The translations under genes were made by a program, and so were the position numbers. A DNA stretch of 64,000 bases from a virus: the IMG/VR virus record IMGVR_UViG_3300005080_000005; one strand, written 5' to 3'. The number at the start of each line of letters is the position of its first letter. Positions within the stretch are counted from its first letter, which is position 1. Under the pieces are notes generated by a model. That model saw only the letters and a list, made by a program, of their open reading frames with translations, had not been told where the DNA came from and made no database searches. This document shows positions 1-64,000 of this stretch, one piece after another.

Positions 1-305
1 TTGTTGAACCCCTCGTACTGTTCTGTAAAGAGATGTTAGAGAAGTATGAAAATGACTGACAGAAATAATAAATACACAGTTTATGATTATGTCGGTAAAA
101 CCTTATAAATGGATAACAATTATATTGACGACTATAACATAGGCCAAGATGAGGTACAATGAGCGAAGAAGTAATTGAGAGTGTGACAGAAAAGAAGAGA
201 GCAAAACGACAAAAACCAGAAGACTTTATAGGTTAGAAAAGTGAGGATGGAAGATTAGAAGTTATAGGCATACATGGAAAACAAGGGAATAGTACAGCAT
301 TTAAA

Positions 306-1202
306 GTGACTTGTACAGAGTGTTCTAAAGATAAAGAGTTATTTCCAGATGGTTATTTTGTTAGCACAAAAGGACGTTTAAAGGCAGGACAGAAGCCTTG
401 TGGTTGTGCGTTTAATCCAAAATGGGAAGGTTGTCAGTACTTGATTTTAGCTAGTAGGGTAGGAGAAAAGAAAGGTTTTATTGTTCATGGTTTTGTTGAA
501 GAATTTAAAAATCAAAAGACAAAATTAAACCTTGAGTGTTTAAAAGATGGGTACAAATGGACTGCAAGTATTACTAAGGTTATTAACAACGGTAGTGGTT
601 GTCCTAAATGTGGTATTGAACAAAAGAAAACACCAGAACCTGTTGCATTACAAAAATGTATTGACATCTGTAGAGAAATGGACTATGATGTTGTTGGTTT
701 TGTTGGTGGTTATAGAACTGCCCGCAAAACTATATTTGAGTATATTTGCAAAATACATGGAAAACAAAATGTTTATTATAACGACTTTGTAAACCACGAG
801 GCACGTTGTAGTGGTTGTTGGAAAGATAGACAAAAAGAGCTAGGGAGTCTTTATGGATATTATCCTGAAAGAAAAGATGAACAAGATTTTCTTTATGTTC
901 TAAATTTCAACAATAAGTTTATCAAGGTTGGAAGATCTTTCGATGTAAATGAAAGGATTAGAAATTTGAGGAAACCTTCAGAATCTGGAATCAAAAAGAT
1001 TTATAAACTAAGAATCTTTACAGCAACCCATCAAGAAATTTATGATTATGAACAAGAGTTACACACTGAACTACGTTCTCGAAACTTTCAACACTATGTT
1101 GATTGGAGTACTGAGTGTTTCGAGAATGATTCTTTGTTTATTCTGAATAAACTACTTGACAGCAGATTAGTTACAGGGAATTTCGAAGAAATTTCTTATT
1201 GA
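306..1202 (+). CDS. Zn-ribbon repeats + T5orf172 (GIY-YIG-like) domain protein, putative homing endonuclease, paralog 1 (N-terminally interrupted)
   Basis: Paralogous to 17900-18898 and 29548-30550 (same CxxC/CGC triple-repeat N-half and FLYVLNFNGKFIKVGRS T5orf172-like C-half). The reading frame runs back to ATG 159 but holds an in-frame TAG at 234-236 where paralog 2 has TGG (Trp). Confidence 0.6.
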   Translation: MTCTECSKDKELFPDGYFVSTKGRLKAGQKPCGCAFNPKWEGCQYLILASRVGEKKGFIVHGFVEEFKNQKTKLNLECLKDGYKWTASITKVINNGSGCPKCGIEQKKTPEPVALQKCIDICREMDYDVVGFVGGYRTARKTIFEYICKIHGKQNVYYNDFVNHEARCSGCWKDRQKELGSLYGYYPERKDEQDFLYVLNFNNKFIKVGRSFDVNERIRNLRKPSESGIKKIYKLRIFTATHQEIYDYEQELHTELRSRNFQHYVDWSTECFENDSLFILNKLLDSRLVTGNFEEISY

Positions 1203-2225
1203 CAACCGTAGTTTATGAGAGTGTTTAATCAAGCATTTAGATCGACCTTCGAAGAATCCTTCTTTTATGTTTTACCTTTCCTATTTGTCTGTCCTAGATA
1301 CTGCATATAATGCACTGTAAGGCATCTGTAGTCAATTCCTACAGTAAAGGAGTACCCTTGTAGCCTAGATGGCGTGGAATGCAATATAGAGCTTCCTATT
1401 AGGTTTTAACATCTATCAATTTTTGAGACCCAAATATAAAAATGAGATCCAAAGACCATACCCATTTTCATCACCAGCGTCCAAAATTTTAGGGTCTAGA
1501 TCAACTTTTGAGTTTCGAGATTGAAAAATGAGAACCAGAGGACATTTTCAAATTTTCAATTTGTGTTTCAAAAAATTTTTAAAAATTAAAATTTTTGAGA
1601 TCCAGAGAGAAAAATCGTTTTGGCCTTTGAAATCTGGAAAAATTTATATAGAAGGGAAAAATGATATTCAGAATCCAAAAGAGAAATTAAGCACGAATGA
1701 TAATCATTCTCGTTTGGCGAATAGCGGGCAGGTCTCACCACCCTACCCTTTAGCTCCTCGGCTGCGGCTCACAGGCTCCGCTCTTTTCTGCTTTTCCTCA
1801 CTTCTTGAATACAGTATAACCCAAGGGCTCACATAGTGCAAGCCCAAGAGTGAGAAAAATTTAAATTATTTTCTACTGTAGCCTTTTGACAGCATGAACT
1901 CAAATTGGGCAGGATCCTGGATGTCTTGTTCCGTCATTTTGCATTCTAGATAACCTTTGTCTGTTTTCTTTATAAAAGAATGCAGACCGTTATCAAAATA
2001 TGACCAATTGAATCCGTTAACTTTAGGCAGACCCTGATAAAACGCTTTATCATGTTTCATTTGTTTAATCTCTCAAATTTAGTTTGGGTTTTTCTACAGT
2101 CCGGCTTTGTTTGCCGTTGAGATAGATGCTATCAAAGCAGATAACCAAGATCAACCTCTTTCGTCGTTTTCTTTTCAGAAAAATTTATCCTCTTTTTGTT
2201 GGCTTGCATCTTGATCTTCTGATCT

Positions 2226-2246
2226 ACCCTTGCTATAGTCACCACA
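2226..2246 (+). promoter_or_regulatory. Extended -10 promoter of the conserved cassette class (cccTTGCTATAGT)
   Basis: TGnTATAGT extended -10 matches the cassettes at 7.3, 7.7, 8.1, 10.1 and 10.7 kb; followed by perfect hairpin GTGAATCaaagGATTCAC (2268-2285). Confidence 0.4.
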
Positions 2247-2334
2247 TTGAAACGAGTTGCCCAATTTGTGGGTGAATCAAAGATTCACGGCATAACCGCA
2301 AAAAACAAGGTTAACGAAAGAGGGGTTGACTGAG

Positions 2335-2487
2335 ATGTTCACATTGATTTTAATGGAATATGAAAACAGCTTGCCAGATGTTCGCCACGATCTTACAATG
2401 ACCCAAGCCTATGAGATTGCATCAAAGGGAGGATACTACAAAGCACAAATCATTAACGAATATGGGGGGATTGAATATGAATTCTAA
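2335..2487 (+). CDS. hypothetical small protein (50 aa)
   Basis: ATG preceded by GAAAGAGGGG SD-like sequence; first ORF after promoter 2226. Confidence 0.35.
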   Translation: MFTLILMEYENSLPDVRHDLTMTQAYEIASKGGYYKAQIINEYGGIEYEF

Positions 2488-2848
2488 TCTGGATATGAAT
2501 AACGCTACTTTTGCACAGCGTCAGGAATATGCATCCAGCTTAAAAGATTACAAGATCTTGGCTAATTTTGACGGACTACTAGTTGCAATCGATAAAAATC
2601 ACCCTGTTAACCTGTATGTAAGCGATCTACCAAACGGCAGGCGGACGGGCATATCAGTCACAGGCAAGGCATATGATTTTGATGGTTTTAAAGGGATTAG
2701 GGCGATTCACCTAGATACACTCAGGTCAAGGTTGCATGATGTCTGTCCGTCGTGGTATGAGCGCCAGCTAGACAAAGAAGGCAAGGGCTCAATTAAGGAA
2801 GTTTTAAAATTTATAAAAGATAATCACCCGATGAATAAGGGCTCTTGA
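2462..2848 (+). CDS. hypothetical protein
   Basis: ORF track 2411-2848; internal ATG 2462 preceded by G-rich SD. Confidence 0.5.
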   Translation: MGGLNMNSNLDMNNATFAQRQEYASSLKDYKILANFDGLLVAIDKNHPVNLYVSDLPNGRRTGISVTGKAYDFDGFKGIRAIHLDTLRSRLHDVCPSWYERQLDKEGKGSIKEVLKFIKDNHPMNKGS

Positions 2849-2849
2849 T

Positions 2850-3038
2850 ATGCAATCTATTACAGTTCTGGAGTTGTTGCTTAAGGTTCACGACTGGCAA
2901 GGCGGAACAATCGGGCAAGCCTTTAGGGAGTTGAAACAAGAGCACAAGCAAATGATAAAAGATCTTGCATTTTCTGGTAATGCTGTTTATACTGTTAAAA
3001 CTGAATCGGCTTTTATAGTGAGTTGCTGGAGTTTATAA
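2850..3038 (+). CDS. hypothetical protein
   Basis: ORF, tightly packed with neighbours. Confidence 0.45.
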   Translation: MQSITVLELLLKVHDWQGGTIGQAFRELKQEHKQMIKDLAFSGNAVYTVKTESAFIVSCWSL

Positions 3039-3039
3039 A

Positions 3040-3240
3040 ATGAAAAAGTTTGCGAAAGTAGCAGGCCAATTTGTAACAGATGGGAATTTCAATAAAATTA
3101 AACTCACAAAAAGCCAAGCCCTGTCTATCGCAAAAAGGCAAACTAAACGCCTAGGCTTACAAGGTTGTAAAATGCAGTATCATATTAACGAAAACGATCA
3201 ATTCTATTCTGTAATTATTCACACTGGTGAAATAAAATGA
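3040..3240 (+). CDS. hypothetical protein
   Basis: ORF, 1-nt spacing to previous gene, ATGA overlap with next. Confidence 0.5.
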   Translation: MKKFAKVAGQFVTDGNFNKIKLTKSQALSIAKRQTKRLGLQGCKMQYHINENDQFYSVIIHTGEIK

Positions 3241-3425
3241 ATCCAATTAAAAATATTGAAACTGAAAACTTTTGTCAGTTGGTTGCTAATGAATATCAAG
3301 TTAACCCGTTGAAAGCTAATCAAATTTTTGCTGATTTTGTCAATGAAAAGAAGCTAGTTAAATGGGCTTGGCTTGCAATGAAAGACCGTGTACAATACCT
3401 TATCAAGCAAAACAAAGGCGATTGA
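3237..3425 (+). CDS. hypothetical protein
   Basis: ORF overlapping previous stop (ATGA). Confidence 0.45.
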   Translation: MNPIKNIETENFCQLVANEYQVNPLKANQIFADFVNEKKLVKWAWLAMKDRVQYLIKQNKGD

Positions 3426-3604
3426 TTATGAAAACTTTCTTATTCCATGTTGAATTTTGCGAACATGAAAAAAGCTGATTACGAAAAATGTTTGGAAGTT
3501 TAACAAAGAACCCGACCCGTACCCACTGGGCAAAGAAAACGTTTGACGATTTTGTTAAAAAACATGCTTTGCAACCATAACCACATCACTCTGGAAAACA
3601 TCAC

Positions 3605-3808
3605 ATGCGCCAAGTCACAAACCAAACCTTTCAAAGCAACTATAACTCCGGCTATGAAGAGAAAATGAAGGAGATCCGCGAAACCGGCTTCAATGCAGCA
3701 AGAGATAGTTTTAATAAAAAGTATCCTATCTGTGTCCCCATCCCCACGATGGATCGCTATTACACATCATGCGGTGAAGTTGACGCGCTCATGGATTTTA
3801 TCAACTGA
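3605..3808 (+). CDS. hypothetical protein
   Basis: ORF. Confidence 0.4.
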   Translation: MRQVTNQTFQSNYNSGYEEKMKEIRETGFNAARDSFNKKYPICVPIPTMDRYYTSCGEVDALMDFIN

Positions 3809-3929
3809 TTTTATTCGAAAAAAGGGGCCGAAAGTTATCTATAGTGCCGTAAAGTGTGTATTTGGCGTAAAAAGGTAAAAGAACATCTGAGAAAAGGTGA
3901 TCATTTCATTATGACATAATCCGACAATA

Positions 3930-3957
3930 GCCAGCCTAACAAGCTGGCTTTATTTTC
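3930..3957 (+). terminator. rho-independent terminator
   Basis: GCCAGC ctaacaa GCTGGC followed by TTTATTTT. Confidence 0.6.
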
Positions 3958-4143
3958 ATTTGATATTAAATTTACTCTGGACGTGCTACCGGCGATCAAC
4001 CTTCGATCTTTTGCAAGTATCTTAGCCATATTTAAAGACGATGGAAGTCTGTTTTCTAGTTTGTAAGTGTATTATAAACCCTGACAAAAGACAAAGCAAG
4101 CATTTTACATAAAAATAAATCAGAATATTTTTAGAAAAATATC

Positions 4144-4172
4144 TTGCACAATGATCGGCCTTGCATTATAGT
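4144..4172 (+). promoter_or_regulatory. sigma70-like promoter
   Basis: TTGCAC - 17 nt - TATAGT, 38 nt upstream of ATG 4210. Confidence 0.5.
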
Positions 4173-4209
4173 CATAAACAGATAAACAACATTAACCAAG
4201 GGATCAACC

Positions 4210-4434
4210 ATGAATAACAAAGATTTTCAAATTATCCAGACAAGTAAAAAAGGTGTTAGCATCTTTTGGTGGGTCTTTTGGCTCATTGTTTTCTGGCCTT
4301 TTCTTGCTTTTGTTGCCATAGTTCACTTGGGAAGTGAAACGATCTATCATGTGCAATACAGGAACAGCCAAGGGAAAATAGTTGTGGACAAGATGACAGA
4401 AAAAGAATATACTCGTTTTGTAAGTATGATGTAG
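4210..4434 (+). CDS. small membrane protein
   Basis: ORF with hydrophobic stretch VSIFWWVFWLIVFWPFLAFVAIVHL. Confidence 0.5.
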   Translation: MNNKDFQIIQTSKKGVSIFWWVFWLIVFWPFLAFVAIVHLGSETIYHVQYRNSQGKIVVDKMTEKEYTRFVSMM

Positions 4435-4488
4435 TTAAATCTAAATTGATTATTTTACCTATCTTATTGAAATTAAAAGGATTCTATC

Positions 4489-4674
4489 ATGGCGATCAAA
4501 CAATCTTATAATTGTTCGGCTTTTGTTCAAACTAAAAGCAATCCTGACGCTTTTATAAATCGAGAGGTTATTGCTGAAAATTTTGAACAAGCACAACAAA
4601 AGTTTAACGTTATCTTGCAAAATTATTCCTTTGTAAGTATTGACTTTGATACGATTAGCGTTAAACTTAAGTAA
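4489..4674 (+). CDS. hypothetical protein
   Basis: ORF with AAAGGA SD. Confidence 0.4.
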   Translation: MAIKQSYNCSAFVQTKSNPDAFINREVIAENFEQAQQKFNVILQNYSFVSIDFDTISVKLK

Positions 4675-4703
4675 GTTAAACAAGCATTAAAGGGGTGATT
4701 ATA

Positions 4704-4925
4704 ATGTGTCAAATATTTTTCAAAAACAGGGAAGCTGCCCGTTATGTTAAATCCGGCAAAATTCAAGACAATGGCAGGGACTCTATAAAACGTTGGAGCC
4801 GTCTTGTAGAAGCAAAACCGACACAAAAAGATCTATTGCCATTGACATGCACAAAAGATTATCGTTATCCTGAAAAGGCTAAGATTGTTCAAGTTTTGAA
4901 GGTTAAGAAAAATAAACTGAAATAA
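4704..4925 (+). CDS. hypothetical protein
   Basis: ORF track 4695 (GTG); ATG at 4704 after AAAGGGGTGA. Confidence 0.4.
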   Translation: MCQIFFKNREAARYVKSGKIQDNGRDSIKRWSRLVEAKPTQKDLLPLTCTKDYRYPEKAKIVQVLKVKKNKLK

Positions 4926-4936
4926 GGAATATTAAA

Positions 4937-5185
4937 ATGCTTACGAAAGAACAAACAAATATGATTTTGGACATCCTTGATTCATCTCATGTTAAACATA
5001 TTACCATGAATGACAGAACCTCGGAATATTGTTATATGGTATCTACATGTGATAGTGATGTAATATGCTTTCATAAGGGAAAATTGGAACCTTGGTATTT
5101 TGACAAGATTGTTGTGTGTGATAGTACCATGACAAAAGAGCCGATTTATAAAGATTGGTATATGACTGTTGCATATCATAGTTAA
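4937..5185 (+). CDS. hypothetical protein
   Basis: ORF with AAGGAA SD. Confidence 0.45.
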   Translation: MLTKEQTNMILDILDSSHVKHITMNDRTSEYCYMVSTCDSDVICFHKGKLEPWYFDKIVVCDSTMTKEPIYKDWYMTVAYHS

Positions 5186-5418
5186 TTTTAGTCTGGATTC
5201 TACCTTTAAACTCTGGTAGAATCCTTTCTAAAGTTAAATTATGATAACAGGAGACAGATAAATCAGTTGACTTACTAGAAATGATAAAGATCACAAATGA
5301 AATACTGGGCAGGATTAAACAAGATCAATAAATAAAAGCTTGCACCAATAGAAAAGTTAGTTTATAATGTTTTCACCAAGTCGGGAATGGTTCCCGATAA
5401 AAACAAAGAGAAAATGTC

Positions 5419-5862
5419 ATGTCAAACAAAATCGAAACCCTGAAATCTGAAATCGCCGATCTGGTTGAACAGCTTAATGCAAAGAAGCAAGAGCGCGCTT
5501 TGAATCTCGCATCTCTGGAAGTTAAGAAAGAGGAGCTAGATAATTATGAAATTGATCCAGATTCTGTGGAAGATAGTTATAAAGATGCGCTAGATGAAAG
5601 TTATGAGATGCCCAACGGATGGTCTTACTCTGATGTCCTAGAACGGATGGATCCGACTATGTATCGCTGTGGATTGAATGATTATGCTGACAGTTTTGAC
5701 AAAGAGGAGTTTGAAGATTACAAAGAATTGCAAGAGGAATTTGAAGAACTTGATAACATTAATGATCAGTTGAATGATGAGATCTTTGATTTGGAACAAG
5801 AGATCGAAGAAAAGCAAGAAGTTCTGGATGATTTGATTGTTGAAGCTGATATGCTTTATTGA
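5419..5862 (+). CDS. highly acidic coiled-coil protein (candidate DNA mimic / host-takeover protein)
   Basis: 147 aa, very D/E rich (EELDNYEIDPDSVEDSYKDALDESYE...); AAAGAGAAAATG start. Confidence 0.55.
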   Translation: MSNKIETLKSEIADLVEQLNAKKQERALNLASLEVKKEELDNYEIDPDSVEDSYKDALDESYEMPNGWSYSDVLERMDPTMYRCGLNDYADSFDKEEFEDYKELQEEFEELDNINDQLNDEIFDLEQEIEEKQEVLDDLIVEADMLY

Positions 5863-5885
5863 TACGAAATAGATTAAGATAGTTG

Positions 5886-5923
5886 TTGATCTTCTGATTT
5901 GATGCGCTTATAATGAGCGCATC
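5886..5923 (+). promoter_or_regulatory. sigma70-like promoter with -10 inside an 8-bp perfect palindrome (operator-like)
   Basis: TTGATC - 17 nt - TATAAT; GATGCGCT tataatg AGCGCATC hairpin/palindrome spans the -10. Confidence 0.45.
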
Positions 5924-5956
5924 TTGTAGAGGAAAACACCAAGCAAAGGTAAAGTT

Positions 5957-6184
5957 ATGAAAAACTGGAATAAAACAAAAGAAGATATTAAAAACGAGTA
6001 TAATCTGAGCGTAAAACTGATGGCGACCCGCTTTTATTATGACAGACGGGATGACACTAATACCCTGTTGAATGATCTTTATTATAGAATTGAGAAAGAG
6101 GGTGGCAATCTGGATTTTGTCTCGGATGTCTCAGATTATATTGACAACTTGAAAGATTATGATAACAGACCATTTTATGATTAA
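5957..6184 (+). CDS. hypothetical protein
   Basis: ORF with AAAGGTAAAG SD. Confidence 0.45.
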   Translation: MKNWNKTKEDIKNEYNLSVKLMATRFYYDRRDDTNTLLNDLYYRIEKEGGNLDFVSDVSDYIDNLKDYDNRPFYD

Positions 6185-6288
6185 AGAAAACAAAAATAAA
6201 CCTTGCAATATAAAATCAGTTTGTTAGAATAGATTAAGAGGTTAGGGAATAATCCCTAACTTAAGACCAAACCAAAGGAATAAACACC

Positions 6289-6567
6289 ATGAAAAACCAA
6301 ATCAAAGCCGTTGTTAATGCAATCCTATCCCATAATGCTGGCGAGTATGTTTACTCTGATGTTAAACAATTGTTTACCGATGTTGCTAACAACTTTGATA
6401 ATGATTTTAATGTTGATTTTGATGGCCGTGAATATCGAGTTATCTCTAATGATGATATTCTTGATATCATGAAAGATGAGTTGTCAAGTGATACATATGT
6501 TTTGGGCTGTGGTTCTGACTGGTTTATGTCTGATGTGACAGGGATTCCCGTTGATGCAAGATGTTGA
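6289..6567 (+). CDS. acidic hypothetical protein
   Basis: ORF, D-rich; AAAGGAATAA SD. Confidence 0.5.
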   Translation: MKNQIKAVVNAILSHNAGEYVYSDVKQLFTDVANNFDNDFNVDFDGREYRVISNDDILDIMKDELSSDTYVLGCGSDWFMSDVTGIPVDARC

Positions 6568-6686
6568 CAGCTTTTGCTGAGGGTATTATTTCACACGATG
6601 GCGCAGGGCATCACTTTAGTGGTTATGATTTTAGTGAAACGGAAGCGGGGGATTATACTGTCTTTTGTGTCAACTAAGGGCTAGTG

Positions 6687-7025
6687 ATGGAGCATGACTC
6701 TTTAGACTGGGCGATTATAGTTATCTTGCTGTTGATTATGATCGCCCCCGTCGCCGCTGGTTTTCTGTTTATAATCTGGTTACTCAAAAAGGTTTATCAA
6801 ACTATGAATACAAACAACGAGCGCTATTGTTATCTAGCATACAAACACAACCAAACTGGACAAGTTTTTGATAGTGGTATTCAGCTTGAAACTGAAATTG
6901 ATCAAACAGAAAATAATGTCATTAGTTCCGGACATTGCATCTTGATCCGCTATAATACAAAAGAAGTCGAAAAGCTGAAAGGATGGATTCAAGCCTTTAG
7001 AATTGAAAACAATGTAATTTGTTGA
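6687..7025 (+). CDS. membrane protein
   Basis: N-terminal TM (WAIIVILLLIMIAPVAAGFLFIIWLL); ORF track starts at GTG 6684. Confidence 0.5.
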   Translation: MEHDSLDWAIIVILLLIMIAPVAAGFLFIIWLLKKVYQTMNTNNERYCYLAYKHNQTGQVFDSGIQLETEIDQTENNVISSGHCILIRYNTKEVEKLKGWIQAFRIENNVIC

Positions 7026-7091
7026 CTTAATAAAATCAAGAGAATCTAGTAGTTTGTTGGTTAACTTATAAATCAAGAGGAAATAAAAATT

Positions 7092-7238
7092 ATGTCTTTT
7101 ACCAATAGTAATGTAACCAAGATCCAAAAGAAGGCACGTTTCAACCATGAGGAAGCTTCGGAGCGACTCACAAAAGGGCGGAAATTGAACAAGACCCAAC
7201 GGAATAACAAGCGGGGTCTGTGGAACGATGAAGAATGA
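7092..7238 (+). CDS. small basic protein (48 aa)
   Basis: ATG after GAGGAAATAAAAATT; K/R-rich; not in ORF track (<60 aa). Confidence 0.35.
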   Translation: MSFTNSNVTKIQKKARFNHEEASERLTKGRKLNKTQRNNKRGLWNDEE

Positions 7239-7261
7239 AAATAAATTAAAATAATCTTATT

Positions 7262-7335
7262 GGAGGGCTTGCCAAGAGCAGCCCTCTTTTGCTATTATGT
7301 AATCAGAAGGGGAGGCAAGGGCCAAACCAACCCAC
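7262..7335 (+). promoter_or_regulatory. conserved hairpin/extended -10/leader cassette (copy a)
   Basis: GGGCTTGCCaagagcaGCCCTC hairpin, tGCTATTAT -10, leader ATCAGAAGGGGAGGCAAGGGCCAAACCA. Confidence 0.5.
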
Positions 7336-7355
7336 AATGCGATAAGGGGCTTGTT

Positions 7356-7505
7356 ATGATCGATATGACCGACATTGTTTTTGGCTGGAAGTCAAACTCC
7401 GGTAAATATTTTTTAAGGAAGAGGTATTGGATCGGTGTCGGATTTCAGTTTGTTGATTTTGAAGTTTCTTCAGACGTATACAATCTATGGAGTGATGTAA
7501 ACTAA
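7356..7505 (+). CDS. hypothetical small protein
   Basis: In frame with ORF track 7260-7505, but the 5' part is the regulatory cassette; ATG 7356 after AAGGGG. Confidence 0.45.
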   Translation: MIDMTDIVFGWKSNSGKYFLRKRYWIGVGFQFVDFEVSSDVYNLWSDVN

Positions 7506-7711
7506 TGTGGGTAACATATTATTTATCTTATGATCTGGGCTGTGTTCGCATCCCGTACCCTATGAAGAAGGGATGTAATCAGCACCCCGAAGATATTCTC
7601 CCCATATATAGATATGACTGGAAATTAATCCCTGAGTTTCCCGACAATATCCGCAGAGAGTATGCCCTAGGTTTCGGAGATTTTGTTGTGGTAGAAGAGG
7701 AAGTGATCTAA
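7505..7711 (+). CDS. hypothetical protein
   Basis: ORF, TAATG overlap with previous. Confidence 0.45.
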   Translation: MWVTYYLSYDLGCVRIPYPMKKGCNQHPEDILPIYRYDWKLIPEFPDNIRREYALGFGDFVVVEEEVI

Positions 7712-7723
7712 TAATTTAAAAAT

Positions 7724-7800
7724 TTTGCTTTAGGGGCTTGCATAGATGCGAGTCCCTTGCTATACTTATTTCATCAGGTGAGGCAAGGGGCCGAACCAAA
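7724..7800 (+). promoter_or_regulatory. conserved hairpin/extended -10/leader cassette (copy b)
   Basis: GGGGCTTGCatagatgcGAGTCCCTTGCTATACT ... ATCAGGTGAGGCAAGGGGCCGAACCAAAGGAG. Confidence 0.5.
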
Positions 7801-7812
7801 GGAGATGAGAAA

Positions 7813-8013
7813 ATGAAAAACTTGATCAAAAAAGCACAACAATTTGCCCATGATGTTAATGCCAACGGATGGGATTATTATCCTGATGAGATGGAAGGTT
7901 TCCCTGAAAACTTTGGAGTTTATAATTACGAGGATGGCATCTGGCTAGTAGATACTAAAGACGAAGCATGTATGTATAAAGCTGAAAAATTAGTATTACT
8001 CATTAAGCATTAA
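7813..8013 (+). CDS. hypothetical protein
   Basis: ATG 7813 directly after cassette SD AAAGGAGATGAGAAA. Confidence 0.5.
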   Translation: MKNLIKKAQQFAHDVNANGWDYYPDEMEGFPENFGVYNYEDGIWLVDTKDEACMYKAEKLVLLIKH

Positions 8014-8060
8014 TTTTTACTGAAAGGAATACATAAAATTATCTGATCTATTTTGTTTTA

Positions 8061-8110
8061 AGGGCTTGCCAAACGGCAAGCCCATTGATATACTTATTTC
8101 AAGAGGTATG
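8061..8110 (+). promoter_or_regulatory. cassette copy c (hairpin + TGATATACT, leader truncated)
   Basis: GGGCTTGCCaaacGGCAAGCCC perfect hairpin then TTGATATACT. Confidence 0.4.
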
Positions 8111-8266
8111 GCGATTTTTACTATAAAAACAATCAAATAAAATATATTGATCTTTAAGTTGTGACATCTTATAATGGTATTGTCGGTTCTACCGATGAAG
8201 CAAAGCTTCACAGGCTAAGCCTGCAAGTCACTTCTTAAGGAAAACACTAACAAAAGGATCAACAAA

Positions 8267-8401
8267 ATGATGGCAATGATTTTTGGATGTATGCTTGGCT
8301 TGGTTTTTGTTGCAACCATCAAGGGTGTTCAACATAACAATAAAGTGATGAAGGAGTCCGCCAAACTGCATGAGGAAAACATGAAACAAGCTTTAAGTTA
8401 A
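8267..8401 (+). CDS. small membrane peptide (44 aa)
   Basis: ATG after AAAAGGATCAACAAA; hydrophobic MIFGCMLGLVFVATI. Confidence 0.35.
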   Translation: MMAMIFGCMLGLVFVATIKGVQHNNKVMKESAKLHEENMKQALS

Positions 8402-8455
8402 TAATTTTTGGTTTGTCAATAGTTAATAAGGCAACAATATAGCAACCTAAAAGGA

Positions 8456-8656
8456 TTGGATGTTATGGTAACGGCTCAAATTTTCGGACTTGTCCTGACA
8501 GCTTGCAGCATTAACAATTCAGGTGATGTTGAGTGTGAAGATCACGTTTTGTCAGTTGTATTTCGTGAATCTGTTTGCTATACTCAATTGGAAAAGGAAA
8601 TTCCTAATCCTTTGGAAATGGAATCCTTGAAATGTATTATTCTGGATGACTATTAA
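8456..8656 (+). CDS. hypothetical protein
   Basis: ORF with AAAAGGATTGG SD. Confidence 0.4.
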   Translation: MDVMVTAQIFGLVLTACSINNSGDVECEDHVLSVVFRESVCYTQLEKEIPNPLEMESLKCIILDDY

Positions 8657-8664
8657 TTAGTGTT

Positions 8665-8907
8665 ATGTATTACAAAGAGGGAACCTTTATGGTATTACCC
8701 AAATCAATAATAAATTATTGTAGAAACAATAATATTCGCTATGAGCAAGAATCTGAAACAGATTTTGAATTTATTGCCCCAGCTTTTAAAGTTTTCAGTA
8801 CAGAGAGCAAATACAGAGTAATTGAAATATACGAACAAGTTGGTTTAAAATATTGTAGGAAACCGGTAGTAGAAATAAAAAGATTACTTACTTTGTTTAA
8901 TCAGTGA
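8665..8907 (+). CDS. hypothetical protein
   Basis: ORF. Confidence 0.45.
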   Translation: MYYKEGTFMVLPKSIINYCRNNNIRYEQESETDFEFIAPAFKVFSTESKYRVIEIYEQVGLKYCRKPVVEIKRLLTLFNQ

Positions 8908-8943
8908 AAAGGATTACCAAAATGATTACTGAGGTTTAATAAG

Positions 8944-9243
8944 ATGAACAACAAATTTAACAACCCTTGGAATGGTGTGGCAGGGTTTACTGATTTGGGT
9001 AGTTTTACAGATAGTAGTGGAGAGTATTACAAGTTATATTGTTTTCCTCAAGCTATCGAGACGGCTATAGGTGCAAGGTTCGGAGAAGATGGAGATTATA
9101 TTTCTGGAAGTTTGACATTAAAAACAAACATCCTGTATGGGAGTTCTGAGCCTATTATCGAAGCAGTTAAACGGATGTACAAATTAGGCATGATTAAGGG
9201 AGAAGTGACTAACCCTAACAGACAAGTAATCGTTAAAGGTTGA
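8944..9243 (+). CDS. hypothetical protein
   Basis: ORF. Confidence 0.5.
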   Translation: MNNKFNNPWNGVAGFTDLGSFTDSSGEYYKLYCFPQAIETAIGARFGEDGDYISGSLTLKTNILYGSSEPIIEAVKRMYKLGMIKGEVTNPNRQVIVKG

Positions 9244-9246
9244 ATT

Positions 9247-9393
9247 ATGCATAATTTCAAACTAAAATCACTGGCAGCTCCTAAAAGCGTTTCAGGTTCG
9301 ACATTAACAACACCGGATCGATTTGCAATGATTGCCAGATGTGCTAGACTTAAACGGGAACTAAAGATTAACCGTAAGATCTTAGGGATTTGA
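9247..9393 (+). CDS. hypothetical small protein (48 aa)
   Basis: ATG 3 nt after previous stop. Confidence 0.4.
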   Translation: MHNFKLKSLAAPKSVSGSTLTTPDRFAMIARCARLKRELKINRKILGI

Positions 9394-9403
9394 GGGATTA
9401 ACG

Positions 9404-9556
9404 ATGATTAACAGAAAATCAACATATAAACATTGCACAATGAAATACTCTGATTATATTAAATTGATCGGTTATCTGTCCGCTAATTGCACGGATAAAG
9501 ATTATCATGTGGCAATGATTAAACTTGATAAATTTGAAATTATAGTAGAGGATTGA
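9404..9556 (+). CDS. hypothetical small protein (50 aa)
   Basis: ATG after GAGGGATTAACG. Confidence 0.4.
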   Translation: MINRKSTYKHCTMKYSDYIKLIGYLSANCTDKDYHVAMIKLDKFEIIVED

Positions 9557-9561
9557 ATATT

Positions 9562-9732
9562 ATGAATAGCGTATTTGTAGTAACAGATGAATCAAAATCA
9601 TGCTATGACGCTGGAGGGATCTTTGTGGGTGTATTCTCTACTTATGAGCAGGCAAAGGCGTATATTGACAGACTAGGCGGAAAGATTGGAAGAGATTACG
9701 ATATAACAGAAGAGTTCATTAATTCACTTTAA
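9562..9732 (+). CDS. hypothetical small protein (56 aa)
   Basis: ATG after AGAGGATTGAATATT. Confidence 0.45.
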   Translation: MNSVFVVTDESKSCYDAGGIFVGVFSTYEQAKAYIDRLGGKIGRDYDITEEFINSL

Positions 9733-9748
9733 ACTAAAGGCAAACACA

Positions 9749-10012
9749 ATGGCTAATAATATATACTACAAATTTATCTGCATTGACGAACAACATGCAA
9801 TCATAGCCGAACAACAATTGAATAATGCAAAAACAAACAAGATCAAAGCTAAACGCTTAGGTCGTGCTGTTGTCGTTTGTATTAGCGGGGACAGCATAGA
9901 ACAAAATGAACTCGCTGAGATTAATTACCTAGTATCTTCTGTGAGAGTCCATGCAATGGCTTATAATGATGATTTGAGCCAGTATGATAGGGAAGAGATA
10001 GATAAAATTTAA
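9749..10012 (+). CDS. hypothetical protein
   Basis: ORF with AAAGGCAAACAC SD. Confidence 0.5.
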   Translation: MANNIYYKFICIDEQHAIIAEQQLNNAKTNKIKAKRLGRAVVVCISGDSIEQNELAEINYLVSSVRVHAMAYNDDLSQYDREEIDKI

Positions 10013-10065
10013 AATGTGTTTGATTAGCTTATAAACCGTTACACATATCACAAAATAACTGACTT

Positions 10066-10150
10066 ATTCTGCTTTAAGGGCTTGCCGTTTGGTGAGCCCT
10101 TGGGCTATACTGTATTCAGAAGGTGAGGCAAAGGCCGAGCCAGAGGAGAT
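10066..10150 (+). promoter_or_regulatory. conserved hairpin/extended -10/leader cassette (copy d)
   Basis: GGGCTTGCCgtttggtgaGCCCTTGGGCTATACT ... TTCAGAAGGTGAGGCAAAGGCCGAGCCAGAGGAG. Confidence 0.5.
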
Positions 10151-10157
10151 AAAGAAA

Positions 10158-10379
10158 ATGAAAATCGACCCAAACACCAAAGCTTTTAAACTTGTTAAAT
10201 TCCAGGCAAATTATCATGTGTATCAGGTTGCGGCTAATGGTGCAACATTGCAACTTTTGAATAACAATCAAACCCCTGTTGTCGTTGGTTCTGTTATTGA
10301 ACTTCGCAACAGATTGGGGAGACTGTCTAGTAAAGGGTTGATTCCCTATGAGATCTTTAATCTCCCTATAGGATTCTAA
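10158..10379 (+). CDS. hypothetical protein
   Basis: ATG 10158 after cassette SD; in frame with ORF track 10089. Confidence 0.5.
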   Translation: MKIDPNTKAFKLVKFQANYHVYQVAANGATLQLLNNNQTPVVVGSVIELRNRLGRLSSKGLIPYEIFNLPIGF

Positions 10380-10392
10380 CGAGTATAAGGAA

Positions 10393-10416
10393 GGCCCTTC
10401 GGGGCCTTTTCTTTTT
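10393..10416 (+). terminator. rho-independent terminator
   Basis: GGCCC ttcg GGGCC + TTTTCTTTTT. Confidence 0.65.
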
Positions 10417-10734
10417 CTGAAAAATCAGAACTAAATACCTATATCGTTTTTTGAGATCTAAACTAATAAATGGTTTTTCTGATTTACAAACAGTAAATGT
10501 GAATATTGGAGACTGAAAGGATCAGGAGGTAAGGAGAAAAATGATGTAAAACATATTGAAAATATCAAATAAAATTTAAATATGTAGACAATATGCAAAT
10601 TAAAAATTATTTGAAAACTTAAACAGGATTAACTGATTAAGCCTATAAAGTTAGCCACAATATCCAGGAGGAGTCAAGACCCAACGGAAAATAAAATTAT
10701 TTAAAATAAGTTGGATTTTCAGGTTGCAAACAGG

Positions 10735-10800
10735 ATCCCCCTGACTATAATAGTAGTCAGAAGGTGAGGCAAGGGGCTGAACCGGTTGGTTTTCTTGGGG
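10735..10800 (+). promoter_or_regulatory. conserved -10/leader cassette (copy e, no upstream hairpin)
   Basis: TGACTATAAT then GTCAGAAGGTGAGGCAAGGGGCTGAACC. Confidence 0.45.
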
Positions 10801-10806
10801 TGATTT

Positions 10807-11238
10807 ATGTCTAAATGTGTTAATTCTATCCTTTCTTTTTCTTGCACCTGCTGTGGTCGCTCTGTAGTAAAACCTGCCTTTATTGGTGGAAAACCTTATG
10901 GTCAAGATTGTGCAAAGAAAATCAAAGGGGTTGCCTTTGGTAAAAGCAAGGCTGTGTTTGTAAAGGCTGAACAAGTATCCATTGACATGGAAAACTATTT
11001 GCCTTCTGCTGTATATGAAATTGAAGGTGTTCCCCAAAAATTTAAAATTACAGCCCCGTTCCCAGCCCACGTGATAGCACAAAAAGGTGGATGCATAGCG
11101 GATTACCTTCCACAAGATGCGCTGATGGTGATAAATCACGAAGGGAAACCGGTGTTTAAAAGTTTGTCTATCTCGTTGAAAGATAGCGCCTTGACCTATA
11201 TTGATAAGTATGGAAAACAGACAACTGTCCAAATCTAA
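10807..11238 (+). CDS. hypothetical protein (Cys-rich N-terminus)
   Basis: ORF downstream of cassette e, upstream of terminator 11254. Confidence 0.55.
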   Translation: MSKCVNSILSFSCTCCGRSVVKPAFIGGKPYGQDCAKKIKGVAFGKSKAVFVKAEQVSIDMENYLPSAVYEIEGVPQKFKITAPFPAHVIAQKGGCIADYLPQDALMVINHEGKPVFKSLSISLKDSALTYIDKYGKQTTVQI

Positions 11239-11253
11239 TAATCGCCTCAGAAT

Positions 11254-11279
11254 AAACCCCTGCAAAGGGGTTTTCTTTT
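11254..11279 (+). terminator. rho-independent terminator
   Basis: AAACCCCT gcaa AGGGGTTT + TCTTTTATC. Confidence 0.65.
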
Positions 11280-11667
11280 ATCTAAATTTTAGATGAGAAA
11301 AGTTATCATTTGCCTTTTGACAACCTATCACAAAATAATATAAAAAGCAAGCATGAAAATTTATGCAGCAAAAGTGACTAAAAACACACCTCATAGAATC
11401 GTCAATATTCAATAGTTCACAGGTAGCCAATACACTTGTATGGACTAGCCCTCCGAGCTAACAGAACGCAATGCATAGCGTTATACACCAAACGCCATCT
11501 AACCAAACCTAAAAAATTGCTACTTTGTAGGTAGTTAATGAGAACAGTTACCAACAAAGACAGACTGGAATATAAATAAATATAAAATAAAGGATGAGAC
11601 AAATAAAAATAAAATAACAGAATAGAATTATTACTTTTTATTTTCTTGAAGGGGCGAGCCTACATTT

Positions 11668-11709
11668 AAATATTATTTGGCGAGGCGGAACGGCTCGCCA
11701 AATAATATT
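11668..11709. terminator. large perfect palindrome, putative bidirectional terminator in convergence zone
   Basis: AATATTATTTGGCGAG gcggaacgg CTCGCCAAATAATATT, 16-bp perfect arms flanked by A/T runs on both sides. Confidence 0.5.
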
Positions 11710-12964
11710 ATATAACCAAGTCAATTTTTAATATTCAAATTATTCAGGGAATAATTATCATAAAATTGCTTTGTTTATATATTTCGGCTCTCTAAATATT
11801 AATCTTTTAATAGTTGTTCGTTAGCCTCAATTATATAAACAAAATTATCTGGCGATAATCTTGGTTATATAATATTATTTATCTTTGATAAATATGAGGG
11901 CTAACTCATACCCCTTTAAGAGTAATATTATACTTTCAGAAGATGAGATTTTCACACGAATAATTTATTATTTGTTTGACAAATCGCAATCTTCGATACT
12001 CACAGAACAATTGTTGCCTTAAACTTTCTTTTATGCTTGCATTCTTGCATTGCAAACAGCAATAAAAACAGTAATACAAAAGGCAATCATTATCATTTGA
12101 GGGCACAGCCCTCAATTGATAGTCAGACGAATTGAGAATCTAGATGTTAATGATTATCATTTAGCGCAAGGCGATTTAGACCAACTCCGAAGGCAACTAG
12201 GCTCAAGCAGTTTTCAATCCTATCTGTTATCTCTCACATCATCAAATCATTATAGTTGTAAGTCGCAACCTCTTTTATAGTAAGCTGTCTAGCTTATTTT
12301 ATCCAGTTTGTAAATCATTATTTTCTAGCTCCGAATCTCATTCGGTCTCAGTTTATAACTGCATATAACGTATCTTATGTTAAATCAAGTTATCTTGAAA
12401 CATTGTATCTTGTTCGGCTCAATTGAATCTAATTATTAATGGTTATCATTGTCATTTGTATCAATATTGTTAGTCTCTTTTGAATCTGTTTATGTTGTCA
12501 TCTGTCAGGGTAAAGCATCTTGCAAAAGTCCAGTTAATTTTAAAAATAAATATAGTTTAAATTGTAGTTTAATAATTAAATAATGTTTTAATGCGATTGT
12601 TAATAGCAATGATAATAATTCGTATTCAGGGCGACTCTGACAAGCAAGAATCATGCCATTGTTGATATAGTTTCACCTGATATTTGAGAATTATAGTGAT
12701 AATGAGAATGAGTCGTATTTGGGTTGTCTAACCCCTTGGAGGTAGACCTTTAATATTGAATTAACATACAATTTCCAACCAAGCTATGTAGACTTATAAC
12801 AGTCGTTAAATCATTAGCAGCACTGGATAAACCTGTACGGATATTTTCTAGATGTAGAAATCTATAGGAGGGGCTATACATTAAACTTGTCTGGCGGGGG
12901 TTGGGGTATATTCCAAGCAAAAGAAAAGACGACACTCTTTCGAGGTCGCCTCATATTGGTTATA

Positions 12965-13297
12965 TTACTTATTCAATTGTTCCTTCAGTTTCTTATTCTC
13001 TTTGACTATCTTGTCAATCTTATATTTACTCCAACCTAACTCTTCATATTTATCCCTGAGTGTTTTAATTTCGTCTCTGTCAATCTCTCGTAATGTTTGT
13101 TCAGGATAAATGATTAGTTTACCGCTATCCCAATCAAAACCTAAGTTAATATCTTTGATATTTGTACTAGGTGTTCCACCAATTAAACCAACTTTGTGCG
13201 AAGCAATAACAACTTGTATCTCTTCTAGATTTAATCGTTGTCTAACAGCCTGTTGTTCCATTTGTTCTACTAGCTCTTTCAGTTCCGATAGTGTCAT
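12965..13297 (-). CDS. hypothetical protein
   Basis: ORF, last gene of the minus-strand block. Confidence 0.5.
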   Translation of the reverse strand: MTLSELKELVEQMEQQAVRQRLNLEEIQVVIASHKVGLIGGTPSTNIKDINLGFDWDSGKLIIYPEQTLREIDRDEIKTLRDKYEELGWSKYKIDKIVKENKKLKEQLNK

Positions 13298-13307
13298 TTT
13301 AGCTCCT

Positions 13308-13637
13308 TTATTTCAGTGTACCGTTCTTGTTGTATTTGTCAGTCAACACTAAATAGTTATAGCTGGTTCTTCTCATGTTACCTAAACTTAATGTCCACAA
13401 TTTATTAATCTGAATCAATACACCTTTCTTAATTAGATATTGTAAATCTGGGTCTCTGCTGACAATCAACTGGTGCCTCCGATTAACAATAAAACCATAA
13501 GGTATGTGCCAACTCATTTCCTTTGTTTGTGTTTGAAGCCACAATAGCAATTGTGTTCTCCGTTCTTTGCCAAAAGGCATGTTCTGTATCTCTCTAAACT
13601 TTTTACTACTGTTTTGGATAAACTGCTCTCTGTCCAT
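13308..13637 (-). CDS. hypothetical protein
   Basis: ORF. Confidence 0.5.
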   Translation of the reverse strand: MDREQFIQNSSKKFREIQNMPFGKERRTQLLLWLQTQTKEMSWHIPYGFIVNRRHQLIVSRDPDLQYLIKKGVLIQINKLWTLSLGNMRRTSYNYLVLTDKYNKNGTLK

Positions 13638-13782
13638 TTATACTCTCCTTTTATTCATAAGACTAAACCTCAACAAGGTCTAACCAAGTCGAGGCCAATA
13701 TGATTTTACTGAAACGTCGGTTTCTGTCAATATGCATATTATAATGTTAATGTCGTGTGAATGATAACTAGTGTGAGGTCGC

Positions 13783-14349
13783 CTATTTCCAACTAAATAT
13801 TGATTTAAAGACGCCACTAATAAAACCGTCTTTGTGTTCAACTACGATACTGTTGTGCTGCTTCCGAATTACTATCTCATACTCTTTAATTTCATCTAGG
13901 ACTTCTGACATACTACCTTGTCTTGCAGTGATAATTGGTTGTGGGAAGTAATAAAAGTTTGCAGATATCACCAACATAATTTCTACTTTGTTGTTGTAAT
14001 CTTTTCCGATAATACCAGCTTCCACTATTGTTGCCATTGTTTGTGTTTGAAGTTTAAGTTGCAACTCATTAACTTCTCTAATGCAGTCAATAATTTCTTG
14101 CTGTGTCAGCCTATTTGGTCTGTCATAGTAATCGTACATATTATTAATTTTCTTGACAACAAGGATATCTGAAATTTCAAAGTCAATATTGTGTTCAATT
14201 GCATACATAACATCTTTGATGTCTTTGTCATTTATCTTGTCTTGTTTTGATGCAAGACCGTACAAATCTGCCACGTTACCTGTGTCAATCTTCAATTCAT
14301 TATAAACTTTGACAAACTTCTCTTTATCTAATTCATATTTGACTTTCAT
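13783..14349 (-). CDS. hypothetical protein
   Basis: ORF 188 aa. Confidence 0.5.
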   Translation of the reverse strand: MKVKYELDKEKFVKVYNELKIDTGNVADLYGLASKQDKINDKDIKDVMYAIEHNIDFEISDILVVKKINNMYDYYDRPNRLTQQEIIDCIREVNELQLKLQTQTMATIVEAGIIGKDYNNKVEIMLVISANFYYFPQPIITARQGSMSEVLDEIKEYEIVIRKQHNSIVVEHKDGFISGVFKSIFSWK

Positions 14350-14591
14350 TATTTCTCCTTAATAAGTTGTTTTGCACTTGATATAATATCTGTATCATAA
14401 AAGCTGTGTGGATTATACCCAGATTCAACCATACCTATCAACATTTGTATTGTATCTTTGTATTTAAATTCATCCTCATCTGTTTTATCTTTTACATCAA
14501 GCAAATCACCATACAATTCTGCTGAGTCAACTTCTAGTTCACCCTTGTTTAGTTTATTACCATATTTTGTTACCAAATCCTCTATGTTCAT
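14349..14591 (-). CDS. hypothetical protein
   Basis: ORF. Confidence 0.45.
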   Translation of the reverse strand: MNIEDLVTKYGNKLNKGELEVDSAELYGDLLDVKDKTDEDEFKYKDTIQMLIGMVESGYNPHSFYDTDIISSAKQLIKEK

Positions 14592-14824
14592 TTATCTATC
14601 CTCTTAATATTCAAGAATTCTTCCCACTCAACTAGTGCTTTAATATATTTGTACCTTCTTTCAAAATTGTTTTGGTATGGAGTAACCCAGTCAAACCAAT
14701 ATTTAGCATACATAATACGAATAAACCTTGGCTGTAAGAATAATGGTAGGAGCCACCATAGTTTTAAGAATGTGTTGTCATACCTCATTATACCTCCTGT
14801 GTTGCTAATCGGACTATAGCCCAT
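14588..14824 (-). CDS. hypothetical protein
   Basis: ORF. Confidence 0.45.
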   Translation of the reverse strand: MGYSPISNTGGIMRYDNTFLKLWWLLPLFLQPRFIRIMYAKYWFDWVTPYQNNFERRYKYIKALVEWEEFLNIKRIDK

Positions 14825-15159
14825 CTCAATTCACTTTCAACTGTTATTACCAACTCTGATACGTACTTTCTGTCTTGCGGGTCAGGTATTGATGGTGTAA
14901 CCTTAATGGTAACAGTGTCAAACAATTCCTTATGTGTTTTATTATTGGCAAATTCTTCTAGGAATCCAACTAGAAAACTTGAAGTAATAAGTTGTTCTTT
15001 ATTAATCCACAGTTCAATGTATTTTGGTAGTGTTGTTTTAAAATGGTTTCTGCGCTCCCATTCTGCCTTTCCGTGCTCTTTTCCTGAAAACAATAATGTA
15101 TTTGGTACGCCGCTGTTAATGCCATTATACATAATGTAAATTACTTCACCTTCTTTCAT
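14788..15159 (-). CDS. hypothetical protein
   Basis: ORF; true start may be internal Met (MYNGINSG). Confidence 0.45.
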   Translation of the reverse strand: MKEGEVIYIMYNGINSGVPNTLLFSGKEHGKAEWERRNHFKTTLPKYIELWINKEQLITSSFLVGFLEEFANNKTHKELFDTVTIKVTPSIPDPQDRKYVSELVITVESELRWAIVRLATQEV

Positions 15160-15731
15160 TTATATTTCTCCGTCATAATTTTAACTTTATCAATATCTTC
15201 TTGCAAATAAAAATTGTAAATCGGAATATTCTGTTTCATTGCCAATTGAACTGCTGTATTTGTGCCGCCTTTAACACCTGTGATAACACCTTGTTTGTTC
15301 TTTGTTGTTGGTGCATAACAGAATAATACACAACTTGGTGTATTCAAGTCAAGCCCTAGAACTTGATAAACATTTCGTGTATGTAGAGCTTTTGCTCCAC
15401 GACTTAGACGATTCCAAGCTGGATGAATAGTTGATGCAATTTCTACAGCTTCATTATAGTTTGGCAGGGTTGGTGTAACAAGGTGTGTACTGTCTTCACG
15501 AATATCCGAGAAGCCTTTCCAAGGAAGGTATGCTTCAAAACTAACATGGTCTGAAACACCATTGATAATCTCATAATGATTAAAACCTTGTTCAAAAGCA
15601 CTATCAGCACCTGCTGCACTCCCAGAACGACCAGTATAACCTCGTCCAGCCAACCAATATGCAACTTGTTCAATAAATTTTAGAATGTGTTGTGGTGTCT
15701 CTCGACTACCCACCCCTGTATAATATTTCAA
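15156..15731 (-). CDS. DprA/Smf-like Rossmann-fold (SLOG superfamily) protein
   Basis: YTGVGSRETP ... GRSGSAAGADSAFEQG resembles the DprA Rossmann motifs GSR / SGxAxGxDxxAHxG. Confidence 0.4.
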   Translation of the reverse strand: MKYYTGVGSRETPQHILKFIEQVAYWLAGRGYTGRSGSAAGADSAFEQGFNHYEIINGVSDHVSFEAYLPWKGFSDIREDSTHLVTPTLPNYNEAVEIASTIHPAWNRLSRGAKALHTRNVYQVLGLDLNTPSCVLFCYAPTTKNKQGVITGVKGGTNTAVQLAMKQNIPIYNFYLQEDIDKVKIMTEKYK

Positions 15732-16075
15732 TTGTGGTTCCCCTTCTTTTGACCATCAGCTTTGTCCCATTTTTCAAACACACCTTTCCAAAACTCTTCA
15801 TTCTTTGTATCAAGTTTCCAATAACCTTTAGAACTTAATAGTATCCAAGGATATTTAGGGTGTTTACGCCAAGTTTAGGGTGGATCTATGATGTTATCAA
15901 AGAAATCAATAACTCTAATTAAACAATCAGTTATTTTCATCAATTCTCTCCAAACACCTACCTCCACATTTGATTATGCGTCGTTCTGATTCAGACCAAT
16001 ATGTTTGTGTACACCATTTTACATTGTGCTTATATGCGTGTCTGCATTTATAACAAATATAAATATATTTCATAA

Positions 16076-16456
16076 TTATTCCCCACTTGTAAATTTACCG
16101 TAAGGGCACGGAAGGTTCCCGTTGTAGTGATATTTCCAACAAACCAAACACTTACTGTAATTACTCCGGCATTGTGGAATAGGCGCAGGTATTGGATTGT
16201 GTGTTATACTAATCTTGTGTTGTTTCCAAGACAACTGACTAATCTGTTCTGCAAAAGAACCAACAACAATATCATTTAGTGCAAAAGTTCGTTCACACTA
16301 TTTATCTAGGTCATATACAGTCGTTAACCATTGGTTTTCTGGGTGAAATTCTGTTGCACCAAAATATAGTGACATAGGGATAACATTTCGTGTTGATTTG
16401 ATTACTTTGTAATTAATATACTCAAATTGTGTTTGTTGTCCAAAGATTATGTTCAT
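16076..16456 (-). pseudogene. Cys-rich protein gene interrupted by in-frame TAG (52 aa + stop + 73 aa)
   Basis: ATG 16456; TAG at complement 16300-16298; continues in frame to TAA 16076 with plausible Zn-ribbon-like C-terminus CRSNYSKCLVCWKYHYNGNLPCPYGKF. Confidence 0.45.
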
Positions 16457-16465
16457 CTTCTCTCC

Positions 16466-17017
16466 TTATTCAAACAATTTACAATATTCAATGTTATTCT
16501 TGAGGTCGCGCTCAAGTTGTTCTAGTTGTTTTTGAAGATTCTTGTATGTTATGGTGTCTTCAACTTTTCCTGTCATCTTGTCAGTAACAACAATTACCCA
16601 CAGTTCACCATAATTGTGCCAACCTTCATAACTGTCCCACTCATAAACATAACAGTTACCGTGTTCTTCATCCCAACCAAATTGGTCAACATCTGATTCT
16701 GGGCATTCGTCTTTATGCTTTATTTTACAGAAATCAACGTTTAAATACTTTCCTGATTCTACTGCTTTGTCGTATTCAGATTTGAACTCCAAAGTCAACT
16801 CTACAAGACTATCCAAATCTAAACTATAGTTATCCCAAAGACCTTTATGATAAAGAATGTAGGGCTTATTTTCATAAGTTTCTTGGTGTTTAACCATATC
16901 TTCAAGTCTTGTCTTCATGTGTTTGATTTGTTCCGTGCATTCAACAATACAATGCAAATAGTATGAATCCGTGGATGATTGGTTCATTAATGTTTCATAT
17001 ACTTTATCTTTATTCAT
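16466..17017 (-). CDS. hypothetical protein
   Basis: ORF 183 aa. Confidence 0.5.
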   Translation of the reverse strand: MNKDKVYETLMNQSSTDSYYLHCIVECTEQIKHMKTRLEDMVKHQETYENKPYILYHKGLWDNYSLDLDSLVELTLEFKSEYDKAVESGKYLNVDFCKIKHKDECPESDVDQFGWDEEHGNCYVYEWDSYEGWHNYGELWVIVVTDKMTGKVEDTITYKNLQKQLEQLERDLKNNIEYCKLFE

Positions 17018-17374
17018 TTAAACTTTACTCTCCGTTTTAAGATAGTTGATGGTGTTTTCCAACATAGTAATGTAGTTATTGTGCGTGGTATTGTGGTACA
17101 CTTTATAGGCTTCAATAATATTTTCTAGCATATCAACACAAATTTCACCAACTGTTTCTGTTTCAGTTGCTTTGAACATTGCATAAAATGCTTCTCGCAT
17201 ATTAACATTATCATCTTCGTTATTATTTGGGCTTGAATCCCAAGCATCTATCATCTTCTTTGTTAATTCGTCAGGTAATACCTTGTAATTAACATATTTA
17301 TACCAAATCATGTAGCTCTCCCTATTCGTCAACCAACACAAACCATTGCTTATGGAAGAACAGTTCCCTTCCAC
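17018..17374 (-). CDS. hypothetical protein
   Basis: ORF. Confidence 0.5.
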   Translation of the reverse strand: MEGNCSSISNGLCWLTNRESYMIWYKYVNYKVLPDELTKKMIDAWDSSPNNNEDDNVNMREAFYAMFKATETETVGEICVDMLENIIEAYKVYHNTTHNNYITMLENTINYLKTESKV

Positions 17375-17543
17375 GAGAGTCCAGTACTACCAGATTCTGA
17401 CCTACTTTGTCAACACAAATATACTCACACCCTTCTAGTACCTCAGGCCTGTTTGGCTGACCAATAGCCAATACTGTACATGGAAAAGTTATATCCTCAA
17501 ATTCACAATAAACATCTACTTTCTTCTTAGGTTTTCGTGCCAT
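17322..17543 (-). CDS. hypothetical protein
   Basis: ORF. Confidence 0.45.
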   Translation of the reverse strand: MARKPKKKVDVYCEFEDITFPCTVLAIGQPNRPEVLEGCEYICVDKVGQNLVVLDSRGRELFFHKQWFVLVDE

Positions 17544-17613
17544 TAATTATTCTTCCTCTTCAAGATCTTCATTATAAAATTGCTCTTCATTATCATACCA
17601 ACTATCCCGTACA

Positions 17614-17802
17614 TCATCCCATGCACCGCACACATTCATTTGGTTCATAGGCAGCACAGAAACAATAGTCTTCAACTTCACCTGTTCCGTGGCAGATATG
17701 GCAATCCTCTTCTGTTACAACTATTGTGTCATCGTCAAGGTACTCTACTTCTTTTCCATTTTCACAACATGTGTTAAAACAAGGTCTCACTCTATTTCCC
17801 AT
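17614..17802 (-). CDS. small Cys-rich zinc-finger protein
   Basis: CFNTCC...CHICHGTG...CFCAAYEPNECVRC. Confidence 0.45.
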   Translation of the reverse strand: MGNRVRPCFNTCCENGKEVEYLDDDTIVVTEEDCHICHGTGEVEDYCFCAAYEPNECVRCMG

Positions 17803-17852
17803 TTTGTCTTAATTATGTTTGTATACTACAACATAAATATTAAAGTGTCAAT

Positions 17853-17888
17853 ACAAAATTCAAATAAGGGTGCCCCTAAGGGCACCTA
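17853..17888 (-). terminator. rho-independent terminator (minus strand)
   Basis: GGTGCCC ttag GGGCACC + TTATTTGAATTTT on the minus strand. Confidence 0.55.
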
Positions 17889-17899
17889 GATATATCACA

Positions 17900-18898
17900 T
17901 CATTGTTTTATTTCTTCTAGACCACAACTATCCAGAAATTTATTGAGAACGAACAGTGAATCATTTTCAAAACACTCTGTTGACCAATCTACATAATGTT
18001 GGAAGTTTCTTTCTCGTAACTCGTTATGTAGTTCTTGTTCAAAATCATAAATCTCTTGATGTGTTGCTGTGAATATTCTGAGTTTGTGAATCTTTTTGAT
18101 TTTAGATATAGACTTTAAAGCATCAACTCTTTTATCAACAAGAAAAGACCTTCCAACTTTAATGAATTTACCATTGAAGTTCAAGATGTACAAGAAATCA
18201 GTTTCATCTTTTCTTTCGGGATAGTATCCATTACCATTTCCATCTTCCCTTAATCTTCTAATGGTTTCATCTTTAGCACAACCCCGACAACGTGTTCCTT
18301 TGTTTACAAAATTACCATATCTAACATTCTGTTTTCCATGAATTTTGCAGATGTACTCAAAACGAGAAGTGTTGTTTTTATATCCACCAACAAAACCAAC
18401 AACATCATAGCTCATTTCTTTACAAATATCAATACATTTTTGCAATGCTTCTTGTTCTGTTGGCCTATATACACCAGCACACTTTGAACAACCTTTGCCA
18501 CTATTAATAATATCATTAATACTTGCAGTCCACTTATGCCCATCTTTCAAACATTCAAGGTTTAGTTTGGTGTTTTGATTTTTAAATCCTTCAACAAAAC
18601 CATGAACAATAAACCTGTCTTTTGATGCTCTACGGGCTAATATTAAATATTGAAAGTCCCTCCATCTTACATTTTTCCCACAACCACAAGGTTTGATTTC
18701 TTTAACCAAACTACTTTTGACACTAACAAAATATCCATCATGGAATAATTCAGGATCTTTGGAACATTCCGTACAGGTAACTTTAAAAGTGGTATGCTTC
18801 GATTTCTCAATAATACCAATAACTTCTAGTTTTCCATCTTTACTTTTCCAACCTATGAAATCTTCAGCTTTTTGTTGTTTCTTTTTATTTTCAGTCAT
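17900..18898 (-). CDS. Zn-ribbon repeats + T5orf172 (GIY-YIG-like) putative homing endonuclease, paralog 2 (intact)
   Basis: 332 aa; three CxxC...CGC/CxKC zinc-ribbon-like repeats then FLYILNFNGKFIKVGRSF T5orf172/MUG113-like motif. Confidence 0.7.
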   Translation of the reverse strand: MTENKKKQQKAEDFIGWKSKDGKLEVIGIIEKSKHTTFKVTCTECSKDPELFHDGYFVSVKSSLVKEIKPCGCGKNVRWRDFQYLILARRASKDRFIVHGFVEGFKNQNTKLNLECLKDGHKWTASINDIINSGKGCSKCAGVYRPTEQEALQKCIDICKEMSYDVVGFVGGYKNNTSRFEYICKIHGKQNVRYGNFVNKGTRCRGCAKDETIRRLREDGNGNGYYPERKDETDFLYILNFNGKFIKVGRSFLVDKRVDALKSISKIKKIHKLRIFTATHQEIYDFEQELHNELRERNFQHYVDWSTECFENDSLFVLNKFLDSCGLEEIKQ

Positions 18899-18986
18899 TT
18901 AGACTCCAATCCAATACTATCAATATACATATGTAATATACCCATGCTAAAATAGCACAAGGAGCAAACTGCTCCTTGTGCTATAT

Positions 18987-19865
18987 TTAATTTGTAATCT
19001 TTGATTTTATTTCTTTGATAATCTTAGAAGAAAGTTGTTCTCTGGTATTGTTCAGTGAATATTGTATATCCATATCATTACAGAGGCTTCTAAACTCTTC
19101 TGTACTAAATCCTGAGTCAACAACAAAGTAAGCTGGTGTAAAATCTCCATTGATATCATATTCAATATTGTCAATTTTAAAAATATATTCTCTTGCATCC
19201 TCATTAAACAACACTACAATATCATCTGTCCAAGAATAAATACGAATCAAACTGTCATCGTACTCCTTAACACCAATCGTGCATGTTTCTTTATTTACGA
19301 CAGCTTCACTGGATTCTTGCTCCCCGAAAAACATGTTAATCAGCTCGTCTTTTGAAAGGTTCTCTGCAACTTCTCGTGTTATAGGTTCAGATTCTTCTTC
19401 TAGTTGAACGACAGTGATTTCACCACCAGAATAAACATCCCGTTTCATTGCAATTTTGACTGCATCTTCTGCTGATGCACCAGCATCCATGGCTGCAAGG
19501 GCGAATACACTACCTGAACCAATTGATGCTTGAACATCGTGCCCAAGATTAAGAGCGACATTACCATCATACATCAAAACTTGTTTGTCTGGAGTCAAAA
19601 CCAACGCCGTAAACTCCTCGTCGTCCTGTAGAACAGGCGGAATCAAATCAACAAGATCTCCAACTTCTTGATTAACAATTGTGTAATCTGTGTGTTTCTG
19701 CAACCATTGGGCAAAGGTGCTGATAGACCGTGCTCGTCCTGCCCCACCCATCAAGTGGTTGTTAACCCAAAAGACTTTTACCATATCATCTTTGATTACG
19801 GTGCTACCAAGTGAACAACGACCGTCACCTACCATAATACCATCTTTTACTGCGATTGTAGTCAA
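18987..19865 (-). CDS. HslV/proteasome-beta-like Ntn peptidase domain with ~130-aa C-terminal extension
   Basis: MTTIAVKDGIMVGDGRCSLGSTVIK (Thr2 nucleophile) and ASIGSGSVFALAA match HslV TTIVSV..GDGQ.TLG and GSGG.YALAAA. Confidence 0.55.
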   Translation of the reverse strand: MTTIAVKDGIMVGDGRCSLGSTVIKDDMVKVFWVNNHLMGGAGRARSISTFAQWLQKHTDYTIVNQEVGDLVDLIPPVLQDDEEFTALVLTPDKQVLMYDGNVALNLGHDVQASIGSGSVFALAAMDAGASAEDAVKIAMKRDVYSGGEITVVQLEEESEPITREVAENLSKDELINMFFGEQESSEAVVNKETCTIGVKEYDDSLIRIYSWTDDIVVLFNEDAREYIFKIDNIEYDINGDFTPAYFVVDSGFSTEEFRSLCNDMDIQYSLNNTREQLSSKIIKEIKSKITN

Positions 19866-19904
19866 ATTAATTTCTCCTTCTGTTATTAAATAGTAATTTA
19901 CAAC

Positions 19905-20354
19905 TTAAACATTCCTAATATAACTACGGATCTCTCCTTCGTTTTTGTATAGGAAATTCAACCAAGAAACAGTGTTATAGTCTACTTGTACCGGATTATC
20001 AGAGAACAAATATAAACGAATAATTTTCTGCAATGCAACAAGACAATTGTAGATTTTCATTAACCTCTTCATCTCTGATACTTGCCACGGCTCCAAACAA
20101 TGCAGATGTTTTAGTGTATCAATATCCTTGTGAAGTTCACGGTAATCTTTGAAGATAGATTCAAACTGTTGTTTAAGAACTTCTTCAGAAGTATATCCAA
20201 ATTTCATGAAATTAAACTTTTTTCGGTTCTTGTAGACATAGTTGCTCTCAGCTACCGCATAAAGTCGTTCCATGTGTTCACGGATAACTTCAGGGTATAC
20301 CAATTGTGTGTCCATAAGTGCATTTATCTTGGTACAACTCATACTTGTTTGCAT
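19905..20354 (-). CDS. hypothetical protein
   Basis: ORF. Confidence 0.5.
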   Translation of the reverse strand: MQTSMSCTKINALMDTQLVYPEVIREHMERLYAVAESNYVYKNRKKFNFMKFGYTSEEVLKQQFESIFKDYRELHKDIDTLKHLHCLEPWQVSEMKRLMKIYNCLVALQKIIRLYLFSDNPVQVDYNTVSWLNFLYKNEGEIRSYIRNV

Positions 20355-20368
20355 ATTAGTATCCTCCT

Positions 20369-20572
20369 TTAATTACAGTGGTCATTCTCAAAATCAATAT
20401 AAAAATTAACCTCGTTGTCTCTGATATTACACAGGTGTTGTATGAATTCTTCCATTTTATCACTGTCATGCTCTAAGACAGTATCCATATTTTCCAGCTT
20501 TTCAATAATATCAGAGATAGTTTGGCAAGCTCGATGTGCAATACCATATTCTTTTAGATCACGTTTATCCAT
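20369..20572 (-). CDS. hypothetical protein
   Basis: ORF. Confidence 0.45.
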   Translation of the reverse strand: MDKRDLKEYGIAHRACQTISDIIEKLENMDTVLEHDSDKMEEFIQHLCNIRDNEVNFYIDFENDHCN

Positions 20573-20588
20573 TTATTCCTCCCTTTTG

Positions 20589-20888
20589 TTACCGACCAAC
20601 AATCAATTCTTGCAGACCCTCTTCGCTGTTCTCTCCAATTTCAAGAACGTAGTATTGACAGTTATTATAACTAATCTTGTCACCTATATTATACTCACCT
20701 TCAACCATGATGTCAATACACTCAGTAAACAATTTGCAAACCTCATTAAAGTCTTTTGTATATCCAAGAACCTTATCTGGTTTCTGGACACTTGTAATTA
20801 TATCAGATATTGTATTTTGTGCAAGTACGAAACCTTCATCTGATTGACAGAGAAAAATGTAATCGTTGGGATTATATTGTTTTGTCAT
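20589..20888 (-). CDS. hypothetical protein
   Basis: ORF. Confidence 0.5.
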   Translation of the reverse strand: MTKQYNPNDYIFLCQSDEGFVLAQNTISDIITSVQKPDKVLGYTKDFNEVCKLFTECIDIMVEGEYNIGDKISYNNCQYYVLEIGENSEEGLQELIVGR

Positions 20889-20920
20889 GTTAAATACCTC
20901 AATTAATACGTCGATACAAT

Positions 20921-21118
20921 TTACTTTGATGCTGTATTGTCTAGAAATTCAATATATTTACTTAATTCTTTCTGCATTTTCCTTAACTTTGCAATATATT
21001 GTTGTGCTGTATCAGTTCTGCTCTTATGTAGTCTAGCTATCTCATGGCAACTGGATACCTCTATAAACATATCAATTTGCTCACCATCCCAACTACTTTT
21101 ACCATAATAACAAACCAT
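20921..21118 (-). CDS. hypothetical protein
   Basis: ORF. Confidence 0.45.
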   Translation of the reverse strand: MVCYYGKSSWDGEQIDMFIEVSSCHEIARLHKSRTDTAQQYIAKLRKMQKELSKYIEFLDNTASK

Positions 21119-21222
21119 GCTACCTGTTGATGGGGGACTGTGAAGAGTTAAGCCACACTCTAGAATTGTAGTGTTTTGTCATTATTTGTTTCCCCTCTAT
21201 TTCATTACATTTAAACATATTT

Positions 21223-21402
21223 TCACCCATCAATTGCACATACTAGAGTGCAGCCAATAACCATAACAATATATACAATACGTGCTTCAATAGACCATGT
21301 TGTAAAATCTAGATATGTCCAATCTAGATTAATAAAAGCACCTATACCTGCTGGTGCGATATAAATCCCAATACATAAAATTAACCAAACTACAAAATTC
21401 AT
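21223..21402 (-). CDS. small 2-TM membrane protein (holin-like), tandem paralog B
   Basis: Internal Met of ORF 21223-21495; GIGAFINLDWTYLDFTTW motif shared with upstream paralog. Confidence 0.45.
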   Translation of the reverse strand: MNFVVWLILCIGIYIAPAGIGAFINLDWTYLDFTTWSIEARIVYIVMVIGCTLVCAIDG

Positions 21403-21605
21403 TGTGTTTTCTTCTCCGCACAAATATAACAAATAGCTAGGATTGTCCACATTAATACAAACATGGCGTAAGTGGCTCGTGAGTTTATGTCCCAAGTGTA
21501 GAAATCAAAAAACTCCCAATCTAGGTGTGCAAATGCACCAATGCATGAAGGTATAAAGTATAGTAAAGCACACCCAATCATGTAAATTATAATACACTTC
21601 ATCAA
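21399..21605 (-). CDS. small 2-TM membrane protein (holin-like), tandem paralog A
   Basis: CIGAFAHLDWEFFDFYTW motif between two hydrophobic segments. Confidence 0.5.
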   Translation of the reverse strand: MMKCIIIYMIGCALLYFIPSCIGAFAHLDWEFFDFYTWDINSRATYAMFVLMWTILAICYICAEKKTQ

Positions 21606-21699
21606 TATCTCCTCTTATATCAACACACTTAAAAGTTTACCATAAACATACAATGGTAACAATTATTAACAATAAAATTGTAAAATATTAGCTATTGGA

Positions 21700-21864
21700 C
21701 TATTTTGGAATATTCTCTAGAAGAACAAATGTCAAGTTCAACCAAAGAAGTGCCAACAAGACCCGATCTAACCAACTATCTTTTTTCATTTCTTCATAAC
21801 CTAGAATTGAACGGCAGGCTGCAATTACAGTAACAACCAAACAAATTAGAATCACATAAACCAT
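21700..21864 (-). CDS. small membrane protein (54 aa)
   Basis: ATG after AAGGAGAAATAG SD; hydrophobic N-terminus VYVILICLVVTVIAA. Confidence 0.4.
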   Translation of the reverse strand: MVYVILICLVVTVIAACRSILGYEEMKKDSWLDRVLLALLWLNLTFVLLENIPK

Positions 21865-21874
21865 CTATTTCTCC

Positions 21875-22450
21875 TTAAATCTTACCTTCAAACTCATAAA
21901 CAAACCAAGCACTTTCGTTCTTTGGATTATTTTCAACAAGTTTACACAACGTTTGATATGCTGTCAATACTTCTTGTTCATATTGTTTTCGGTCAAAACT
22001 ATAAAACATTTTATCTAGAATTTTTTCATAACCATCATGTTTATCCTTGATTCTCCACTCTACACTATTCTTACGCCATTTGACATGAACACCATCCCAT
22101 ATACTGGCGCACACAGATACTCCACAAGAACAAGTAAACGGATAAAAACAAGTGAGGTTATAATGCCAAGATTTGGTAATTGGAATATATTCTATTCCGG
22201 TATCTTTGTAACTTTCACCACACCAATCAGCATAGTTTGATACGACACTTTTATTTACAAATTCACGAATAAAAGCATATAAATCCGTGTAGTGCTTAAT
22301 CTCTTTTCCGTTAATTTCAACTTTACACTTAATATCGTATTTGGTTACATTATTATCTGTTTCTTCGTAGTTGTCAATCTCTTCGTTATAGGTTTCTTCA
22401 GGTTGTCCCCAAGAACGTTCTTCCACTTTAATTTTGATGGTATCTTTCAT
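21875..22450 (-). CDS. hypothetical protein (Cys-rich)
   Basis: ORF 191 aa. Confidence 0.5.
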   Translation of the reverse strand: MKDTIKIKVEERSWGQPEETYNEEIDNYEETDNNVTKYDIKCKVEINGKEIKHYTDLYAFIREFVNKSVVSNYADWCGESYKDTGIEYIPITKSWHYNLTCFYPFTCSCGVSVCASIWDGVHVKWRKNSVEWRIKDKHDGYEKILDKMFYSFDRKQYEQEVLTAYQTLCKLVENNPKNESAWFVYEFEGKI

Positions 22451-22523
22451 TCATAATCTCCTTTTCTCTCAAGTTCAATATTGTTATATTCGCATACTTT
22501 CTCAAGGATGTCAAGATAAGATT

Positions 22524-23510
22524 TTAATCTTTATACACTAAATTCGCAATCTCTTTTAGTTTTGGGAGGTGCACTTTAAAGAAATAAATATCTTTGTTAA
22601 TTTCATCTACATCAAACCCAGAATTGTTCAAATTATAAATACTTGTTGGAAATCCTTCAAAAACCAACATTGTAGCTAGGTCATAAGCAGATGCTGCCTC
22701 TTCCTCTGTTTCATATCTAAAGATCCGTCCTCCATAGAGATTTCCCCCGGAACTGATGGTAAATCTTGCTGACCACTTATCTGCTGCTTTATCATAGCTA
22801 ACCCCTTTATACTTTGATGTTTTAGAAGTCTTTGTTTTTAACCTGTTCCTTGCTTGAATGTGCGGGCTGGCCCATCTACAATTTTCCTTACTGTAACTTA
22901 GGTTGCAATCTACTCTGTCCACCGTATAACCCTTACATGGGCATTTACCTACATCTTGATAAAATCTAAGGAAATTATCTTTCCACTCCTCCGGCATTGT
23001 AATACCGACAGCTCCATAATTTTTATAATCAGAGTTGTTTATATCATAGCACCGTTCTTTCATCTTTCTCCAAGAATTATACTCAGGCGTGTTTTTCATT
23101 CCGTGATAATTACTTTTAAAAGGTATTACCTCATTCTTCAAACAACCACAAGATTTTGTATGCCCAAAGTTCAGTCTTCCTATGGTTGTTATCGTACTTT
23201 TGCCACAATCACACTCACAGTACCATAAGGCATCCCCATTTTTTGATTTTTCTCCAGTCGGCATTACTGCTATTAGTTTTGTAAACCTCTCACCACTAAT
23301 GTCTTTTGTCTTACGTTTTCTTGGGATACATCCGCAAGACCTTGGCCCTCTTTTGTTTGTTACTTCATTTTTGGTTTTAAATGTTGTGTTGCCACAATCA
23401 CATTGTAATTCATATATTTTTCTGTTATACTTGTCTACTTTATCTGTTATTGCTATAACAGTCAGTTTACCGTGTTTTGTGTTAATAAAATTATCCAACT
23501 TCGCCTCCAA
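22524..23510 (-). CDS. HNH homing endonuclease with AP2 DNA-binding domain
   Basis: Multiple CxC/CGC clusters; C-terminal YKGVSYDKAADKWSARF...ETEEEAASAYD is an AP2-type domain. Confidence 0.7.
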   Translation of the reverse strand: MEAKLDNFINTKHGKLTVIAITDKVDKYNRKIYELQCDCGNTTFKTKNEVTNKRGPRSCGCIPRKRKTKDISGERFTKLIAVMPTGEKSKNGDALWYCECDCGKSTITTIGRLNFGHTKSCGCLKNEVIPFKSNYHGMKNTPEYNSWRKMKERCYDINNSDYKNYGAVGITMPEEWKDNFLRFYQDVGKCPCKGYTVDRVDCNLSYSKENCRWASPHIQARNRLKTKTSKTSKYKGVSYDKAADKWSARFTISSGGNLYGGRIFRYETEEEAASAYDLATMLVFEGFPTSIYNLNNSGFDVDEINKDIYFFKVHLPKLKEIANLVYKD

Positions 23511-23589
23511 TTTTGATTACAAAAGAATATTTTATCAGTTTTGGCACAAAATGTCAAGTATTTTGGGTAAGATTCTTCCTTACTATTGA

Positions 23590-23621
23590 AGCAAAATAAA
23601 AGCGACCTCTTGGGTCGCTTC
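23590..23621 (-). terminator. rho-independent terminator (minus strand)
   Basis: GAAGCGACC caagag GGTCGCTT + TTATTTT on the minus strand. Confidence 0.5.
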
Positions 23622-23637
23622 ATCTTATATAAACACT

Positions 23638-24474
23638 TTATTTTACTCTACCATTTCGGCGCTCATATTTCTCAAATGCCATACCCCAAGCTTTTGCTTC
23701 TTGAGAACGTACACAGTATTCCCATTTATCAAAATCAATAATACTCATATCAATGTTACCGTACTTTGAAACTTCGAGTAACAGCTCTAGTCCACTATAA
23801 CTTTTAAGATCTTTTTGGTCAATATCCCCAGTGATCACTGTGATAGAATTTACACCTTGCCGTCCTACAAGAGATTTAGCTACCTCTGGGGCCAAATCTT
23901 CAGCTTCATCCACAATTACAAAGGTGTTGTCCCAAGAACGACCCTTCACTTGTTCAAGTGAGAGTAGTTCAATCTTCCCATTTTCAACATAAGCTTCGTA
24001 GTGCCCGATACCCAGTCGCTTCTTAAATACATCTGCAATTGGAGCCACCCAACCTTCGAGTTTTTCGTTCTTAGTTCCTTTATAGAACCCTACAGATTTA
24101 GCCTTACCTTCTGCGGGACGAGCTACTACAATTTTGTCAATCTTTTTGGCAAGCAACATATCACAAGCAATAACAGACGGGATGTATGTTTTACTTGACC
24201 CCCAAACACCAGTGGCAATAACCACGGCATGGTTGTAAATAGCGTCAATGTACTCTGCTTGACGGTCATTCATCGGACGAAGAGGTGTTGTGTCCCTATT
24301 ACTATCTGTTTTCGCTTTAAAAGTGTTAGGAGTATTGTTGCGTCCTTTCATCTTTTTATTCACCTCTTTATGTTGTTGAAAACTGGAATCTTGCTCGTGT
24401 GCGTCAGACCAATAATCTTCTCTCACTATAACACCTCCTTGGTGTTGATTAAAATGGAATTGTGTGTTTAACAC
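23638..24474 (-). CDS. phoH: PhoH-like ATPase
   Basis: Walker A GVWGSSKT; IVDEAEDLAPE Walker B; overall PhoH architecture. Confidence 0.8.
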   Translation of the reverse strand: MLNTQFHFNQHQGGVIVREDYWSDAHEQDSSFQQHKEVNKKMKGRNNTPNTFKAKTDSNRDTTPLRPMNDRQAEYIDAIYNHAVVIATGVWGSSKTYIPSVIACDMLLAKKIDKIVVARPAEGKAKSVGFYKGTKNEKLEGWVAPIADVFKKRLGIGHYEAYVENGKIELLSLEQVKGRSWDNTFVIVDEAEDLAPEVAKSLVGRQGVNSITVITGDIDQKDLKSYSGLELLLEVSKYGNIDMSIIDFDKWEYCVRSQEAKAWGMAFEKYERRNGRVK

Positions 24475-24480
24475 TACTCT

Positions 24481-24861
24481 TTAGAATGGAATTGTATGCT
24501 GAATGCAATTCTTAAAAATAAAAGCTACTTGTTCATCATAACCATCTGTGATACAAAATTGACTATACATGTATGTTAACATATCTAAACCTAATGTCAA
24601 CCCTTGCATCTTTAGTTTAGCAATATCTGCATAAACATAATCATTATGAATAGACGGTAACAAAAACAACATTGCAATATATGTATCCAACCCTTCTGGA
24701 AGTTTCATATCTGCAACAATCTTGCAAACATCTTCGATGTCTTGTGAATCAATTCGAGTATTGAATTTTGTCTCGAAGAGATTAACTTGCGATATTACAT
24801 GTACTTGCAACCAATCTGCATCTGTCATGCTGGACACAATTTTATCTAGAGGTACAGACAT
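24481..24861 (-). CDS. hypothetical protein
   Basis: ORF. Confidence 0.5.
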   Translation of the reverse strand: MSVPLDKIVSSMTDADWLQVHVISQVNLFETKFNTRIDSQDIEDVCKIVADMKLPEGLDTYIAMLFLLPSIHNDYVYADIAKLKMQGLTLGLDMLTYMYSQFCITDGYDEQVAFIFKNCIQHTIPF

Positions 24862-24876
24862 ACTTTTAAACCTCCG

Positions 24877-25146
24877 CTATAGTGCATCATTTTCTTGTCC
24901 TTCTACCAACAAACCCAGAGTTTCACGAACAACTTGTTTCCTAAATCTCTCCATCATCTTCCACACAGCATAGGCAGAACCAAAAGTAATTAGGTCACAA
25001 TAGTTCCCATCTTCATCTAGTTCAGAGCGAATATTTGCACCATAAGAATCTAACCATTGCTTCAATGTTGCTTCATATTTATCATCATAGATAATGTCGT
25101 CTGAATATTTCTTAAGTATTTGGTAGCTATCTTTATTTATTTTCAT
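24877..25146 (-). CDS. hypothetical protein
   Basis: ORF. Confidence 0.45.
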   Translation of the reverse strand: MKINKDSYQILKKYSDDIIYDDKYEATLKQWLDSYGANIRSELDEDGNYCDLITFGSAYAVWKMMERFRKQVVRETLGLLVEGQENDAL

Positions 25147-25148
25147 AA

Positions 25149-25565
25149 CTATACTAACTCAAAGTGAGGGGAATCAGTTTCACCTTTTTCTCCCCTGATA
25201 CCGTCCATGTCCCAATCACGGCCCCATCGAATGTTGATGTTTAGTTCCTTAGCGGCTTTAAACATTGCATCAGCCATTTTATCAAACATTTTCAAGTCGT
25301 TCCAGTTAATACTTCCATCTTTATTGCAGGGAGCAATATCAACGGCCAGCCCATCAATATGCTTAGATTTCATCGTCCATGTGACAACCTTTCCGGGTTT
25401 GGTTCGTCCTTGTGCATACAGCTCCTCTTGTCGCTGTTTTGTACGAAGACCTTCGATAACCATGAAATCTACTTCACTGATTTCAATTGCACGTTTTACA
25501 ACGTTAACCAAATTTTCATTAACTCCAACAAGCCGATTCAAACTACGTTGTGATAGTTTAAACAT
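25149..25565 (-). CDS. lys: endolysin, L-alanyl-D-glutamate peptidase (M15/VanY-like, T5 Lys-type)
   Basis: 138 aa; SKHIDGLAVDIAP (H..D zinc ligands) and C-terminal DSPHFELV; recalled similarity to the phage T5 endolysin. Confidence 0.8.
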   Translation of the reverse strand: MFKLSQRSLNRLVGVNENLVNVVKRAIEISEVDFMVIEGLRTKQRQEELYAQGRTKPGKVVTWTMKSKHIDGLAVDIAPCNKDGSINWNDLKMFDKMADAMFKAAKELNINIRWGRDWDMDGIRGEKGETDSPHFELV

Positions 25566-25573
25566 TTAACCTC

Positions 25574-25975
25574 CTATGCCGATAGTTTCTGTTCACCAGA
25601 GATATTTTCCGCAAGATCAACAATCATAGTTGTCATGTTCTTAGAAATACCTTTTACTTTGAAAATTAGTTCTTGTTGCATAATCAGATGTTGAACTTGC
25701 TCAAGAGTCAGGACTTCCATTTCTTTCTTGTATTGCTCTTTGTACAGTTCGGCAAAACTATTAGATTTAAAGTATTCAAGAACTTTCACCTGTTTGTCAT
25801 ATTCACTTTTAGCGTTTTTGTATTCTTTACTATTCTTGTGATATTCCCCCATTAGTTGTTCGAACGTTTCAAAAATCATCATTTCTGTTTCTACTTGAGA
25901 ATCAATGTACTCTTGGCTGTACTGATCTACATATTCAGAAATTAGTTTAGTCTTTAGTTCATTGTTTTGTTCCAA
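25574..25975 (-). CDS. hypothetical protein
   Basis: ORF. Confidence 0.45.
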   Translation of the reverse strand: MEQNNELKTKLISEYVDQYSQEYIDSQVETEMMIFETFEQLMGEYHKNSKEYKNAKSEYDKQVKVLEYFKSNSFAELYKEQYKKEMEVLTLEQVQHLIMQQELIFKVKGISKNMTTMIVDLAENISGEQKLSA

Positions 25976-25986
25976 TTATTTTCTCC

Positions 25987-26133
25987 TTAGTCTTTAAAAG
26001 TGTTATCAAGTTCACTAAACAGTTGATGTTCCTGTGAAGGTTGACGTTGCTGTTTAGTTTTCTTTGTGTTCTGACGAAGAGATTTTTGTAGTTCACGTTG
26101 GAATGTTTTACGTGCTTGCTTGCGTGTAGCCAT
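25987..26133 (-). CDS. small basic protein (48 aa)
   Basis: ATG after AAAGGAGAATAAATA SD; K/R/Q-rich. Confidence 0.4.
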   Translation of the reverse strand: MATRKQARKTFQRELQKSLRQNTKKTKQQRQPSQEHQLFSELDNTFKD

Positions 26134-26230
26134 TATTTATTCTCCTTTGTTTTATAAAAGGCTTGTCAGAGTTAACAAGCCATAATTTATGTTACCAGTT
26201 TGGACTTAAAGATTCAAGTCGGGTTAACAA

Positions 26231-28009
26231 TTATTTTGCATAATGTCTTGTTGACTCTTCTTGTTGTCGTGCAGAAGAGAAGTTAGTAACTCGTTTCAAA
26301 TAACCAACCACTCGTGTGGCGGAATCTACGTCCGATGAACCACATTTCTTGCAGTAACGATCTGTTGTCCTCGAGATGTGTTCACAATCATTACAAATAG
26401 TCATTTTAGTATTGAAACAGAAGTATGGCACACCAAGTTGTGCTGATGCTTCAATAATTGCATAATATTGTTGTTCTGTCAACAAATCTTCAAGATTAAT
26501 GTGTGCTGCACTACCACCGGAAGTTTTAGATGTAAGTTGTTTTCCGTGAGCAATAAGTTTATCCATAAAATTAGTATTGTCAGACGGAACATACATATAG
26601 CTTGTATAAACATCACGGTTAACTTTCAAACCATCTTCTTTTGCCCATTGTGCAAGTTTATACCCTGCTGACTCTAGTGGAGCTTGCTCTGCATTGATTT
26701 TGAAACCAAAGTACTCTTGTGCTTCAGAATTAAGCTGTTCAACCATAACCAACACGTTTTCCATAAAGTTCATATAATCTTTGTCTTTATGGATCGGAGT
26801 ATAACCGTGATATTCAGCAGCCTCCACCAAACCGCCAAGACCCACTGTTGAGTATAGTTTATCAAGCTCAATGTACCCAGCTTTATAAATAGGAATCATA
26901 CCTTTATCATCAAGCTCTGCAATAAACGCTCGACGTGCTGCGAGATACTTATGAACACGTTTAACCTGTTCTTTAATCTCTTTTTCGTTCATTGTCTGAT
27001 AGATTCGATTAAAGTCAATGGTAATCACACCAACACTACCTACTTTAACACCACCAACACCAGAACTATTTGCAAACTCTTTGAAATTAGTTTTATTAGC
27101 AAGGCGGCAACAGCTCGAAATACTGTCAGGGTTATCGCTCAGATAAATAAAGAAACTATTTCCTTTGTGCAATTGTTGTGCTGCATAGTTGTGGTACTCT
27201 TTATCTTTCGGGCTACCATTCTCTGTCAGCATACTAAATGTTACAACAGGGAAAGTAATAATACCGTTATCACGTTCTTTGTCTAGGGTCTCAACAAACA
27301 ATTTTTGAAGTTTACTAATACTGTTCCAAACAGGTTGTGTAAAATCAGGATAAACCATTTGACCGAACACTGCTTCAAAATAATATTTGTCGTAAATCAA
27401 AAAGTTAGTAAAGGGGGATTGATATGACCTAGCGCCCGATGGTTCATTGAGTTTATAAATCAAACCTTGGAGTAGTTGTTTTGTTAGCTCATTTTCATGA
27501 TAATTATTACCAAAAGATTTACGGAAATAGTAATCTGCATAAACTAAAGCTTCCGGTACACCTACTGCACCAGCAATTTGAGCACTAACAAGATAAACAG
27601 TAGAACAAAGTTGGTCAATAAAACTAAAAATATTCTTTGGTGCATTGCTCATTCCACCGAGACTTTTCAATCCTTCTGTGACCATTGGGAAAATAGAGAT
27701 TGAGGCACAATAGCCGAAGACCGGATTAGTTTCATCATGTACGTAAATACGATGTTCTTCTAGGTCCTTAAGGCACTGTTCTGCAAGGTCTTTACCAAAC
27801 ATTTCTTCAATTTTATCGTAAGTTGTTTTACGATGGAGTTGAATACCGAAGTCTTCGTACAAACTTCCTTGTAGTGTTGTAACATTCTTCATGGTTACAT
27901 TTGAATTACTATTAAATTTACTCCCTGTTGCTGCATTTTCTGCATCAATGTATTGGTGGATATATTTGATTTTATTATTAAGTTGTTTTTCCGTTAGCTT
28001 AGTGAACAT
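26231..28009 (-). CDS. nrdD: anaerobic ribonucleoside-triphosphate reductase
   Basis: 592 aa; C-terminal CNDCEH...CKKCGS zinc site and glycyl-radical region RVVGYL. Confidence 0.85.
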   Translation of the reverse strand: MFTKLTEKQLNNKIKYIHQYIDAENAATGSKFNSNSNVTMKNVTTLQGSLYEDFGIQLHRKTTYDKIEEMFGKDLAEQCLKDLEEHRIYVHDETNPVFGYCASISIFPMVTEGLKSLGGMSNAPKNIFSFIDQLCSTVYLVSAQIAGAVGVPEALVYADYYFRKSFGNNYHENELTKQLLQGLIYKLNEPSGARSYQSPFTNFLIYDKYYFEAVFGQMVYPDFTQPVWNSISKLQKLFVETLDKERDNGIITFPVVTFSMLTENGSPKDKEYHNYAAQQLHKGNSFFIYLSDNPDSISSCCRLANKTNFKEFANSSGVGGVKVGSVGVITIDFNRIYQTMNEKEIKEQVKRVHKYLAARRAFIAELDDKGMIPIYKAGYIELDKLYSTVGLGGLVEAAEYHGYTPIHKDKDYMNFMENVLVMVEQLNSEAQEYFGFKINAEQAPLESAGYKLAQWAKEDGLKVNRDVYTSYMYVPSDNTNFMDKLIAHGKQLTSKTSGGSAAHINLEDLLTEQQYYAIIEASAQLGVPYFCFNTKMTICNDCEHISRTTDRYCKKCGSSDVDSATRVVGYLKRVTNFSSARQQEESTRHYAK

Positions 28010-28085
28010 CTAAAATAATTTCCTCTTTGTTATTGTATGTGGACATCTATTTTATCACATTTTCATGTTTTGACATTGATTCAAA

Positions 28086-28361
28086 TCAACTATCTTTCAG
28101 AAAACGAACAACTTCCATCAAACCACCAACATGTTTCAGAACATTTCCTTCTCCCATGACAAATACTTGCGGGATACTCCTAGAATTGACCCCAAGATCG
28201 ATCAACTCTTGAAGCTCGTAATCTTCTCCGAAGGATTTGTAGATAAAAGCCTTGTTCTTTTGGTTCAACAATTGAACTACCTGCTGGCAATTACTACAAC
28301 CTGCACCACCATATACAATAAAAGTATTTTGTGCAACAACGATATCACTTTCTTTATTCAT
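28086..28361 (-). CDS. glutaredoxin/NrdH-like redoxin
   Basis: CSNC active-site motif in a ~90-aa thioredoxin-fold protein between nrdD and nrdB. Confidence 0.7.
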   Translation of the reverse strand: MNKESDIVVAQNTFIVYGGAGCSNCQQVVQLLNQKNKAFIYKSFGEDYELQELIDLGVNSRSIPQVFVMGEGNVLKHVGGLMEVVRFLKDS

Positions 28362-28435
28362 AATTTTCTCCTTTTGTTATTTGATGCTGTAAATATTAAA
28401 TTAATTATAAGCACTTCCATGTGCTTTGTCAACAT

Positions 28436-29521
28436 TTAAAACTCTAATTCATCATCCCCAAGGTCATCTTTAGTTGCATTCAAAACATAATTGACAATAG
28501 TAGCTTCTTGTGCTGCTACTTGATGGGAGTCAATGTCAATCCAGTCATTCAACCAAGGAATTGGGTGGGATTCGGGAACTACATTGTCATTATGAACATT
28601 CAACACTTTGTACAATGGGGTTGCAGACCAAACAACCCACTCATCCAATAGTTGCTTGTTCAAGCCCAGAATACTACGCCCTTCTGAGAACAAGTATTCG
28701 TTCCAGTTTAGCTCTCGCTGTACAACCTTGTCAAGATATTCTTTTGTCCAAGGTTTAATATCTTTAAATGTTTGCTTCCATTCAGGGTCGTTTTGTAGGG
28801 TCTCAATAACAATTTTATCAAGTTGGGTATGATATTGTTCATCGATCATAATTTTCTGAACTAATTTGGCAACACCGATAAACAAATCTTGTTGTGCTAG
28901 TGCAAATGTGCAAGCAAACGATGCCATGAAACTAATACCTTCAAGAGCATACAGGGCTACTAATGTTTTTGCAATAGTTTCTTTGACGATTGGGTCATTT
29001 TTATCTACAAGACCAAGATTATACTTAGCACCAAGTTGTTCAAGTTCTTTGAACACGATACCAAAATCATAGCCACGTTCAGTAACTTCATTTCTCTCTA
29101 CTTCAGCAAACAATACTTCTGGATTCTTGAAACACTGTCGACCAATTTCGGAATATGTTAAACTGTGAAGCACTTCATTTTGCGATACATAAGAAGCTGC
29201 TGCCCAATATTCACTATTTGATACAAATGGTGCAAGAAGCGGTGCAATAGAACGAGAAGCAATGCTATCAAGCTCCCACTGATAGGCCAGAGTTTTAACC
29301 ATTACTTCGTATTGATTCTTTGGGCAATTCTCGAAATCGAAGCGGGATTGTTGAAGGTCAACCTCATCTTCACTCCAGTCAACAGACTTCAGTTTCTTGT
29401 AAAGTTTAAAGATCTGTGGGTATGTTGTGTTGATGCTATCGTGAAGTGCTGGTTGCTGCCCAAGGAATAGAGGGTAGTGCCCTTCGTGTCGTTGAGTATT
29501 TTCATAATTAAAAACTGCCAT
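28436..29521 (-). CDS. nrdB: ribonucleotide reductase small subunit
   Basis: 361 aa; ferritin-like di-iron RNR beta architecture. Confidence 0.85.
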   Translation of the reverse strand: MAVFNYENTQRHEGHYPLFLGQQPALHDSINTTYPQIFKLYKKLKSVDWSEDEVDLQQSRFDFENCPKNQYEVMVKTLAYQWELDSIASRSIAPLLAPFVSNSEYWAAASYVSQNEVLHSLTYSEIGRQCFKNPEVLFAEVERNEVTERGYDFGIVFKELEQLGAKYNLGLVDKNDPIVKETIAKTLVALYALEGISFMASFACTFALAQQDLFIGVAKLVQKIMIDEQYHTQLDKIVIETLQNDPEWKQTFKDIKPWTKEYLDKVVQRELNWNEYLFSEGRSILGLNKQLLDEWVVWSATPLYKVLNVHNDNVVPESHPIPWLNDWIDIDSHQVAAQEATIVNYVLNATKDDLGDDELEF

Positions 29522-29547
29522 TTATTTCCTCCTTTATTCAATTTATG

Positions 29548-30550
29548 TTATTTTACTTCTTCTAAATCACAGTTGTCAAGAAGTTTGTTTAGAGTGTATT
29601 GACAGTCATTATCAAAACACTCTGTACTCCAATCTACATAATGTTGGAAATTTCTTTCTCGTAGTTCAGTATGTAGCTCTTGTTCGTAGTCATAAATCTC
29701 TTGATGTGTTGCTGTAAAAGGTCCTCAATTTATAGATCTTTTTAATTTTAGATAAAGACCTTAACTTCTTAATCCTATCGTCAACAATAAAAGATCTTCC
29801 AACTTTGATGAATTTACCATTGAAGTCTAAGACATAAAGAAAATCAATTTCATCTTTTCTTTCGGGATAGTATCCGTTGCCGTTTCCGTTATCTCTTAGT
29901 AATTCAACTTGCCTATCTTTCCAACAACCACCACAACGTGTCCCATTGTTTACAAAATTGTGATAGCTGACACCCTGTTTTCCGTGAATCTTACAATTGT
30001 ATTCAAAATGAGAACGGTTATTTTTATATCCACCAACAAAGCCAACAGCATCGTAATCCATTTCTTTGCAGATATCAATACATTTTTGCAGGGCTTCTTG
30101 TTCTGTTGGTCTGGCATTTCCAGAACACTTAGGACAACATCTGCCGTTATTGATTACATTATCAATACTTGCAGTCCACTTATAACTGTCTTTTAAACAT
30201 TCTAGGTTTAGTTTTGTATATGCCCCATGAAACTCTTCTGCAAAACCATGAACAACAAATCCTTTCTCTTCTCCTGCTCTACGAGCAAGAATCAGATATT
30301 GCCAATCTTCCCATTCGTACTTAGAACAACCGCAGGGTTTCCGCCCATTCTTCAGGTTACTTTTTGTACTAACAAAATAACCATCTGGAAACAGTTCAGG
30401 ATCTTTAGAACATTCAGTACAAGTTACTTTAAATAATGAAATTCCCCATTTATCCTTACCTGCAATTCCTACAACCCTTAATCTGCCATTATTAAACGTC
30501 TCACCTATAAAATCTTCAGCTTTTTGTTGTTTCTTCTTATTTTCAGCCAC
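29548..30550 (-). pseudogene. Zn-ribbon + T5orf172 homing-endonuclease paralog 3, frameshifted near 29705-29715
   Basis: ORF track 29690-30550 ends ...KLRTFYSNTSRDL. The conserved C-terminus (FTATHQEIYDYEQELHTELRERNFQHYVDWSTECF...) continues in another frame to TAA at 29548. The region has one extra base relative to paralog 2. Confidence 0.6.
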
Positions 30551-30619
30551 TTAATTCTACCTCCTTTTACTATGAACTTGCATTATACTACCTTAATTTG
30601 AAAATGTCAATACAAATCC

Positions 30620-30652
30620 ATAATAAAAGAGGCTCATTATAAGCCTCCTCTT
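30620..30652 (-). terminator. terminator-like hairpin (minus strand)
   Basis: GAGGCT tataatg AGCCTC + TTTTATTAT on the minus strand. Confidence 0.45.
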
Positions 30653-30661
30653 GTTTACAAC

Positions 30662-32920
30662 TTACAAACTGCAACCACCTGACGCACAACCAGATTCTTG
30701 CGAAGTCAGTTGCTCAACTTCATCGGATTTGGATTTTGTATTGCAGTAATAATGAGTCTTGAGTCCCATCTTACACATATATAGCAAGTTCGTCAAGTCT
30801 TCCTTCGTACCGATCTTACCATCTTGATATTTAGAGGTATCGAAATAAAAGTCAGCACTAATAGCTTGCCCACAGAACTTCTGAACAATTGCATACATGT
30901 CTACCAAGTCCTTAAATGGGACATCCCAACACTTCTCGTAACTGTATCGAGTAATCAAATTATCATAATCTGGTACAAACACTGGAATTTTGTTTATATC
31001 CGAAGATTTAATAATCAGTTCACTACGAATTGGATAAAGACCGTTAGTTGTGTTTGATGCTAGAGAACTACTTTCTCCGGGCATGTGTGCCTCAAGGACA
31101 CTATTGCGCAACCCGCCTTGTTCAATAATTTCTTGTCGTAACTGTTCCCAGTCAAATACCAACGAACTATCAACAACATCATCTACATTTTTATTGTATG
31201 TGTCAATAGGCAACCAACCTTTAGGATATTTAGTTTTACCAATCCATTCTGCATTACCCTTTTCTTTTGCAAGACGAAGAGAAGCTTTGTGCATATAGTA
31301 GCTGTGCATTTCTGCTAGTTCGTGAATAAGACGTTTACCTTTATTGCTTGTATAACCTGCATTCTGTGATGCAAGATAGTTTGCTAGGTTAACAATACCA
31401 ACACCAATACTTCTGCGAGCTTTTGCTGTTACTTCCATCTGGGGGAATGGGTATTCCATCAAGTCAATAGTGTTGTCGATTAGTAAGGTTGTATAATAAG
31501 CAACATCTTCGTACTCTTCTTGTGTAACACGTCCTGCTACAATTGCACCAATAAAACACAATGCTACTTCTCCTGCATCACCATCTGTTCCATACAAATC
31601 TACAATACTCTTAAATCCTTTTGTAGGTAGCGTGATTTCTTGGCATAAATTTGAGCTGTAGATTGGCTCTTTAAATGGAGTATGTCGATTAATCTCGTCA
31701 ATAAATGTCTTGTATGTTCGACCAGATTCACGCCAGTTCTTTTGAATATCAATTGCCAATTCACGAGCATTGACATACTTCTTTTCTTTAATATCTGATT
31801 TGTCGTATTTGTCATACAGTTCAACAAAACCTTCATAATCTGAACTATAAAACTTATCATACAAATCTTGAGCGTAGTATGGACTAATTAACATCCACTG
31901 CTCGTTCTTAGCAACTTTCTGAATAAACAGTTTGTTCATGCTGTTACTATAATCCAACCCACGAATCTGTTTTTGTGTCGGTGTAGTTGGATGTTTTAGA
32001 CGAATCAAATCTTCAATTTCAGGATCTAGAATATTAATGTGCATTGTTGCACTACCGCCACGTACTGCTTGCTTTGTAGATTTGACAGCACTTTCGTAGT
32101 ACCGAAGGTAAGGTAGTTTACCATAGTGTACAATGTCGCCACCACGAACAGGGTCTTTTACTGAACGAGTATGCATGTAACCACCAATCCCTGCTGATGC
32201 GCAAGTCATCATATAGGCAATGTGGCTACCTACTTCAATACTCTCTGCTGTATCGTGCGTAGTAAACAAACAGCAACTTGCATAACCTTTAAACTTAGTT
32301 CTCATACCAGAAAGAGTTGGTGTTGGAACATTAATCTTCAAATCTGACAGATAGGTGTACAGTTTGATTACATCTTCAACTCTCCGCTCTTGTGGTTGAT
32401 TCTGCATAGCCGCCAGAGCAATACCCACATACATAAACTGAGGTGATTCAAACAGTTGTCCAGTATGCTTGTTTTTAAGCATGTATTTATCACACATTTG
32501 ACGAAGGCTTGAGTATTGGTATCCGAAATCTTTATTGTGGATAACAAAAGAATCAATTTCGTCAAGTTCTTCTTCAACGTACTCCATGTCAATCCACTTT
32601 TCTGATTCTACCATTTTTGTATAGAACTCAAAAAGAGAGGGTGGTTCTACAAAATCACCAAACACTTCTTTATAGATATCCCCAACAAGGAGTCGTGCTG
32701 CAACATCTGCATGTTGGTATGTTGCCTTTTCAAGACAGGTGTCAATAAGCGCCTTGTGGATATCTTTGGTAGAGCACATATCGGACAGTTTCTTAGTTGC
32801 ACTCATTACAATTTCTGACCAAGATACTTTAGATTCACTGGCCCACTCAGCCCACTTATTCAGTTTGTTTGGGTCGAACTCAACAACTTCACCATTACGT
32901 TTGATTACACTTTTAATCAA
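30662..32920 (-). CDS. nrdA: ribonucleotide reductase large subunit
   Basis: 752 aa; N-terminal ATP-cone, catalytic NLCQEITLP motif, C-terminal CxxC tail. Confidence 0.9.
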   Translation of the reverse strand: MIKSVIKRNGEVVEFDPNKLNKWAEWASESKVSWSEIVMSATKKLSDMCSTKDIHKALIDTCLEKATYQHADVAARLLVGDIYKEVFGDFVEPPSLFEFYTKMVESEKWIDMEYVEEELDEIDSFVIHNKDFGYQYSSLRQMCDKYMLKNKHTGQLFESPQFMYVGIALAAMQNQPQERRVEDVIKLYTYLSDLKINVPTPTLSGMRTKFKGYASCCLFTTHDTAESIEVGSHIAYMMTCASAGIGGYMHTRSVKDPVRGGDIVHYGKLPYLRYYESAVKSTKQAVRGGSATMHINILDPEIEDLIRLKHPTTPTQKQIRGLDYSNSMNKLFIQKVAKNEQWMLISPYYAQDLYDKFYSSDYEGFVELYDKYDKSDIKEKKYVNARELAIDIQKNWRESGRTYKTFIDEINRHTPFKEPIYSSNLCQEITLPTKGFKSIVDLYGTDGDAGEVALCFIGAIVAGRVTQEEYEDVAYYTTLLIDNTIDLMEYPFPQMEVTAKARRSIGVGIVNLANYLASQNAGYTSNKGKRLIHELAEMHSYYMHKASLRLAKEKGNAEWIGKTKYPKGWLPIDTYNKNVDDVVDSSLVFDWEQLRQEIIEQGGLRNSVLEAHMPGESSSLASNTTNGLYPIRSELIIKSSDINKIPVFVPDYDNLITRYSYEKCWDVPFKDLVDMYAIVQKFCGQAISADFYFDTSKYQDGKIGTKEDLTNLLYMCKMGLKTHYYCNTKSKSDEVEQLTSQESGCASGGCSL

Positions 32921-33138
32921 TTATTCCTCCATTATATTTTTATTATTTATATTCAATCTGAATTAATAATCTTCAATGTTGATTGTTTTTCCTGTGAAAG
33001 CATCCTGATAGATATTATCATATGTTGCTTCTTCAGAGACAAGTCCATTGAAGTAGAGCCAACCTTGGTATGATTTCTTGCACTCAAACCCTTTTAATTG
33101 CCATGCTGGAATTTTACCTTCTTCTTTTTCTTTCTTAC

Positions 33139-33426
33139 TCATTGATCCTCCACCTTTTCATAAGTAATTTCAAAGATATCGGGTTTACAAGGATAGTATT
33201 CACCTTTTACACCTTTTATAATAAAATCACCTTTTGAAACAATATGTGTTCCTTCCAGTGTTTCAATATTAAATGAGTAGGAACCCATTTCTCCGGGAGT
33301 CCATTTGATATCTTTGAATGTATCCATGATAGCATTAAAAGAGATTGCTGTACCTTCCCATTGAATAGCTTCAATAACTACTGGTTTCTTTCTATATTTC
33401 ATTTTATACCTCGTATTTAAATCCAA
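33139..33426 (-). CDS. hypothetical protein
   Basis: ORF. Confidence 0.45.
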   Translation of the reverse strand: MDLNTRYKMKYRKKPVVIEAIQWEGTAISFNAIMDTFKDIKWTPGEMGSYSFNIETLEGTHIVSKGDFIIKGVKGEYYPCKPDIFEITYEKVEDQ

Positions 33427-33968
33427 TGGAGTGTTGGTTGTCCTACATAATCACTATCAAAATGGCACCAACAGTATGTTACACTATTTGCTGTTTCTTT
33501 TTGTTCAACACCTTCTGTGCAACTGATGCGACTAACAAACACATAAACATTCTTCAAATGACCTTTACTGAATAGTTGTTCGTATCGTTTCTTGCTTTCA
33601 AGGAATTGAAGTCGAAGAAGTAAGTATTGTTCTTTTGCACATTCAAAACCTTTGTTGACAAATTCGTTTGCTAACTTATAAGGAGGATTTGAAATAATAG
33701 TATCGTAATTAAACTCAATATCTGTATTCAAGAAATCTTCGTTGTATTCTGTTGTATAACCATGTTCAAACAACTCATTAGTTACAACAAACAAACCTCT
33801 ATTACGAAGATACTCACTAACAATACCAATACCTGCACAGGGTTCAAAATATTTTTTATCTTTACTGAAATTCACAATTTCAAATAATTTATCAAGTGCA
33901 ACTTCTGGTGTTGAATACAAATCTGAATAGTCTTTGCTCTTATTTCTCTTAGAGTTTGGTGATGCCAC
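33417..33968 (-). CDS. DNA N6-adenine (or N4-cytosine) methyltransferase
   Basis: Motif I FEPCAGIG and motif IV NPPY. Confidence 0.55.
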   Translation of the reverse strand: MASPNSKRNKSKDYSDLYSTPEVALDKLFEIVNFSKDKKYFEPCAGIGIVSEYLRNRGLFVVTNELFEHGYTTEYNEDFLNTDIEFNYDTIISNPPYKLANEFVNKGFECAKEQYLLLRLQFLESKKRYEQLFSKGHLKNVYVFVSRISCTEGVEQKETANSVTYCWCHFDSDYVGQPTLHWI

Positions 33969-34516
33969 TATTTATCCTCTTCAAAAGGTGATTCGAACAA
34001 ATTATCTTGCTTCATCAACTCACTCAAACTTAGATCTTGTGGATTAATAATTTTATATCGTGATTTCTCTTCTTGGCTGCGATTATAGTTTTTCTCGCTA
34101 ATACCATTAACGCCCTCATAGTCGGGTACATCAAACGGCAAATCTGTAACTACTTTCTTGCTTTCAGCTTGAAGCATTTCTACGACAACATTAAATTCTT
34201 TGCCTGTCTTAGGGTCTTTAGCATTTACATCAAGTACATCATGATTCTTATAGATACTTTTGTAAGGATAATCACTTCGTAGTTGTCCTTGGAAAATAGT
34301 TGTTTCACGAACATGCATCGGACTATGGCGATAACGGACTAGAACACCTTCTACACAGTCAAATTTCTTTGAAACATCAAAACCAATTACATGTAGAGCA
34401 GCCATTAGGTGATTTTTATTGTTATCTACATCAAGTTCAGGGAGTGATCGAAGAAAGTCAATAGTAACAGACTTATATTTATCTTCAGGGGACAGGTTTG
34501 AAATTGATTGATTCAT
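33968..34516 (-). CDS. hypothetical protein
   Basis: ORF 182 aa. Confidence 0.5.
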   Translation of the reverse strand: MNQSISNLSPEDKYKSVTIDFLRSLPELDVDNNKNHLMAALHVIGFDVSKKFDCVEGVLVRYRHSPMHVRETTIFQGQLRSDYPYKSIYKNHDVLDVNAKDPKTGKEFNVVVEMLQAESKKVVTDLPFDVPDYEGVNGISEKNYNRSQEEKSRYKIINPQDLSLSELMKQDNLFESPFEEDK

Positions 34517-34633
34517 TAATACTCTCCTTTGTTAAGATAGCAACCTACAACTTTTTATGATTACTATCTTTTGTTATTTTGTTTGTATGATTATAATGAT
34601 TTAAATTAGAAAGTCAAGTTATATTTTAATTAA

Positions 34634-34960
34634 CTACCAAACATGGAGTTCACTAATAACTTTCAAATCTTCTTCGGTATATTCTACATTAAATTTAGAA
34701 TTAATCGTATTCAAAAACGACTCTTTGTTGTTATTAACTTCTTTTAGATTGCTTCCGTCTACAATAAAGTACCAATAGTCTGTACCGCCATAACAACCAT
34801 TTCCTGCTTTTTCGTAAGTAATACCTAGATATTCCATACAAGCATATGGGTCTTCGTCCCACTCTTCTTCTGTAAAATATTCCAGCTCAATTGCTTTGTA
34901 TTGTAAATCATCATTAAATTCAACACCGATTCCGCCAACTGCATTGTAATCAACACCCAT
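34634..34960 (-). CDS. hypothetical protein
   Basis: ORF. Confidence 0.45.
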   Translation of the reverse strand: MGVDYNAVGGIGVEFNDDLQYKAIELEYFTEEEWDEDPYACMEYLGITYEKAGNGCYGGTDYWYFIVDGSNLKEVNNNKESFLNTINSKFNVEYTEEDLKVISELHVW

Positions 34961-34971
34961 AAACTTCTCCT

Positions 34972-35511
34972 TTATTTAATTCTTTTCAAAACATTAATTG
35001 TAAAATGTGTATCTGATTTTTCATCATAACATTGTTTGATTCTTGTACCTTTATCAAAATCTTTGACCATCTTATCAATTGTCTTATCAGTCAAGAATTT
35101 ATTTGCTTCTGGATAACTCTTTTCAATTTGTGTCCAATGAATTTCATCTACATAGTCAATAAACGCTTCATAAATTTGAGACCCACCAATAAGCCAAGAC
35201 TCTTTACAACACACTGATGTATCTTGTACAGCATTTTCCCACAACGGATAAACTAAACACGTATTCGTATCCAATCGTTTAAATCTGTCCTTAATAGACA
35301 TTTCTTGGTTTGTAAGTACCATGTTATATCTATCTTTTAATCCAAAAGGTGAGTTCAAAGATTCAAATGTCTTTCTACCCATTATAACAAAACTAGACTT
35401 CAGTGTTTTCTCTTTAAAGTATTTCATATCTTCTGGTAGGTGCCACAATAATTTATTATCAATACCGATTTCAAAATTACTACCTGTTGCTACAATCATT
35501 TTAAGACTCAT
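34972..35511 (-). CDS. frd: dihydrofolate reductase
   Basis: MIVATGSNFEIGIDNKLLWHLPEDMKYFKEKT...IMGRKTFESL matches DHFR N-terminal signature. Confidence 0.8.
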   Translation of the reverse strand: MSLKMIVATGSNFEIGIDNKLLWHLPEDMKYFKEKTLKSSFVIMGRKTFESLNSPFGLKDRYNMVLTNQEMSIKDRFKRLDTNTCLVYPLWENAVQDTSVCCKESWLIGGSQIYEAFIDYVDEIHWTQIEKSYPEANKFLTDKTIDKMVKDFDKGTRIKQCYDEKSDTHFTINVLKRIK

Positions 35512-35531
35512 ACACTCTCCTTATTTAAGTA

Positions 35532-36377
35532 TTACTCGCTAAAAGGGAATACAATCTTTCCTTGGTGCTCGTAACCAGTAAGGGTATAGTAGTCTTTGGC
35601 AACATGATTGTCAATCAAAATGTCCTCGAAAGTTTTAATATTGTCTGTAAATTCAAACTTTGGTTTAATCTTCAATGGTTTACGTGTCAATTGCTGTTCT
35701 TTCAAGATTTCTAACTGATCTTCGTAAATATGAGAATTCACAATATGATGTGTCGCACGACCAAATTTAAAACCTGTTATATGACACATAAGTTTCAATA
35801 AGAACCAGACTTGAATCATGTTAAATGATAAACCTAGTGGAACATCACAACTTCGCTGATAACTTGTTAAATACAGTTTGTCATTAATAATTGTAAAATG
35901 ATGTTGCATCAAACAAGGGCGAAGGCAACCTTTATCGAAATCAGCAGGATTCCAGAACGTGATAATTTCCCCGCGATCATCTTTTCCTGAAATCAAATCA
36001 TCAACAACTTTCTTGATTAAATTAACCCCATTAAAGTCTTTGGCTGTCGCGCCATAGACTCGCCCCATATCGTTTTCACCTTTACGACTAGGATTATCTA
36101 ACCAAGCTTTTGTTTGATTCGCATTAGCATACCAAGTCTTTGTCCCAATACGGTCAAATTCTGAAGCATCTGTATAACCTCTGAGATACCCAATAATCTC
36201 AGCAATTGCACTGTTGACTGCAACTTGTTTTGTTGTCAACACTGGAATATCTTCAGAATAATACATTGTTGTATTTGGAATAGTCAAACAACGTTTTCCA
36301 GTACGTTCATTACATACCCATTCCCCAAATTCGATAATTTGTTCACATAATTTTAGATATTGTTTCTCTGGACTCAC
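35532..36377 (-). CDS. thyA: thymidylate synthase
   Basis: 281 aa; catalytic PCLMQHHF...YQRSCDVPLGLSFN motifs. Confidence 0.9.
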   Translation of the reverse strand: MSPEKQYLKLCEQIIEFGEWVCNERTGKRCLTIPNTTMYYSEDIPVLTTKQVAVNSAIAEIIGYLRGYTDASEFDRIGTKTWYANANQTKAWLDNPSRKGENDMGRVYGATAKDFNGVNLIKKVVDDLISGKDDRGEIITFWNPADFDKGCLRPCLMQHHFTIINDKLYLTSYQRSCDVPLGLSFNMIQVWFLLKLMCHITGFKFGRATHHIVNSHIYEDQLEILKEQQLTRKPLKIKPKFEFTDNIKTFEDILIDNHVAKDYYTLTGYEHQGKIVFPFSE

Positions 36378-36385
36378 CTAACCTC

Positions 36386-36664
36386 CTAACCATGCATTAT
36401 TGGTAGAACATGTTGTTCAGCAACATATACCAAATAGTCGCCTTCGGCGTACTTAACGTAGTTAATAGGTTTTTCACCACCTAACCAACTATTGGTAGCC
36501 TGAAACCAAACACAAATTTCAGCTTCACTCTTGTTGTAACTTTTCATTAAACTAATTACTTCACCAATCTCACCTTTGTCTGGCAAACCTAAATCTGAGA
36601 GTTTTGTTTTTAGATTGTGTTTCTCAGCAAATTCATAAATACTTATAGTTTTAAACTGTTTCAT
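36386..36664 (-). CDS. hypothetical protein
   Basis: ORF. Confidence 0.45.
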   Translation of the reverse strand: MKQFKTISIYEFAEKHNLKTKLSDLGLPDKGEIGEVISLMKSYNKSEAEICVWFQATNSWLGGEKPINYVKYAEGDYLVYVAEQHVLPIMHG

Positions 36665-36906
36665 CTTATCCTTACTCCATCAAGGTATATCTGCACGTTG
36701 TTTATGTCTGACATTGGGATATTATATATTGTTACTAACTCAATATCAAATTGTTTTCTGCATTTGTTATGTTTAATTGTTGTCTCTACCAGCCTATTCC
36801 CTGTTGAATCAATAACAACCAGATACTGTCCTCGTTGTGCGTAGTATTTATTATTTGTCACATGAAATATCTCCTTCATAAACAACCCCGGCATTCCATA
36901 TATCAA
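36661..36906 (-). CDS. hypothetical protein
   Basis: ORF. Confidence 0.4.
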   Translation of the reverse strand: MIYGMPGLFMKEIFHVTNNKYYAQRGQYLVVIDSTGNRLVETTIKHNKCRKQFDIELVTIYNIPMSDINNVQIYLDGVRIR

Positions 36907-37108
36907 GCATGTCTTGCCACTCTATCAAATTACTACCGCCATCATCAAACTCTACGCAAATTTCGTTACCACAATCTTTACATAATACCCAACCACTCTG
37001 ATAACAAACACCTCTTATTTCAAGACAACCTGTAGAATCTGTTTCTAGATTATAACTTCCACATTTTATGCATGGTTTTAGTTTATAAATTTCTGCATCT
37101 TTGCTCAT
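36851..37108 (-). CDS. zinc-ribbon protein
   Basis: CIKCGS...CKDCGNE. Confidence 0.45.
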   Translation of the reverse strand: MSKDAEIYKLKPCIKCGSYNLETDSTGCLEIRGVCYQSGWVLCKDCGNEICVEFDDGGSNLIEWQDMLDIWNAGVVYEGDISCDK

Positions 37109-37680
37109 AAGACTTCTTCAAGGAATTTACCAATACTTTGCCAATTATTGCTGTGAAAGTCAATAGAAACTTCCAGATCTTCACATTGAGTGTATGGTGT
37201 GTTGAATTTAATTTTAATAACTTTATCACCAAAAGAATTTAAGAACAGATTACGGTCATCAATCATTACATCAACATTAACAAAATGTTTCTCTTTTGTT
37301 GCAATAAAACCAAAGGAATCTTTTGGAATATCAAACCACTCTTTTGCTGCAACTACCTTACTCTTGAAGTGGTTCTGCTGGCAGTGGCTAATAAACACAA
37401 TTTTGTGCCCTTGCTTTGCAAGATTATTGATAACTTCAACAGCACTTCTATATGGTTTCAGTTTTTGATACAGTGAAGTATCTTTCCAGAAACTAAAGCT
37501 TTCTGATTCAGTCAAGTCTGGATAATATCTACCAAGATTATAATCAATTTCTTTCATTACTGCAAATTGTTCTTTTGAAATATAATGATACGACATTGCG
37601 TTCAAGTGGTCTATCCAACCTCCTTGTTGAAAGACACAATCAACAACTGTCAAATCAAAATCAATTCCGATTGTGGTCAT
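37105..37680 (-). CDS. HAD-family 5'(3')-deoxyribonucleotidase
   Basis: HAD motif I IGIDFDLTV at N-terminus; size and layout of NT5C-type phage nucleotidases. Confidence 0.55.
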   Translation of the reverse strand: MTTIGIDFDLTVVDCVFQQGGWIDHLNAMSYHYISKEQFAVMKEIDYNLGRYYPDLTESESFSFWKDTSLYQKLKPYRSAVEVINNLAKQGHKIVFISHCQQNHFKSKVVAAKEWFDIPKDSFGFIATKEKHFVNVDVMIDDRNLFLNSFGDKVIKIKFNTPYTQCEDLEVSIDFHSNNWQSIGKFLEEVL

Positions 37681-38372
37681 TAATTTTCACCTTTTTCTTT
37701 AATAATACGTATAACAGTGTAGTATATTCTGCTATCTATTTCATCCATTTCTGGTTTTAATTCTAACGCTAGTTCTAATTTTCTCATAATCCATGCAAGA
37801 TGTGCTTGGTTTTCATCATTAAAGTAACCAAGGTGATCTCTCTTTTTAGTTTTTGGATTACTACATGCACTTTGAAATTTATTAGCTCTCTTGTTCCAAT
37901 ATACACCTATTTTATATTTACCGCGAGATTTATCTCTTCCTAATGTGAATGAATTCAACCATTGTGGAACAAACACACATGTTTCTGGTGAATACTTTTT
38001 ATTACCAAAAATCAATAGATCTTTATCTAGCTGATAACCCTCTTTGTAATTATCAATATACCACACTCTAAAATTAGAAAACGACAACCATTCATCACAA
38101 ACAGTAATATCTTCGTAAGTTGGTTGCACTTTATGTCTGTTGTGACTATATGCTCTGGATAGCATACTCTTCCACTCAGAATACACAGGGCACATATTAT
38201 GCTCTTTCCTTATTCGTACCGCAACAGAGTAATTTGCATCATTTACACCAACACCATGTATTAGTTTTCTAACACCACCCCTATTATCTTTATTATACAG
38301 TGGTAAGTTGTGTTCAAACCAATAGGTTAAGTTAATTTTAGTTATGTTTTTAGGGTAACTTGTCATTATCAT
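37680..38372 (-). CDS. homing endonuclease, NUMOD4/HNH-type, paralog 1
   Basis: HGVGVNDANYSV...YSEWKSMLSRAY...VCDEWLSFSNFRVW...LDKDLL, shared with 39227-39790 and 52056-52643. Confidence 0.6.
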   Translation of the reverse strand: MIMTSYPKNITKINLTYWFEHNLPLYNKDNRGGVRKLIHGVGVNDANYSVAVRIRKEHNMCPVYSEWKSMLSRAYSHNRHKVQPTYEDITVCDEWLSFSNFRVWYIDNYKEGYQLDKDLLIFGNKKYSPETCVFVPQWLNSFTLGRDKSRGKYKIGVYWNKRANKFQSACSNPKTKKRDHLGYFNDENQAHLAWIMRKLELALELKPEMDEIDSRIYYTVIRIIKEKGEN

Positions 38373-38992
38373 TATTCTTCACCTCGGTATTCACGAATTT
38401 TATTTACACTGTAATCAATTTTGTTGAGTTCGTAGTCAAGACTATTACCCTTCTTTCCTGCACCATTCACTGTTCCCCATGCACGAACAAGAGACTTAAA
38501 AGCATTAGAGAAATCAAAATCATTATCGAAAATATCATAAATCAGCATTTCTGTCTTGACATAACCATTTTCTTTAATAAAATCAATTGTTTTCTGGCTA
38601 AGTTGTAGATCGTAGTAACTGGATGATTTGCCATCTGATTCAATCGGTTCTTTATTCTGTTTTTCAGCAGCACTTAATGTTTCCTTGGCCCACTTGTGGC
38701 GTGAATCTCTATCCAAACCTTGAGGCATTCTGTGGTGTTCCTCTTTTGTAAATTCTGATAGCCGTTCTACATCAGAAATTTTTACACTTCTACTGTACAA
38801 CTTACAATACCGCCCATGTACAGCATACACACTTTTTCCGCTGAAAACATCTTTACCATAAAGAAGTTGTACCTCATCTTGTACAACAATATTGTCAACC
38901 TCAAAAATAAATTCCTTATTTTCATTATGAATATTTCTAGCAACCACTATATCACCTGCTTTATATTCCATATTTCCTCCTTTATAAAACAA
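38372..38992 (-). CDS. hypothetical protein
   Basis: ORF 206 aa. Confidence 0.45.
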   Translation of the reverse strand: MFYKGGNMEYKAGDIVVARNIHNENKEFIFEVDNIVVQDEVQLLYGKDVFSGKSVYAVHGRYCKLYSRSVKISDVERLSEFTKEEHHRMPQGLDRDSRHKWAKETLSAAEKQNKEPIESDGKSSSYYDLQLSQKTIDFIKENGYVKTEMLIYDIFDNDFDFSNAFKSLVRAWGTVNGAGKKGNSLDYELNKIDYSVNKIREYRGEE

Positions 38993-39226
38993 AAGCCACC
39001 GATTATAATCAAGCGGCTTAAAATAATTATACTTAAGTTATTCTACAATTGCAAGTTGAATTGTCTTAAACTCTTTAACTGAACTCTTACCAATATTATC
39101 CTCTGGTTCATGCCACATAACTACTTGTGCAGGTATAGAACTAAAACCAAGAACACCAGAATATTCAGTTGCTGCTGTATCTACTCCAAAATTATACTAC
39201 TTTATAAATATAATCTACTAATAAAT

Positions 39227-39790
39227 CTAAGATAGTCTTATTAAAATAATACCTCGATCATGAAACTCTAAACATAACTCTAGTTTTCGTACTTTCCATG
39301 CATTATGAGCATCATCTTCATTTTTAAACCTACCAAGGTATTCTAGTCTTTTTGTAAATGGGTTTGAACAATAGCTTTCATATACTTTATCACGACTATG
39401 GTAATAACTTCCACGTTTATTTGCTTTGTTTTTAACTCTATCTTTAATAAAAACGTTTACTGATTCGGGGATAAACAGACATGTTGTTGGTGAGTATTCG
39501 ATACCACTAAGTAAGTCTTTATCCAATACCTTATTTTCCCAATCTTGTTTACTCATCCAATCTTTAAATTTTGAAAACACAGCCCAGTCTTCACATACTG
39601 TTACTTTTTCATAACTATTTCTTTTACTTAATGCTCTTTTATTATAACACCGCCGGATCATGTCGTACCATCTAGAGTAATAAGGGCACGTATGTACCCT
39701 AACCACTTTTCCTTCTGAATAACACATTGTCTGTACTTCATAGTTTGCATCGTTTATACCAAAACCACAAACAGTCTTTATTTTTGTCAT
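39227..39790 (-). CDS. homing endonuclease, NUMOD4/HNH-type, paralog 2
   Basis: FGINDANYEV...YSRWYDMIRRCY...VCEDWAVFSKFKDW...LDKDLL. Confidence 0.6.
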   Translation of the reverse strand: MTKIKTVCGFGINDANYEVQTMCYSEGKVVRVHTCPYYSRWYDMIRRCYNKRALSKRNSYEKVTVCEDWAVFSKFKDWMSKQDWENKVLDKDLLSGIEYSPTTCLFIPESVNVFIKDRVKNKANKRGSYYHSRDKVYESYCSNPFTKRLEYLGRFKNEDDAHNAWKVRKLELCLEFHDRGIILIRLS

Positions 39791-39793
39791 TTA

Positions 39794-40753
39794 TTACTCT
39801 CTTACGTTTGTCAGTATTGTACTTTTCTTCTCTTTTGTCAACAGATTTTTACGTCCACGATAATGTTTCCCACAATCCTCACAAATATATTGTTGGAATT
39901 TTGATACATCAGTTGTTGCAAAACCATGTTCTTTCAGTCTTGCAGATCCACAAATACATTTAATTTTTAACGAATCAGAGTACAAGTTCGGGTTTGGAAG
40001 TTTATCATACCAAGGAACAAGGGCAAAGTAAAGTTCTTCAAGACTTAAGATATCGAACTTATTATATGTTTCCATTTCCTCCCAAGCTTCAACATTCCCT
40101 TTCATGCACTCAGACCAAAGTTCAAACCCAGCAAACTTGTTATGTTTTTGTTTTTTATATTTTGTACATAGTTTATCTGTCATATACTCAAGTTTGTTAC
40201 TTGTAAATCCGAAACAACGTTTTGCGATTTCTAATGTATCAATGTGACGTACAGGAGAGAATGGCTTCATCTTATTTAGTACCATACGAGCTCGAATTTT
40301 GGGGATATCGAATTTGCGACCATTTTGATGCACAACCCAATCTGCTTGGTCAAGAAGCTCCCATAGCTTTTTAAGCATCTCTGAATCATCCTCTGGACTC
40401 TTATTGTTTCGGGAATCCATGTAAATAATATCATCTTCGGAAGATCCCAGCCATTTTGCAGCAAAGGACATTAAATACCAATCTGTGTTTATTTGGTTCA
40501 ATCCTACATTCTGTTTCCACAGTCGCCACACATACCCGAGGATAGGTGCTGTCTCTATGTCTAATACCAATACTTTTGGTCCGTCTTTAACATCATCATT
40601 AATAATATTATTCTGTTCAAGCCAAGCAGAATAATACTGGTTCACTGTTGACTTGCCAATATTCAGTTGTTTTGCAATTTGACGGGAACCGACACCTTGT
40701 TGCTTTAGTGATACAATTTTATCTATGATTTCGTTGTAATATTTAAAATTCAT
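39794..40753 (-). CDS. DnaQ-like DEDDh 3'-5' exonuclease with N-terminal HTH
   Basis: Exo I VLDIETAP, Exo II HNGRKFDIP, Exo III YMTDKL; N-terminal GVGSRQIAKQLNIGKSTV helix-turn-helix. Confidence 0.6.
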   Translation of the reverse strand: MNFKYYNEIIDKIVSLKQQGVGSRQIAKQLNIGKSTVNQYYSAWLEQNNIINDDVKDGPKVLVLDIETAPILGYVWRLWKQNVGLNQINTDWYLMSFAAKWLGSSEDDIIYMDSRNNKSPEDDSEMLKKLWELLDQADWVVHQNGRKFDIPKIRARMVLNKMKPFSPVRHIDTLEIAKRCFGFTSNKLEYMTDKLCTKYKKQKHNKFAGFELWSECMKGNVEAWEEMETYNKFDILSLEELYFALVPWYDKLPNPNLYSDSLKIKCICGSARLKEHGFATTDVSKFQQYICEDCGKHYRGRKNLLTKEKKSTILTNVRE

Positions 40754-40935
40754 TTATTCTCCTTAAACTTGAAATGTATGCCCAACTTTAATTGCTTTAG
40801 CAGTTTCTTCGGTTGAACACATAATATTGGTTTCAGATACCTGTCCGTAACAATTATACTCAACATCTACCCAATACTTATTAAATAGTAGATATGGTTC
40901 GCTTAGAACTTTTGTAACAACTGCATCAACTAGGT

Positions 40936-41445
40936 TCACTTGTTCTCCTTTCTTATGTCTCTATAGAATACATGATTTCCAACAATTTGTACTTTTTCTA
41001 ATTTATTATAATTCCAACTAGGCTTAACTTTTGTTGTGTGGTAATATTTAGAATTATCAGTAAAATCAACTCCTAGTCTGTCTGACCAGATAGAAATAAA
41101 TGAAGCAAGCTCAACTTGTCGGAAAGTTTGCTTCTCTAATTCAGTCTTAGGTCTAACATTTTGTTTGTTCATGGGTATTTTATGGGCGAAACTGAACTGA
41201 TACTTTTGATAAACCACCTTGCATATTGATTGTGGAAATCTTTCACTTCTTGTTCTGTTCAATATTGTCTTCGCAGTCCAAAGTTTCCCTTTAAACTCCT
41301 CTCCTCTGCTTTCGTGCCAAACCGCTCTTAAAAGGCACCTATATTCGTTGTTACTAGCAACTATATTCTCCCTCCATTGAAGTGGAGGGCCATGCAAGAT
41401 GGCCCCAACAATTAGATGATAAGTTAAAATACTTTCAAGAATCAA
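40936..41445 (-). CDS. SleB-like cell wall hydrolase (Hydrolase_2 family)
   Basis: LLRAVWHESRGEEFKGKLWTAKTILNRTRSERFPQSICKVVYQKYQFS matches SleB family core. Confidence 0.55.
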   Translation of the reverse strand: MILESILTYHLIVGAILHGPPLQWRENIVASNNEYRCLLRAVWHESRGEEFKGKLWTAKTILNRTRSERFPQSICKVVYQKYQFSFAHKIPMNKQNVRPKTELEKQTFRQVELASFISIWSDRLGVDFTDNSKYYHTTKVKPSWNYNKLEKVQIVGNHVFYRDIRKENK

Positions 41446-41617
41446 TAGTTACTTCCTCATAGTATTTAATCGCAGCATACAAATTAGTGAAGTCTCGGAT
41501 AAACCGTTCATCTTTAAACAACTCTAGTTTATTGTGTAAGGTACTAGATACCAGACAATATCTGTCATCTAAATGCAGTTTAACCTTCCCTGCAAGTTTC
41601 GTTAACTGCAACATGAG

Positions 41618-41968
41618 TTACTCTCCTTGCTCTACAACAGTATCTGTATCACCAGTAATCTGGATAACTACTTCATTTGGTGTACCTGATGTAGCACCAT
41701 TACTTACAGGAATATCACTATTGCTACCTTTATTCAAAGTTGGGTCAAAAGTAAAACGAACACCATTTACACCAAGAATATTCATTAACTCTGTTAGTGT
41801 CACATCTGGACGAACAATAACTTTTGGATTACCGCCTGCATCTACAATTGCTTTATTCAGGCTGTCAAGAAACTCTTTATTAGCTTTGAATACAGCAATA
41901 GCTTCAATACTATCGGTGAATGGGTTAAGAGTCAGGGTTGGGTTAGAGCTGTATTGAGATTCGTACAT
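41618..41968 (-). CDS. hypothetical protein
   Basis: ORF. Confidence 0.45.
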   Translation of the reverse strand: MYESQYSSNPTLTLNPFTDSIEAIAVFKANKEFLDSLNKAIVDAGGNPKVIVRPDVTLTELMNILGVNGVRFTFDPTLNKGSNSDIPVSNGATSGTPNEVVIQITGDTDTVVEQGE

Positions 41969-41982
41969 ATTATTTGTTCTCC

Positions 41983-42306
41983 TTATTTATTTTCAAGTAG
42001 TTTGTCAACACTTTTAATTAGACTTTCGATTTCATTAATGCGTTTGTTATAAATATCTAATTGTGTATGCAAAATTGGAATAAAACTTTCAGTAATGTCA
42101 CTGTCAGGTTGACACAGAACTGCTTCATGTACTGGGCCAGTACTTTGTTTTACACCAATAATAACACTAGGTTGTTGGTCTTTGTATGGACTATCGTAAT
42201 CTCCGGTTAATATCTTAATTGCCCAGATCAAAGAAGACCTGTGATTTACAAGGTAGGCTAACTCCTTTGTAAGTAGTTCGTAATTTGTGGATTTACTACT
42301 ATTCAT
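41983..42306 (-). CDS. hypothetical protein
   Basis: ORF. Confidence 0.45.
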   Translation of the reverse strand: MNSSKSTNYELLTKELAYLVNHRSSLIWAIKILTGDYDSPYKDQQPSVIIGVKQSTGPVHEAVLCQPDSDITESFIPILHTQLDIYNKRINEIESLIKSVDKLLENK

Positions 42307-42920
42307 TGATTCTCCTTCTCTTTGACAAACTGATTAATATACATTTCTACTATTTGTTGACGATTATACTCTTCTACTGGTAAAAGTTCAAGTTTATTTT
42401 TAAGTTTATTGAGGATGGTTTCTGTCTTCCACCGACTTATTCGCTTTAGTTCAGCATCAACAATACGGAAGTCTAACATATAATTTCCAGTTTGTCTATC
42501 TTCTTCTGATGATTTTAAGTAATTTAATAGTCCTTCAAGAACTTCTATCAGAGATAATCCAGTTTTACCTAAAATCTTATTATAGTATTTCTCAATACGT
42601 CCCGCAAAAATATTGATATCGCTTCTAAGAACGCCCCTAATCACCCCTGTAGAGTGACAATGGTCTAAGGTGTACCCTTGTAGCCCCTCACTACTGAAAT
42701 GCAATCCAGAGGCCATACAGGAGCTTTCAGAGGCATTTTCAATAAGCATCTCACGATGCTTCTTTATCTGAGTTGAACCTTTAATCCATTTGTCTTTATC
42801 GTACACAAAGTTATAGATTACTCTTCGCCTACTCGTTGTTCTTTTTGTTACTGATTTCTTTCTTGGTTTTCTCAATTCTTCTCCATGTACTCTTTTAAAT
42901 ATGAAACATCTAATTTCCAA
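42303..42920 (-). CDS. recombination endonuclease VII (T4 gp49-like)
   Basis: GYTLDHCHSTGVIRGVLRSDIN and LEGLLNYLKSSE resemble T4 EndoVII HLDHDH..GKVRGLLC..N and LENLLTYLKSDY. Confidence 0.65.
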   Translation of the reverse strand: MEIRCFIFKRVHGEELRKPRKKSVTKRTTSRRRVIYNFVYDKDKWIKGSTQIKKHREMLIENASESSCMASGLHFSSEGLQGYTLDHCHSTGVIRGVLRSDINIFAGRIEKYYNKILGKTGLSLIEVLEGLLNYLKSSEEDRQTGNYMLDFRIVDAELKRISRWKTETILNKLKNKLELLPVEEYNRQQIVEMYINQFVKEKENQ

Positions 42921-43309
42921 TCAACTTTGTTTCTCTCATTCCACAAAGAAAAACAAGAGTTAACATATTTAATTGCCTCTTGTTTTGATACGTTGTTTAC
43001 TTTCATGAAGTGATTTAATGCAGGGTAGAATCTACCACGAATTTGTGCCAACCCTATATGTTTTACTTCATGGCAATCGGGGCACAGTGCAATCAACCCT
43101 TTAAGTTTTACTTTACGTGCTTTAGTGTACTCCCAAATCTCGTGGCACTCTACAGGCCAATTATCTCCTTGACTCCCGCAAATCTCGCAGCGGTGGTTTG
43201 CTTCTTTGTAACACTTCTTCCGCACAATATCCCATTCTTCTTTTGTCAAGAAACTGCGGAGATTATTAAACCACGCAGTTTTTGGGACAAGTTCGATTTC
43301 CAATTTCAT
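42872..43309 (-). CDS. HNH-family nuclease
   Basis: HRCEICGS...ECHEIWEY...LCPDCHEVKH. Confidence 0.55.
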   Translation of the reverse strand: MKLEIELVPKTAWFNNLRSFLTKEEWDIVRKKCYKEANHRCEICGSQGDNWPVECHEIWEYTKARKVKLKGLIALCPDCHEVKHIGLAQIRGRFYPALNHFMKVNNVSKQEAIKYVNSCFSLWNERNKVDWKLDVSYLKEYMEKN

Positions 43310-43503
43310 TATTTCTCCTTTAACAAAACTTCCATTCGGAATAGAATAACAAATTCATGGCTTGCTGTTGTCTGTACAATCTTAGTGTTAATGATATCAT
43401 AGTTTCCTTCGTCTGCATACCGTATTGCGTTCGAAGTTGCATGATTTAATAATATAAGATCAATACAATTGTTTGAACCACTGACATCATATTGAAGTTT
43501 CAT
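43309..43503 (-). CDS. hypothetical protein
   Basis: ORF. Confidence 0.35.
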   Translation of the reverse strand: MKLQYDVSGSNNCIDLILLNHATSNAIRYADEGNYDIINTKIVQTTASHEFVILFRMEVLLKEK

Positions 43504-44057
43504 TGTTTTTCCTTGATAAACTTAAGACCAATAAAATAAGCATCTGCATAATCTGCTTTCCCTGACGCTAATGTCAAACCTTCAAGAAAACCTTCTTCTG
43601 TTAATTCACAAGCTCGTACCATATCTTTCTTCTCCATCTTTCTTTTCTTGTTGTTAACAAACCGTTCTTCTTCAGGAAGGTATTCACGAGCAAAAGCTTT
43701 GACGCTTGTTGGAGTATAACTTGAAATTTGGTCTTTTGTCAAGTATGTTTTTTCAACTAATGTTTCATTTATTGCACGGAACAGTATCAGCAGTGTTGCT
43801 TTAGCATCACCAAATGCCCCCATTGCAGGGGACTCTAAGACAAAATAATCAGGCTGAAAATCTTCAATATATTCGCACAACTTATCACAAACAAAATCAA
43901 TCTGTTGTGTAATAATAGGAAAATAGTTGACATTTTTAGACTTTGTTTTTGAATGTGTTGAACCTGTTCTGATAAGTTTTTTATCAACAGGTTTATCATC
44001 TTGCCAGAATATAACGGCGCAATGAGATGTGGATTGATCACAGGATATTAGTCGCAA
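43500..44057 (-). CDS. RuvC-like Holliday junction resolvase
   Basis: N-terminal LISCDQSTSHCAVIF and QPDYFVLESPAMGAFGDAKATLLILFRA parallel RuvC ILGIDPGSR.TGYGV and [27 protein letters not shown]. Confidence 0.55.
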   Translation of the reverse strand: MRLISCDQSTSHCAVIFWQDDKPVDKKLIRTGSTHSKTKSKNVNYFPIITQQIDFVCDKLCEYIEDFQPDYFVLESPAMGAFGDAKATLLILFRAINETLVEKTYLTKDQISSYTPTSVKAFAREYLPEEERFVNNKKRKMEKKDMVRACELTEEGFLEGLTLASGKADYADAYFIGLKFIKEKQ

Positions 44058-44066
44058 TTATTCTCC

Positions 44067-44330
44067 TTATTTAAATAATTTACTAAACCAAGATTTAACC
44101 TTAGTAACTTTAACAATTTTATAACCTTTCTTTTGACAATCCCAGCATGGTTGAAAGATTCCATTACTCATGTTATAAACGGCAGAAGTAACTTTACAAA
44201 CAGGGCATGGATAGTCGTGTGTTGCAAACATCATGCTGTCATGAATATAAACAGTAATATCAGCCAATTCAACTTCTGATGGGTATTCTGGGAGACCTTT
44301 TCCATTTGTATCTTGAATTTTAAATGTCAT
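44067..44330 (-). CDS. zinc-ribbon protein
   Basis: CPVCKV...CWDCQKKG. Confidence 0.45.
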   Translation of the reverse strand: MTFKIQDTNGKGLPEYPSEVELADITVYIHDSMMFATHDYPCPVCKVTSAVYNMSNGIFQPCWDCQKKGYKIVKVTKVKSWFSKLFK

Positions 44331-44332
44331 TA

Positions 44333-44503
44333 TTAAACCTTACTAAAACTAATGCCGTATTTCCAAACCCTGAATTCCTTTGGTTGAAATACAGGCAAAT
44401 CATAACTATTAAGAATTGGATTGCGTTTTCGGTCTACGATTTGAAGTCTATATCCGAACAGATGTAGGACAGTAAATCCACCTTCGCTAAAGAAATGTGC
44501 CAT
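44333..44503 (-). CDS. hypothetical small protein
   Basis: ATG after AGGAGAATAAATA SD; fills gap between annotated ORFs. Confidence 0.4.
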   Translation of the reverse strand: MAHFFSEGGFTVLHLFGYRLQIVDRKRNPILNSYDLPVFQPKEFRVWKYGISFSKV

Positions 44504-44506
44504 TAT

Positions 44507-44749
44507 TTATTCTCCAATCTTGAGTTCAATACCTTTAAAAGCAATATCATGACCTACAAATTGTGGACTTGTAGTTTCACCGTTGATTTCACCAATCAGA
44601 CTAAAATCACCGCCTCCTTGACTTGCATATAGCAAATCATCTAATGCAGAGGCTAATTGGTGTGCTTGGTCAACATCATGTAATTTAATAGTTACAGAGC
44701 AAGGTTGGTTCCATTTGTGTGACCCGTTAATATTTACAATATCTACCAT
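44507..44749 (-). CDS. hypothetical protein
   Basis: ORF. Confidence 0.45.
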   Translation of the reverse strand: MVDIVNINGSHKWNQPCSVTIKLHDVDQAHQLASALDDLLYASQGGGDFSLIGEINGETTSPQFVGHDIAFKGIELKIGE

Positions 44750-45921
44750 TATTTATTCTCCTTCTTCGTTAACGTTCTGCTGTAATCAACACCAAACTTA
44801 TCAAATAACATTTTAATTGTCAATGGATCATTTAATGTTCGTTTCATATAAACACACTGCCACTGCAACTCTAACCATTCAAGTGTACTCAGGTTTTGTT
44901 CATTTCCTTTCCAGTCCACATACTGTGTTCCTTCAGGAAACCACATAACATAAGTATCTACTACACATTGTAGCAATTCTTTTGGATCTTCGCAAGACAT
45001 TAACAATTTAAAAAACTTAGTCTCACCCATCTGTTGCTCTTTCGGTAATCTTGGAAGGTGTTTATGTGGTGCATAGGTGTCACTTGTATCCCCTGCCAAG
45101 AGTTGATAACAGTAGTTAATAAAACCAAGATACTTACCTTTCCCCTTATTAAATTCACCAACCCCAACAGATTTAGAACTGTCTGGAATTAACCAAGGAA
45201 ATTCTTGCTTAAATTGTCCATCTTCTCTTGACCAATCAAACAACAATGATGGTGTAGCTCGTGCATCCTTGTCGTTACTTCCAACAATATAACTAAACTT
45301 ACCAGATTTCAAATAATCAAGATAACCTTTGAACCCATAAATTTCAAGTTTATCGTCAGACTCCAGCCCTTCTGTAATCTCAACATTGTAGTTATCAATC
45401 AAGTATTGCCTTACTTGTTTTAATCTGGTAGGTGTCAAATCACGATTTCTGTCCGATTTGTATTGAATTGGGAGAGGTAAGTCTAACCTAAAATTTTCCT
45501 TGCCCCCAAGCAACAATATTGTCCGTTCTACCGGAACCTTGAGTTTTTCACAGATCATGGAAATATGATTATCGATAGCATTGGTTGCAATGTCAATCTT
45601 CATTTTTTCACGAATCTTTGGTGTTACTTCAAAATCTTCCAATAAAAACGGTTGTTGCCCTTTTGCAATACGAGAGACATTCAAAGAGCCTAACCAAGAG
45701 TCGTCTGATACAGCTTTAGTTCTGCCTTTAAATTCTGTGATGTTTTTGAACTCTTTAACATTACCAGAAGATTTATGAAGCACTTCGATATACATCTCAT
45801 CAATAATACTTGCTGGCATATAACATATACCATCTGCGTCTATCACTAATTTTGTATCTTGTGTGATATAATCTTCGATATTTTTAATTTGGAATTCTGG
45901 AAACAATATTCCTCCTAACAA
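44749..45921 (-). CDS. 5'-3' exonuclease / flap endonuclease (T4 RNase H-like, PIN fold)
   Basis: LVIDADGICY near N-terminus and EGLESDDKLEIYG acidic cluster, as in FEN/RNase H family metal sites. Confidence 0.45.
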   Translation of the reverse strand: MLGGILFPEFQIKNIEDYITQDTKLVIDADGICYMPASIIDEMYIEVLHKSSGNVKEFKNITEFKGRTKAVSDDSWLGSLNVSRIAKGQQPFLLEDFEVTPKIREKMKIDIATNAIDNHISMICEKLKVPVERTILLLGGKENFRLDLPLPIQYKSDRNRDLTPTRLKQVRQYLIDNYNVEITEGLESDDKLEIYGFKGYLDYLKSGKFSYIVGSNDKDARATPSLLFDWSREDGQFKQEFPWLIPDSSKSVGVGEFNKGKGKYLGFINYCYQLLAGDTSDTYAPHKHLPRLPKEQQMGETKFFKLLMSCEDPKELLQCVVDTYVMWFPEGTQYVDWKGNEQNLSTLEWLELQWQCVYMKRTLNDPLTIKMLFDKFGVDYSRTLTKKENK

Positions 45922-45961
45922 ATAGGGTCACACTACGTGACCACCTTATATTATTTAAAAT

Positions 45962-46258
45962 TTATTCACTACGGCCCATAAGAATATCCAGCTCATTAAT
46001 TTTCTCAACTTTTTCCTCAAGAGACTTGCGTTCCTTCTCTGCCTTGTATCGCTTATCGAATTCCAGTTTTGCATAGAATTTTAACATAGTTGGTTTGTAT
46101 TGGTGAATTTCTTTTTCTGAATCAACAATATCTTTGAGTGCTTCTTTTAGATCTTGCAGTTGTAGCATTACTTCAACCATTTCTTCAATGGTTTTGCTCA
46201 GACGCTTACGCTCTTGTTGATCTTGCGGGAGTTCATTCTTCAGTTCAACTTTAGCCAT
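45962..46258 (-). CDS. coiled-coil protein
   Basis: ORF, heptad-rich. Confidence 0.45.
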   Translation of the reverse strand: MAKVELKNELPQDQQERKRLSKTIEEMVEVMLQLQDLKEALKDIVDSEKEIHQYKPTMLKFYAKLEFDKRYKAEKERKSLEEKVEKINELDILMGRSE

Positions 46259-46285
46259 ATTTTATTTCTCCTTTATATTTTAATA

Positions 46286-46666
46286 TTAATAAAATTCTTT
46301 ATAGTATTTTACGTATGGGATTGTTTCATGACTCGGATTAAACAGTTTATCTCCAAATTCATCATACAAATTCTTAATTTCACGCCAAATAACTTCTTGG
46401 AAACCGGATTCGACTAGGACAGACTCATTCTCATCTTCTGGTTTATTAGAGTCGTCATAAAAACTAAGAAGCTTACTAAAGCCAGAAGTTCGATAACACC
46501 AATCCATATAGTTATCTTGTACTGCTGGATCCTTTCCTTTAATCAACATTGCAATTCCATGGCCTACGTGTTTCATACTACATTCGTCTTGATCCCCAAT
46601 ATCGTATAGAACATTGGTCAACACTTTAATTCGTTCTTGTGCTTTCTTTAACTTCTTCTTACTCAA
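46286..46666 (-). CDS. hypothetical protein
   Basis: ORF. Confidence 0.45.
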   Translation of the reverse strand: MSKKKLKKAQERIKVLTNVLYDIGDQDECSMKHVGHGIAMLIKGKDPAVQDNYMDWCYRTSGFSKLLSFYDDSNKPEDENESVLVESGFQEVIWREIKNLYDEFGDKLFNPSHETIPYVKYYKEFY

Positions 46667-46669
46667 AAC

Positions 46670-46990
46670 TTATTTCTCCTCTTTTAGAATATTTTTAACT
46701 TCTTCTTTAACTGTGATAGTTTCATTAATATTACGTTCTTTTGGTTTACTTAGACTATCTTTCAATTCAACTTCTTTTTGTTCAAAAGTCACACCTTGCA
46801 TTCTTGGTGCTTTCCCTTTTGGGAGGTAAGATGGCTGAATCAACATATAAATCATCATAGCCACAACCATAATAACACCAGTATTAATTACTGTCAATTT
46901 GTTTTTAGTTTTATTATATCGCCACATCCCTGCGGCGAGTACAGACAACAACAAAACTGGAAGCAAAATATTAAGAATAATAACCATCAA
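46670..46990 (-). CDS. 2-TM membrane protein, putative partner of SPFH lipoprotein (NfeD/YqiJ-like position)
   Basis: Two hydrophobic segments then charged tail; 9 nt downstream of SPFH gene. Confidence 0.5.
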   Translation of the reverse strand: MMVIILNILLPVLLLSVLAAGMWRYNKTKNKLTVINTGVIMVVAMMIYMLIQPSYLPKGKAPRMQGVTFEQKEVELKDSLSKPKERNINETITVKEEVKNILKEEK

Positions 46991-46998
46991 TGTTTTCC

Positions 46999-47868
46999 TT
47001 ATTTATTATTCAAAGTAACCATTGGGATTGCGTTACCCATTGAAGTTGTAGGAAGCTGACCATTCCATTTTTGGATCCATTCACGTTCATTCTCAAGGCG
47101 ACGAAGTTCAAGCACTTTATCATCAACAACTTCTTTTTGAACTTTCTGTGCAGCAGCTTCACCTTGAGCTTTTTCAAAATCAATTTGACGTTGCAGACGA
47201 GCTTCTTGCAGTTCACGTTCAAGTTTCACTTTAGAAATTTGAAGCTGTGCTTCTTCTTGTTGAATCTGTTCACGGCGTTGTGCTGCATTCTCCTGTGCAT
47301 CAGTAATAATCTTAGGATACTGAACTCGTGTCACACCGACATATCGTACATCAAATGGAGTACGTGATGCAATAGCTTTACTCAAAATATTACGAAGGTC
47401 ATTGTTTACCTTTTCCATACTACTTGCGATCTGTCCAATGGAATAATTAGAAAGATATTCACGTACCTCAGCTTGGACGATTTGTTGCGCATATGTTGCA
47501 TAAACTTTTTCCCAAGGAATCAGTGTCTTATCTCCAGTCTCTACAGGAGAGATAGTTCCAAATAGTGCTGCTGTTTTAGTTGGATTCAGACTAAGCGTAG
47601 TTCGTACATCTACTGCCAGTTCAAGTTTATCAGTTGGAATAAAGATTGACAGACTTTCAACTGTGGAACGATCTGATGTATCGAGTAGAACAAGTTTATC
47701 ACAATAAGACCAGCATGGTGCAAGACGGAACTTAGAGGTTCCAATCTCTTCTGGTTGATAACCATCTTTTGTCATGATCTTACCTACATGGGCAGGCGGG
47801 ACTTCAACCATTTGACCACAACCGGAAAGCATTGCAACCAGAGCAGCAATACCAATAATTTTCTTCAT
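46999..47868 (-). CDS. SPFH/band-7 (stomatin/prohibitin-like) domain lipoprotein
   Basis: Signal peptide + lipobox LSGC; SPFH-like core; C-terminal Ala/Gln/Glu coiled coil (AQRREQIQQEEAQLQ...AQGEAAAQ). Confidence 0.6.
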   Translation of the reverse strand: MKKIIGIAALVAMLSGCGQMVEVPPAHVGKIMTKDGYQPEEIGTSKFRLAPCWSYCDKLVLLDTSDRSTVESLSIFIPTDKLELAVDVRTTLSLNPTKTAALFGTISPVETGDKTLIPWEKVYATYAQQIVQAEVREYLSNYSIGQIASSMEKVNNDLRNILSKAIASRTPFDVRYVGVTRVQYPKIITDAQENAAQRREQIQQEEAQLQISKVKLERELQEARLQRQIDFEKAQGEAAAQKVQKEVVDDKVLELRRLENEREWIQKWNGQLPTTSMGNAIPMVTLNNK

Positions 47869-47914
47869 ATTTTCTCCTTTTGTTTATTTGATAAATTATA
47901 CTAATTGTTTTAAC

Positions 47915-48184
47915 TTACTGGGTCTTTAGATCTTTAATAACTTCAAGTGAACCATGATCTTTAAATGTCTCATCTTTTACAAATTTAAAACACTCGTATA
48001 CATCTACAATTGAAGCATTATCGTCTGTAAAATTCAACATATCTTTTACTGTCTTTTCCATCAGAGGGTAATGTTTAATTCCTTTAAAAGAAACATAACC
48101 CAACATTTCATGAAGAAGATTAATTTCAGCTTGTGACATCTTGACAACATAATCACCATCTTTGTTGATTTTCTTAAGTTTCAT
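47915..48184 (-). CDS. hypothetical protein
   Basis: ORF. Confidence 0.45.
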   Translation of the reverse strand: MKLKKINKDGDYVVKMSQAEINLLHEMLGYVSFKGIKHYPLMEKTVKDMLNFTDDNASIVDVYECFKFVKDETFKDHGSLEVIKDLKTQ

Positions 48185-48187
48185 TAT

Positions 48188-48400
48188 TTATTCTCCTTCT
48201 ATTGTTTTGGTTTTACTATTAATGAAGTTCAAGATTTTATTCTTAACTTTTACCTTATTGCTTGCCTCAATATTACCACATTCTCTAGAATTCATCAACT
48301 CATTTTCTTCACTGACTTGAGAAATAATATTATTGTACATCATAAACTCTTCAAATGTCTGTGCTTTCTGAAGTAGATTATAAATTATTCCTAGATCCAT
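48188..48400 (-). CDS. hypothetical protein
   Basis: ORF. Confidence 0.4.
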   Translation of the reverse strand: MDLGIIYNLLQKAQTFEEFMMYNNIISQVSEENELMNSRECGNIEASNKVKVKNKILNFINSKTKTIEGE

Positions 48401-48414
48401 AAATTAATTCTCCT

Positions 48415-49194
48415 TTAACTTAGCCAACAACTTGCAAAGTCTGGCTCACTGAAGGTTGCAGTGGGTTTGACATACTTCGGTGCTTTAAATTCTTTGATTG
48501 AACCATTTTTCTGTTTCTCACCTTTAGCCCAGAAGATAATCCGATCTTCCCCAACAGACTCATCATAACGAAGTTCATGGTAAACGTCAACATAACGCCC
48601 TTGTTTTTCGATCTCAACAATCTGATGTTCAATCAATTCACGAAGTTTAACTTTTTCGTTACACTTAACACTTACATTTGACCACCAATTGCTCTCCCCA
48701 AACTCTGTTACAGTTGGGAACTTAGACCAATTCGATTCAAGAACCTCGTTGACAGCTTTCAGATGGTTAATATCAAGTTGGTAGAAAACACTTTCCATTA
48801 CTTCCAATACTGAATCATAATTATTCTTTGAAAGGTAGCCGTTGTATGCCCATTCGATCTCATAGTGAATTGGGTCTGGATTATCACTGATCCAAATCAG
48901 ATTCTCTGGATTATCACCTTCACGTAGGAAGAATTCATAACCAACAATCACCAACCCATCAACAATAGCATCAAGGAACTCTACTTTATCCCCATTTTCA
49001 ATAGCGGTAAACAATTCACCAACTTCCTCAATACGAAGCTTATAATAAGTATCTTGAAGTTCAGGACTATTTTCTAGTCCAAGGAAGTTATTTGTAGCAC
49101 GGACACCTTGATAGAGTTTTATTAGTGCTTTCTTAACTTCATTATCTTTCTTGACAAGGCTATTCAGAAATTCTGTTTTATTTTGAAAGTTCAT
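48415..49194 (-). CDS. MazG-like nucleoside triphosphate pyrophosphohydrolase (dUTPase/dCTPase-type, all-alpha)
   Basis: EEVGELFTAIENGDKVEFLDAIVDGL resembles MazG EExGEL..A......ExxDxL metal-binding helix. Confidence 0.45.
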   Translation of the reverse strand: MNFQNKTEFLNSLVKKDNEVKKALIKLYQGVRATNNFLGLENSPELQDTYYKLRIEEVGELFTAIENGDKVEFLDAIVDGLVIVGYEFFLREGDNPENLIWISDNPDPIHYEIEWAYNGYLSKNNYDSVLEVMESVFYQLDINHLKAVNEVLESNWSKFPTVTEFGESNWWSNVSVKCNEKVKLRELIEHQIVEIEKQGRYVDVYHELRYDESVGEDRIIFWAKGEKQKNGSIKEFKAPKYVKPTATFSEPDFASCWLS

Positions 49195-49205
49195 TTGTTC
49201 TCCTT

Positions 49206-50300
49206 TTAATCTTGTGGATTCCAGTTTTCATCAAGTTCACGAACAGCAATACCAACAGGAAATTGCGGTACACCATCAACTGTCAACGTTTGATAGGTAA
49301 ATGTAACATGTTTTCCAATAAGTTTCAACTGCTCTTCGTAAAGACGTTCTTCATGCGAACCTTTCATTTTGCAACGGAATTCTGTACCATTCTTCATTCG
49401 ACACAAAAGTACACCTTCTTCATTTTTATCAATTTCTACATCATAAACAAATGCTTCATCACTCTCGAATACTTTCCATTTCAGAAGATCATTACTTCGT
49501 TGTCCAAACTCGTATTTCCCAACAAGATTTCTGATAATCAACCCTTCGTAGCCTTGTTCCATGTACTTATTAATGGATACCTTGGCTTGTTGTTCATCAT
49601 AGCAAACTTCTGTAAGTACTGTATGAATACTAAGTGTAGGATAACCAGCTAACTTTGTCAAATCTTTTACTCGTTCTTCCCAAACTTTATCCGAAGGGAT
49701 ATCATAGATTCTATATTCAAGTTTAGCACTATCTGGTTGTACTTTCTTGACAAGACTTACAATTTTCTGCAAAGGCATTCCATGAACATACAACTCACCA
49801 TCAAAACTATCAAATCCAGTCTTATCTCTCAGATACTTTAGTTGTTCTGCAAGGTGTTTGTGAGAAGGATAAACTTTAGCTCCACGACTATTAAAAATAG
49901 GTTCGCCATCTTCATCAAAAGTAACTAGCATTCTATTCCCGTCTAGCTTGGGTTGAATGTGACAAGGGTACTTAACAAAGTGTGGCTTTTTGCTTGCGTC
50001 AGCCGCCAACATAACAGATTTTTTATTTGCATTAAATTCAACATCTTCTACACGTTCAACATAACCTTTACGAATCTGGTCACGATACTTAGACTCAGCT
50101 TCAAGCACGGCTTGTTGTTCTGGTGTCGTTTCATTAGACCTACCTACATTCTTAGACTCGCATACAGTTTTCTTAGTCTGTAGTTTTCCACCCCACTTTC
50201 CATACTTTACAGCAACAATATTACCATCAACATATACAGACCATTCTTGGATTGATTTATCTTTGTTAGGTGCATAGATTGTGTTATAAATTTGTTTCAT
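49206..50300 (-). CDS. lig: ATP-dependent DNA ligase
   Basis: Adenylation motif I KLDGNR; 364 aa T7/T4-type ligase size. Confidence 0.75.
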   Translation of the reverse strand: MKQIYNTIYAPNKDKSIQEWSVYVDGNIVAVKYGKWGGKLQTKKTVCESKNVGRSNETTPEQQAVLEAESKYRDQIRKGYVERVEDVEFNANKKSVMLAADASKKPHFVKYPCHIQPKLDGNRMLVTFDEDGEPIFNSRGAKVYPSHKHLAEQLKYLRDKTGFDSFDGELYVHGMPLQKIVSLVKKVQPDSAKLEYRIYDIPSDKVWEERVKDLTKLAGYPTLSIHTVLTEVCYDEQQAKVSINKYMEQGYEGLIIRNLVGKYEFGQRSNDLLKWKVFESDEAFVYDVEIDKNEEGVLLCRMKNGTEFRCKMKGSHEERLYEEQLKLIGKHVTFTYQTLTVDGVPQFPVGIAVRELDENWNPQD

Positions 50301-50524
50301 TCTTTCTCCTTATCTTCTTTAACATGTACAACTATTTTAGTTTTGATTGCTTTAATAATAGTAATGATTGGATACCAGACAGGCCATGTCAATACTGACC
50401 ACTTAATAACAAAGAATGCAAAATAAAACATAGCTGGGATAAATAGCGGTGCGTAGAGCCACCACTGACTAAACACCCAGATATCAAATAAATATAGTTG
50501 TTCCAAAACATTTATAATTTCCAT
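50297..50524 (-). CDS. small membrane protein
   Basis: Two hydrophobic helices. Confidence 0.45.
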   Translation of the reverse strand: MEIINVLEQLYLFDIWVFSQWWLYAPLFIPAMFYFAFFVIKWSVLTWPVWYPIITIIKAIKTKIVVHVKEDKEKE

Positions 50525-50538
50525 AATTTCTCCTTAAA

Positions 50539-50769
50539 TCAATAAATACTAGGACAACGCTTACCTTTGCTAATCGAAGTAGATTTTGTCTCACCTCTAA
50601 CATTGCGGTACAAACAGGTCTTATATTTCCCTGAAACCGACTCAGAAACAAGTTTATATCGTGAGTATGCCTTGCTCTCAGTAGCGCTGACACTAGGCAC
50701 AAATGTAGCGATAACAATAATGATACCAATAAATACCAACATTGTCAACCATTTGATTTTGCTTTTCAT
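50539..50769 (-). CDS. small exported/membrane protein
   Basis: N-terminal signal/TM MKSKIKWLTMLVFIGIIIVIATFVPSVSA. Confidence 0.45.
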   Translation of the reverse strand: MKSKIKWLTMLVFIGIIIVIATFVPSVSATESKAYSRYKLVSESVSGKYKTCLYRNVRGETKSTSISKGKRCPSIY

Positions 50770-50809
50770 AATTACCTCTTAGATAAGTTTGATACTTTTA
50801 TAAAGGCGT

Positions 50810-51151
50810 TCAGCTTGTTTCTGTCGTGTTTCCTCTGGAACATTGTGAATCGACGATCACTGTGAAAACAGTATATCCGTATTTTTCAGCAAGGTCAAGG
50901 TAAGGTTTCATTTCCCACTCTGTTGTGAATGTATTAGAAACAACAATATCATAACCAAACTTCATTTGTCTTTCTGTCTCAGATTGACACCAACCATGAG
51001 CCTGTTTTAATTTAGAAGGTTCAAACAAATATTTACCGTCTCTCATGAAGTACATATCTGCTTCAAGATTGCAAAACCGTCCAAAACATTCTTGGACAAA
51101 TGTTGACTTTCCTGCACCGCTCACACCTCTGACCAGAATACACGTTTTCAT
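50810..51151 (-). CDS. polynucleotide 5'-kinase (P-loop; T4 Pnk kinase-domain-like), apparent 3' frameshift
   Basis: GVSGAGKST Walker A; C-terminus truncated. An alternative frame from ~50855 reads SIHNVPEETRQKQAERLYKSIKLI, ending at TAA 50779 next to the following gene start. Confidence 0.55.
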   Translation of the reverse strand: MKTCILVRGVSGAGKSTFVQECFGRFCNLEADMYFMRDGKYLFEPSKLKQAHGWCQSETERQMKFGYDIVVSNTFTTEWEMKPYLDLAEKYGYTVFTVIVDSQCSRGNTTETS

Positions 51152-52053
51152 TCCTGTTCTCCAAAATATTTTTCAATAAAAGCCCTACGTTGTTGATCAT
51201 TATAAGACTTCCATTGGTCTTTGTCAACAGTTTTTACAATAAAATCTGTAATCCCGTAAAATTCTTCATCAATTCGTTGTTTAAATTTCTCAGGATTATC
51301 AAACATATCATCAACTTTAGCTTGTCCAAGTCGCATAATTGCCTTCTTAGATAGGTAATGATTTGATTTCAATTTACACAGTGTTTTACCAGTTTCATGA
51401 TCAATAATCATAAAACCTTCATGTTTGCAAGATTTAGATTCTTCTAAAATATCTGAGAATTTTCCTACTGTCAATCTTGGGCGATAAAACCCATCAGCAT
51501 CTGCAATAACATTTAGTGTGTACTCTGACATCATTTTACCAGAGCTGTGTTTTCTTACTCCGATTAGATACGCCCCGAACTCTTCTTCTATAATGTGCGG
51601 ATCATCTGGATGACAGATCTCAAACAAATACGTCCTTCCTTCTTCAAATTGCTCATCTTTAAACATTTGGTTTTCAATAACTTCTTTTGCCATTTTAGCA
51701 AATTTAGAATCCAATGAGCCAGTTGTTGAATAAATTGGCTCTCCTTTATAAACAGAAACAGCACACATAAAACCATTAATTTTACGTGGTGCAATTACAA
51801 TCTTATCTCGTGAGACTTTTGTATTATTTTCATAAAGATTAAAAACTTTTGTAAAAGGCCAAACAATAATGTTATCTTCAGAATCAACTACCATACCACG
51901 ACAATCCAACAGTCGTTTGTCTCTATTCCATAGATTGTTATAAAAGACTTTCTTAGAATATTTAAGAATAGAAAGTCCTGCAAACTCTCCTGAAGTATAG
52001 GTCTTTTTCTTTACAAGACCTTGTTCTACCAAATCTTCGACATTAAATTTCAT
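51148..52053 (-). CDS. RNA ligase (Rnl-family ATP-dependent polynucleotide ligase)
   Basis: Motif I KINGFM (KxNG), motif IV EGFMII, motif V CKLK; ATGA overlap with kinase gene. Confidence 0.6.
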   Translation of the reverse strand: MKFNVEDLVEQGLVKKKTYTSGEFAGLSILKYSKKVFYNNLWNRDKRLLDCRGMVVDSEDNIIVWPFTKVFNLYENNTKVSRDKIVIAPRKINGFMCAVSVYKGEPIYSTTGSLDSKFAKMAKEVIENQMFKDEQFEEGRTYLFEICHPDDPHIIEEEFGAYLIGVRKHSSGKMMSEYTLNVIADADGFYRPRLTVGKFSDILEESKSCKHEGFMIIDHETGKTLCKLKSNHYLSKKAIMRLGQAKVDDMFDNPEKFKQRIDEEFYGITDFIVKTVDKDQWKSYNDQQRRAFIEKYFGEQE

Positions 52054-52055
52054 AG

Positions 52056-52643
52056 TTATAACCTCTTTGTTTCTTGATTGTTCAATTTTTCTATTTTGAG
52101 TTTTTCATACACCCTATTTAACCCTCTGACCACATCAGGATCCTTTTCGTTTTTGATATATTCGTTTAATAATTTCATTTTCTCATTTCTCCATGCACAG
52201 TGTGCTTCGTACATGGTTCTAAAACTACCAAGATATACATTATTACTATTAACCGATACTGTTGCTACAAAATTATTACCATCATTTTGCCTTGTTACGC
52301 CCAATGGGCATTCTCCCCGATAATTATGCTTTGTTGTAATAAACTTATTAAGTGCACTGCTTATAAAAACGCAAGTATCTGGTCCATATATTAGATTATT
52401 TTCTATTAATAAATCTTTATCTAACTGTTTTCCTACCCAATCTTTAGTGTCCATCCACTTTTTAAAATTTGAAAAACTTAACCATTCTTCGCACACCGTG
52501 TGATTTTCATAGTTTTTACTTTTGTGATAGTTTGTATTATAGCATCTGGAGATCATACTTCTCCATACTAAATATTCAGGTATATGTTTTCCTTTTATTT
52601 TAACAGGATATTCGTAATCATTTATCCCTACTCCGTAAATCAT
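52056..52643 (-). CDS. homing endonuclease, NUMOD4/HNH-type, paralog 3
   Basis: YGVGINDYEY...WRSMISRCY...VCEEWLSFSNFKKW...LDKDLL; inserted between RNA ligase and phosphatase genes. Confidence 0.6.
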   Translation of the reverse strand: MIYGVGINDYEYPVKIKGKHIPEYLVWRSMISRCYNTNYHKSKNYENHTVCEEWLSFSNFKKWMDTKDWVGKQLDKDLLIENNLIYGPDTCVFISSALNKFITTKHNYRGECPLGVTRQNDGNNFVATVSVNSNNVYLGSFRTMYEAHCAWRNEKMKLLNEYIKNEKDPDVVRGLNRVYEKLKIEKLNNQETKRL

Positions 52644-52652
52644 AATCCCTCT

Positions 52653-53210
52653 TTATTTGTGTCTATCGATAATATCTTTTCTGTTTGCTATATCAATAAG
52701 TTCAGGCAATGATAATATCTTTCCGTTGTTGTCCCAACCAACATCCCAACCTCTGCCTTCAACTTGATAACTCCCATGAACATGGCCGTGGGCATGGATC
52801 GCTCCGTAATTTTGTCTATTCCATCTAACTATAGGATAGTGACTCATACATATTTTTATATTATCAAAACTTACTTCGAAATAATGGTGATACTCTATAT
52901 TCATCTGATTAAAAACACGATAGTCATGATTTCCTGCAATCCAAACAACATCACCATTGAGTTTAGAAAGAATCTCTTGTGTCTTTTCTTTTGCAACGAA
53001 ACTAAAGTCCCCAAGATGGAAGACAATATCGTCCTGAGATACTTTACTATTCCAGTGTGAAATCAAAGATTCATGCATCTCTTCTAGTGATTTCCATGGA
53101 CGAGTTTCAGAACAAAAATCCATGATACGTTTGTGATAGAAATGTAAATCTGATGTTACGAAATATTTCCTATTGTCTGTGCTTTTTAGTTTTTGTCCAA
53201 ATTTAATCAC
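52653..53210 (-). CDS. calcineurin-like metallophosphoesterase
   Basis: DLHFYH, HLGDFSF, GNHDY, HAHGHVHG metal-ligand motifs. Confidence 0.6.
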   Translation of the reverse strand: MIKFGQKLKSTDNRKYFVTSDLHFYHKRIMDFCSETRPWKSLEEMHESLISHWNSKVSQDDIVFHLGDFSFVAKEKTQEILSKLNGDVVWIAGNHDYRVFNQMNIEYHHYFEVSFDNIKICMSHYPIVRWNRQNYGAIHAHGHVHGSYQVEGRGWDVGWDNNGKILSLPELIDIANRKDIIDRHK

Positions 53211-53569
53211 GTTTTCTTACCTCCTTTCTTCTTTCCTTCATAAAGTCCTGTGACACGACTCTCAATAGCATTCAACAGCATAACCTTATCACCTTCGGAA
53301 AGTGCTGTCAAATAATCCTTTTTCAATTGGCAATACACTGAACACTCGTCCTGTGAAGGCCAGTCCACTTCCTTATCTTCACAGGAAGAATCAAATGCAT
53401 CTAGCCATGCTTTAATATCTTCAATTGGATAACTGAAAACAAAAGCTGTTGTGTCAAACTTAGGCTTAGGTTGTGCAGATTTTGATGTTGTACTTTTAGT
53501 TGCTGTCTTTTTCTGAGTTACTTTCTTTTCCACTAATTTTCTCCTTTTCTTGTTCTGACATAACTTCAA
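53207..53569 (-). CDS. lysine-rich hypothetical protein
   Basis: ORF; start uncertain (overlaps next ORF). Confidence 0.4.
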   Translation of the reverse strand: MKLCQNKKRRKLVEKKVTQKKTATKSTTSKSAQPKPKFDTTAFVFSYPIEDIKAWLDAFDSSCEDKEVDWPSQDECSVYCQLKKDYLTALSEGDKVMLLNAIESRVTGLYEGKKKGGKKT

Positions 53570-53774
53570 AAATTAATTTTAAAGGTAGTGCTTTTAGAAG
53601 TTGTTTCATGTGAGGCAATAATGCACCTTCTTCCTGCCCTACCCAACGATCTCCACCGAGAGACAAGATCCCTGCCTCAAATATTGAGGTATTTGCCAAA
53701 TTAGTAGCGGCACTATTAATTTCCAATAGTTGTTTTGCAGAAAACAGTTGTTTTGGTTTATCTTTAAAAGTCAT
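53496..53774 (-). CDS. hypothetical protein
   Basis: Internal ATG 53774 after AAAGAAGGAATTAAAT SD. Confidence 0.4.
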   Translation of the reverse strand: MTFKDKPKQLFSAKQLLEINSAATNLANTSIFEAGILSLGGDRWVGQEEGALLPHMKQLLKALPLKLIFEVMSEQEKEKISGKESNSEKDSN

Positions 53775-54021
53775 ATTTAATTCCTTCTTTATCAAGCTGT
53801 TCTTTAAGTTCTGAAACTGTCAAAGCATTTCCTTTGCAATGTTCAGGCAATTGTACAACAATAGATTCTCGTGAAGCTTCCCATGCGAACCAAGCTAGGT
53901 TTGTCCTGTGACACATGCACTGCTGATCTTCGGGTTTTGTCATAGCATAATTAGTCCTATATGTATCAAAATCGGTTGTTGATCGCAACCACTTTTCAAA
54001 ATCTTCTCGTGCTTTATCCAT
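53764..54021 (-). CDS. hypothetical protein
   Basis: Internal ATG 54021 after TTAAGGAGAAACAA SD (ORF track start 54132 would overlap upstream gene by 100 nt). Confidence 0.45.
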   Translation of the reverse strand: MDKAREDFEKWLRSTTDFDTYRTNYAMTKPEDQQCMCHRTNLAWFAWEASRESIVVQLPEHCKGNALTVSELKEQLDKEGIKYDF

Positions 54022-54031
54022 TTGTTTCTCC

Positions 54032-54310
54032 TTAATCTTTACTCGGAATCCAAGTATAATCTTTCCCTTCACTGGAGTCAAACAGTTTGTCATCCAAAAC
54101 ATCAAAAGCTTGTTCAAGACCGATTCTTGCAAGCTCTACATATCTTAGCACAACAGCCAGTTCTTCACAAGGGTGTTGTCTATGAAAGTCATAAATATAA
54201 CGATATACATCTTGCAACTCGCTTGCCTGTGATAGCAGCATATCCCGAGTAAAAATCATGTCCTCATTAACGCTGAACTCTTCGAAATTTTCATCAAAAT
54301 TATCTGACAT
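54032..54310 (-). CDS. acidic hypothetical protein (first gene of minus-strand block)
   Basis: ORF after AAAGGAGAATCTT SD. Confidence 0.45.
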   Translation of the reverse strand: MSDNFDENFEEFSVNEDMIFTRDMLLSQASELQDVYRYIYDFHRQHPCEELAVVLRYVELARIGLEQAFDVLDDKLFDSSEGKDYTWIPSKD

Positions 54311-54343
54311 AAGATTCTCCTTTAGTTTGTCTTAAGTTTTATT

Positions 54344-54372
54344 AGTGTATCACGTAAGAAAAGTATGTCAAC
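54344..54372 (-). promoter_or_regulatory. sigma70-like promoter for minus-strand block
   Basis: On the minus strand TTGACA - 17 nt - TACACT, ~35 nt upstream of ATG 54310. Confidence 0.45.
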
Positions 54373-54415
54373 AGTTAACATACGAAAAATCTTTCAAAAG
54401 TTTTTCATTGTTCTC

Positions 54416-54444
54416 TTGACACCACGAGAGTTGTGTATTACTAT
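54416..54444 (+). promoter_or_regulatory. sigma70-like promoter for right plus-strand block
   Basis: TTGACA - 17 nt - TACTAT, 33 nt upstream of GAAGGAGACATAAGTGAATG. Confidence 0.55.
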
Positions 54445-54476
54445 ACTCACATCTAGTTAGAAAGAAGGAGACATAA

Positions 54477-54932
54477 GTGAATGTAATAATCTATAAGGTA
54501 TCACTCAAGGGTGTCTGGGATAATAAAATTAACGATAGCTTTCGCAACCTGTTGAAACTTAACGGATTTATTCTCAAATCAGATGAGGATAACTTTGGAT
54601 ATGAATGGAATGATTACGGAGGATATCCAGAAGGCCATGACTTTAGTAGTTGGTATAAAGATGACCAATACAAACAGTTTACGTATGCTGATTATCCAGC
54701 TTGGATTCCAGAAAACAAGAAAGAGACGCAACTACTAATTCTTCCCGAGGATTTTGCGAGTCTAATGTTCATGTTGGAGTTACAGGAAGATAAAATCAAG
54801 TTTGACTCTATTTCCAAGAGTACTATTATTGTTGATCATCCAATTGAAAAGATGATGAAAGACTTATCACAGATGTTGACTAATGGAATCAACAATGGTA
54901 TTTTAAAACAACTAACGAACCAAGATAAATAA
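54477..54932 (+). CDS. hypothetical protein
   Basis: ORF 151 aa. Confidence 0.5.
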   Translation: MNVIIYKVSLKGVWDNKINDSFRNLLKLNGFILKSDEDNFGYEWNDYGGYPEGHDFSSWYKDDQYKQFTYADYPAWIPENKKETQLLILPEDFASLMFMLELQEDKIKFDSISKSTIIVDHPIEKMMKDLSQMLTNGINNGILKQLTNQDK

Positions 54933-54944
54933 GGAGAAACAACA

Positions 54945-55100
54945 GTGTATCAATATCTTAAATCTAAGTTTAAATGGAATCCAGTAACAATTCGAATTGT
55001 ATGGGTCATGTTGCTTGCATTTTCATTTGTGTTCTGGTATTATTCTTTCAAACTGTTTGATTTCATTATTAAATCTGTAGCAGCTTTTATTTTTATTTAA
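54945..55100 (+). CDS. small membrane protein (GTG start, 51 aa)
   Basis: GTG 8 nt after TAAGGAGAAAC; hydrophobic IVWVMLLAFSFVFWYY. Confidence 0.35.
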   Translation: MYQYLKSKFKWNPVTIRIVWVMLLAFSFVFWYYSFKLFDFIIKSVAAFIFI

Positions 55101-55115
55101 CAAAGGAGGATAAGA

Positions 55116-55361
55116 ATGTCTAAAATTATACTATCCCGCATCAACGATTACACCCATACTGAGGTATTTGATACTTCTGTGGCGTGGGGTAGGATCTTTA
55201 CTCTCATTTTTGACGATGTTGTCAATCTCTACGATGAAGATCTTACAAATCTTGTTTACGATATGCTCTCAGATCCAACAACCTCGGCAAAAGAAGATGT
55301 GATTGAATTGATGAAAGATGAGCATATTGGTTCTATGTTTATTTTGGAGTACAATAAGTAA
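55116..55361 (+). CDS. hypothetical protein
   Basis: ORF after AAAGGAGGATAAGA SD. Confidence 0.5.
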   Translation: MSKIILSRINDYTHTEVFDTSVAWGRIFTLIFDDVVNLYDEDLTNLVYDMLSDPTTSAKEDVIELMKDEHIGSMFILEYNK

Positions 55362-55543
55362 TGAAAACAAGTAGGAACCTTGAGCAGCTACTTGAACACT
55401 CACTCTCTTGTTTCTGTTACAAGGCTGATAAGATTGTTGTTCATGATCTAAATATCAAACAAGATAAAGCTATATTGTCTCTTGAAGTGTGGTATAAAGA
55501 TAAAGGACAACAGAAGATTAAATTTAAAAATCTTATTCTGTAA
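55361..55543 (+). CDS. hypothetical protein
   Basis: ORF, TAATG overlap. Confidence 0.45.
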   Translation: MKTSRNLEQLLEHSLSCFCYKADKIVVHDLNIKQDKAILSLEVWYKDKGQQKIKFKNLIL

Positions 55544-55614
55544 AAACATAGTTTGTTAACACATTGAAAATTTTATAAAAATATGTTAATATAAGTTTGT
55601 CAAGTAACTATTAA

Positions 55615-55650
55615 CCCTATTTTGCTCTTGTGGCAGAATGGGGTTTTATC
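55615..55650 (+). terminator. rho-independent terminator
   Basis: CCCTATTTTGC tcttgtg GCAGAATGGGG (11 bp incl. 2 G-U) + TTTTATC. Confidence 0.65.
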
Positions 55651-55951
55651 AGTTAGTGCGTAAAACCATGCTCTTTAGGGCATGGATGCAAGCATTAATA
55701 GTCTAACCAATCAAAAGGATCTGTTGGGAACTCATATGGATCAGGTTGGATTATAGAGCCAAATAAGGAAATACTGTTAGAAATAGAATCATTAGAGGCA
55801 GCGCAAAACATAAGTGCTAGATTAGAATTGTATAACGGATTGTTAGATTTACCATTATAATAAAATACTTGTACAATAAAGTTCTTGAATAATTAAAAAT
55901 TTTATGATAAAGTTAAATCATATACTAATTTATTAACAAGAACTATTAATT

Positions 55952-56296
55952 ATGGAACAACAAAACAACAAACCGTCTGGTAAGGAAAACCTCAGCAAGG
56001 AAGCTGTTCTTTTATCTCACGAAGAAGTAGAATATTTCAAGGCTGTCCCAACAAACCTTCATGTCGTATACTCCAAGATATGTAACAGTGTTTTGATTGA
56101 AAAAACGGATACTGTTTTCACAAATGAAGATGAAGCAACCACTTTTTCTGAAACATTAGCAACAACTGTTAGTGGTCTTCCCTTGAGTTTCTGGGAATAT
56201 TCGTTCAATGATATCGCTGTCAAGTATGCTATTAATGATTTAGAAAAAGTGGGATTGGTACATCGCATTACTATTTATCCTAAAAATAATTCTTGA
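55952..56296 (+). CDS. hypothetical protein
   Basis: ORF 114 aa. Confidence 0.5.
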   Translation: MEQQNNKPSGKENLSKEAVLLSHEEVEYFKAVPTNLHVVYSKICNSVLIEKTDTVFTNEDEATTFSETLATTVSGLPLSFWEYSFNDIAVKYAINDLEKVGLVHRITIYPKNNS

Positions 56297-56629
56297 CAAG
56301 TTTAATTTTAAATGTTAATATTATTTATAGATTATAAAATAAGTTTAGGCTCACAGAGCCGCAAGTGATGTACAATGATCATGAGTCCTCCTTCTCTAGT
56401 TGTACATCCACCCTATCCTCTCCTTGCTCTTTGTCCACGCAATGTGGTTTGATTTTATATTAGGTAGCATCAAAGATGCCGAGACATTAATGTCTCAATG
56501 TATTATGTAGCGCAGGCAACAGGGACTCCGTTGCGGTGGTTGCCAATATTTACGCAGCGACGAGTGAGACCTACATGATATACAATCTATTTCTATTTTC
56601 TCTCATAATCTCCTCTCTTTAATCATACT

Positions 56630-56665
56630 GGGCCACATCTTCGGGTGTTGGCCCTTTTCTTTTAT
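56630..56665 (+). terminator. rho-independent terminator with UUCG tetraloop
   Basis: GGGCCACATC ttcg GGTGTTGGCCC + TTTTCTTTTATC. Confidence 0.65.
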
Positions 56666-56677
56666 CTAAAATTTTTC

Positions 56678-56706
56678 TTGACACACATGACAATCTATCT
56701 TACAAT
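56678..56706 (+). promoter_or_regulatory. near-consensus sigma70 promoter
   Basis: TTGACA - 17 nt - TACAAT. Confidence 0.6.
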
Positions 56707-56853
56707 ACACAAAGGCTCATAGAATCGTTTCTAAGCAATTTTATAGCATTAGTGCTACGATGGTATTGACAAGCTAACAGAATTGATTTAAAGTGCCATA
56801 GGAGCTGTTTAAACAAGCTTAGATAGTTACACAACTAATAGAGGAGAAACGTA

Positions 56854-57081
56854 ATGGAAACTAAAGATATTTATGAATGTTATTCGCAAGGATTTGTATT
56901 CTCAGACAGAGAACTAAAAATGGCAATCAAGCACTACAAAAACCTCTCCAATATCCTGATGGCTAGTGGTAGAGAGTTCAAATTTGCAGCAGATGCTGCG
57001 TTTAGTGTTTACCAGAACCTCTATCAATACGGTATTGCACGAGAACTTTTTACATATGAAACAAAGGAGTATAAACTGTGA
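56854..57081 (+). CDS. hypothetical protein
   Basis: ORF after AGAGGAGAAACGTA SD. Confidence 0.5.
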   Translation: METKDIYECYSQGFVFSDRELKMAIKHYKNLSNILMASGREFKFAADAAFSVYQNLYQYGIARELFTYETKEYKL

Positions 57082-57338
57082 AACTTCAAATTAAAACAAA
57101 ATTTGAAAAGAGTAGCAAAATTACTAAACTTGCAACATTATCAACAGAAACAAGATGGGGTGCAAAAGTTACCAGATACAGTTATCTTGAAGATGTTACT
57201 TGGACTGTCTATGCTGGGCAATTAGTAATGAAATCAGGAAAATCTTTCCTGTTTAAAGACGCTTTACATGAGGCAACTACCATGTTAGAGTCATGTATGA
57301 ACGACCCATTGTTTAAATATTTAGGAGAAAACAAATGA
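57078..57338 (+). CDS. hypothetical protein
   Basis: ORF overlapping previous stop. Confidence 0.5.
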   Translation: MKLQIKTKFEKSSKITKLATLSTETRWGAKVTRYSYLEDVTWTVYAGQLVMKSGKSFLFKDALHEATTMLESCMNDPLFKYLGENK

Positions 57339-57544
57339 ATAACCTCAACAATTTTGAACTACACGAAGAAGCAATGAACCTATCTGTTGTACAAACTTCA
57401 TATAAACTTGCAAAAATGTACTTGCAAGAAAAACAGGAACTAGAAGAACTGAAAGAAAAGTATGAAAACTTGAATCAGATATTTGAAGATTACCTTGCTG
57501 CCCATAAAGTTATCCAAGCCGAGTTGGAGAGACTTCAATTGTAA
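57335..57544 (+). CDS. coiled-coil hypothetical protein
   Basis: ORF. Confidence 0.5.
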   Translation: MNNLNNFELHEEAMNLSVVQTSYKLAKMYLQEKQELEELKEKYENLNQIFEDYLAAHKVIQAELERLQL

Positions 57545-57767
57545 CATAGTATTGATACGACCAAATCTCAACCTGAATTGGGGTGTTAACTGAGATTAAA
57601 CATTATCAGACTCTGAATATCAATTTTAAAGGCTACCAGAAGCTCCCTACTGGATAGTTTGAGAATAGGAGTATGTTGGTAGCCTGAACTACCGAGAATT
57701 GATTATAGAGCTTTCTATGAATGTTTTAAGGTTTGATAGGTTATTTGAGATATTTAAATAAAATCTA

Positions 57768-57796
57768 TTGACTTTTTATTTATTACATTATATACT
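57768..57796 (+). promoter_or_regulatory. sigma70-like promoter
   Basis: TTGACT - 17 nt - TATACT, 31 nt upstream of TAGGAGACTAAAATG. Confidence 0.55.
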
Positions 57797-57827
57797 TAAT
57801 ACGTAACATAGTAAATAGGAGACTAAA

Positions 57828-58094
57828 ATGGAAATGTACAAAGAAAATGACATGAGCCTTGGTGAATTTATTCGTGAGGTCTATATGTCGGAAGAAGGTG
57901 GTAAAATGACTATGCAACAAATTGCAGATGCTTGTGGTGTAACTCAGGCTACGATTAGTCGTCTTATCAACAACAAATCTGACTTGACTATTGAGATGGC
58001 ATTCAAGCTTGAAAAAGGTCTTGGCCGTAGTGCTCAGTCTTGGATGAACTTGTGGGTTAACTATAAAATTTGGGAGTACAAACACAAAAGTTGA
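57828..58094 (+). CDS. XRE/HigA-like helix-turn-helix DNA-binding protein
   Basis: MTMQQIADACGVTQATISRLINNKSDLTIEMAFKLEKGLGRSAQSWMNLWVNY follows HigA antitoxin-type HTH consensus. Confidence 0.6.
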   Translation: MEMYKENDMSLGEFIREVYMSEEGGKMTMQQIADACGVTQATISRLINNKSDLTIEMAFKLEKGLGRSAQSWMNLWVNYKIWEYKHKS

Positions 58095-58202
58095 AACTAT
58101 GGTTATTACGCTCTAGCCCTTGTGTACCAAGGCTTCCAGACAGATAAAAATTTCAAGAGTGGATGATAATGGTTATGGTTAGTAGTTAGTTGGTTAATTG
58201 GA

Positions 58203-59513
58203 GTGTGTATGGTTGAGAGAGAGTATCGAGATTATTTATTTAGGAGTAATTATAAACCTAAATATTTAAATAATATAAAAGATAAACTTAGAGATTTATA
58301 TATAAAAGAATATAACGTTAAGTCTTTCAGTCAAATAACTGATGGTTTTTATTGTGTGTTGTACAATATTGTTCGTGCATACAATTATGGTTGTGTTGGT
58401 TTATATGTTTCTAGGGATTACAATTTTTATAAGACAGATGTGATATTTAATGGTAAAGTTATGAATTTTCGTATTGGTTACGAATCTATAACTAAAACAT
58501 TAGATTTTCTTGAAAAATATAATTTCATAGAATCAAGTAAGGGATTTTACATATCCGATAAACATAAGAAAACTGGGCATATCACATTCAAACCAGCACT
58601 TATCGAATTGATTGAAGAGAATGTGGACAAGTCTAAACTAAAGTTTAAATTATTAGAAAACGTAGTAGTATTAAGAGATGTCAAGGGTGAAAACTTACCT
58701 TTTCGCAGAACAAAGGAGATTCGTAGCATGATTGATTTGATTAACTCTTATAATGCCTTTATGGAAGGTGTAGAAGTGACTTTTCAAGGTAAGAGGTTGA
58801 ATACACAAGTACATCGCTCTTTCTCCCGCAGTTCCTTCGATAAAGGTGGGAGGTACTATAGTAGCGGTCGTGGTATTCAACAGTTAAGTAAACAAGATAG
58901 AGAGTACGTATTAATTGATGGTGAATTTACGATAGAGATGGATTTCAAAGCACTCCACCCTTCTATTCTTTATGAGAAAGAAGGTATCGTACTCGATGAA
59001 AACTTTGATGTTTATGGCGGAGAAGGTGCGGCATATACTTTCCAAGTAGTTCCAGATATTGTGCTGAAACGTAGGGAAACAGATCGTAAGTATAATCCTG
59101 TTCGTAACTTCCTGAAGAAAACACTGTTGGTGATGATTAACGGTAGGTCAAGTGGACAGGTTGCTGGTAAAATGCAACAACTGTTACTAGAAGATAGACA
59201 GAAGCCAGAAGATGAACAAGATTTTGCAGGATTGGTTGACGTAGACCCATACAATGCAATTGAGTTTCTTAGTGATCACAATGAAATGATTAGTAAATAC
59301 TTCCATAGTGATGCTGGTATTGACTTGCAAAGACTAGACTCTGATATTATTAGTATGGTGATTGAATATTGTGTTCAAAGGGAGATCCCTATTTTGACTG
59401 TACATGATAGTGTAATTGTTCCACAAAGTCATGTTGGCGAGGTGTTGTCAGTAATGAAAGCATCTTATAAGAGTGTAGTTGGTAGTGATTTTAATTGTAG
59501 GATAGAGGTATGA
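58203..59513 (+). CDS. miniature family-A (Pol I / T7-RNAP-like) polymerase-domain protein
   Basis: Ordered motifs with Pol I-like spacing: T/DxxGR (FDKGGRYYSSGRGIQQLS vs Pol I TATGRLSSTDPNLQNIP), motif A (YVLIDGEFTIEMDFKALHPS vs YVIVSADYSQIELRIMAHLS), motif B (RNFLKKTLLVMINGRS = RxxxKx7[Y->N]G), motif C (ILTVHDSVIV, cf. T7 RNAP ALIHDSFGT). Confidence 0.55.
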   Translation: MCMVEREYRDYLFRSNYKPKYLNNIKDKLRDLYIKEYNVKSFSQITDGFYCVLYNIVRAYNYGCVGLYVSRDYNFYKTDVIFNGKVMNFRIGYESITKTLDFLEKYNFIESSKGFYISDKHKKTGHITFKPALIELIEENVDKSKLKFKLLENVVVLRDVKGENLPFRRTKEIRSMIDLINSYNAFMEGVEVTFQGKRLNTQVHRSFSRSSFDKGGRYYSSGRGIQQLSKQDREYVLIDGEFTIEMDFKALHPSILYEKEGIVLDENFDVYGGEGAAYTFQVVPDIVLKRRETDRKYNPVRNFLKKTLLVMINGRSSGQVAGKMQQLLLEDRQKPEDEQDFAGLVDVDPYNAIEFLSDHNEMISKYFHSDAGIDLQRLDSDIISMVIEYCVQREIPILTVHDSVIVPQSHVGEVLSVMKASYKSVVGSDFNCRIEV

Positions 59514-59516
59514 ATT

Positions 59517-59945
59517 ATGTCAATATCATGTTATTCTAAAAATTGTGTAAGAGTAAAACATCTTCCTTCAGGACACGAAGTTATTTGCAATAGTTCAAGG
59601 TACATGCACAAAAACAAGGACTTAGGTGTAAAAACAATCAGAGCTAGGCTTCATGCTGATGAAATTGGGTTAGAACGCCCTTCTATTTGTGAAGATACAG
59701 AAGGAACTATTTGCCCAATCTGTGAGAAAGGGATTCTAAAACAAGTTCATGAATACTTGCATTATGAGTACAAAAATGGTAACTTCTATGAAAATCCACT
59801 AAGTAATGAGTACGAAGTTCTTAGTATTTACTTAGTTTGTGAAGGTGGAGAAGGTGCTTGTGGTAGTGAACAAATTGATGGTTATTGTCTGAGTTATAAT
59901 AAAGAGACAATGGAAATGCTTTATAAAATGAAGGAAAAATCGTGA
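59517..59945 (+). CDS. Cys-rich (multi zinc-ribbon) protein
   Basis: CYSKNC...C...CPICEKG...CEGGEGACGS...C. Confidence 0.5.
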   Translation: MSISCYSKNCVRVKHLPSGHEVICNSSRYMHKNKDLGVKTIRARLHADEIGLERPSICEDTEGTICPICEKGILKQVHEYLHYEYKNGNFYENPLSNEYEVLSIYLVCEGGEGACGSEQIDGYCLSYNKETMEMLYKMKEKS

Positions 59946-60409
59946 GGTGTTGGACAGGAGAACAAATAACTCAACTTGAACCAAACTATGTTTTTGTCTT
60001 CGGTTCTAATCCTGAAGGAAGGCATGGAGCTGGTGCAGCAAAGGCAGCATTGAAGTTTGGTGCTAAGTATGGCATTGGCCGTGGATTACAAGGACAAACT
60101 TATGCTCTTGTGACAAAGAACCTTAAAGAATGTTTTGTTGAGAAACTTGCAAATGGCACTACTAAAACGCACCATAAAGTAGGCTATCGTAGTATCAGTA
60201 AAGAAGATTTGATTGAAAATATCAAAGAGTTTTATGAGTGTGCTGAACAAAATAAACATCTTAAATTCTTTGTGGTGTACAAAGCTGATAGCAAAAACCT
60301 TAACGGATATTCTTCAAAAGAGCTGTATGAAATGTTGACAACACATAAGATCCCTGATAATGTGTACCTACATTCAAGTTTTAGAGTATTTGATGAGGAA
60401 ATAAAATGA
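59942..60409 (+). CDS. Rossmann-like hypothetical protein (Gly-rich FVFGSNPEGRHGAGAAKAA motif)
   Basis: ORF 155 aa; Gly-rich loop suggests nucleotide binding; family not resolved from sequence. Confidence 0.45.
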   Translation: MRCWTGEQITQLEPNYVFVFGSNPEGRHGAGAAKAALKFGAKYGIGRGLQGQTYALVTKNLKECFVEKLANGTTKTHHKVGYRSISKEDLIENIKEFYECAEQNKHLKFFVVYKADSKNLNGYSSKELYEMLTTHKIPDNVYLHSSFRVFDEEIK

Positions 60410-60645
60410 ATCGCAGCAAAGGTAATTATATCCAAGGAGTAAAATATGCCGAAAGCTTACTGGAAAAATCTTTAGAAGCAGGAGAAGACCCTTCTGAAAG
60501 ATTTCGTCAAATACTTCGTACAGAGAGTGAACCTTCATATTACTATGACGGAAAAGATTATTGTGATGGATTTTATGACTATGTTCATTATTATCTTGAT
60601 AACAAAGAATTGATTGTTAATCATTTTATAGGGGAATATAAATGA
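60406..60645 (+). CDS. hypothetical protein
   Basis: ORF. Confidence 0.45.
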   Translation: MNRSKGNYIQGVKYAESLLEKSLEAGEDPSERFRQILRTESEPSYYYDGKDYCDGFYDYVHYYLDNKELIVNHFIGEYK

Positions 60646-60800
60646 AATATGGAAAACACTTGACAATTACTAAAGCGATTGCTATTGTAGAAAACATGAG
60701 GAACTGGAAAGAGAAGCATAAAAATAACAAGAATGTTCCTCCTGCGGATTATACAAGCTACGCTGTTGCACTCTCACTTTTGAAAGATAATGGTTTTTAA
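60642..60800 (+). CDS. hypothetical small protein (52 aa)
   Basis: ATGA overlap with previous stop. Confidence 0.4.
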   Translation: MKYGKHLTITKAIAIVENMRNWKEKHKNNKNVPPADYTSYAVALSLLKDNGF

Positions 60801-60819
60801 TGTTGAAGGAGAATAGGAA

Positions 60820-61062
60820 ATGAAAAATGAGTCGACAGAATTTGATATTTTCCAAGCTCTTGATAGGACTTCAGTTCTTATTAATATGGTTTCTGAAACA
60901 TTAGGAAGTGTATTTATTCCAAATGAAGATGGCGGTTTAGATTTAGATGACGTTCTTCCTGCTGTCAAGAAACATTACAAACTACTTGAGAATGTTCAAG
61001 AGAATCTTATGGAGTTGTATCAGCAACTAGGTAGTGATTTAGCTACCTATGAAAAGGAGTAA
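60820..61062 (+). CDS. hypothetical protein
   Basis: ORF after GAAGGAGAATAGGAA SD. Confidence 0.5.
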   Translation: MKNESTEFDIFQALDRTSVLINMVSETLGSVFIPNEDGGLDLDDVLPAVKKHYKLLENVQENLMELYQQLGSDLATYEKE

Positions 61063-61066
61063 ATAA

Positions 61067-61474
61067 ATGAAAAATAAAATTTTAGCAATCGTAGTATATA
61101 TAATTCTTTTGGTTTGTGTGGTTGGTGGTTATACTTATTATCAATCATTCCGTAAAGAAGTCACATGGCAGGAACTACAAGTTCTAACAGAGGTTTCTAG
61201 CAAACGAGATTACTGTTCTGCTATTGGGTTGATTTCTAATGATAATTCAGAACTGTTTTATTCTACTGTTAATCACATCTATGCTCTTGATAGGCCCGAA
61301 ACCAATGGAAAACAAATTATTGTAGAACAAAAGTACAAACAACTTGTCAATAATGGAGTTCAGGTTTATAATGATTCTCCTGATAAAAATAATCCGATTG
61401 TTCATGAAATGTTGAAAAGTTTTTGCCAACAGATTGAACAGCAAGCCGTTAATCTGAAGAAGAAATATAAGTAA
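61067..61474 (+). CDS. membrane-anchored protein
   Basis: N-terminal TM ILAIVVYIILLVCVVGGYTYY. Confidence 0.5.
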   Translation: MKNKILAIVVYIILLVCVVGGYTYYQSFRKEVTWQELQVLTEVSSKRDYCSAIGLISNDNSELFYSTVNHIYALDRPETNGKQIIVEQKYKQLVNNGVQVYNDSPDKNNPIVHEMLKSFCQQIEQQAVNLKKKYK

Positions 61475-61484
61475 GGGGTATTGT

Positions 61485-61919
61485 ATGCGCAAGTCAAAAG
61501 GTAAGTGGGTTGCAAGTCGTCGTGATGTTTGGGATTTAGATTATACACTATCTCAGATTATTCTTGCTGGTTTGGTCAAGTTTAAAGAAACAATTACTAG
61601 TTCACAATTTTCAGTGGTTCCATCATCATTTGTCAAAGGGTCAGCCATAACAGATGAAGATGTTGCAGAATGGCACGGTGTTATCGATAAGATGATTTAT
61701 GCTTTTGATAAGACTAATATACCAGATATCCGAGATTTCAAATTCAAAATTGAAATGGAACGTAAAGAGACAAAGACTAACGGGTCAACACAAATCTTTT
61801 TGAAGTACGATAATGAAGAAGAAAGAGAACGTTATTATGATGCTCTTGAAGAACATAACAAGAAGTGTGAAGAAGGAAGAGTGTTATTCGCAAAATACTA
61901 TGAGAATTTGTGGTACTAA
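61485..61919 (+). CDS. hypothetical protein
   Basis: ORF 144 aa. Confidence 0.5.
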   Translation: MRKSKGKWVASRRDVWDLDYTLSQIILAGLVKFKETITSSQFSVVPSSFVKGSAITDEDVAEWHGVIDKMIYAFDKTNIPDIRDFKFKIEMERKETKTNGSTQIFLKYDNEEERERYYDALEEHNKKCEEGRVLFAKYYENLWY

Positions 61920-61931
61920 TCGTTTTAAGTA

Positions 61932-61960
61932 TTGACTCTTTTAGGTTTCTTTGATAAGAT
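61932..61960 (+). promoter_or_regulatory. sigma70-like promoter upstream of tRNA cluster
   Basis: TTGACT - 17 nt - TAAGAT. Confidence 0.45.
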
Positions 61961-62054
61961 AATTACATAGGTTTTAAAATCCTATGAACTTGATAAGAAT
62001 AGGTTCTTGTTGGTCTCTGCAAGATAAAAGAGAGACTTCTTTAGAGTATTTAGT

Positions 62055-62137
62055 GTTGGATTCCGTTAGTGGCGATACGACTGGTTTTGTAATCCAGCAG
62101 GGAAACCTCATCGTGAGTTCGAGTCTCACATCCAACA
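62055..62137 (+). tRNA. tRNA-like gene, type II (long variable arm), non-canonical anticodon arm (anticodon UGU if 7-nt loop)
   Basis: Acceptor GTTGGAT/ATCCAAC, D-stem CGT/ACG with GG loop, T-arm GTGAG-TTCGAGT-CTCAC, 15-nt variable arm with AGG/CCT hairpin; anticodon stem only 4 bp with a U-U closing pair; no encoded CCA. Confidence 0.4.
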
Positions 62138-62159
62138 CTAAGTATTTTAAAGATTTACA

Positions 62160-62234
62160 GGGCCTATGGCAGTCTGCGAATGCAGCCAGCTCATAACTGG
62201 TTCAAGGATGGTTGGATTCCATCTAGGCCCACCA
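62160..62234 (+). tRNA. tRNA-Met (CAU)
   Basis: Acceptor GGGCCTA/TAGGCCC, anticodon arm GCCAG-CTCATAA-CTGGT, T-arm GATGG-TTGGATT-CCATC, discriminator A + encoded CCA. Confidence 0.7.
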
Positions 62235-62243
62235 AATTAACTT

Positions 62244-62318
62244 GCAGGTATGATGTAATGGATAGCATATCTTTCTTCTAAAAAGATTGTCAGCGTTCAA
62301 ATCGCTGTACCTGTGCCA
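62244..62318 (+). tRNA. tRNA-Arg (UCU)
   Basis: Acceptor GCAGGTA/TACCTGT, D-arm ATGT-AATGGATA-GCAT, anticodon arm TCTTT-CTTCTAA-AAAGA, T-arm CAGCG-TTCAAAT-CGCTG, G + encoded CCA. Confidence 0.8.
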
Positions 62319-62360
62319 ATTTAAATTTAACCAACAAGCCTCGTTTCCTCGTTTCCTCGT

Positions 62361-62392
62361 GATTCGGGGCTTTTATTTTATCCACAACAAAA
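62361..62392 (+). terminator. terminator-like hairpin after tRNA cluster with 3x CCTCGTTT direct repeat
   Basis: CCTCG tgatt CGGGG (G-U wobble) + CTTTTATTTT; preceded by CTCGTTTC CTCGTTTC CTCGTG. Confidence 0.45.
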
Positions 62393-62401
62393 GGAAAACA
62401 T

Positions 62402-62806
62402 ATGGAACTAAAACTTGTACTTGAATTTGTTAAAAAATATTGGGTTCAATCTTTGATTGTAATCTTGATTGCTACAATATTTTATCTGAATGTTAGTAAC
62501 AGTATTCTTGAGTCAGAACTAGCTCTTGCAGAGCAGAAGAATGTTCATGTTGAAGAACGCCTTAAAGTTAGCAATGCTTCTATAGACCAACTTCAGATTA
62601 AATTAACTGAGCAGAATGTTAAGTTGAAAGAGCTGTCCGACAAATCAAAAGAAAAACAAGAATCATTGAAAGAGCTACTTGACAATGAAAAGCAAAAAGC
62701 CGAGTTGGCAAATCAAAATCTGGAAGAGTACATCAATTCAAAAGAGGGATTGACAAAGGATGAGTGCGTTGATACTCTAAGAGAACTATCAAAGATTGGA
62801 GAGTAG
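62402..62806 (+). CDS. i-spanin-like protein (N-terminal TM + periplasmic coiled coil)
   Basis: TM SLIVILIATIFYL then long heptad coiled coil, Rz-like architecture. Confidence 0.45.
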   Translation: MELKLVLEFVKKYWVQSLIVILIATIFYLNVSNSILESELALAEQKNVHVEERLKVSNASIDQLQIKLTEQNVKLKELSDKSKEKQESLKELLDNEKQKAELANQNLEEYINSKEGLTKDECVDTLRELSKIGE

Positions 62807-62901
62807 TTTTATTATGGTGTACAATGTTACACCTTTAATTAAATATTATTAGTTTACATACAAAAAGTGTAGTGTTGGTTACTTTTATAAGGAATAAAAA
62901 C

Positions 62902-63246
62902 ATGAGAGACTTAGTTGAAATTTTAAATGGTATAGGTGCATGGATTAGGTATCTATTGACACCAGTTAATATTGTTATTGTTTTGCTACTTGCTTTGTTA
63001 ATTTTATCAGGATGTTCATCTAAGCCCGAACCTGCTGTCAAGGTTGTAATTCAGGAAGTAAAAGTACCAGTTTACATGCCTTGTCTTGATAAAAAGGATT
63101 TGCCTGTCAGAACAGATTATGTTACTATCAGTATCAAGAAAAGCGATAACCCTGTTGTAAAGGTGCGTAAACTTGATAAACTGACACAACAGCAAGACGG
63201 GTATATTGATGTGCTTGAAAAGGTATTAATCAGTTGTAGCGAATAA
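62902..63246 (+). CDS. outer-membrane lipoprotein, o-spanin-like
   Basis: Signal + lipobox LILSGC at internal Met 62902 of ORF 62872-63246; immediately downstream of the i-spanin-like gene. Confidence 0.45.
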   Translation: MRDLVEILNGIGAWIRYLLTPVNIVIVLLLALLILSGCSSKPEPAVKVVIQEVKVPVYMPCLDKKDLPVRTDYVTISIKKSDNPVVKVRKLDKLTQQQDGYIDVLEKVLISCSE

Positions 63247-63260
63247 TCAAGGAGATTACT

Positions 63261-63566
63261 ATGAGTATGCACAAGATTGAGTTGACAGAGTGGGAACGAG
63301 AAGGACTTGAGTTACATAGATTGCCTATTGGAAAGCCTAGCCAACTGAGTGACACATTTAGGGCAGGGGTTCAGTTTGCAACAAGAAAAAGCAATGAAAC
63401 TATCATTGACCTTGCTAAACGCAATTGTGCATTACAAGCTAAAATTGATGCACTGATGCTAGAGTTCTGTCCTGAAGAAATGACACAAGAGCAGATTAGA
63501 CATTGGGGAGAGAATCAAGTTGTTAGTACACATTCCACCAAGGACAATATAAATGATCTATTGTAA
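63261..63566 (+). CDS. hypothetical protein
   Basis: ORF after AAGGAGATTACT SD. Confidence 0.5.
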   Translation: MSMHKIELTEWEREGLELHRLPIGKPSQLSDTFRAGVQFATRKSNETIIDLAKRNCALQAKIDALMLEFCPEEMTQEQIRHWGENQVVSTHSTKDNINDLL

Positions 63567-63981
63567 AATTAAAAATGAACAATTTGATAATTTTATTTAT
63601 CTAAATGGAGGATGGGTGTACTATGAGAAGTGCCCTGTTTGCAGTATGAGGTTACATAGCGATGGAAGCAACCACAAAGAGTTCTGGAAGAGCCATGTAG
63701 AAGTTTATGAAGATGATCTTGAAGAAGATTCAGGTTTCTATTATGACATTGAAGAAATGGACAGGAGAATCAAGAATGCTCATGAGAATCCTATTGTGGT
63801 TCCTGAACATATTAAAACACCAGAAGAATTTTGTGAATGGATTATAAATTATGATACAACAAAGATTGAATCAGCTATTGAATTGTCAAAATCAGTAGAA
63901 GGCGTAGAGGTGTTAGGTTACACTAAAGAGGCTAGAGTAAAACATATGAAACAGATCTTTGAAGATTATAAGGAGAAGTAA
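63553..63981 (+). CDS. hypothetical protein (CPVC zinc-binding motif)
   Basis: ORF 142 aa. Confidence 0.5.
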   Translation: MIYCKIKNEQFDNFIYLNGGWVYYEKCPVCSMRLHSDGSNHKEFWKSHVEVYEDDLEEDSGFYYDIEEMDRRIKNAHENPIVVPEHIKTPEEFCEWIINYDTTKIESAIELSKSVEGVEVLGYTKEARVKHMKQIFEDYKEK

Positions 63982-64000
63982 ATGGGCTACTTAGTAGTAG

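Follow-up and report, generated by a model that had tools for sequence, protein, structure and literature searches.

A family of putative early-expression cassettes with a conserved leader hairpin in a Plateaulakevirus-type Aeromonas phage

The window analysed here, a 64,000-nt stretch of phage DNA, contains a family of cassettes in which an AT-rich element, a -35 hexamer, the right arm of a GC hairpin lying in the spacer, a -10 hexamer, TTCA, a leader hairpin, a Shine-Dalgarno (SD) sequence and an ATG follow one another in that order. It is probable, at roughly 0.6, that these cassettes are modular early-expression units of a Plateaulakevirus-type Aeromonas phage and act like the promoter-early stem-loop (PeSL) cassettes of the T4-like phages RB49/phi1, PST/T4 and nt-1/KVP40 (Arbiol et al. 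2010, PMC2839356; Comeau et al. 2014, PMC4122927). The cassette type is already known from those phages, and the conserved leader hairpin is the added feature. This hairpin is the best-conserved part of the cassette, is also found outside such cassettes and has no entry in Rfam, where a family match for the leader was sought and none was found.

A family HMM, run with nhmmer over the 64-kb window, returned six members (E 4e-16 to 3e-29), at 1870-1786 (minus strand), 7240-7374, 7712-7832, 8037-8114, 10054-10172 and 10695-10789. A covariance model of the leader gave exactly four strong hits in the window, at 7770, 10115, 10756 and 7302 (E 4e-10 to 8e-7; next best match E = 0.11), corresponding to cassettes b, d, e and a, and the 27-mer leader had two matches at three or fewer mismatches where none was expected from 100 shuffles. 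Family HMM, shuffles and leader model thus bear out the original prediction that the repetition is far beyond chance; its description of promoter, 5'-leader and SD cassettes before small genes was also supported, and the leader model recovered the same four copies to which it had given the leader (7262, 7724, 10066 and 10735). Its count of six copies holds for the cassettes at about 7262, 7724, 8061, 10066 and 10735, and its list missed the minus-strand member and a diverged relative. The remaining site, at about 2226, falls outside the family, with no family-HMM match at E <= 1 and no leader-model match. The features are as follows.

1786..1870, minus strand: family member (nhmmer E = 5.5e-21); hairpin GGGCTTGCA-CTA-TGTGAGCCC, 1845->1825 (fold z = -4.0); predicted promoter, -35 TTGCAC 1842->1837, -10 TATACT 1818->1813, predicted start ~1806
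2211..2239, plus strand: generic sigma-70-like site from the promoter scan, TTGATC-17-TGC-TATAGT
6203..6262, plus strand: diverged relative; predicted promoter TTGCAA-16-TAGAAT (TGn), 6203-6230; 5'-proximal hairpin GGUUAGGGA-AUAA-UCCCUAAC, 6239-6262
7240..7358, plus strand: cassette a; AT-rich element 7240-7261; terminator-like hairpin 7262-7286, then TTTTGC (fold z = -1.7); predicted promoter, -35 TTGCCA 7269-7274, -10 TGC-TATTAT 7293-7298, predicted start A7305; leader hairpin 7309-7328, a weakened copy, GGGGAGGC..GCCAAACC; ATG 7356
7712..7815, plus strand: cassette b; hairpin 7732-7757 (fold z = -3.8); predicted promoter, -35 TTGCAT 7738-7743, -10 TGC-TATACT 7761-7766, predicted start A7773; leader hairpin 7777-7797, GGUGAGGC-AAGGG-GCCGAACC; SD GGAG 7801-7804; ATG 7813 of a 66-aa ORFan
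8037..8114, plus strand: cassette c, a decayed half-cassette; perfect hairpin 8062-8083, GGGCTTGCC-AAAC-GGCAAGCCC (fold z = -5.3); predicted promoter, -35 TTGCCA 8066-8071, -10 TGA-TATACT 8089-8094
10054..10160, plus strand: cassette d; hairpin 10076-10101 with U.G and G.U pairs (fold z = -3.9); predicted promoter, -35 TTGCCG 10082-10087, -10 TATACT 10106-10111, predicted start A10118; leader hairpin 10122-10141 with U.G as third pair; SD 10145-10148; ATG 10158 of a 73-aa ORFan
10695..10809, plus strand: cassette e; predicted promoter, -35 TTGCAA 10724-10729, -10 TATAAT 10746-10751, predicted start A10759; leader hairpin 10763-10783 with one G.U pair; ATG 10807 of a 143-aa ORFan

The minus-strand member is without a leader hairpin, runs into a conserved non-coding stretch and is kept in all relatives compared. 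The diverged relative, which has U-A/A-U pairs in place of the two G.A positions, matched the covariance model at 14.4 bits (fold z = -3.0), and the same variant occurs in related phages. Comparison of the junction with phage phiA009, where the leader and a 59-aa gene are still present, identified cassette c as a deletion remnant that lost leader and gene right after AGAGGT (~8106).

The -35 hexamer (TTGCC/TTGCA) is embedded in the left arm of the GC hairpin, and the 17-18 bp spacer houses the right arm; the hairpin thus belongs to the promoter and does not lie upstream of it, as had been proposed. An extended -10 had been described for all copies, and its TGn is present in cassettes a, b and c only. 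Hexamers and spacing were read from the sequence and recovered by a promoter scan; the A of TTCA is the predicted transcription start on reading the sequence. The UP-like element, the -35 within the left arm, the -10, TTCA, leader and SD are kept in about 35 copies in nine related phages. At the DNA level the same bases would form a strong host sigma-70 promoter, with -35, spacer and (extended) -10, to which the AT-rich UP-like element would add support, and transcription from the A of TTCA would yield a standard 5' UTR of ~45 nt.

The GC hairpin had been assigned to four copies, and fold z values agree, with a, b, c and d having it and cassette e not (z = +1.1). Its arm sequences vary among copies while their complementarity is kept (GGGCTTGCC/GGCAAGCCC, GGCCCTTGC/GCAGGGGCC, AAGGGTTGCA/TGCAGCCCTT, GAGGGTTGCA/TGCAACCCTC). 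In 31 distinct spacer hairpins, 56 G.U pairs were counted for the sense strand and 6 for the antisense strand, whose fold has 14 A.C single mismatches instead, and the sense RNA folded better in 28 of the 31. This covariation, together with G.U pairs favouring the sense strand, indicates that the spacer hairpin acts as RNA. It would be very improbable, by contrast, that the inverted repeat is a DNA operator at which a dimeric repressor silences the early promoters and no RNA terminator is involved. The dyad does sit where an operator classically would, over the -35 and spacer, and the cassette of vB_AsaM-56 faces a divergent gene, so that an upstream terminator seems unnecessary there. However, the arms differ among copies of one genome and no single repressor could therefore recognise all of them, and such strong sense-strand G.U asymmetry is not expected of a double-stranded palindrome. 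As an RNA element the hairpin, with the T-rich run that follows it, would serve the upstream gene as terminator or attenuator, ending, attenuating or 3'-protecting its transcript. U is frequent in the tail 3' of the stem (4.8 of 9 nt on average, with at least 5 U in 18 of 31), a value confounded by the composition of the -10, and within the window a canonical U-tract immediately follows the stem only in cassette a, the tails of b, c and d being weak. Consistent with a terminator, cassette e, which lacks the hairpin, follows 430 nt of non-coding DNA containing a separate canonical terminator (10389-10410).

The leader folds on itself, as GGU, tandem G.A-A.G and GGC, a 4-6 nt loop, then GCC, GA and ACC (20-21 nt), with 0-4 unpaired bases on its 5' side and 3-4 A, a strong SD and AUG on its 3' side. 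The minimum free energy (MFE) fold equals this structure in cassettes b, d and e. Described originally as nearly invariant, the leader is so in b (two mismatches) and e (one mismatch), while a and d have a 1-nt deletion and substitutions. In the alignment, which was fitted to the model and contains related sequences, 98% of cells are paired, three of six pairs change on both sides (U-A/U.G/C-G, G-C/G.U/A-U and C-G/G-C), and none of 500 shuffles reached the observed pairing and covariation. Other variants have U-A/A-U at the G.A/A.G positions. As an independent test, IMG/VR was searched for matches located between a -10 and an SD or start codon: the original GGC/GCC was found in 15 distinct cases and the compensated GGG/CCC in 5, and of the uncompensated forms GGG/GCC was found in none and GGC/CCC in one unconvincing case. 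These compensatory changes support the self-fold. The leader is kept in homologous phages and, moreover, occurs behind unrelated promoters in other Aeromonas phages and metagenomic phage contigs, the 5' UTR being retained even where the promoter differs. In a second group, Aeromonas phages of 42-48 kb, and in many metagenomic phage contigs, stem sequence, mismatches and position are kept and the loop varies; sequence conservation is exaggerated in this cross-lineage set, which was found by a sequence pattern. The hairpin always adjoins the SD and lies 12-23 nt before the start codon.

It had been suggested that the leader, being complementary to both hairpin arms, forms alternative pairings with the promoter hairpin as in an attenuator/antiterminator switch, which we find hardly credible. 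In the window copies complementarity did not exceed that of shuffles (left arm p = 0.09-0.23, right arm p = 0.17-0.52), and it is essentially that of the -35 CTTGC(C) to leader GGCAAG. Across the family, left arm and leader do average -11.0 vs -6.4 kcal/mol for shuffles, and relatives with the GGCCCTTGC subtype have a leader sequence, GCAAGGG(G)CC, that complements the left arm (almost) exactly (p <= 0.01); the right arm, however, has no excess complementarity. The hairpin moreover lies upstream of the predicted start: since it covers the -35 and spacer, it is absent from RNA begun at its own promoter. In read-through RNA the leader sits 3' of the terminator and thus cannot prevent its formation during transcription, and in MFE folds of such RNA both hairpins persist as separate structures. 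In other lineages, the same leader stands behind spacer hairpins that are unrelated in sequence, and the leader pairs with itself instead.

The family is restricted to the ORFan block, both in the window and in the phiA009 genome, which is nearly complete, and the genes 3' of the cassettes are unrelated ORFans. One ORF family is found behind different hairpin subtypes, and one subtype before unrelated ORFs. Ends of homology blocks are 2.2-fold enriched in cassettes, a modest enrichment from endpoints that are not independent. Because ~100 bp are common to the copies, the cassettes would also serve as recombination points moving ORFans between phages. These mosaic boundaries, and the near-identity of leader copies within genomes, would also be expected if recombination or gene conversion were mainly what keeps the cassettes alike and the leader hairpin had no function of its own. 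This is very improbable, however, since pairing is maintained by compensatory changes, compensated variants but not uncompensated ones being found in promoter contexts of distant lineages, and the 5' UTR is kept where the promoter is not.

For early-expression units of this kind, PeSL cassettes are the closest known system, the genome here being a ~115-kb member of the non-T4 genus Plateaulakevirus. Both have an AT-rich region followed by a sigma-70-like early promoter, a stem-loop with G-T pairs between or overlapping the -35 and -10 that serves, here putatively, as terminator or attenuator of upstream transcription, an SD and ATG at the 3' end, and ~100 bp of conservation. Both cluster in ORFan-rich plastic regions, are tied to insertions, deletions and replacements, and include decayed 'half' copies. 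The nt-1 consensus (TTGYVH-N17-TAWWAT, stem A3-4G3-loop-C3T3-4) resembles the AAGGGTTGCA..TGCAGCCCTTTT subtype. In contrast, the -35 hexamer itself lies within the stem here, and the PeSL papers (PMC2839356, PMC4122927) describe no conserved structured leader between -10 and SD. While promoter activity, terminator activity and mini-circles are experimental for PeSLs, the present cassettes are known from sequence alone.

The leader hairpin would give each cassette-driven mRNA the same structured 5' end, which would guard against 5'-end-dependent decay and insulate the ribosome-binding site from any downstream ORFan. It is like the ompA-type 5'-terminal stem-loops, reportedly described as mRNA stabilisers by Emory, Bouvet and Belasco in 1992, in lying a few bases from the predicted 5' end and just before the ribosome-binding site. 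A further likeness is that 5'-proximal hairpins accompany other early promoters of the window as well, at 6239-6262, about 5383-5399 and about 8182-8196. Counting against a stabiliser role, the predicted start leaves four unpaired bases in the window copies, an overhang said to be borderline or at the limit for 5'-end protection in the ompA work. ompA-type elements are also sequence-independent, whereas the leader stem is conserved in sequence across unrelated phages beyond pairing, which a generic stabiliser does not explain. We give some weight to a less probable reading, in which a host or phage protein specifically recognises the hairpin, as a translational repressor of early genes, a transcript- or polymerase-loading factor, or in a ribosome-docking element; this overlaps the fallback originally offered, a common regulator site or a processing or stability signal. 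The retention of stem sequence, tandem purine-purine mismatches and position behind unrelated promoters, the constant adjacency to the SD and a 5' arm (AGGUGA) that reads as SD-like are in its favour. On the other hand, no candidate factor was identified, the downstream genes are unrelated, the pattern search inflates the apparent cross-lineage conservation, and variants with all-Watson-Crick stems (UA for GA) and swapped pairs indicate that recognition is not strictly base-specific. The lambdoid nut/boxB hairpins and HK022 put RNAs are promoter-proximal RNA elements that modify RNA polymerase, and they share with the leader a short hairpin soon after an early promoter in a terminator-punctuated region. 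They differ in that the leader has a variable loop, no boxA-like partner seen on reading the sequences, no N-like protein identified and no Rfam match of any kind, and occurs 4-5 times per genome, always immediately before an SD.

An HMM built from the cassette copies found six members in the window, with E values from 4e-16 to 3e-29:

1870-1786, minus strand: minus-strand copy
7240-7374, plus strand: cassette a
7712-7832, plus strand: cassette b
8037-8114, plus strand: cassette c
10054-10172, plus strand: cassette d
10695-10789, plus strand: cassette e

The repeat family of the original prediction is real: a 27-mer of the leader, the conserved 5' UTR segment between the predicted start and the Shine-Dalgarno (SD) sequence, occurs twice at no more than three mismatches, where none is expected in shuffled sequence. 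The leader had been assigned to copies a, b, d and e, and a covariance model of the leader alone matched exactly these four. The list of six copies itself required amendment, as the site at ~2226 is only promoter-like and has no HMM match, and the minus-strand member and a diverged relative at 6203-6262 had been overlooked. The HMM matches are 78-135 nt long and, cassette c and the minus-strand copy apart, reach to the ATG or slightly beyond. All members in the window fall within 1.8-10.8 kb, in the left-hand block of small ORFan genes, and none in the replication/nucleotide-metabolism part at 13-64 kb; phiA009 has only three members in 113.6 kb, all inside the ORFan block. The proteins encoded downstream of the cassettes are without known function.

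On the evidence of megablast, the source of the window is a Plateaulakevirus phage of Aeromonas. Searches with 7000-11300 and 1-12000 matched Aeromonas phages only (TS9, phiA047, phiA009/019, 2L372D/X, 4L372XY, 4L372D, PAc and PhAER-3/4), at a patchy identity of ~81-89% over no more than 39% of the query, and the nearest relatives are Plateaulakevirus phages of 115-139 kb without family assignment. The left 11 kb of the window consists of small plus-strand ORFs without known function, and 13-53 kb carries minus-strand genes including NrdD, NrdA/B, DNA ligase and similar functions.

Cassettes a-e and the minus-strand copy each have a sigma-70-like -35/-10 pair with a spacer of 17-18 bp, preceded by an AT-rich region, and the AT-rich block AATAATTTAAAATAATTT upstream of the -35 is kept in the family alignment. 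The -10 hexamers are TATACT, TATTAT or TATAAT; the extended -10 proposed for the whole family holds for copies a, b and c, the only ones with TGn. A conserved TTCA follows, the A of which, 7-8 nt past the -10, would be the expected start point, and after it come four bases, the leader core, AAA, GGAG, ~9 nt and the ATG. The -35 hexamer (TTGCCA, TTGCAT or TTGCCG) lies within the left arm of the GC hairpin and the right arm within the spacer. What was described earlier as a hairpin preceding the promoter thus belongs to the promoter DNA, untranscribed from that promoter, and is called the spacer hairpin here. Start sites, promoter strength and termination efficiency of the cassettes are predicted from sequence.

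Compared with shuffles in the window, the spacer hairpin is clearly stabler in cassettes b, c and d and in the minus-strand copy (z to -5.3; -4.0 in the minus-strand copy) and marginal in copy a (z = -1.7). Cassette e is devoid of it, and is preceded by 430 nt of non-coding DNA with a canonical terminator at 10389-10410. Across nine related Aeromonas phages the arms vary in sequence and complementarity is kept. Among 31 distinct family hairpins, G.U pairs number 56 on the sense strand versus 6 on the antisense, 14 A.C single mismatches replace G.U in the antisense folds, and the sense RNA fold is the stabler in 28. Since a double-stranded palindrome would give no strand bias, these comparisons speak for an RNA hairpin transcribed from the upstream gene and not a protein-binding palindrome, and constraint on it as sense-strand RNA is well supported. 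This G.U signature provides a simple sequence test for distinguishing an RNA hairpin from a DNA operator where both overlap a promoter.

The stems are GC-rich, and the T-rich run after the stem overlaps TGn and the -10. The tail contains a mean of 4.8 U in 9 nt, with at least 5 U in 18/31 family members; copy a has a canonical T-run, as do many relatives (CUUUUGCUAUUAU, CCCUUUUGUUUAUA), and the run of b, c and d is weak. Within the window UUUU directly after the stem is found in copy a only. A simple terminator scan of the window did not list the main spacer hairpins. We conclude that the spacer hairpin, overlaid on the next promoter, is a predicted terminator, attenuator or 3'-end hairpin belonging to the unit upstream.

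This composite arrangement is well supported, from its sequence anatomy, as a terminator/promoter cassette like the promoter-early stem-loop (PeSL) cassettes of T4-like phages (PMC2839356, PMC4122927). As in PeSLs, an AT-rich region and a sigma-70-like promoter with a ~17-bp spacer are combined with a stem-loop between or overlapping the -35 and -10 (cassette e excepted), an SD and start codon at the 3' end, some 100 bp of conserved sequence and a preference for ORFan-rich plastic regions. The likeness extends point by point to G-T pairs in the stem, terminator function (predicted here), association with ORFans and decayed half-copies. In contrast to PeSLs, however, the -35 is built into the stem, and the cassettes carry a conserved structured leader that is absent from the descriptions in the PeSL papers. 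The host lineage also differs, as it is not T4-like, the only group with described PeSLs; this bears on where PeSLs were described and not on how they work. A PeSL design in an unrelated genus of Aeromonas phages suggests a general route by which large lytic phages take new small genes into the early programme and exchange them.

Signs of the shuffling role ascribed to PeSLs are present in the sequences compared. Homology-block ends fall in cassettes in 24 of 160 cases, against 6.9% of the sequence (p = 3e-4; p = 0.02 versus intergenic DNA only), the endpoints not being independent in either comparison. The ORF family of 7813-8013 and its homologues stands behind three different hairpin subtypes, and one hairpin subtype stands before unrelated ORFs. 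Cassette c is a remnant, from which, relative to phiA009, the leader and a 59-aa gene have been deleted from just after AGAGGT. Only the 10-codon ATGGCGATTTTTACTATAAAAACAATCAAATAA (8100-8140) now lies downstream of its predicted promoter. It corresponds to the C-terminus of a membrane-like ORF of 59 aa, which phiA009, TS9 and phiA047 still have whole.

The leader itself folds as GGU, tandem G.A/A.G, GGC, a loop of 4-6 nt, GCC, GA and ACC. For b, d and e, minimum-free-energy (MFE) folding of the predicted 5' UTR returns this very structure (-7.7 to -10.1 kcal/mol), and copy a has a weakened version; set against shuffles, only b and d stand out (z = -2.5 and -3.8; e, z = +0.8). Covariation was analysed in 25 distinct leader copies, collected through homology of the flanks or by BLAST from the window, the nine relatives, one metagenomic contig and two further Aeromonas phages. 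In this alignment, which was fitted to the model and consists of related sequences, 98% of cells are paired and two-sided changes occur at 3/6 pairs (U-A/U.G/C-G, G-C/G.U/A-U and C-G/G-C). None of 500 shuffles reached the observed pairing values, every slid register collapsed, and three variants have U-A/A-U in place of G.A/A.G, giving a continuous helix. An independent test was made by pattern scans of IMG/VR, in which only matches between a -10-like hexamer and an SD with start codon were counted as context cases.

Leader stem variants in IMG/VR (stem: pattern matches; distinct promoter/SD-context cases)
Original GGC/GCC: 74; 15
Compensated GGG/CCC: at least 120; 5, of which 4 behind textbook TTGAC(T/A)-N17 promoters
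Uncompensated GGG/GCC: 72; 0
Uncompensated GGC/CCC: 65; 1, unconvincing

That the leader forms a hairpin of its own is thus well supported by comparative evidence. The Rfam search proposed with the original prediction was run and returned nothing on the leader: no leader hairpin was overlapped at E <= 10 in 7200-10850, and at gathering score the whole window gave two tRNAs only. Two other readings of the leader were rejected, an upstream ORF from a GUG inside it, because indels of 1 nt in the loop put the copies in different frames, and a CsrA-type GGA loop, because the loops vary freely.

The original prediction raised a pairing of the leader with the arms of the upstream hairpin, reminiscent of an attenuator/antiterminator switch. 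Leader GGCAAG is indeed complementary to CTTGCC at the -35, but in the window this does not rise above shuffled arms (left arm, p = 0.09-0.23; right arm, no signal), and significant leader/left-arm complementarity is confined to the GGCCCTTGC subtype of the relatives. Both the hairpin and the predicted start precede the leader, and a competitor downstream of a terminator is unable to act before termination. The cassette's own predicted mRNA is without the spacer hairpin altogether, MFE folds of read-through RNA keep both hairpins intact side by side, and in other lineages the same leader stands behind spacer hairpins of unrelated sequence. On these grounds the switch was rejected. As a separate observation, in read-through RNA of cassette b (7765-7809) CUUAUUUC, which comprises the -10 and discriminator just before the start, pairs with the SD region GAGAUGAG, so that the SD would be masked in read-through and free in own-promoter transcripts.

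The leader is also found beyond the genus, without the cassette promoter, in unrelated Aeromonas phages of 42-48 kb (vB_AsaM-56, 51, 56, 62AhydR11PP, 4_D05, phiA005, AsC4_1 and Avpx2/Avpd1), and behind differing promoters in many metagenomic phage contigs, where it always lies a few bases past the -10 and 12-23 nt before the start codon. The IMG/VR matches come from a degenerate pattern, the exact 21-mer having none there. Isolates with the leader are Aeromonas phages only, of at least two unrelated groups. A scan of bacterial genomes (596 Gb, one genome per species) gave 28 scattered matches, none in Aeromonas or Vibrio, and no evidence of a host-derived leader or of prophage carriage. The downstream proteins form many unrelated clusters, which led to the rejection of a cis-regulator of a single gene family. 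Text searches of the literature on the motif sequence and on Plateaulakevirus found nothing relevant.

As to its role, we infer that the leader hairpin would provide a uniform structured 5' end, protecting cassette mRNAs, and would insulate the ribosome-binding site from the variable ORFan. By the -10-to-hairpin distance of 7-11 nt, the hairpin lies 0-4 nt from the predicted start, which favours this reading, as do other early promoters in the window with 5'-proximal hairpins of their own. Those at 5340-5400 and 8147-8200 are sigma-70-like, without the family leader, and have short hairpins (TCGGGAA-TGG-TTCCCGA and GTCGGT-TCT-ACCGAT), suggesting that a structured 5' end is general in these early mRNAs. 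However, a structured 5' end leaves unexplained why the stem sequence is kept in unrelated phages, and a binding site for a specific factor thus stays a serious rival. The consensus is A-GGU-RA-GGS, a loop of 4-7 nt and SCC-RA-RCC, directly before the SD. That this hairpin represents an undescribed family of phage cis-regulatory RNAs, passed horizontally between lytic phages of unrelated lineages and recognised by a conserved factor, of the host or the phage, that favours phage early mRNAs, is a tentative proposal to which we give roughly three chances in ten. The hairpin is a compact, well-supported candidate RNA motif that no database contains. Should it stabilise or mark phage early mRNAs, it would give direct access to the means by which the first minutes of infection are won, and a standard 5' UTR for expression in Aeromonas and relatives.

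Two further occurrences of the motif differ in setting. Eight related IMG/VR contigs have the hairpin motif GGUGAGGCAGGACCGCCAAGCC, with ~26 nt separating it from the start codon of a 68-aa protein (MNNSPTNHLNQ..RTLERWRW), in GC-rich surroundings with no obvious sigma-70 promoter. Among the matches of the bacterial scan, Rhodococcus genomes (nine loci) have a conserved intergenic site with a hairpin sequence identical to that of the phages, in the order TTGACG, a 19-nt palindrome (ATAAACATCTGATGTTTAT), TATGGT, AGGUAAGGCACUCGCCAAACC, SD and the GTG of a 182-aa gene. Unlike in the phages, the motif begins only 2 nt after the -10, and the match is probably a coincidence or a different use or context.

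The minus-strand family promoter (predicted start ~1806) reads into non-coding 1655-1806, which is conserved in all relatives and contains, after a variable (GA)n tract, GC-rich hairpins (GCGG..CCGC, AGCC-GAGG-AGCU and GGGUAGG..CCUGCCC) and a U-rich end. Its fold has a z-score of only -1.05 and Rfam gave no match to it at gathering score or at E <= 10; the transcript may be a phage small RNA.

Other features were noted around the ORFan block. A paralogous ORF pair at 306-1202 (plus strand) and 17900-18898 (minus strand), with CapR, treble-clef zinc-finger and T5orf172 domains, resembles homing-endonuclease-type genes, and one of the two adjoins the block. Between this endonuclease-like gene and the block, non-coding DNA at 1418-1672 holds three to four spaced direct repeats, (A)AAAATGAGAYCCARAG / TTTTTGAGAYCCA, 67-172 nt apart and iteron-like in look. 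At the other side, the plus-strand block converges with the minus-strand replication genes on a 2.4-kb non-coding zone (11280-13700), which contains a perfect 21-nt inverted repeat (11700-11720 / 11860-11880) and a 19-nt palindrome round a GC core (11669-11709). The record of Aeromonas phage 4L372D (MK813939) contains two inverted copies of the ORFan block, with its cassettes and genes mirrored at ~13.3 kb (plus strand) and ~20.9 kb (minus strand) of the locus; the duplication may explain its larger genome of 138.7 kb, or may be an assembly artefact.

Follow-up and report, generated by a model that had tools for sequence, protein, structure and literature searches.

A peptidase gene of an Aeromonas phage, in the virus record IMGVR_UViG_3300005080_000005, probably encodes a catalytically competent, non-structural phage enzyme composed of two exchangeable modules, and the second of these, a C-terminal tail, is also carried by ClpP-like serine peptidases at the same syntenic slot in other phages. 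Annotations of this kind are widespread, with HslV-like proteins in about 165 phage records and ClpP-like proteins in many hundreds. Our literature searches on phage HslV and ClpP function yielded only annotation mentions, the classification by Fuchs et al. and ICP1 transcriptomics, and no reported function. The gene was analysed within a stretch of 64,000 nucleotides (the window), in which the reading frame, its ribosome-binding site and its catalytic part are placed as follows.

19874..19879, minus strand: Shine-Dalgarno sequence AAGGAG, read from the sequence, 8 nt 5' of the TTG start.
18987..19865, minus strand: peptidase coding sequence of 292 aa plus stop, with a TTG start (ORF list, PF00227 and PHROG 1040).
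19401..19865, minus strand: catalytic Ntn domain, residues 1-155 (alignments to beta5 and HslV, family conservation and NCBIfam).

The initial annotation read the N-terminus as an Ntn threonine-peptidase domain of the proteasome/HslV superfamily, and this is borne out by profile matches and by the active site. PF00227 (Proteasome) matches with 26.3 bits against a gathering cut-off of 22.4 (E=6.9e-6; covering residues 4-59 only), and PHROG 1040 (‘peptidase HslV family’) aligns residues 1-291 with profile positions 14-270 of 277 (E=6.6e-47). Among solved structures, the top matches span residues 7-158 and are HslV 1m4y (E=7e-4) and chains of proteasome beta5. The translation contains the motifs MTTIAVKDG..GDG..LG and GSGS..ALAA and begins M-T-T, with no propeptide. 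All seven residues of an active proteasome beta subunit have equivalents: T2 (Thr1), D14 (Asp17), K30 (Lys33), G43 (Gly47), S117 in GSGS (Ser129), D143 (Asp166) and S146 (Ser169). Across 28 family sequences K30, G43, S117, D143 and S146 are invariant and T2 is nearly so; position 14 is Asp in most and Glu in P0062, P0110 and P0115. More than 240 homologues were found at E<=1e-3, at least 120 of them near-full-length, and an identical protein (P0001) is encoded on a 118-kb metagenomic contig.

The label ‘HslV-like’ holds at the level of the superfamily and fails at the level of the orthologue, which is ruled out by the scores: the NCBIfam HslV equivalogs TIGR03692 and NF003964 reach 24.4 and 25.1 bits against cut-offs of 157.75 and 137, and the top NCBIfam match is the archaeal proteasome beta subunit (34 bits, cut-off 224, E=1.7e-8, residues 4-158). 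HslV (ClpQ; MEROPS T1B) and the phage peptidase belong to the same Ntn fold family, lack a propeptide, start with M-T-T-I and have in common the Asp17, Lys33 and Gly equivalents and the GSG motif. However, HslV is a single-domain protein of ~175 aa, whereas the phage protein joins a 155-aa catalytic domain, ~20 residues shorter in the H2 region, to a 137-aa tail, carries the 20S-beta-type RDxxSGG motif, and has no adjacent hslU as in an hslVU operon. The 20S beta subunits (archaeal beta and eukaryotic beta5) align at all seven active-site residues, including Asp166 and Ser169, and differ from the phage-borne peptidase, which has neither a propeptide nor an alpha-subunit partner gene. The H2-equivalent region (residues 60-85, with a PP pair) is shortened and has no predicted helix in a low-confidence model, and the quaternary structure could therefore differ from that of HslV. 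The full-length AlphaFold model, built with 28 close homologues, has a pLDDT of ~30 in its N-terminal half and is unusable there, so that the putative fold and any ring interfaces of the Ntn domain are read from the sequence.

The catalytic domain ends near residue 155, so that the earlier boundary of ~165 aa was slightly long, and the additional C-terminal region proposed with it is present as a tail of 137 aa in three parts.

19323..19400, minus strand: conserved linker helix EESEPITREVAENLSKDELINMFFG, residues 156-181, near-invariant in the family alignment.
19266..19322, minus strand: acidic linker predicted to be disordered, residues 182-200, with pLDDT <50 in both models and variable in length and sequence.
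18990..19265, minus strand: compact C-terminal domain, residues 201-292, with four beta strands (~205-237) followed by three helices.

The tail opens with the linker-helix motif SKDELI...FG, and the helix also occurs in phAPEC8 gp175 (LENFSKEELINLLKFG) and in the ClpP-like proteins P0125, PWH3a-P1 and ICP1 gp211. In a model made from an alignment without ClpP-type tails, residues 202-290 of the C-terminal domain have pLDDT >90. Its last two helices (~254-289) are predicted to form a helix-extended-loop-helix (HeH, SAP/LEM/Rho-N-like) motif, in which two helices and an extended loop are superposable on known HeH domains. Those domains (SAP, LEM, the Rho N-terminal helical subdomain and the T4 endonuclease VII C-terminal region) do not have the four-strand sheet of the phage tail and, unlike typical DNA-binding SAP domains, both the tail domain and the whole tail are acidic. 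The whole tail has a net charge of -18 and a pI of 4.2, with a net charge of -1 in the last 50 residues, and this acidic composition argues against strong DNA binding.

Profile searches gave no Pfam SAP, LEM or Rho_N match for the whole protein (E<=1) or the tail alone (E<=0.1), and the sole Pfam match on the C-terminus was EAD7, below threshold. The description of the C-terminus as lacking a recognisable motif is thus accurate for Pfam, but it does not extend to structure and family, given that the region is confidently folded by prediction and has homologues. Foldseek found no significant match in the PDB; the top hit, the TbiB1 RiPP-recognition element (E=0.11, probability 0.33), is a lead toward a peptide-binding fold and is not relied on here. 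A fold search of BFVD returned nothing beyond family members. Tail residues 160-292 had six matches among 1.84 billion representative proteins. Three are peptidases, two of them HslV-like and the third ClpP-like, and two more are short fragments; the sixth, a repetitive protein of 2,526 aa (P0126, E=2.5e-5), was rejected as a tail homologue and judged a compositional artefact. A profile of the tail alignment run against a 5.8-billion-protein set returned 3 proteins, with little gained beyond P0127, P0128 and P0129.

The same tail is carried by ClpP-like serine peptidases, and the slot is recognisable across phage genera by a nearby anchor gene.

23638..24474, minus strand: PhoH-like ATPase (PF02562, E=1.8e-43), the synteny anchor across phage genera.

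PhoH, small ORFs and then the protease follow one another in the slot, with PhoH just upstream of the protease in phAPEC8, 4L372XY, PWH3a-P1, KLEP7, ICP1 and VnaP; the ClpP-like cases are ICP1 gp211, PWH3a-P1 and KLEP7. Among cultured phages, VnaP_091 (HslV-like, 277 aa) and VPIG_00091 of Vibrio phage PWH3a-P1 (ClpP-like, 321 aa) have tails that are 45% identical (E=1e-24) between flanking genes that are 58-75% identical. ICP1 gp211 and gp112 of Pseudaeromonas phage KLEP7 are further ClpP-like examples. These three proteins (‘ATP-dependent protease subunit’, phrog_1827) share with the window peptidase the slot and a homologous tail of linker helix, acidic linker, beta region and HeH motif, whereas their catalytic domain has the unrelated Ser-His-Asp ClpP/crotonase fold instead of the Ntn threonine-peptidase fold; the Ser, His and Asp motifs are readable in the ClpP-like sequences. 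Closer to the window, P0125 combines a ClpP-like domain (PF00574) with a tail 87% identical to that of Aeromonas phage 2L372D and lies in the gp204-gp205-X slot. Within the protease gene, the ClpP-type contig L003 and the window conserve only the DNA at 19314-19401 (82%), and two of the Aeromonas-lineage contigs that join ClpP to the tail are short metagenomic assemblies, one with frameshifts. Tail similarity groups by phage lineage and not by peptidase type. It is likely that the ClpP-like tail proteins and the window peptidase share a biological role and, because the same tail sits on an unrelated peptidase in the same slot, that role should need chambered proteolysis and the tail but nothing specific to HslV.

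The exchange bears on two further suggestions of the initial annotation. In the first, catalysis would be irrelevant and the protein would titrate host HslU as a decoy, which would suit its HslV-like M-T-T-I N-terminus and the lack of any phage HslU among the genes found. We consider this very improbable: the catalytic residues are strictly conserved although the Ntn domains of the family are only ~33% identical, which is unexpected for a decoy, similarity to the HslV orthologue models is very low, and in other phages this slot and tail go with a ClpP-like domain, which is unable to titrate HslU. In the second, the protein would be an Ntn enzyme of another kind, either a small-molecule amidohydrolase, as had been proposed, or a non-hydrolytic ligase or transpeptidase similar to connectase, which is itself a proteasome homologue (PMC8665760). 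The high divergence of the family from characterised members leaves some room for such a chemistry. Nevertheless, it is improbable in view of the retention of all seven active-beta residues, RDxxSGG included, and of the ClpP-like replacement in sister phages, which points to peptide-bond hydrolysis as the common chemistry; moreover, Proteasome is the only Pfam family above threshold. Conserved catalytic residues together with a ClpP-like replacement fit proteolysis, and both suggestions are accordingly disfavoured.

Fuchs, Alva and Lupas 2021 describe the phage-associated proteasome homologues PPH, RPC, AAH and CPH, of which PPH is ~140 aa long without helix H2 and RPC is related to PPH with a C-terminal extension and is reported from Proteobacteria only, not from phages; connectase and many uncharacterised branches are also included (PMC8665760). 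By description, the phage protein may resemble PPH and RPC as a compact, phage-borne, group-I-like homologue with an apparently reduced H2 region, and RPC in particular in its extra C-terminal domain of unknown structure. A tail common to ClpP-like proteins is not described there (PMC8665760).

The two modules also recombine independently among Aeromonas phages, with the linker helix as the junction. Identities to the Ntn domain and to the tail are uncoupled, at 97% and 34% in P0105 and at 70% and 100% in P0009. DNA identity between the window and contig L011 is 97-100% upstream of the gene, falls to 56-81% exactly across the Ntn-coding part and returns to 99-100% over the remaining linker and tail. 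Downstream of the peptidase gene lies a further gene that may have contributed.

17900..18898, minus strand: endonuclease of 332 aa with three CapR domains and T5orf172 (Pfam, PHROG 681).

This protein is likely a homing endonuclease. It is found downstream in L011 and L012, which have the window-type tail, and is absent in L013, L014, L015 and 4L372XY, which have other tail variants. Given this link between the window-type tail and a homing endonuclease, part of the mosaicism may come from homing-driven co-conversion and not from function-based selection.

The surroundings of the gene suggest when it is expressed and with what.

19905..20354, minus strand: upstream ORF of 149 aa, orthologue of 4L372XY gp204 (93% identical).
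20688..20716, minus strand: sigma-70 consensus site TTGACA-17-TATAAT (promoter scan, 12/12; a consensus match only).
18952..18984, strand not assigned: hairpin with a 15-bp stem (terminator scan), starting 3 nt past the stop.

The sigma-70-like site lies inside a 99-aa ORF (20589-20888), upstream of a 67-aa ORF, the 149-aa ORF and the peptidase gene. The 149-aa ORF is probably co-transcribed with the peptidase gene, and the hairpin, with a weak T-run on the minus strand (TATTTT), is probably a terminator closing the unit, as judged from its sequence and position. The 149-aa ORF had no match in Pfam, PHROG or PADLOC, and PADLOC profiles at E<=0.1 likewise gave no match for the peptidase, the gp205 paralogue, ICP1 gp211 or the upstream ORF. 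A conserved two-gene cassette with the ~150-aa upstream ORFs was considered and rejected: the ORFs directly upstream of the protease in different phages belong to different PHROG families or to none, and BLASTP found no homology between phages. Covariation of the tail with the upstream ORF was also rejected, with 93% identity for the ORF versus 33-48% for the tail in other Aeromonas-phage homologues. A search of the window for a second Ntn paralogue, of the 4L372XY gp205 type (183 aa), showed that it has none. Ten large ORFs of the window compared with PHROGs include genes for nucleotide metabolism, a ligase, an exonuclease and an endonuclease, and the peptidase gene itself is flanked by PhoH and by small early-type ORFs, with nrdA/B/D and the ligase nearby.

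This location has to be weighed against a role in morphogenesis, in which the protein would act as a protease in head or virion maturation and its acidic tail would serve for targeting or as a scaffold-like segment. There is a precedent in phage prohead proteases of the ClpP/S49 type that are fused to scaffolding domains, and acidic C-terminal extensions are typical of scaffold-like segments. The prohead proteases modelled by NF045540 and NF045542 likewise have a peptidase followed by an acidic C-terminal extension like that seen here, although the ClpP-like relatives are only weakly similar to these models, below their cut-offs. The ClpP-like domain of ICP1 gp211 matches the NCBIfam ‘head maturation protease, ClpP-related’ family at 67.6 bits, short of the 120-bit cut-off, and several head-protease PHROGs, but its best PHROG is phrog_1827 (‘ATP-dependent protease’, category ‘other’), which is no head family. 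Unlike the prohead proteases, the tail-bearing gene lies outside the head module, in a nucleotide-metabolism/early block. Furthermore, ICP1 has a separate predicted capsid protease (gp125) in its late capsid cluster, and 4L372XY gp107, beside the portal gene, matches head-maturation protease PHROGs. A morphogenetic role is hence unlikely, and the presence of separate head-maturation protease candidates in these phages indicates that the gene probably encodes an early/middle, non-structural, tail-directed chambered peptidase.

For such a peptidase, the source of unfolding activity matters, given that HslV and ClpP require partner ATPases for degrading folded proteins. PHROG, Pfam and Walker-A scans of the window gave no HslU- or ClpX-like ATPase, the ORFs neighbouring the peptidase gene are endonucleases or lack family matches, and the earlier statement that a cognate HslU is lacking holds for this stretch. 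The Walker-A scan found only a 120-aa kinase-like (AAA_33) ORF; its regular expression missed PhoH, which was found separately by Pfam, and is thus an incomplete ATPase test, supplemented by scanning the larger ORFs with PHROG and Pfam. It is possible, if short of probable, that the phage peptidase ring docks on host HslU, or on ClpX/ClpA for the ClpP type, with the tail as an in-cis adaptor that feeds substrates; this refines the preferred explanation and is no strict alternative to it. Besides the lack of an AAA+ unfoldase in the window, the sole annotated AAA-type ATPase in 90 kb of 4L372XY is of the AAA_5/MoxR type and lies at a distance from the protease gene; both HslUV and ClpXP are encoded by Aeromonas hosts. 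However, the very low HslV-model scores and the short H2 region cast doubt on the conservation of the HslU docking surface, the ClpP-like domains are nearest to phage relatives of the head-protease type, which act without ClpX, and the exchange of two folds would need two host partners to give the same outcome.

In the two-module reading that we prefer, module 1 (residues 1-155) is a propeptide-free Ntn domain of the proteasome-beta/HslV superfamily, in which host methionine aminopeptidase is expected to expose the Thr2 nucleophile, as in HslV, and which by analogy would form a ring-shaped, self-compartmentalising peptidase. Module 2 (residues 156-292) comprises the family-specific conserved helix, a flexible acidic tether and the small beta+HeH domain; its probable place is on the outside of the peptidase ring, where it probably provides partner or substrate recognition, or localisation. 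The gene lies in the early/middle nucleotide-metabolism block and is probably transcribed together with the two small ORFs from the sigma-70-type promoter.

The tail looks like the specificity element and a portable targeting module, and the peptidase like a generic warhead. As a tentative extension, the tail may be a portable device by which any chambered peptidase that bears it draws in a specific host protein. With its acidic, DNA-mimic-like tether and its HeH domain, it could capture a defence protein, or a DNA-binding protein associated with the nucleoid. Recombination at the conserved linker would, on this view, repeatedly exchange both the tail variant and the warhead (either of two Ntn variants, or a domain of the ClpP-like type), and phages would be in an arms race with hosts whose targets become resistant or which detect or block the peptidase. 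If true, this would amount to phage-encoded targeted protein degradation without a dedicated unfoldase.

The interchange of two unrelated peptidase folds in one slot, with the tail kept, turns two ‘hypothetical protease’ annotations into one testable system, and documents that phage proteins can evolve by non-homologous domain displacement, with a conserved linker as the site of recombination. The family includes gp211 of ICP1, a genetically tractable model phage of Vibrio cholerae, and deletion, domain-swap and pull-down work is therefore feasible at once. Should the target prove to be a protein of host defence or of the nucleoid, the family would represent a new kind of phage counter-measure and a natural form of modular targeted proteolysis.

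The source of the window is an Aeromonas myovirus whose relatives include phiA009 and three Plateaulakevirus phages (4L372XY, 2L372D and 4L372D); DNA identity to them is 80-86% in patches. A protein identical to the window peptidase (P0001) is found on a 118-kb metagenomic contig. The gene is neighboured by nrdA, nrdB, nrdD, DNA ligase, an exonuclease, a DNA polymerase exonuclease subunit, PhoH and several endonucleases, and hence lies in an early/middle nucleotide-metabolism block outside the structural module.

18987-19865, minus: peptidase ORF, 292 aa, TTG start (ORF list)
19874-19879, minus: AAGGAG ribosome-binding site, 8 nt upstream of the ORF (direct sequence reading)
18952-18984: hairpin, 15-bp stem, from 3 nt past the stop codon (terminator scan)
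20716-20688, minus: perfect sigma-70 consensus match, TTGACA-17-TATAAT, 12/12 (promoter scan)
17900-18898, minus: 332-aa ORF directly downstream, PHROG 681 endonuclease

Given that the promoter-like match lies upstream of a 67-aa ORF, a 149-aa ORF and the peptidase gene, all on the same strand, we infer a three-gene sigma-70-driven unit as plausible. The match also sits within a 99-aa ORF (20589-20888), which is either mis-called or shorter, or else the promoter is internal to it. Elsewhere in the window, a three-tRNA cluster (Thr-TGT, Met-CAT, Arg-TCT) is found at 62055-62318 (+).

The N-terminal part of the protein is, as the initial annotation held, an HslV/proteasome-like threonine peptidase domain (Ntn domain). 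PF00227 (Proteasome) is the sole Pfam family above its gathering score (26.3 versus 22.4 bits), PHROG 1040 ('peptidase HslV family') covers the full-length protein (E=6.6e-47), and among solved structures Thermotoga HslV (E=7e-4) and chains of proteasome beta5 match best, the alignments spanning residues 7-158.

Active-site residues and their proteasome beta equivalents (alignment to beta5/HslV structures)
T2: Thr1
D14: Asp17
K30: Lys33
G43: Gly47
S117 (within GSGS): Ser129
D143: Asp166
S146 (within RDVYSGG): Ser169

Across 28 aligned homologues, five of the seven positions (K30, G43, S117, D143 and S146) never vary and T2 almost never does; position 14 is usually Asp, with Glu in P0062, P0110 and P0115. 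The pattern is kept in the HslV-like phage proteins phAPEC8 gp175 and VnaP_091, with Ntn identity to the window protein of only ~33-38%. The suggested likeness to HslV stands at the level of the superfamily and of the M-T-T-I start, which indicates that there is no propeptide; by analogy, Met removal would expose the Thr nucleophile. HslV orthology does not stand: scores with the NCBIfam HslV equivalogs are 24-25 bits where the cut-offs are 137-158, the RDxxSGG motif is of the 20S proteasome type, and residues 60-85, in the place of helix H2, form a short segment with a PP pair. Archaeal proteasome beta ranks first among the NCBIfam models, with 34 bits for a cut-off of 224. Fuchs, Alva and Lupas described phage-associated proteasome homologues, among them PPH, of ~140 aa and without helix H2, and the PPH-related RPC, with an uncharacterised C-terminal domain (PMC8665760); compared by description only, the window peptidase resembles PPH/RPC.

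The C-terminal region, of 137 residues, was said to lack a recognisable motif, which is true of Pfam, where PF00227 is the only family to exceed its gathering score. The family alignment and two AlphaFold runs nevertheless delimit a conserved helix, a predicted compact domain and an HeH motif.

Residues 156-181: helix, nearly invariant, EPITREVAENLSKDELINMFFG (family alignment and AlphaFold)
Residues 182-200: acidic, variable, low-confidence linker (family alignment and AlphaFold)
Residues 201-292: compact domain, four strands then three helices (AlphaFold, pLDDT >90)
Residues ~254-289: HeH motif, the last two helices of the compact domain (AlphaFold)

With a net charge of -18 and a pI of 4.2 (net -15 to -26 across all related tails), the tail is highly acidic, so that a protein ligand would be no less likely than DNA. 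Residues 160-292 gave six matches among 1.84 billion representative proteins: two HslV-like proteins, two short fragments, one ClpP-like protein (P0125) and a repetitive protein regarded as spurious. The tail seems to be reserved for HslV-like and ClpP-like peptidases.

In P0125 (333 aa) the N-terminal part is a ClpP-like domain (PF00574) with readable Ser, His and Asp motifs. EPEPLTREVAENLSKEELINMMFG comes next, and then a tail that shares 87% identity with the one on the 2L372D HslV-like protein. Since genes like 4L372XY gp204 and gp205 lie upstream on the 1.7-kb contig of P0125, the ClpP-like gene sits in the exact slot of the HslV-like gene. As this contig is short and a second ClpP-type contig is a frameshifted fragment, we extended the comparison to finished genomes from cultured phages, in which the tail is likewise seen on a ClpP-like peptidase in the PhoH-proximal slot.

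Gene order in two Vibrio natriegens phages
VnaP: PhoH, HNH endonuclease, 65-aa ORF, 155-aa ORF, HslV-like::tail (277 aa), small ORFs, ligase
PWH3a-P1: PhoH, 64-aa ORF, 153-aa ORF, ClpP-like::tail (321 aa), small ORFs, ligase

The flanking proteins of these phages are 58-75% identical and their tails 45% identical over ~130 residues (E=1e-24), with unrelated catalytic domains. ICP1 gp211 (326 aa) and gp112 of Pseudaeromonas phage KLEP7 (383 aa) are also ClpP-like, with homologous tails in the PhoH-proximal slot, and phAPEC8 gp175 (230 aa), adjoining PhoH, retains the helix and acidic tail. By shuffle z-score, tails group by phage lineage rather than by peptidase type (window versus P0125, 36; VnaP versus PWH3a-P1, 36; window versus VnaP, both HslV-like, about 9), so either peptidase exchange happened more than once or both forms have existed side by side for a long time, with recombination between them. 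By and large the two types are alternatives: the 165 phage records with an HslV-like match include none from ICP1, and Aeromonas phages match P0125 in the tail alone.

Two further peptidase-like genes were observed. VnaP_103 (L008 10869-11465), ~4 kb downstream of the VnaP tailed peptidase, encodes a 198-aa ClpP-like protein with a hydrophobic, signal-peptide-like N-terminus and no tail. A second proteasome-like paralogue (183 aa, M-T-C-I-I-A start; PHROG 1040 E=1e-25, weak HslV matches) is 4L372XY gp205 (L002 3492-4043) and recurs on the ClpP-type contig (L003 135-686). In some Plateaulakevirus genomes it directly precedes the gene for the tailed peptidase, and it also lies upstream of the ClpP-type version; the window lacks it. 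It could serve as a partner subunit or be an enzyme in its own right.

The best-supported reading is that the window gene encodes a predicted active, non-structural peptidase, which probably forms rings and may act alone or borrow a host unfoldase. Other proposals were a decoy titrating HslU, an amidohydrolase or, additionally, ligase-type (connectase-like) chemistry. All three are disfavoured by the best-supported reading, with its interchange of HslV-like and ClpP-like peptidase folds on one tail. The initial annotation's remark that a cognate HslU is absent agrees with the window, in which PHROG, Pfam and Walker-A scans found no HslU- or ClpX-like gene. In the 90 kb of 4L372XY examined, the only annotated AAA-type ATPase is gp053 (L007 22733-23884, 383 aa), an AAA_5 (MoxR/dynein-type) protein far from the protease gene, neither of HslU nor of ClpX type and with no homologue in the window. 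The only Walker-A match of a regular-expression scan of the window is a 120-aa P-loop ORF (Pfam AAA_33, kinase-like; 50813-51172, minus), just upstream of an RNA ligase-like gene (51148-52053). The expression missed PhoH (23638-24474), whose P-loop may therefore be atypical.

The tailed peptidase is probably not a head protease. In 4L372XY, gp107 adjoins the portal gene, matches head-maturation protease PHROGs and is followed by a scaffold-sized ORF, a decoration protein and the major head protein. The ICP1 capsid cluster gp122-126 has its own predicted protease, gp125, and late expression; gp211 is the last gene of the gp176-gp211 range. The best PHROG for gp211 is phrog_1827 ('ATP-dependent protease', category 'other'), with sub-threshold similarity to ClpP-related head proteases.

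Within Aeromonas-phage homologues, Ntn and tail identities to the window protein are uncoupled (P0105, 97% and 34%; P0022, 97% and 44%; P0009, 70% and 100%), and the DNA changes accordingly along the contig encoding P0009.

DNA identity of the window to the P0009 contig (L011)
20170 to 19871, upstream ORF: 97-100%
19870 to 19377, exactly the Ntn-coding part: 56-81%
19376 to 18977, remaining linker and tail: 99-100%
18976 to 17877, hairpin and downstream endonuclease: mostly 95-100%, two dips to 86-91%

Of the protease-gene DNA, only the segment that codes for the linker helix (19314-19401) is common to the ClpP-type contig and the window, so the linker behaves as if it were a recombination joint between two cassettes. 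The downstream 332-aa endonuclease, with three CapR-homology domains, a treble-clef zinc finger and T5orf172, always follows the window-type tail variant in the contigs examined (window, L009, L011 and L012) and is not beside other variants (L013, L014, L015 and 4L372XY). It is likely a homing endonuclease and may drive co-conversion of the adjoining tail; given this linkage, some of the mosaicism could have arisen by co-conversion, with no need for the tail to be under selection. L009 also matches the window by BLASTN at 184-611 (75%) and 30122-30553 (70%), at the loci 306-1202 (+) and 29690-30550 (-), so that the window seems to carry three CapR/T5orf172-type endonuclease paralogues, one between nrdA (30662-32920) and nrdB (28436-29521). 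An HNH endonuclease gene (PHROG 374; 22524-23510, minus) separates PhoH from a 191-aa ORF (21875-22450); this site is empty in L012 and L015, L013 and L014 have a 324-aa AP2-domain ORF there, and VnaP has an HNH gene. It looks like a hotspot for differing homing endonucleases.

Phage HslV-like proteins (PHROG 1040, GenBank annotations) and phage proteasome homologues (PMC8665760) are already recognised. In the literature searched we found no description of the tail module and its HeH end, of a tail common to ClpP-like peptidases in one conserved slot, or of the two-cassette recombination. On the best-supported reading, a dedicated C-terminal module gives specificity or localisation to a catalytic 'warhead' interchangeable between two unrelated self-compartmentalising peptidase folds. 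A target among host proteins, perhaps a defence or nucleoid-associated protein, would fit the acidic tether and HeH domain, the early/middle context and the speed at which both modules turn over. As ICP1 gp211 is part of the same system, the finding is readily testable.

What the first reader, a model, noticed from the sequence alone, without database searches (positions are those of the whole stretch)
29548..30550. Frameshifted T5orf172 homing-endonuclease paralog inserted between nrdB and nrdA
Paralog 3 sits precisely between the two aerobic RNR subunit genes, the same location where phage T4 carries the mobE homing endonuclease gene. Relative to paralog 2, the segment at about 29705-29715 has one extra base (gctgtaaaaggtcctcaattt versus gctgtgaatattctgagttt). 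This shifts the conserved C-terminal 40 residues into another frame. The region looks like a decaying selfish element, or the site of a -1/+1 programmed frameshift. In this window, paralog 1 lies beside an apparent terminal cluster, paralog 2 beside the HslV-like gene and paralog 3 within the RNR operon.
Basis: partly seen in the sequence, partly recalled or inferred. Interest (0 to 1): 0.55.

Follow-up and report, generated by a model that had tools for sequence, protein, structure and literature searches.

The report
Broken homing-endonuclease gene between nrdA and nrdB
A selfish "homing endonuclease" gene of a known phage family sits between the two ribonucleotide-reductase genes of an Aeromonas phage. 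In this genome one extra base has cut off its DNA-cutting domain, so it is an ordinary decaying mobile gene, not a programmed frameshift.

Summary
On the minus strand the order is nrdA (30662-32920), a 1-kb gene (29548-30550), then nrdB (28436-29521). The gene has one base more than every homolog compared: a T4 run (AAAA at 29716-29719 on the plus strand) where the others have three bases. This gives a 286-aa ORF and puts the last 55 codons out of frame.

The window is a Plateaulakevirus-like Aeromonas phage from a JGI metagenome. In relatives the same gap is empty (TS9, phiA009), holds an intact 332-335-aa homolog (2L372D, 4L372XY) or holds an unrelated HNH gene (PAc). Phages 2L372D and 4L372XY are identical in nrdA and nrdB except for a 1,445-nt tract centred on the gene, which looks like a homing footprint.

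Near-identical metagenomic genomes carry the T4 allele, the unshifted T3 allele, or an independent 2-nt insertion. So the frameshift is very probably a real, recent inactivating mutation. No programmed-frameshift signals were found.

T5orf172/CapR homing-endonuclease genes next to RNR genes, often frameshifted, are already described (Barth et al. 2023). This is a new member of a known kind.

The parts
30662..32920 (-). nrdA (class Ia RNR large subunit, 752 aa, intron-less here). Its last ~170 nt belong to the hypervariable, exchange-prone flank.
   Evidence: ORF. Pfam ATP-cone, Ribonuc_red_lgN and lgC on the identical product. Divergence rises toward the 3' end.
30629..30647 (.). GC-rich hairpin (GAGGCT-N7-AGCCTC) just after the nrdA stop, followed on the minus strand by TTTTATTAT. 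It looks like a terminator and forms the 5' edge of the cassette.
   Evidence: Equivalent hairpins occur in the cassettes of 2L372D and 4L372XY.
30582..30610 (-). Promoter-like site of the cassette itself: TTGACA-17-TATAAT, 12 of 12 consensus positions.
   Evidence: Sites with >=11/12 are enriched in this window (21 against 4.2+-1.9 in shuffles; 17 on the minus strand). Conserved at 11/12 in 2L372D and 4L372XY.
29690..30550 (-). 5' reading frame of the homing-endonuclease gene (paralog 3). GTG start; 286 aa ending ...KLRTF/YSNTSRDL*. It encodes the three CapR modules and the first half of the T5orf172 domain.
   Evidence: This exact product is P0001, found on 3 JGI contigs.
29888..30517 (-). 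Three CapR-homology zinc-finger modules (about residues 12-221), the predicted DNA-binding part. Module 1 carries CxxC...CxC at C44, C47, C73 and C75.
   Evidence: Pfam PF21817, E 8e-47, 3 stretches. AlphaFold pLDDT is about 80-95 over residues 11-210. The CapR cysteines C43/46/72/74 were mutated together in the CapR binding-site gel-shift assay (PMC8096241).
29716..29719 (-). The frameshift: a T4 run on the coding strand (AAAA on plus) where all homologs and near-identical alleles have one base fewer.
29548..29715 (-). Out-of-frame 3' segment: 55 codons plus TAA, encoding TATHQEIYDYEQELH...WSTECF...EEVK. This is the second half of the T5orf172/GIY-YIG domain, with invariant H282, Y286, E289, H293, W307, E310 and F312.
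29550..29579 (-). Second promoter-like site (TTGACA-18-TAAAAT, 11/12), embedded in the last 30 nt of the gene and facing nrdB.
   Evidence: Identical motif in the same-site genes of 2L372D and 4L372XY. The full motif is missing from par1 (which keeps the TTGACA hexamer only) and par2. T4 has an nrdB middle promoter inside the 3' end of mobE (PMC2790892).
28436..29521 (-). nrdB (class Ia RNR small subunit, 361 aa). Its first ~135 nt belong to the exchange-prone flank.
29387..30826 (.). Window equivalent of the 1,445-nt replacement tract that separates the otherwise identical 2L372D and 4L372XY. It covers the last ~170 nt of nrdA, the whole cassette and the first ~135 nt of nrdB. The homing site is inferred to lie in the corresponding ~355 bp of the empty allele.
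   Evidence: The coordinate transfer to the window is my own arithmetic.
17900..18898 (-). Paralog 2: intact 332-aa family member. Its site is empty in phiA009, phiA047, PAc and PhAER-4.
159..1202 (+). Paralog 1: family member with an in-frame TAG at 234..236, where par2 has TGG.

Best explanation
The 1-kb insert is a free-standing homing-endonuclease gene (HEG) cassette of the CapR-zinc-finger + T5orf172 family. T5orf172 belongs to the GIY-YIG nuclease superfamily.

The cassette consists of a hairpin after nrdA, its own consensus sigma-70-type promoter, a ribosome-binding site, the ORF, and an outward promoter-like site at its 3' end that faces nrdB.

Inferred mechanism:
1. The intact protein binds a long target through its three zinc-finger modules.
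2. It cuts an insert-free nrdA-nrdB allele in a co-infecting phage.
3. Recombinational repair copies the cassette, together with some flanking nrdA 3' and nrdB 5' sequence, into the cut genome.

In this genome a real 1-nt insertion (T3 to T4) truncates the nuclease domain before its invariant His and Glu residues. This copy can therefore no longer cut. It is a recently disabled copy, at the degeneration stage of the HEG life cycle.

Shown here: the gene's anatomy, family and fold; the site polymorphism; the gene-conversion tract; the allele series.
Inferred: cleavage activity, the target location, and the function of either promoter-like site.
For: Identity:
- Three CapR modules (E 8e-47) plus T5orf172. 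The repaired copy scores 17.6 bits and par2 scores 20.6 bits, against a cut-off of 20. All 62 aligned homologs match T5orf172 at E<=0.01.
- PHROG 681 'endonuclease', E 1e-76.
- A T5orf172 protein (ICP1 Odn) is a proven nuclease, and its E180A mutant is inactive (PMC8263062).

Mobility:
- The gap is empty in TS9 and phiA009 (53-nt spacer). It holds intact 332- and 335-aa homologs in 2L372D and 4L372XY, and an HNH gene in PAc.
- 2L372D and 4L372XY differ at 369 positions inside a 1,445-nt tract centred on the cassette, and at only 2 positions in the remaining ~3 kb of nrdA and nrdB.
- The family has up to 7 or more copies per genome, including fragments.
- The par2 site is also polymorphic between phages.

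The frameshift is real and recent:
- The T4 allele occurs on 3 JGI contigs from at least 2 samples. One of them (L009) differs from the window at 19 other positions.
- The indel is linked to a SNP at 29912: G with T4 in the JGI contigs, A with T3 in the ENA and Logan contigs.
- L010 is in frame across the site. L007 has T3 but carries an independent AG insertion at about 29861.
- Of 6 mutational events between L006 and L007 over 8.5 kb, 4 fall within the 1-kb gene (Fisher p=0.0024).

Loss of function: the frame breaks after residue 278, so invariant H282, Y286, E289, H293, W307 and E310 are lost.
Against: - No reads were available, so a systematic homopolymer miscall shared by the JGI assemblies cannot be ruled out completely.
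- Homing has not been shown experimentally for any CapR/T5orf172 gene (Barth et al. 2023), and I could not test cleavage.
- The same-site genes of the window, 2L372D and 4L372XY are only 73-77% identical to each other. That is no closer than to copies at other sites, so a shared target specificity is not demonstrated.
- The repaired copy by itself scores below Pfam's T5orf172 cut-off (17.6 against 20 bits).
Confidence: 0.75

Rival explanations
1. Sequencing or assembly artefact. The true genome has TTT, the gene is an intact 333-aa HEG, and the extra T is a homopolymer miscall.
For: The lesion is a single base in a homopolymer. Near-identical contigs from other projects (L007, L010) have TTT. 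All T4 contigs come from one data source, JGI. The out-of-frame segment shows no further decay and is 80-86% identical to the paralogs at protein level.
Against: A run of 4 is short for homopolymer error. The allele recurs on 3 contigs from at least 2 samples, including a distinguishable strain (L009, 19 other differences). It is linked to a nearby SNP. An independent 2-nt frameshift in L007 and the excess of changes within the gene (p=0.0024) show that this gene really is accumulating lesions in this lineage.
Confidence: 0.13
2. Programmed +1 ribosomal frameshift at CC-UUU-U. Full-length nuclease would be made at a low, regulated level by tRNA-Phe slipping from UUU to the overlapping UUU.
For: UUUU allows perfect re-pairing of tRNA-Phe in the +1 frame. 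Low expression would suit a potentially toxic endonuclease.
Against: The extra base is absent from near-identical alleles and from all 62 aligned family members. The following 0-frame codon, UAC, is common (15.6 per 1000), and neither a stop nor a rare codon occupies the A site. The downstream 100 nt fold no better than shuffles (z=+0.64). The gene contains 23 other homopolymer runs of 4 or more, so this one is not special.
Confidence: 0.02
3. Selected truncation. The 286-aa product, with three intact CapR zinc-finger modules expressed from a consensus promoter, would be kept as a nuclease-dead DNA-binding protein. It could act as a regulator, or shield a target site, in the way the phage satellite PLE uses CapR.
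For: Two independent frameshifts, in the window and in L007, both spare all three CapR modules and remove only nuclease residues. PLE CapR is a precedent for a stand-alone DNA-binding derivative of this HEG family (PMC8096241). In 30721-30820 the window's nrdA resembles the empty-site phages (88-91%) more than the phages with intact inserts (73-79%). Self-cleavage pressure is therefore conceivable.
Against: Two events in the last 30% of a gene are expected by chance about 9% of the time (my own estimate). The only substitution in the DNA-binding part between the alleles is synonymous, which is too little to measure selection. Persistence is explained more simply by a recent origin plus the nrdB-facing promoter in the 3' end. 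No binding site is known.
Confidence: 0.1

Closest known systems
Putative T5orf172 HEGs with CapR-type zinc fingers of Vibrio phage ICP1 and other phages (Netter et al. 2021, PMC8096241; Barth, Dunham & Seed 2023, PMC10448857)
   Same: The domain architecture is the same: repeated CapR, DUF723 or DUF4379 zinc-finger modules followed by a C-terminal T5orf172 domain. Both are multi-copy within a genome and vary between related phages. Both are frequently frameshifted. In that survey 33% of gene neighbourhoods contained ribonucleotide reductase genes, and the genes sat at boundaries of genetic exchange.
   Different: The host lineage differs (Plateaulakevirus-like Aeromonas phages). The family here is very uniform, at about 70-77% protein identity over 436 clusters. 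A clean 1,445-nt replacement tract and an empty / T5orf172 / HNH allelic series can be seen at a single site. Sequence identity to the ICP1 genes was not measured here.
Phage T4 mobE (Wilson & Edgell 2009, PMC2790892)
   Same: [quoted passage not shown] In T4 a promoter for nrdB lies in the 3' end of the HEG, which selects against its deletion. Flanking sequence is co-converted.
   Different: MobE is an HNH nicking enzyme with an N-terminal nuclease domain. It has no promoter of its own and is co-transcribed with nrdA. The gene here has a GIY-YIG-like T5orf172 domain at its C-terminus and its own consensus promoter-like site. No HNH domain was detected. The shared position is convergent, not homologous.
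ICP1 Odn (Gp88), the origin-directed nuclease (Barth et al. 2021, PMC8263062)
   Same: Both have a C-terminal T5orf172 nuclease domain. For Odn, in-vitro cleavage and dependence on a catalytic Glu (E180A) are demonstrated.
   Different: Odn has a RepA_N DNA-binding domain and serves as an anti-satellite weapon, not as a HEG. Here the binding modules are of CapR type.
PLE CapR (Netter et al. 2021)
   Same: The zinc-finger domain is homologous. The CxxC...CxC cysteines lie at almost the same positions: C44, C47, C73, C75 here and C43, C46, C72, C74 in CapR. CapR is a nuclease-less derivative of this HEG family.
   Different: CapR is a satellite-encoded repressor of the ICP1 capsid operon with a known operator. 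The truncated product here arose by a recent frameshift, and nothing shows that it has a function.
T4 Seg proteins and I-TevI (GIY-YIG homing endonucleases)
   Same: Both belong to the GIY-YIG nuclease superfamily and have a modular 'beads on a string' design. Both are free-standing genes between essential genes.

Membership tests
Pfam T5orf172 (PF10544) | Significant match to the family HMM | tested here: met
   The repaired par3 scores E 0.0056 and 17.6 bits, just below the 20-bit cut-off. par2 (20.6 bits) and the TS9 copy (22.3 bits) pass. All 62 aligned homologs match at E<=0.01, best 1.9e-6. The test is met at family level and is borderline for this copy alone.
GIY-YIG nuclease superfamily | Beta-beta-alpha-beta-alpha core fold | tested here: met
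GIY-YIG nuclease superfamily | Complete catalytic residue set (Tyr, Arg, Glu) encoded in one reading frame | tested here: not met
   Y239, R252/R259, E289 and E310 are invariant across the family. In the window copy the frame breaks after residue 278, so E289 and E310 are not part of the 286-aa product. Which Glu is catalytic was not determined.
CapR homology domain (PF21817) DNA-binding zinc finger | HMM match and the CxxC...CxC cysteine motif | tested here: met
   E 8e-47, 3 stretches. C44, C47, C73 and C75 are invariant. The modules are modelled with confidence.
Free-standing homing endonuclease gene (functional class) | Presence/absence polymorphism at a fixed site between otherwise collinear genomes | tested here: met
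   The site is empty in TS9 and phiA009, occupied in the window, 2L372D, 2L372X, 4L372D and 4L372XY, and holds an HNH gene in PAc.
Free-standing homing endonuclease gene (functional class) | Co-conversion of flanking sequence with the gene | tested here: met
   2L372D against 4L372XY: 369 differences within nt 2095-3539 (nrdA 3' end, cassette, nrdB 5' end), and 2 differences elsewhere across nrdA and nrdB.
Free-standing homing endonuclease gene (functional class) | Site-specific cleavage of the insert-free allele, and super-Mendelian inheritance in mixed infection | not testable with these tools
   This needs biochemistry and phage crosses. It has not been shown for any CapR/T5orf172 HEG according to Barth et al. 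2023.
Programmed ribosomal frameshift site | Shift site conserved among homologs, with a slow A-site codon or a stimulatory structure | tested here: not met
   The extra base is absent from all homologs and from near-identical alleles. The next codon, UAC, is common. The downstream fold has z=+0.64.
T4 Mob (HNH) endonucleases | HNH nuclease motif | tested here: not met
   No HNH family appears among the Pfam or PHROG hits for this gene. Only the insertion site is shared with mobE.

The most novel reading that the evidence does not exclude
The loss of the nuclease could be selected and not neutral. Two independent frameshifts in this phage lineage each keep the three CapR zinc-finger modules under a consensus promoter. 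They would yield a nuclease-dead DNA-binding protein that regulates or shields the nrdA-nrdB region. That would be domestication caught in progress, parallel to the origin of the satellite repressor CapR. The nrdB-facing promoter in the gene's 3' end would meanwhile lock the remnant in place.
Probability: 0.1. Interest if true: 0.55.

Novelty: new member of a known kind. Interest (0 to 1): 0.27.

Why it matters
No new kind of element is involved. CapR/T5orf172 HEGs near RNR genes, often frameshifted, were catalogued in 2023, and T4 mobE set the precedent for the nrdA-nrdB position.

The value of this locus is as a test system.
- Cultured Aeromonas phages supply an allelic series at one site: empty, two diverged intact T5orf172 cassettes, and an HNH cassette. 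The metagenomic lineage of the window adds two independently frameshifted copies.
- A sharply bounded 1,445-nt replacement tract narrows the presumed target to about 355 bp.
- Homing by this endonuclease class has not been demonstrated experimentally. This locus would allow a direct test by phage crosses and by in-vitro cleavage.

The locus also shows convergence with T4: a terminator at the insert and an nrdB-facing promoter inside the 3' end of the HEG.

Tried and rejected
- Exact-pattern scan of IMG/VR for the frameshift context with three or four T: no hit.
- Scan for the 3' junction in IMG/VR: only the four GenBank phages already in hand.
- The same junction in JGI metagenome contigs: no hit, not even the source contig. 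That collection evidently does not hold it.
- Full-length AlphaFold model: the C-terminal domain had pLDDT below 50, and Foldseek against PDB gave nothing significant. The domain modelled on its own worked.
- Profile search of PDB sequences: 0 hits.
- Rfam at gathering thresholds on three loci: nothing. The nrdA intron of relatives appeared only at the E-value threshold.
- Phase variation by slipped-strand mispairing: rejected, because a 3-4 base run is too short (established knowledge).
- An internal restart expressing the C-terminal fragment: rejected, because the 58-residue out-of-frame segment contains no Met.
- The idea that same-site genes form a clade with shared specificity: not supported. 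The best match changes along the gene, and the closest overall relatives (78% nt) sit at other sites.

Full report
**1. What is in the sequence.**

On the minus strand the ORF list and the raw sequence give this order:
- nrdA at 30662..32920 (752 aa)
- a 286-aa ORF at 29690..30550 (GTG start, AAGGAGG upstream)
- nrdB at 28436..29521
- a glutaredoxin-like gene
- nrdD

A different frame between 29724 and 29551 encodes 58 residues. They match the C-termini of two other genes in the window, with E 1e-29 and 1e-26. par2 (17900..18898, minus strand) is intact at 332 aa. par1 (about 159..1202, plus strand) has an in-frame TAG at 234..236 where par2 has TGG.

DNA alignments place a single extra base in par3 relative to par1, par2 and the same-site genes of two related phages. 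par3 reads AGG ACC TTTT ACA, against ATC/ATA TTT/TTC ACA in the others. On the plus strand this is the AAAA run at 29716..29719. Removing one T restores a 333-aa protein.

**2. What the gene encodes.**

The repaired protein has three CapR-homology zinc-finger stretches (PF21817, E 8e-47). It also has a weak treble-clef match and a C-terminal T5orf172 match (E 0.0056, 17.6 bits, just under the 20-bit cut-off). par2 and a TS9 copy pass that cut-off. All 62 aligned homologs match both CapR and T5orf172. PHROG 681 'endonuclease' matches at E 1e-76.

In the 62-sequence alignment these residues are invariant: Y239, G251, R252, R259, H282, Y286, E289, H293, W307, E310 and F312. The frame breaks after residue 278, inside the third strand. 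The 286-aa product keeps the DNA-binding modules and the first half of the nuclease fold, but loses every candidate catalytic Glu or His.

A T5orf172 domain has been shown to be a nuclease that needs its conserved Glu. This was done for ICP1 Odn, where the E180A mutant is inactive (PMC8263062).

**3. Where the window comes from, and what relatives carry at this site.**

The region matches only Aeromonas phages of the genus Plateaulakevirus, at 86-91% identity. The window is identical to JGI metagenome contig 3300005066|Ga0068536_1000013, which is 118 kb long.

The state of the nrdA-nrdB gap differs among relatives:
- TS9 and phiA009: empty. The genes are 53 nt apart, with a hairpin between them.
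- 2L372D, 2L372X and 4L372D: an intact 332-aa homolog.
- 4L372XY: an intact 335-aa homolog.
- PAc: an unrelated 217-aa HNH endonuclease gene (phrog_953, E 6e-80).

The insert replaces the whole spacer and has no target-site duplication. That fits entry by recombination and not by transposition.

**4. Evidence for mobility.**

2L372D and 4L372XY come from the same lake. Across nrdA nt 1-2094 and nrdB from about nt 135 onward they differ at 2 positions in total. Inside a 1,445-nt tract they differ at 369 positions. The tract covers the last ~170 nt of nrdA, the whole cassette and the first ~135 nt of nrdB.

This is the footprint expected when a HEG and its flanks are copied in by double-strand-break repair. 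It narrows the likely target to about 355 bp of the empty allele.

More generally, the nrdA 3' end is the most variable part of the gene in all comparisons.

The family is amplified, with at least 7 copies in 4L372D and 4-6 in its relatives, including fragments. It comprises 436 clusters of mostly 325-350-aa proteins in public data. The par2 site is also empty in several relatives.

The closest relatives of par3 (76-78%) sit at other genomic sites, and the best match changes along the gene. The family is mosaic and uses many sites. A shared specificity of the three same-site genes is not shown.

**5. Is the frameshift real?**

Independent assemblies that encode the identical NrdB protein give an allele series:
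- The T4 frameshift is on three JGI contigs from at least two samples. One of them (L009) differs from the window at 19 other positions, so it is a different strain.
- L010 (Logan ERR13714764; a partial gene of 176 aa) has TTT and reads through to the normal stop.
- L007 (ENA ERZ1305919) also has TTT. It carries an independent AG insertion at about 29861 that truncates the protein just before the nuclease domain, plus a missense change.

The indel is linked to a SNP at 29912: G with T4, and A with T3. Between L006 and L007, 4 of the 6 mutational events in 8.5 kb fall inside the 1-kb gene (Fisher p=0.0024).

Together with the nonsense codon in par1, this is the pattern of HEG degeneration after fixation. 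It is the same pattern described for ICP1 T5orf172 genes (PMC10448857). Without reads, a residual chance of about 13% remains that the T4 is a shared miscall.

**6. Programmed frameshifting is rejected.**

- The extra base is not conserved in any homolog or near-identical allele.
- The 0-frame codon after UUU is the common UAC.
- The downstream RNA folds no better than shuffled sequence (z=+0.64).
- The gene has 23 other homopolymer runs of 4 or more.

**7. Cassette anatomy and the T4 parallel.**

Each same-site cassette (window, 2L372D, 4L372XY) has three regulatory-looking elements:
- a hairpin right after nrdA
- an 11-12/12 match to TTGACA-17-TATAAT upstream of the gene
- an 11/12 match (TTGACA-18-TAAAAT) inside the last 30 nt of the ORF, facing nrdB

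The empty site has only a hairpin. Near-consensus sites of this kind are enriched in the window and biased by strand: 21 against 4.2+-1.9 in shuffles, with 17 on the coding strand. They are therefore plausible phage promoters, although they are untested.

T4 mobE occupies the same intergenic position. It is associated with a terminator and carries the nrdB middle promoter in its 3' end, which is thought to select against its deletion (PMC2790892). mobE differs in being an HNH enzyme with no promoter of its own. The resemblance is convergent, not homologous.

**8. Verdict.**

This is a recently disabled member of a known class, the CapR/T5orf172 free-standing HEGs, at a classic HEG hot spot. 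It is an ordinary element in kind. The locus is nevertheless a good natural system for the first experimental test of homing by this endonuclease class.

The most novel reading still open is that the truncated zinc-finger protein is retained for a DNA-binding role. Two independent truncations spare the CapR modules, but two events are far too few to show selection.

Noticed in passing
window 159..1202 (+), stop codon at 234..236: Paralog 1 of the same HEG family has an in-frame TAG where paralog 2 has TGG (FIG*KS against FIGWKS). So two of the three family copies in this window are disrupted. A GTG at 306 could restart a 298-aa product.
   Followed up: partly
L005 (phiA009) 3693..3906 (-), also in L004 (PAc); insertion point equals window ~31644: nrdA of phiA009 and PAc is split by a 232-nt ORF-less insert. 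It matches the group I intron model RF00028 over its full length (35 bits, E 2.5e-7, below the gathering score of 50). GenBank annotates the two halves as separate nrdA genes. The window's nrdA has no intron.
   Followed up: partly
L004 (PAc) 2637..3290 (-): In phage PAc the same nrdA-nrdB gap holds an unrelated 217-aa HNH endonuclease gene (phrog_953, E 6e-80; no Pfam hit). Two HEG families compete for one site.
   Followed up: partly
L014 (ENA ERZ28645480 scaffold_1215) 3001..7023: In a more distant relative, nrdA and nrdB are adjacent. A family member sits upstream of the glutaredoxin gene instead, and a NUMOD4 + HNH_3 gene splits nrdD into two ORFs. The whole nrd cluster is a hot spot for mobile endonucleases.
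   Followed up: no
window, whole; e.g. 28432, 20716, 51227 (-): Near-consensus sigma-70-type sites (>=11/12) number 21, against 4.2+-1.9 in shuffles. 17 of them are on the minus (main coding) strand, and four are perfect 12/12 matches. This suggests the phage relies heavily on host-type promoters in this region.
   Followed up: partly
L045 (2L372D 63463-69098) and L047 (4L372XY 36146-41478): Relatives carry fragments of the family. One covers only residues 1-209 (zinc-finger part), and another only residues 225-332 (T5orf172 domain alone). These are further examples of decay or domain shuffling.
   Followed up: no
L006/L007 position ~8519 onward (window ~25000 and below): The two near-identical metagenomic genomes (6 mutational events in 8.5 kb) abruptly become about 20-25% divergent from locus position 8519. 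This is a mosaic recombination boundary downstream of the Peptidase_M15_4 gene.
   Followed up: no
L052 and L008 (Logan ERR4027562): This assembly breaks inside the HEG. One contig ends 186 nt into the gene, and another starts 108 nt before nrdB. Repeat copies or allele polymorphism may be confusing the assembler.
   Followed up: no
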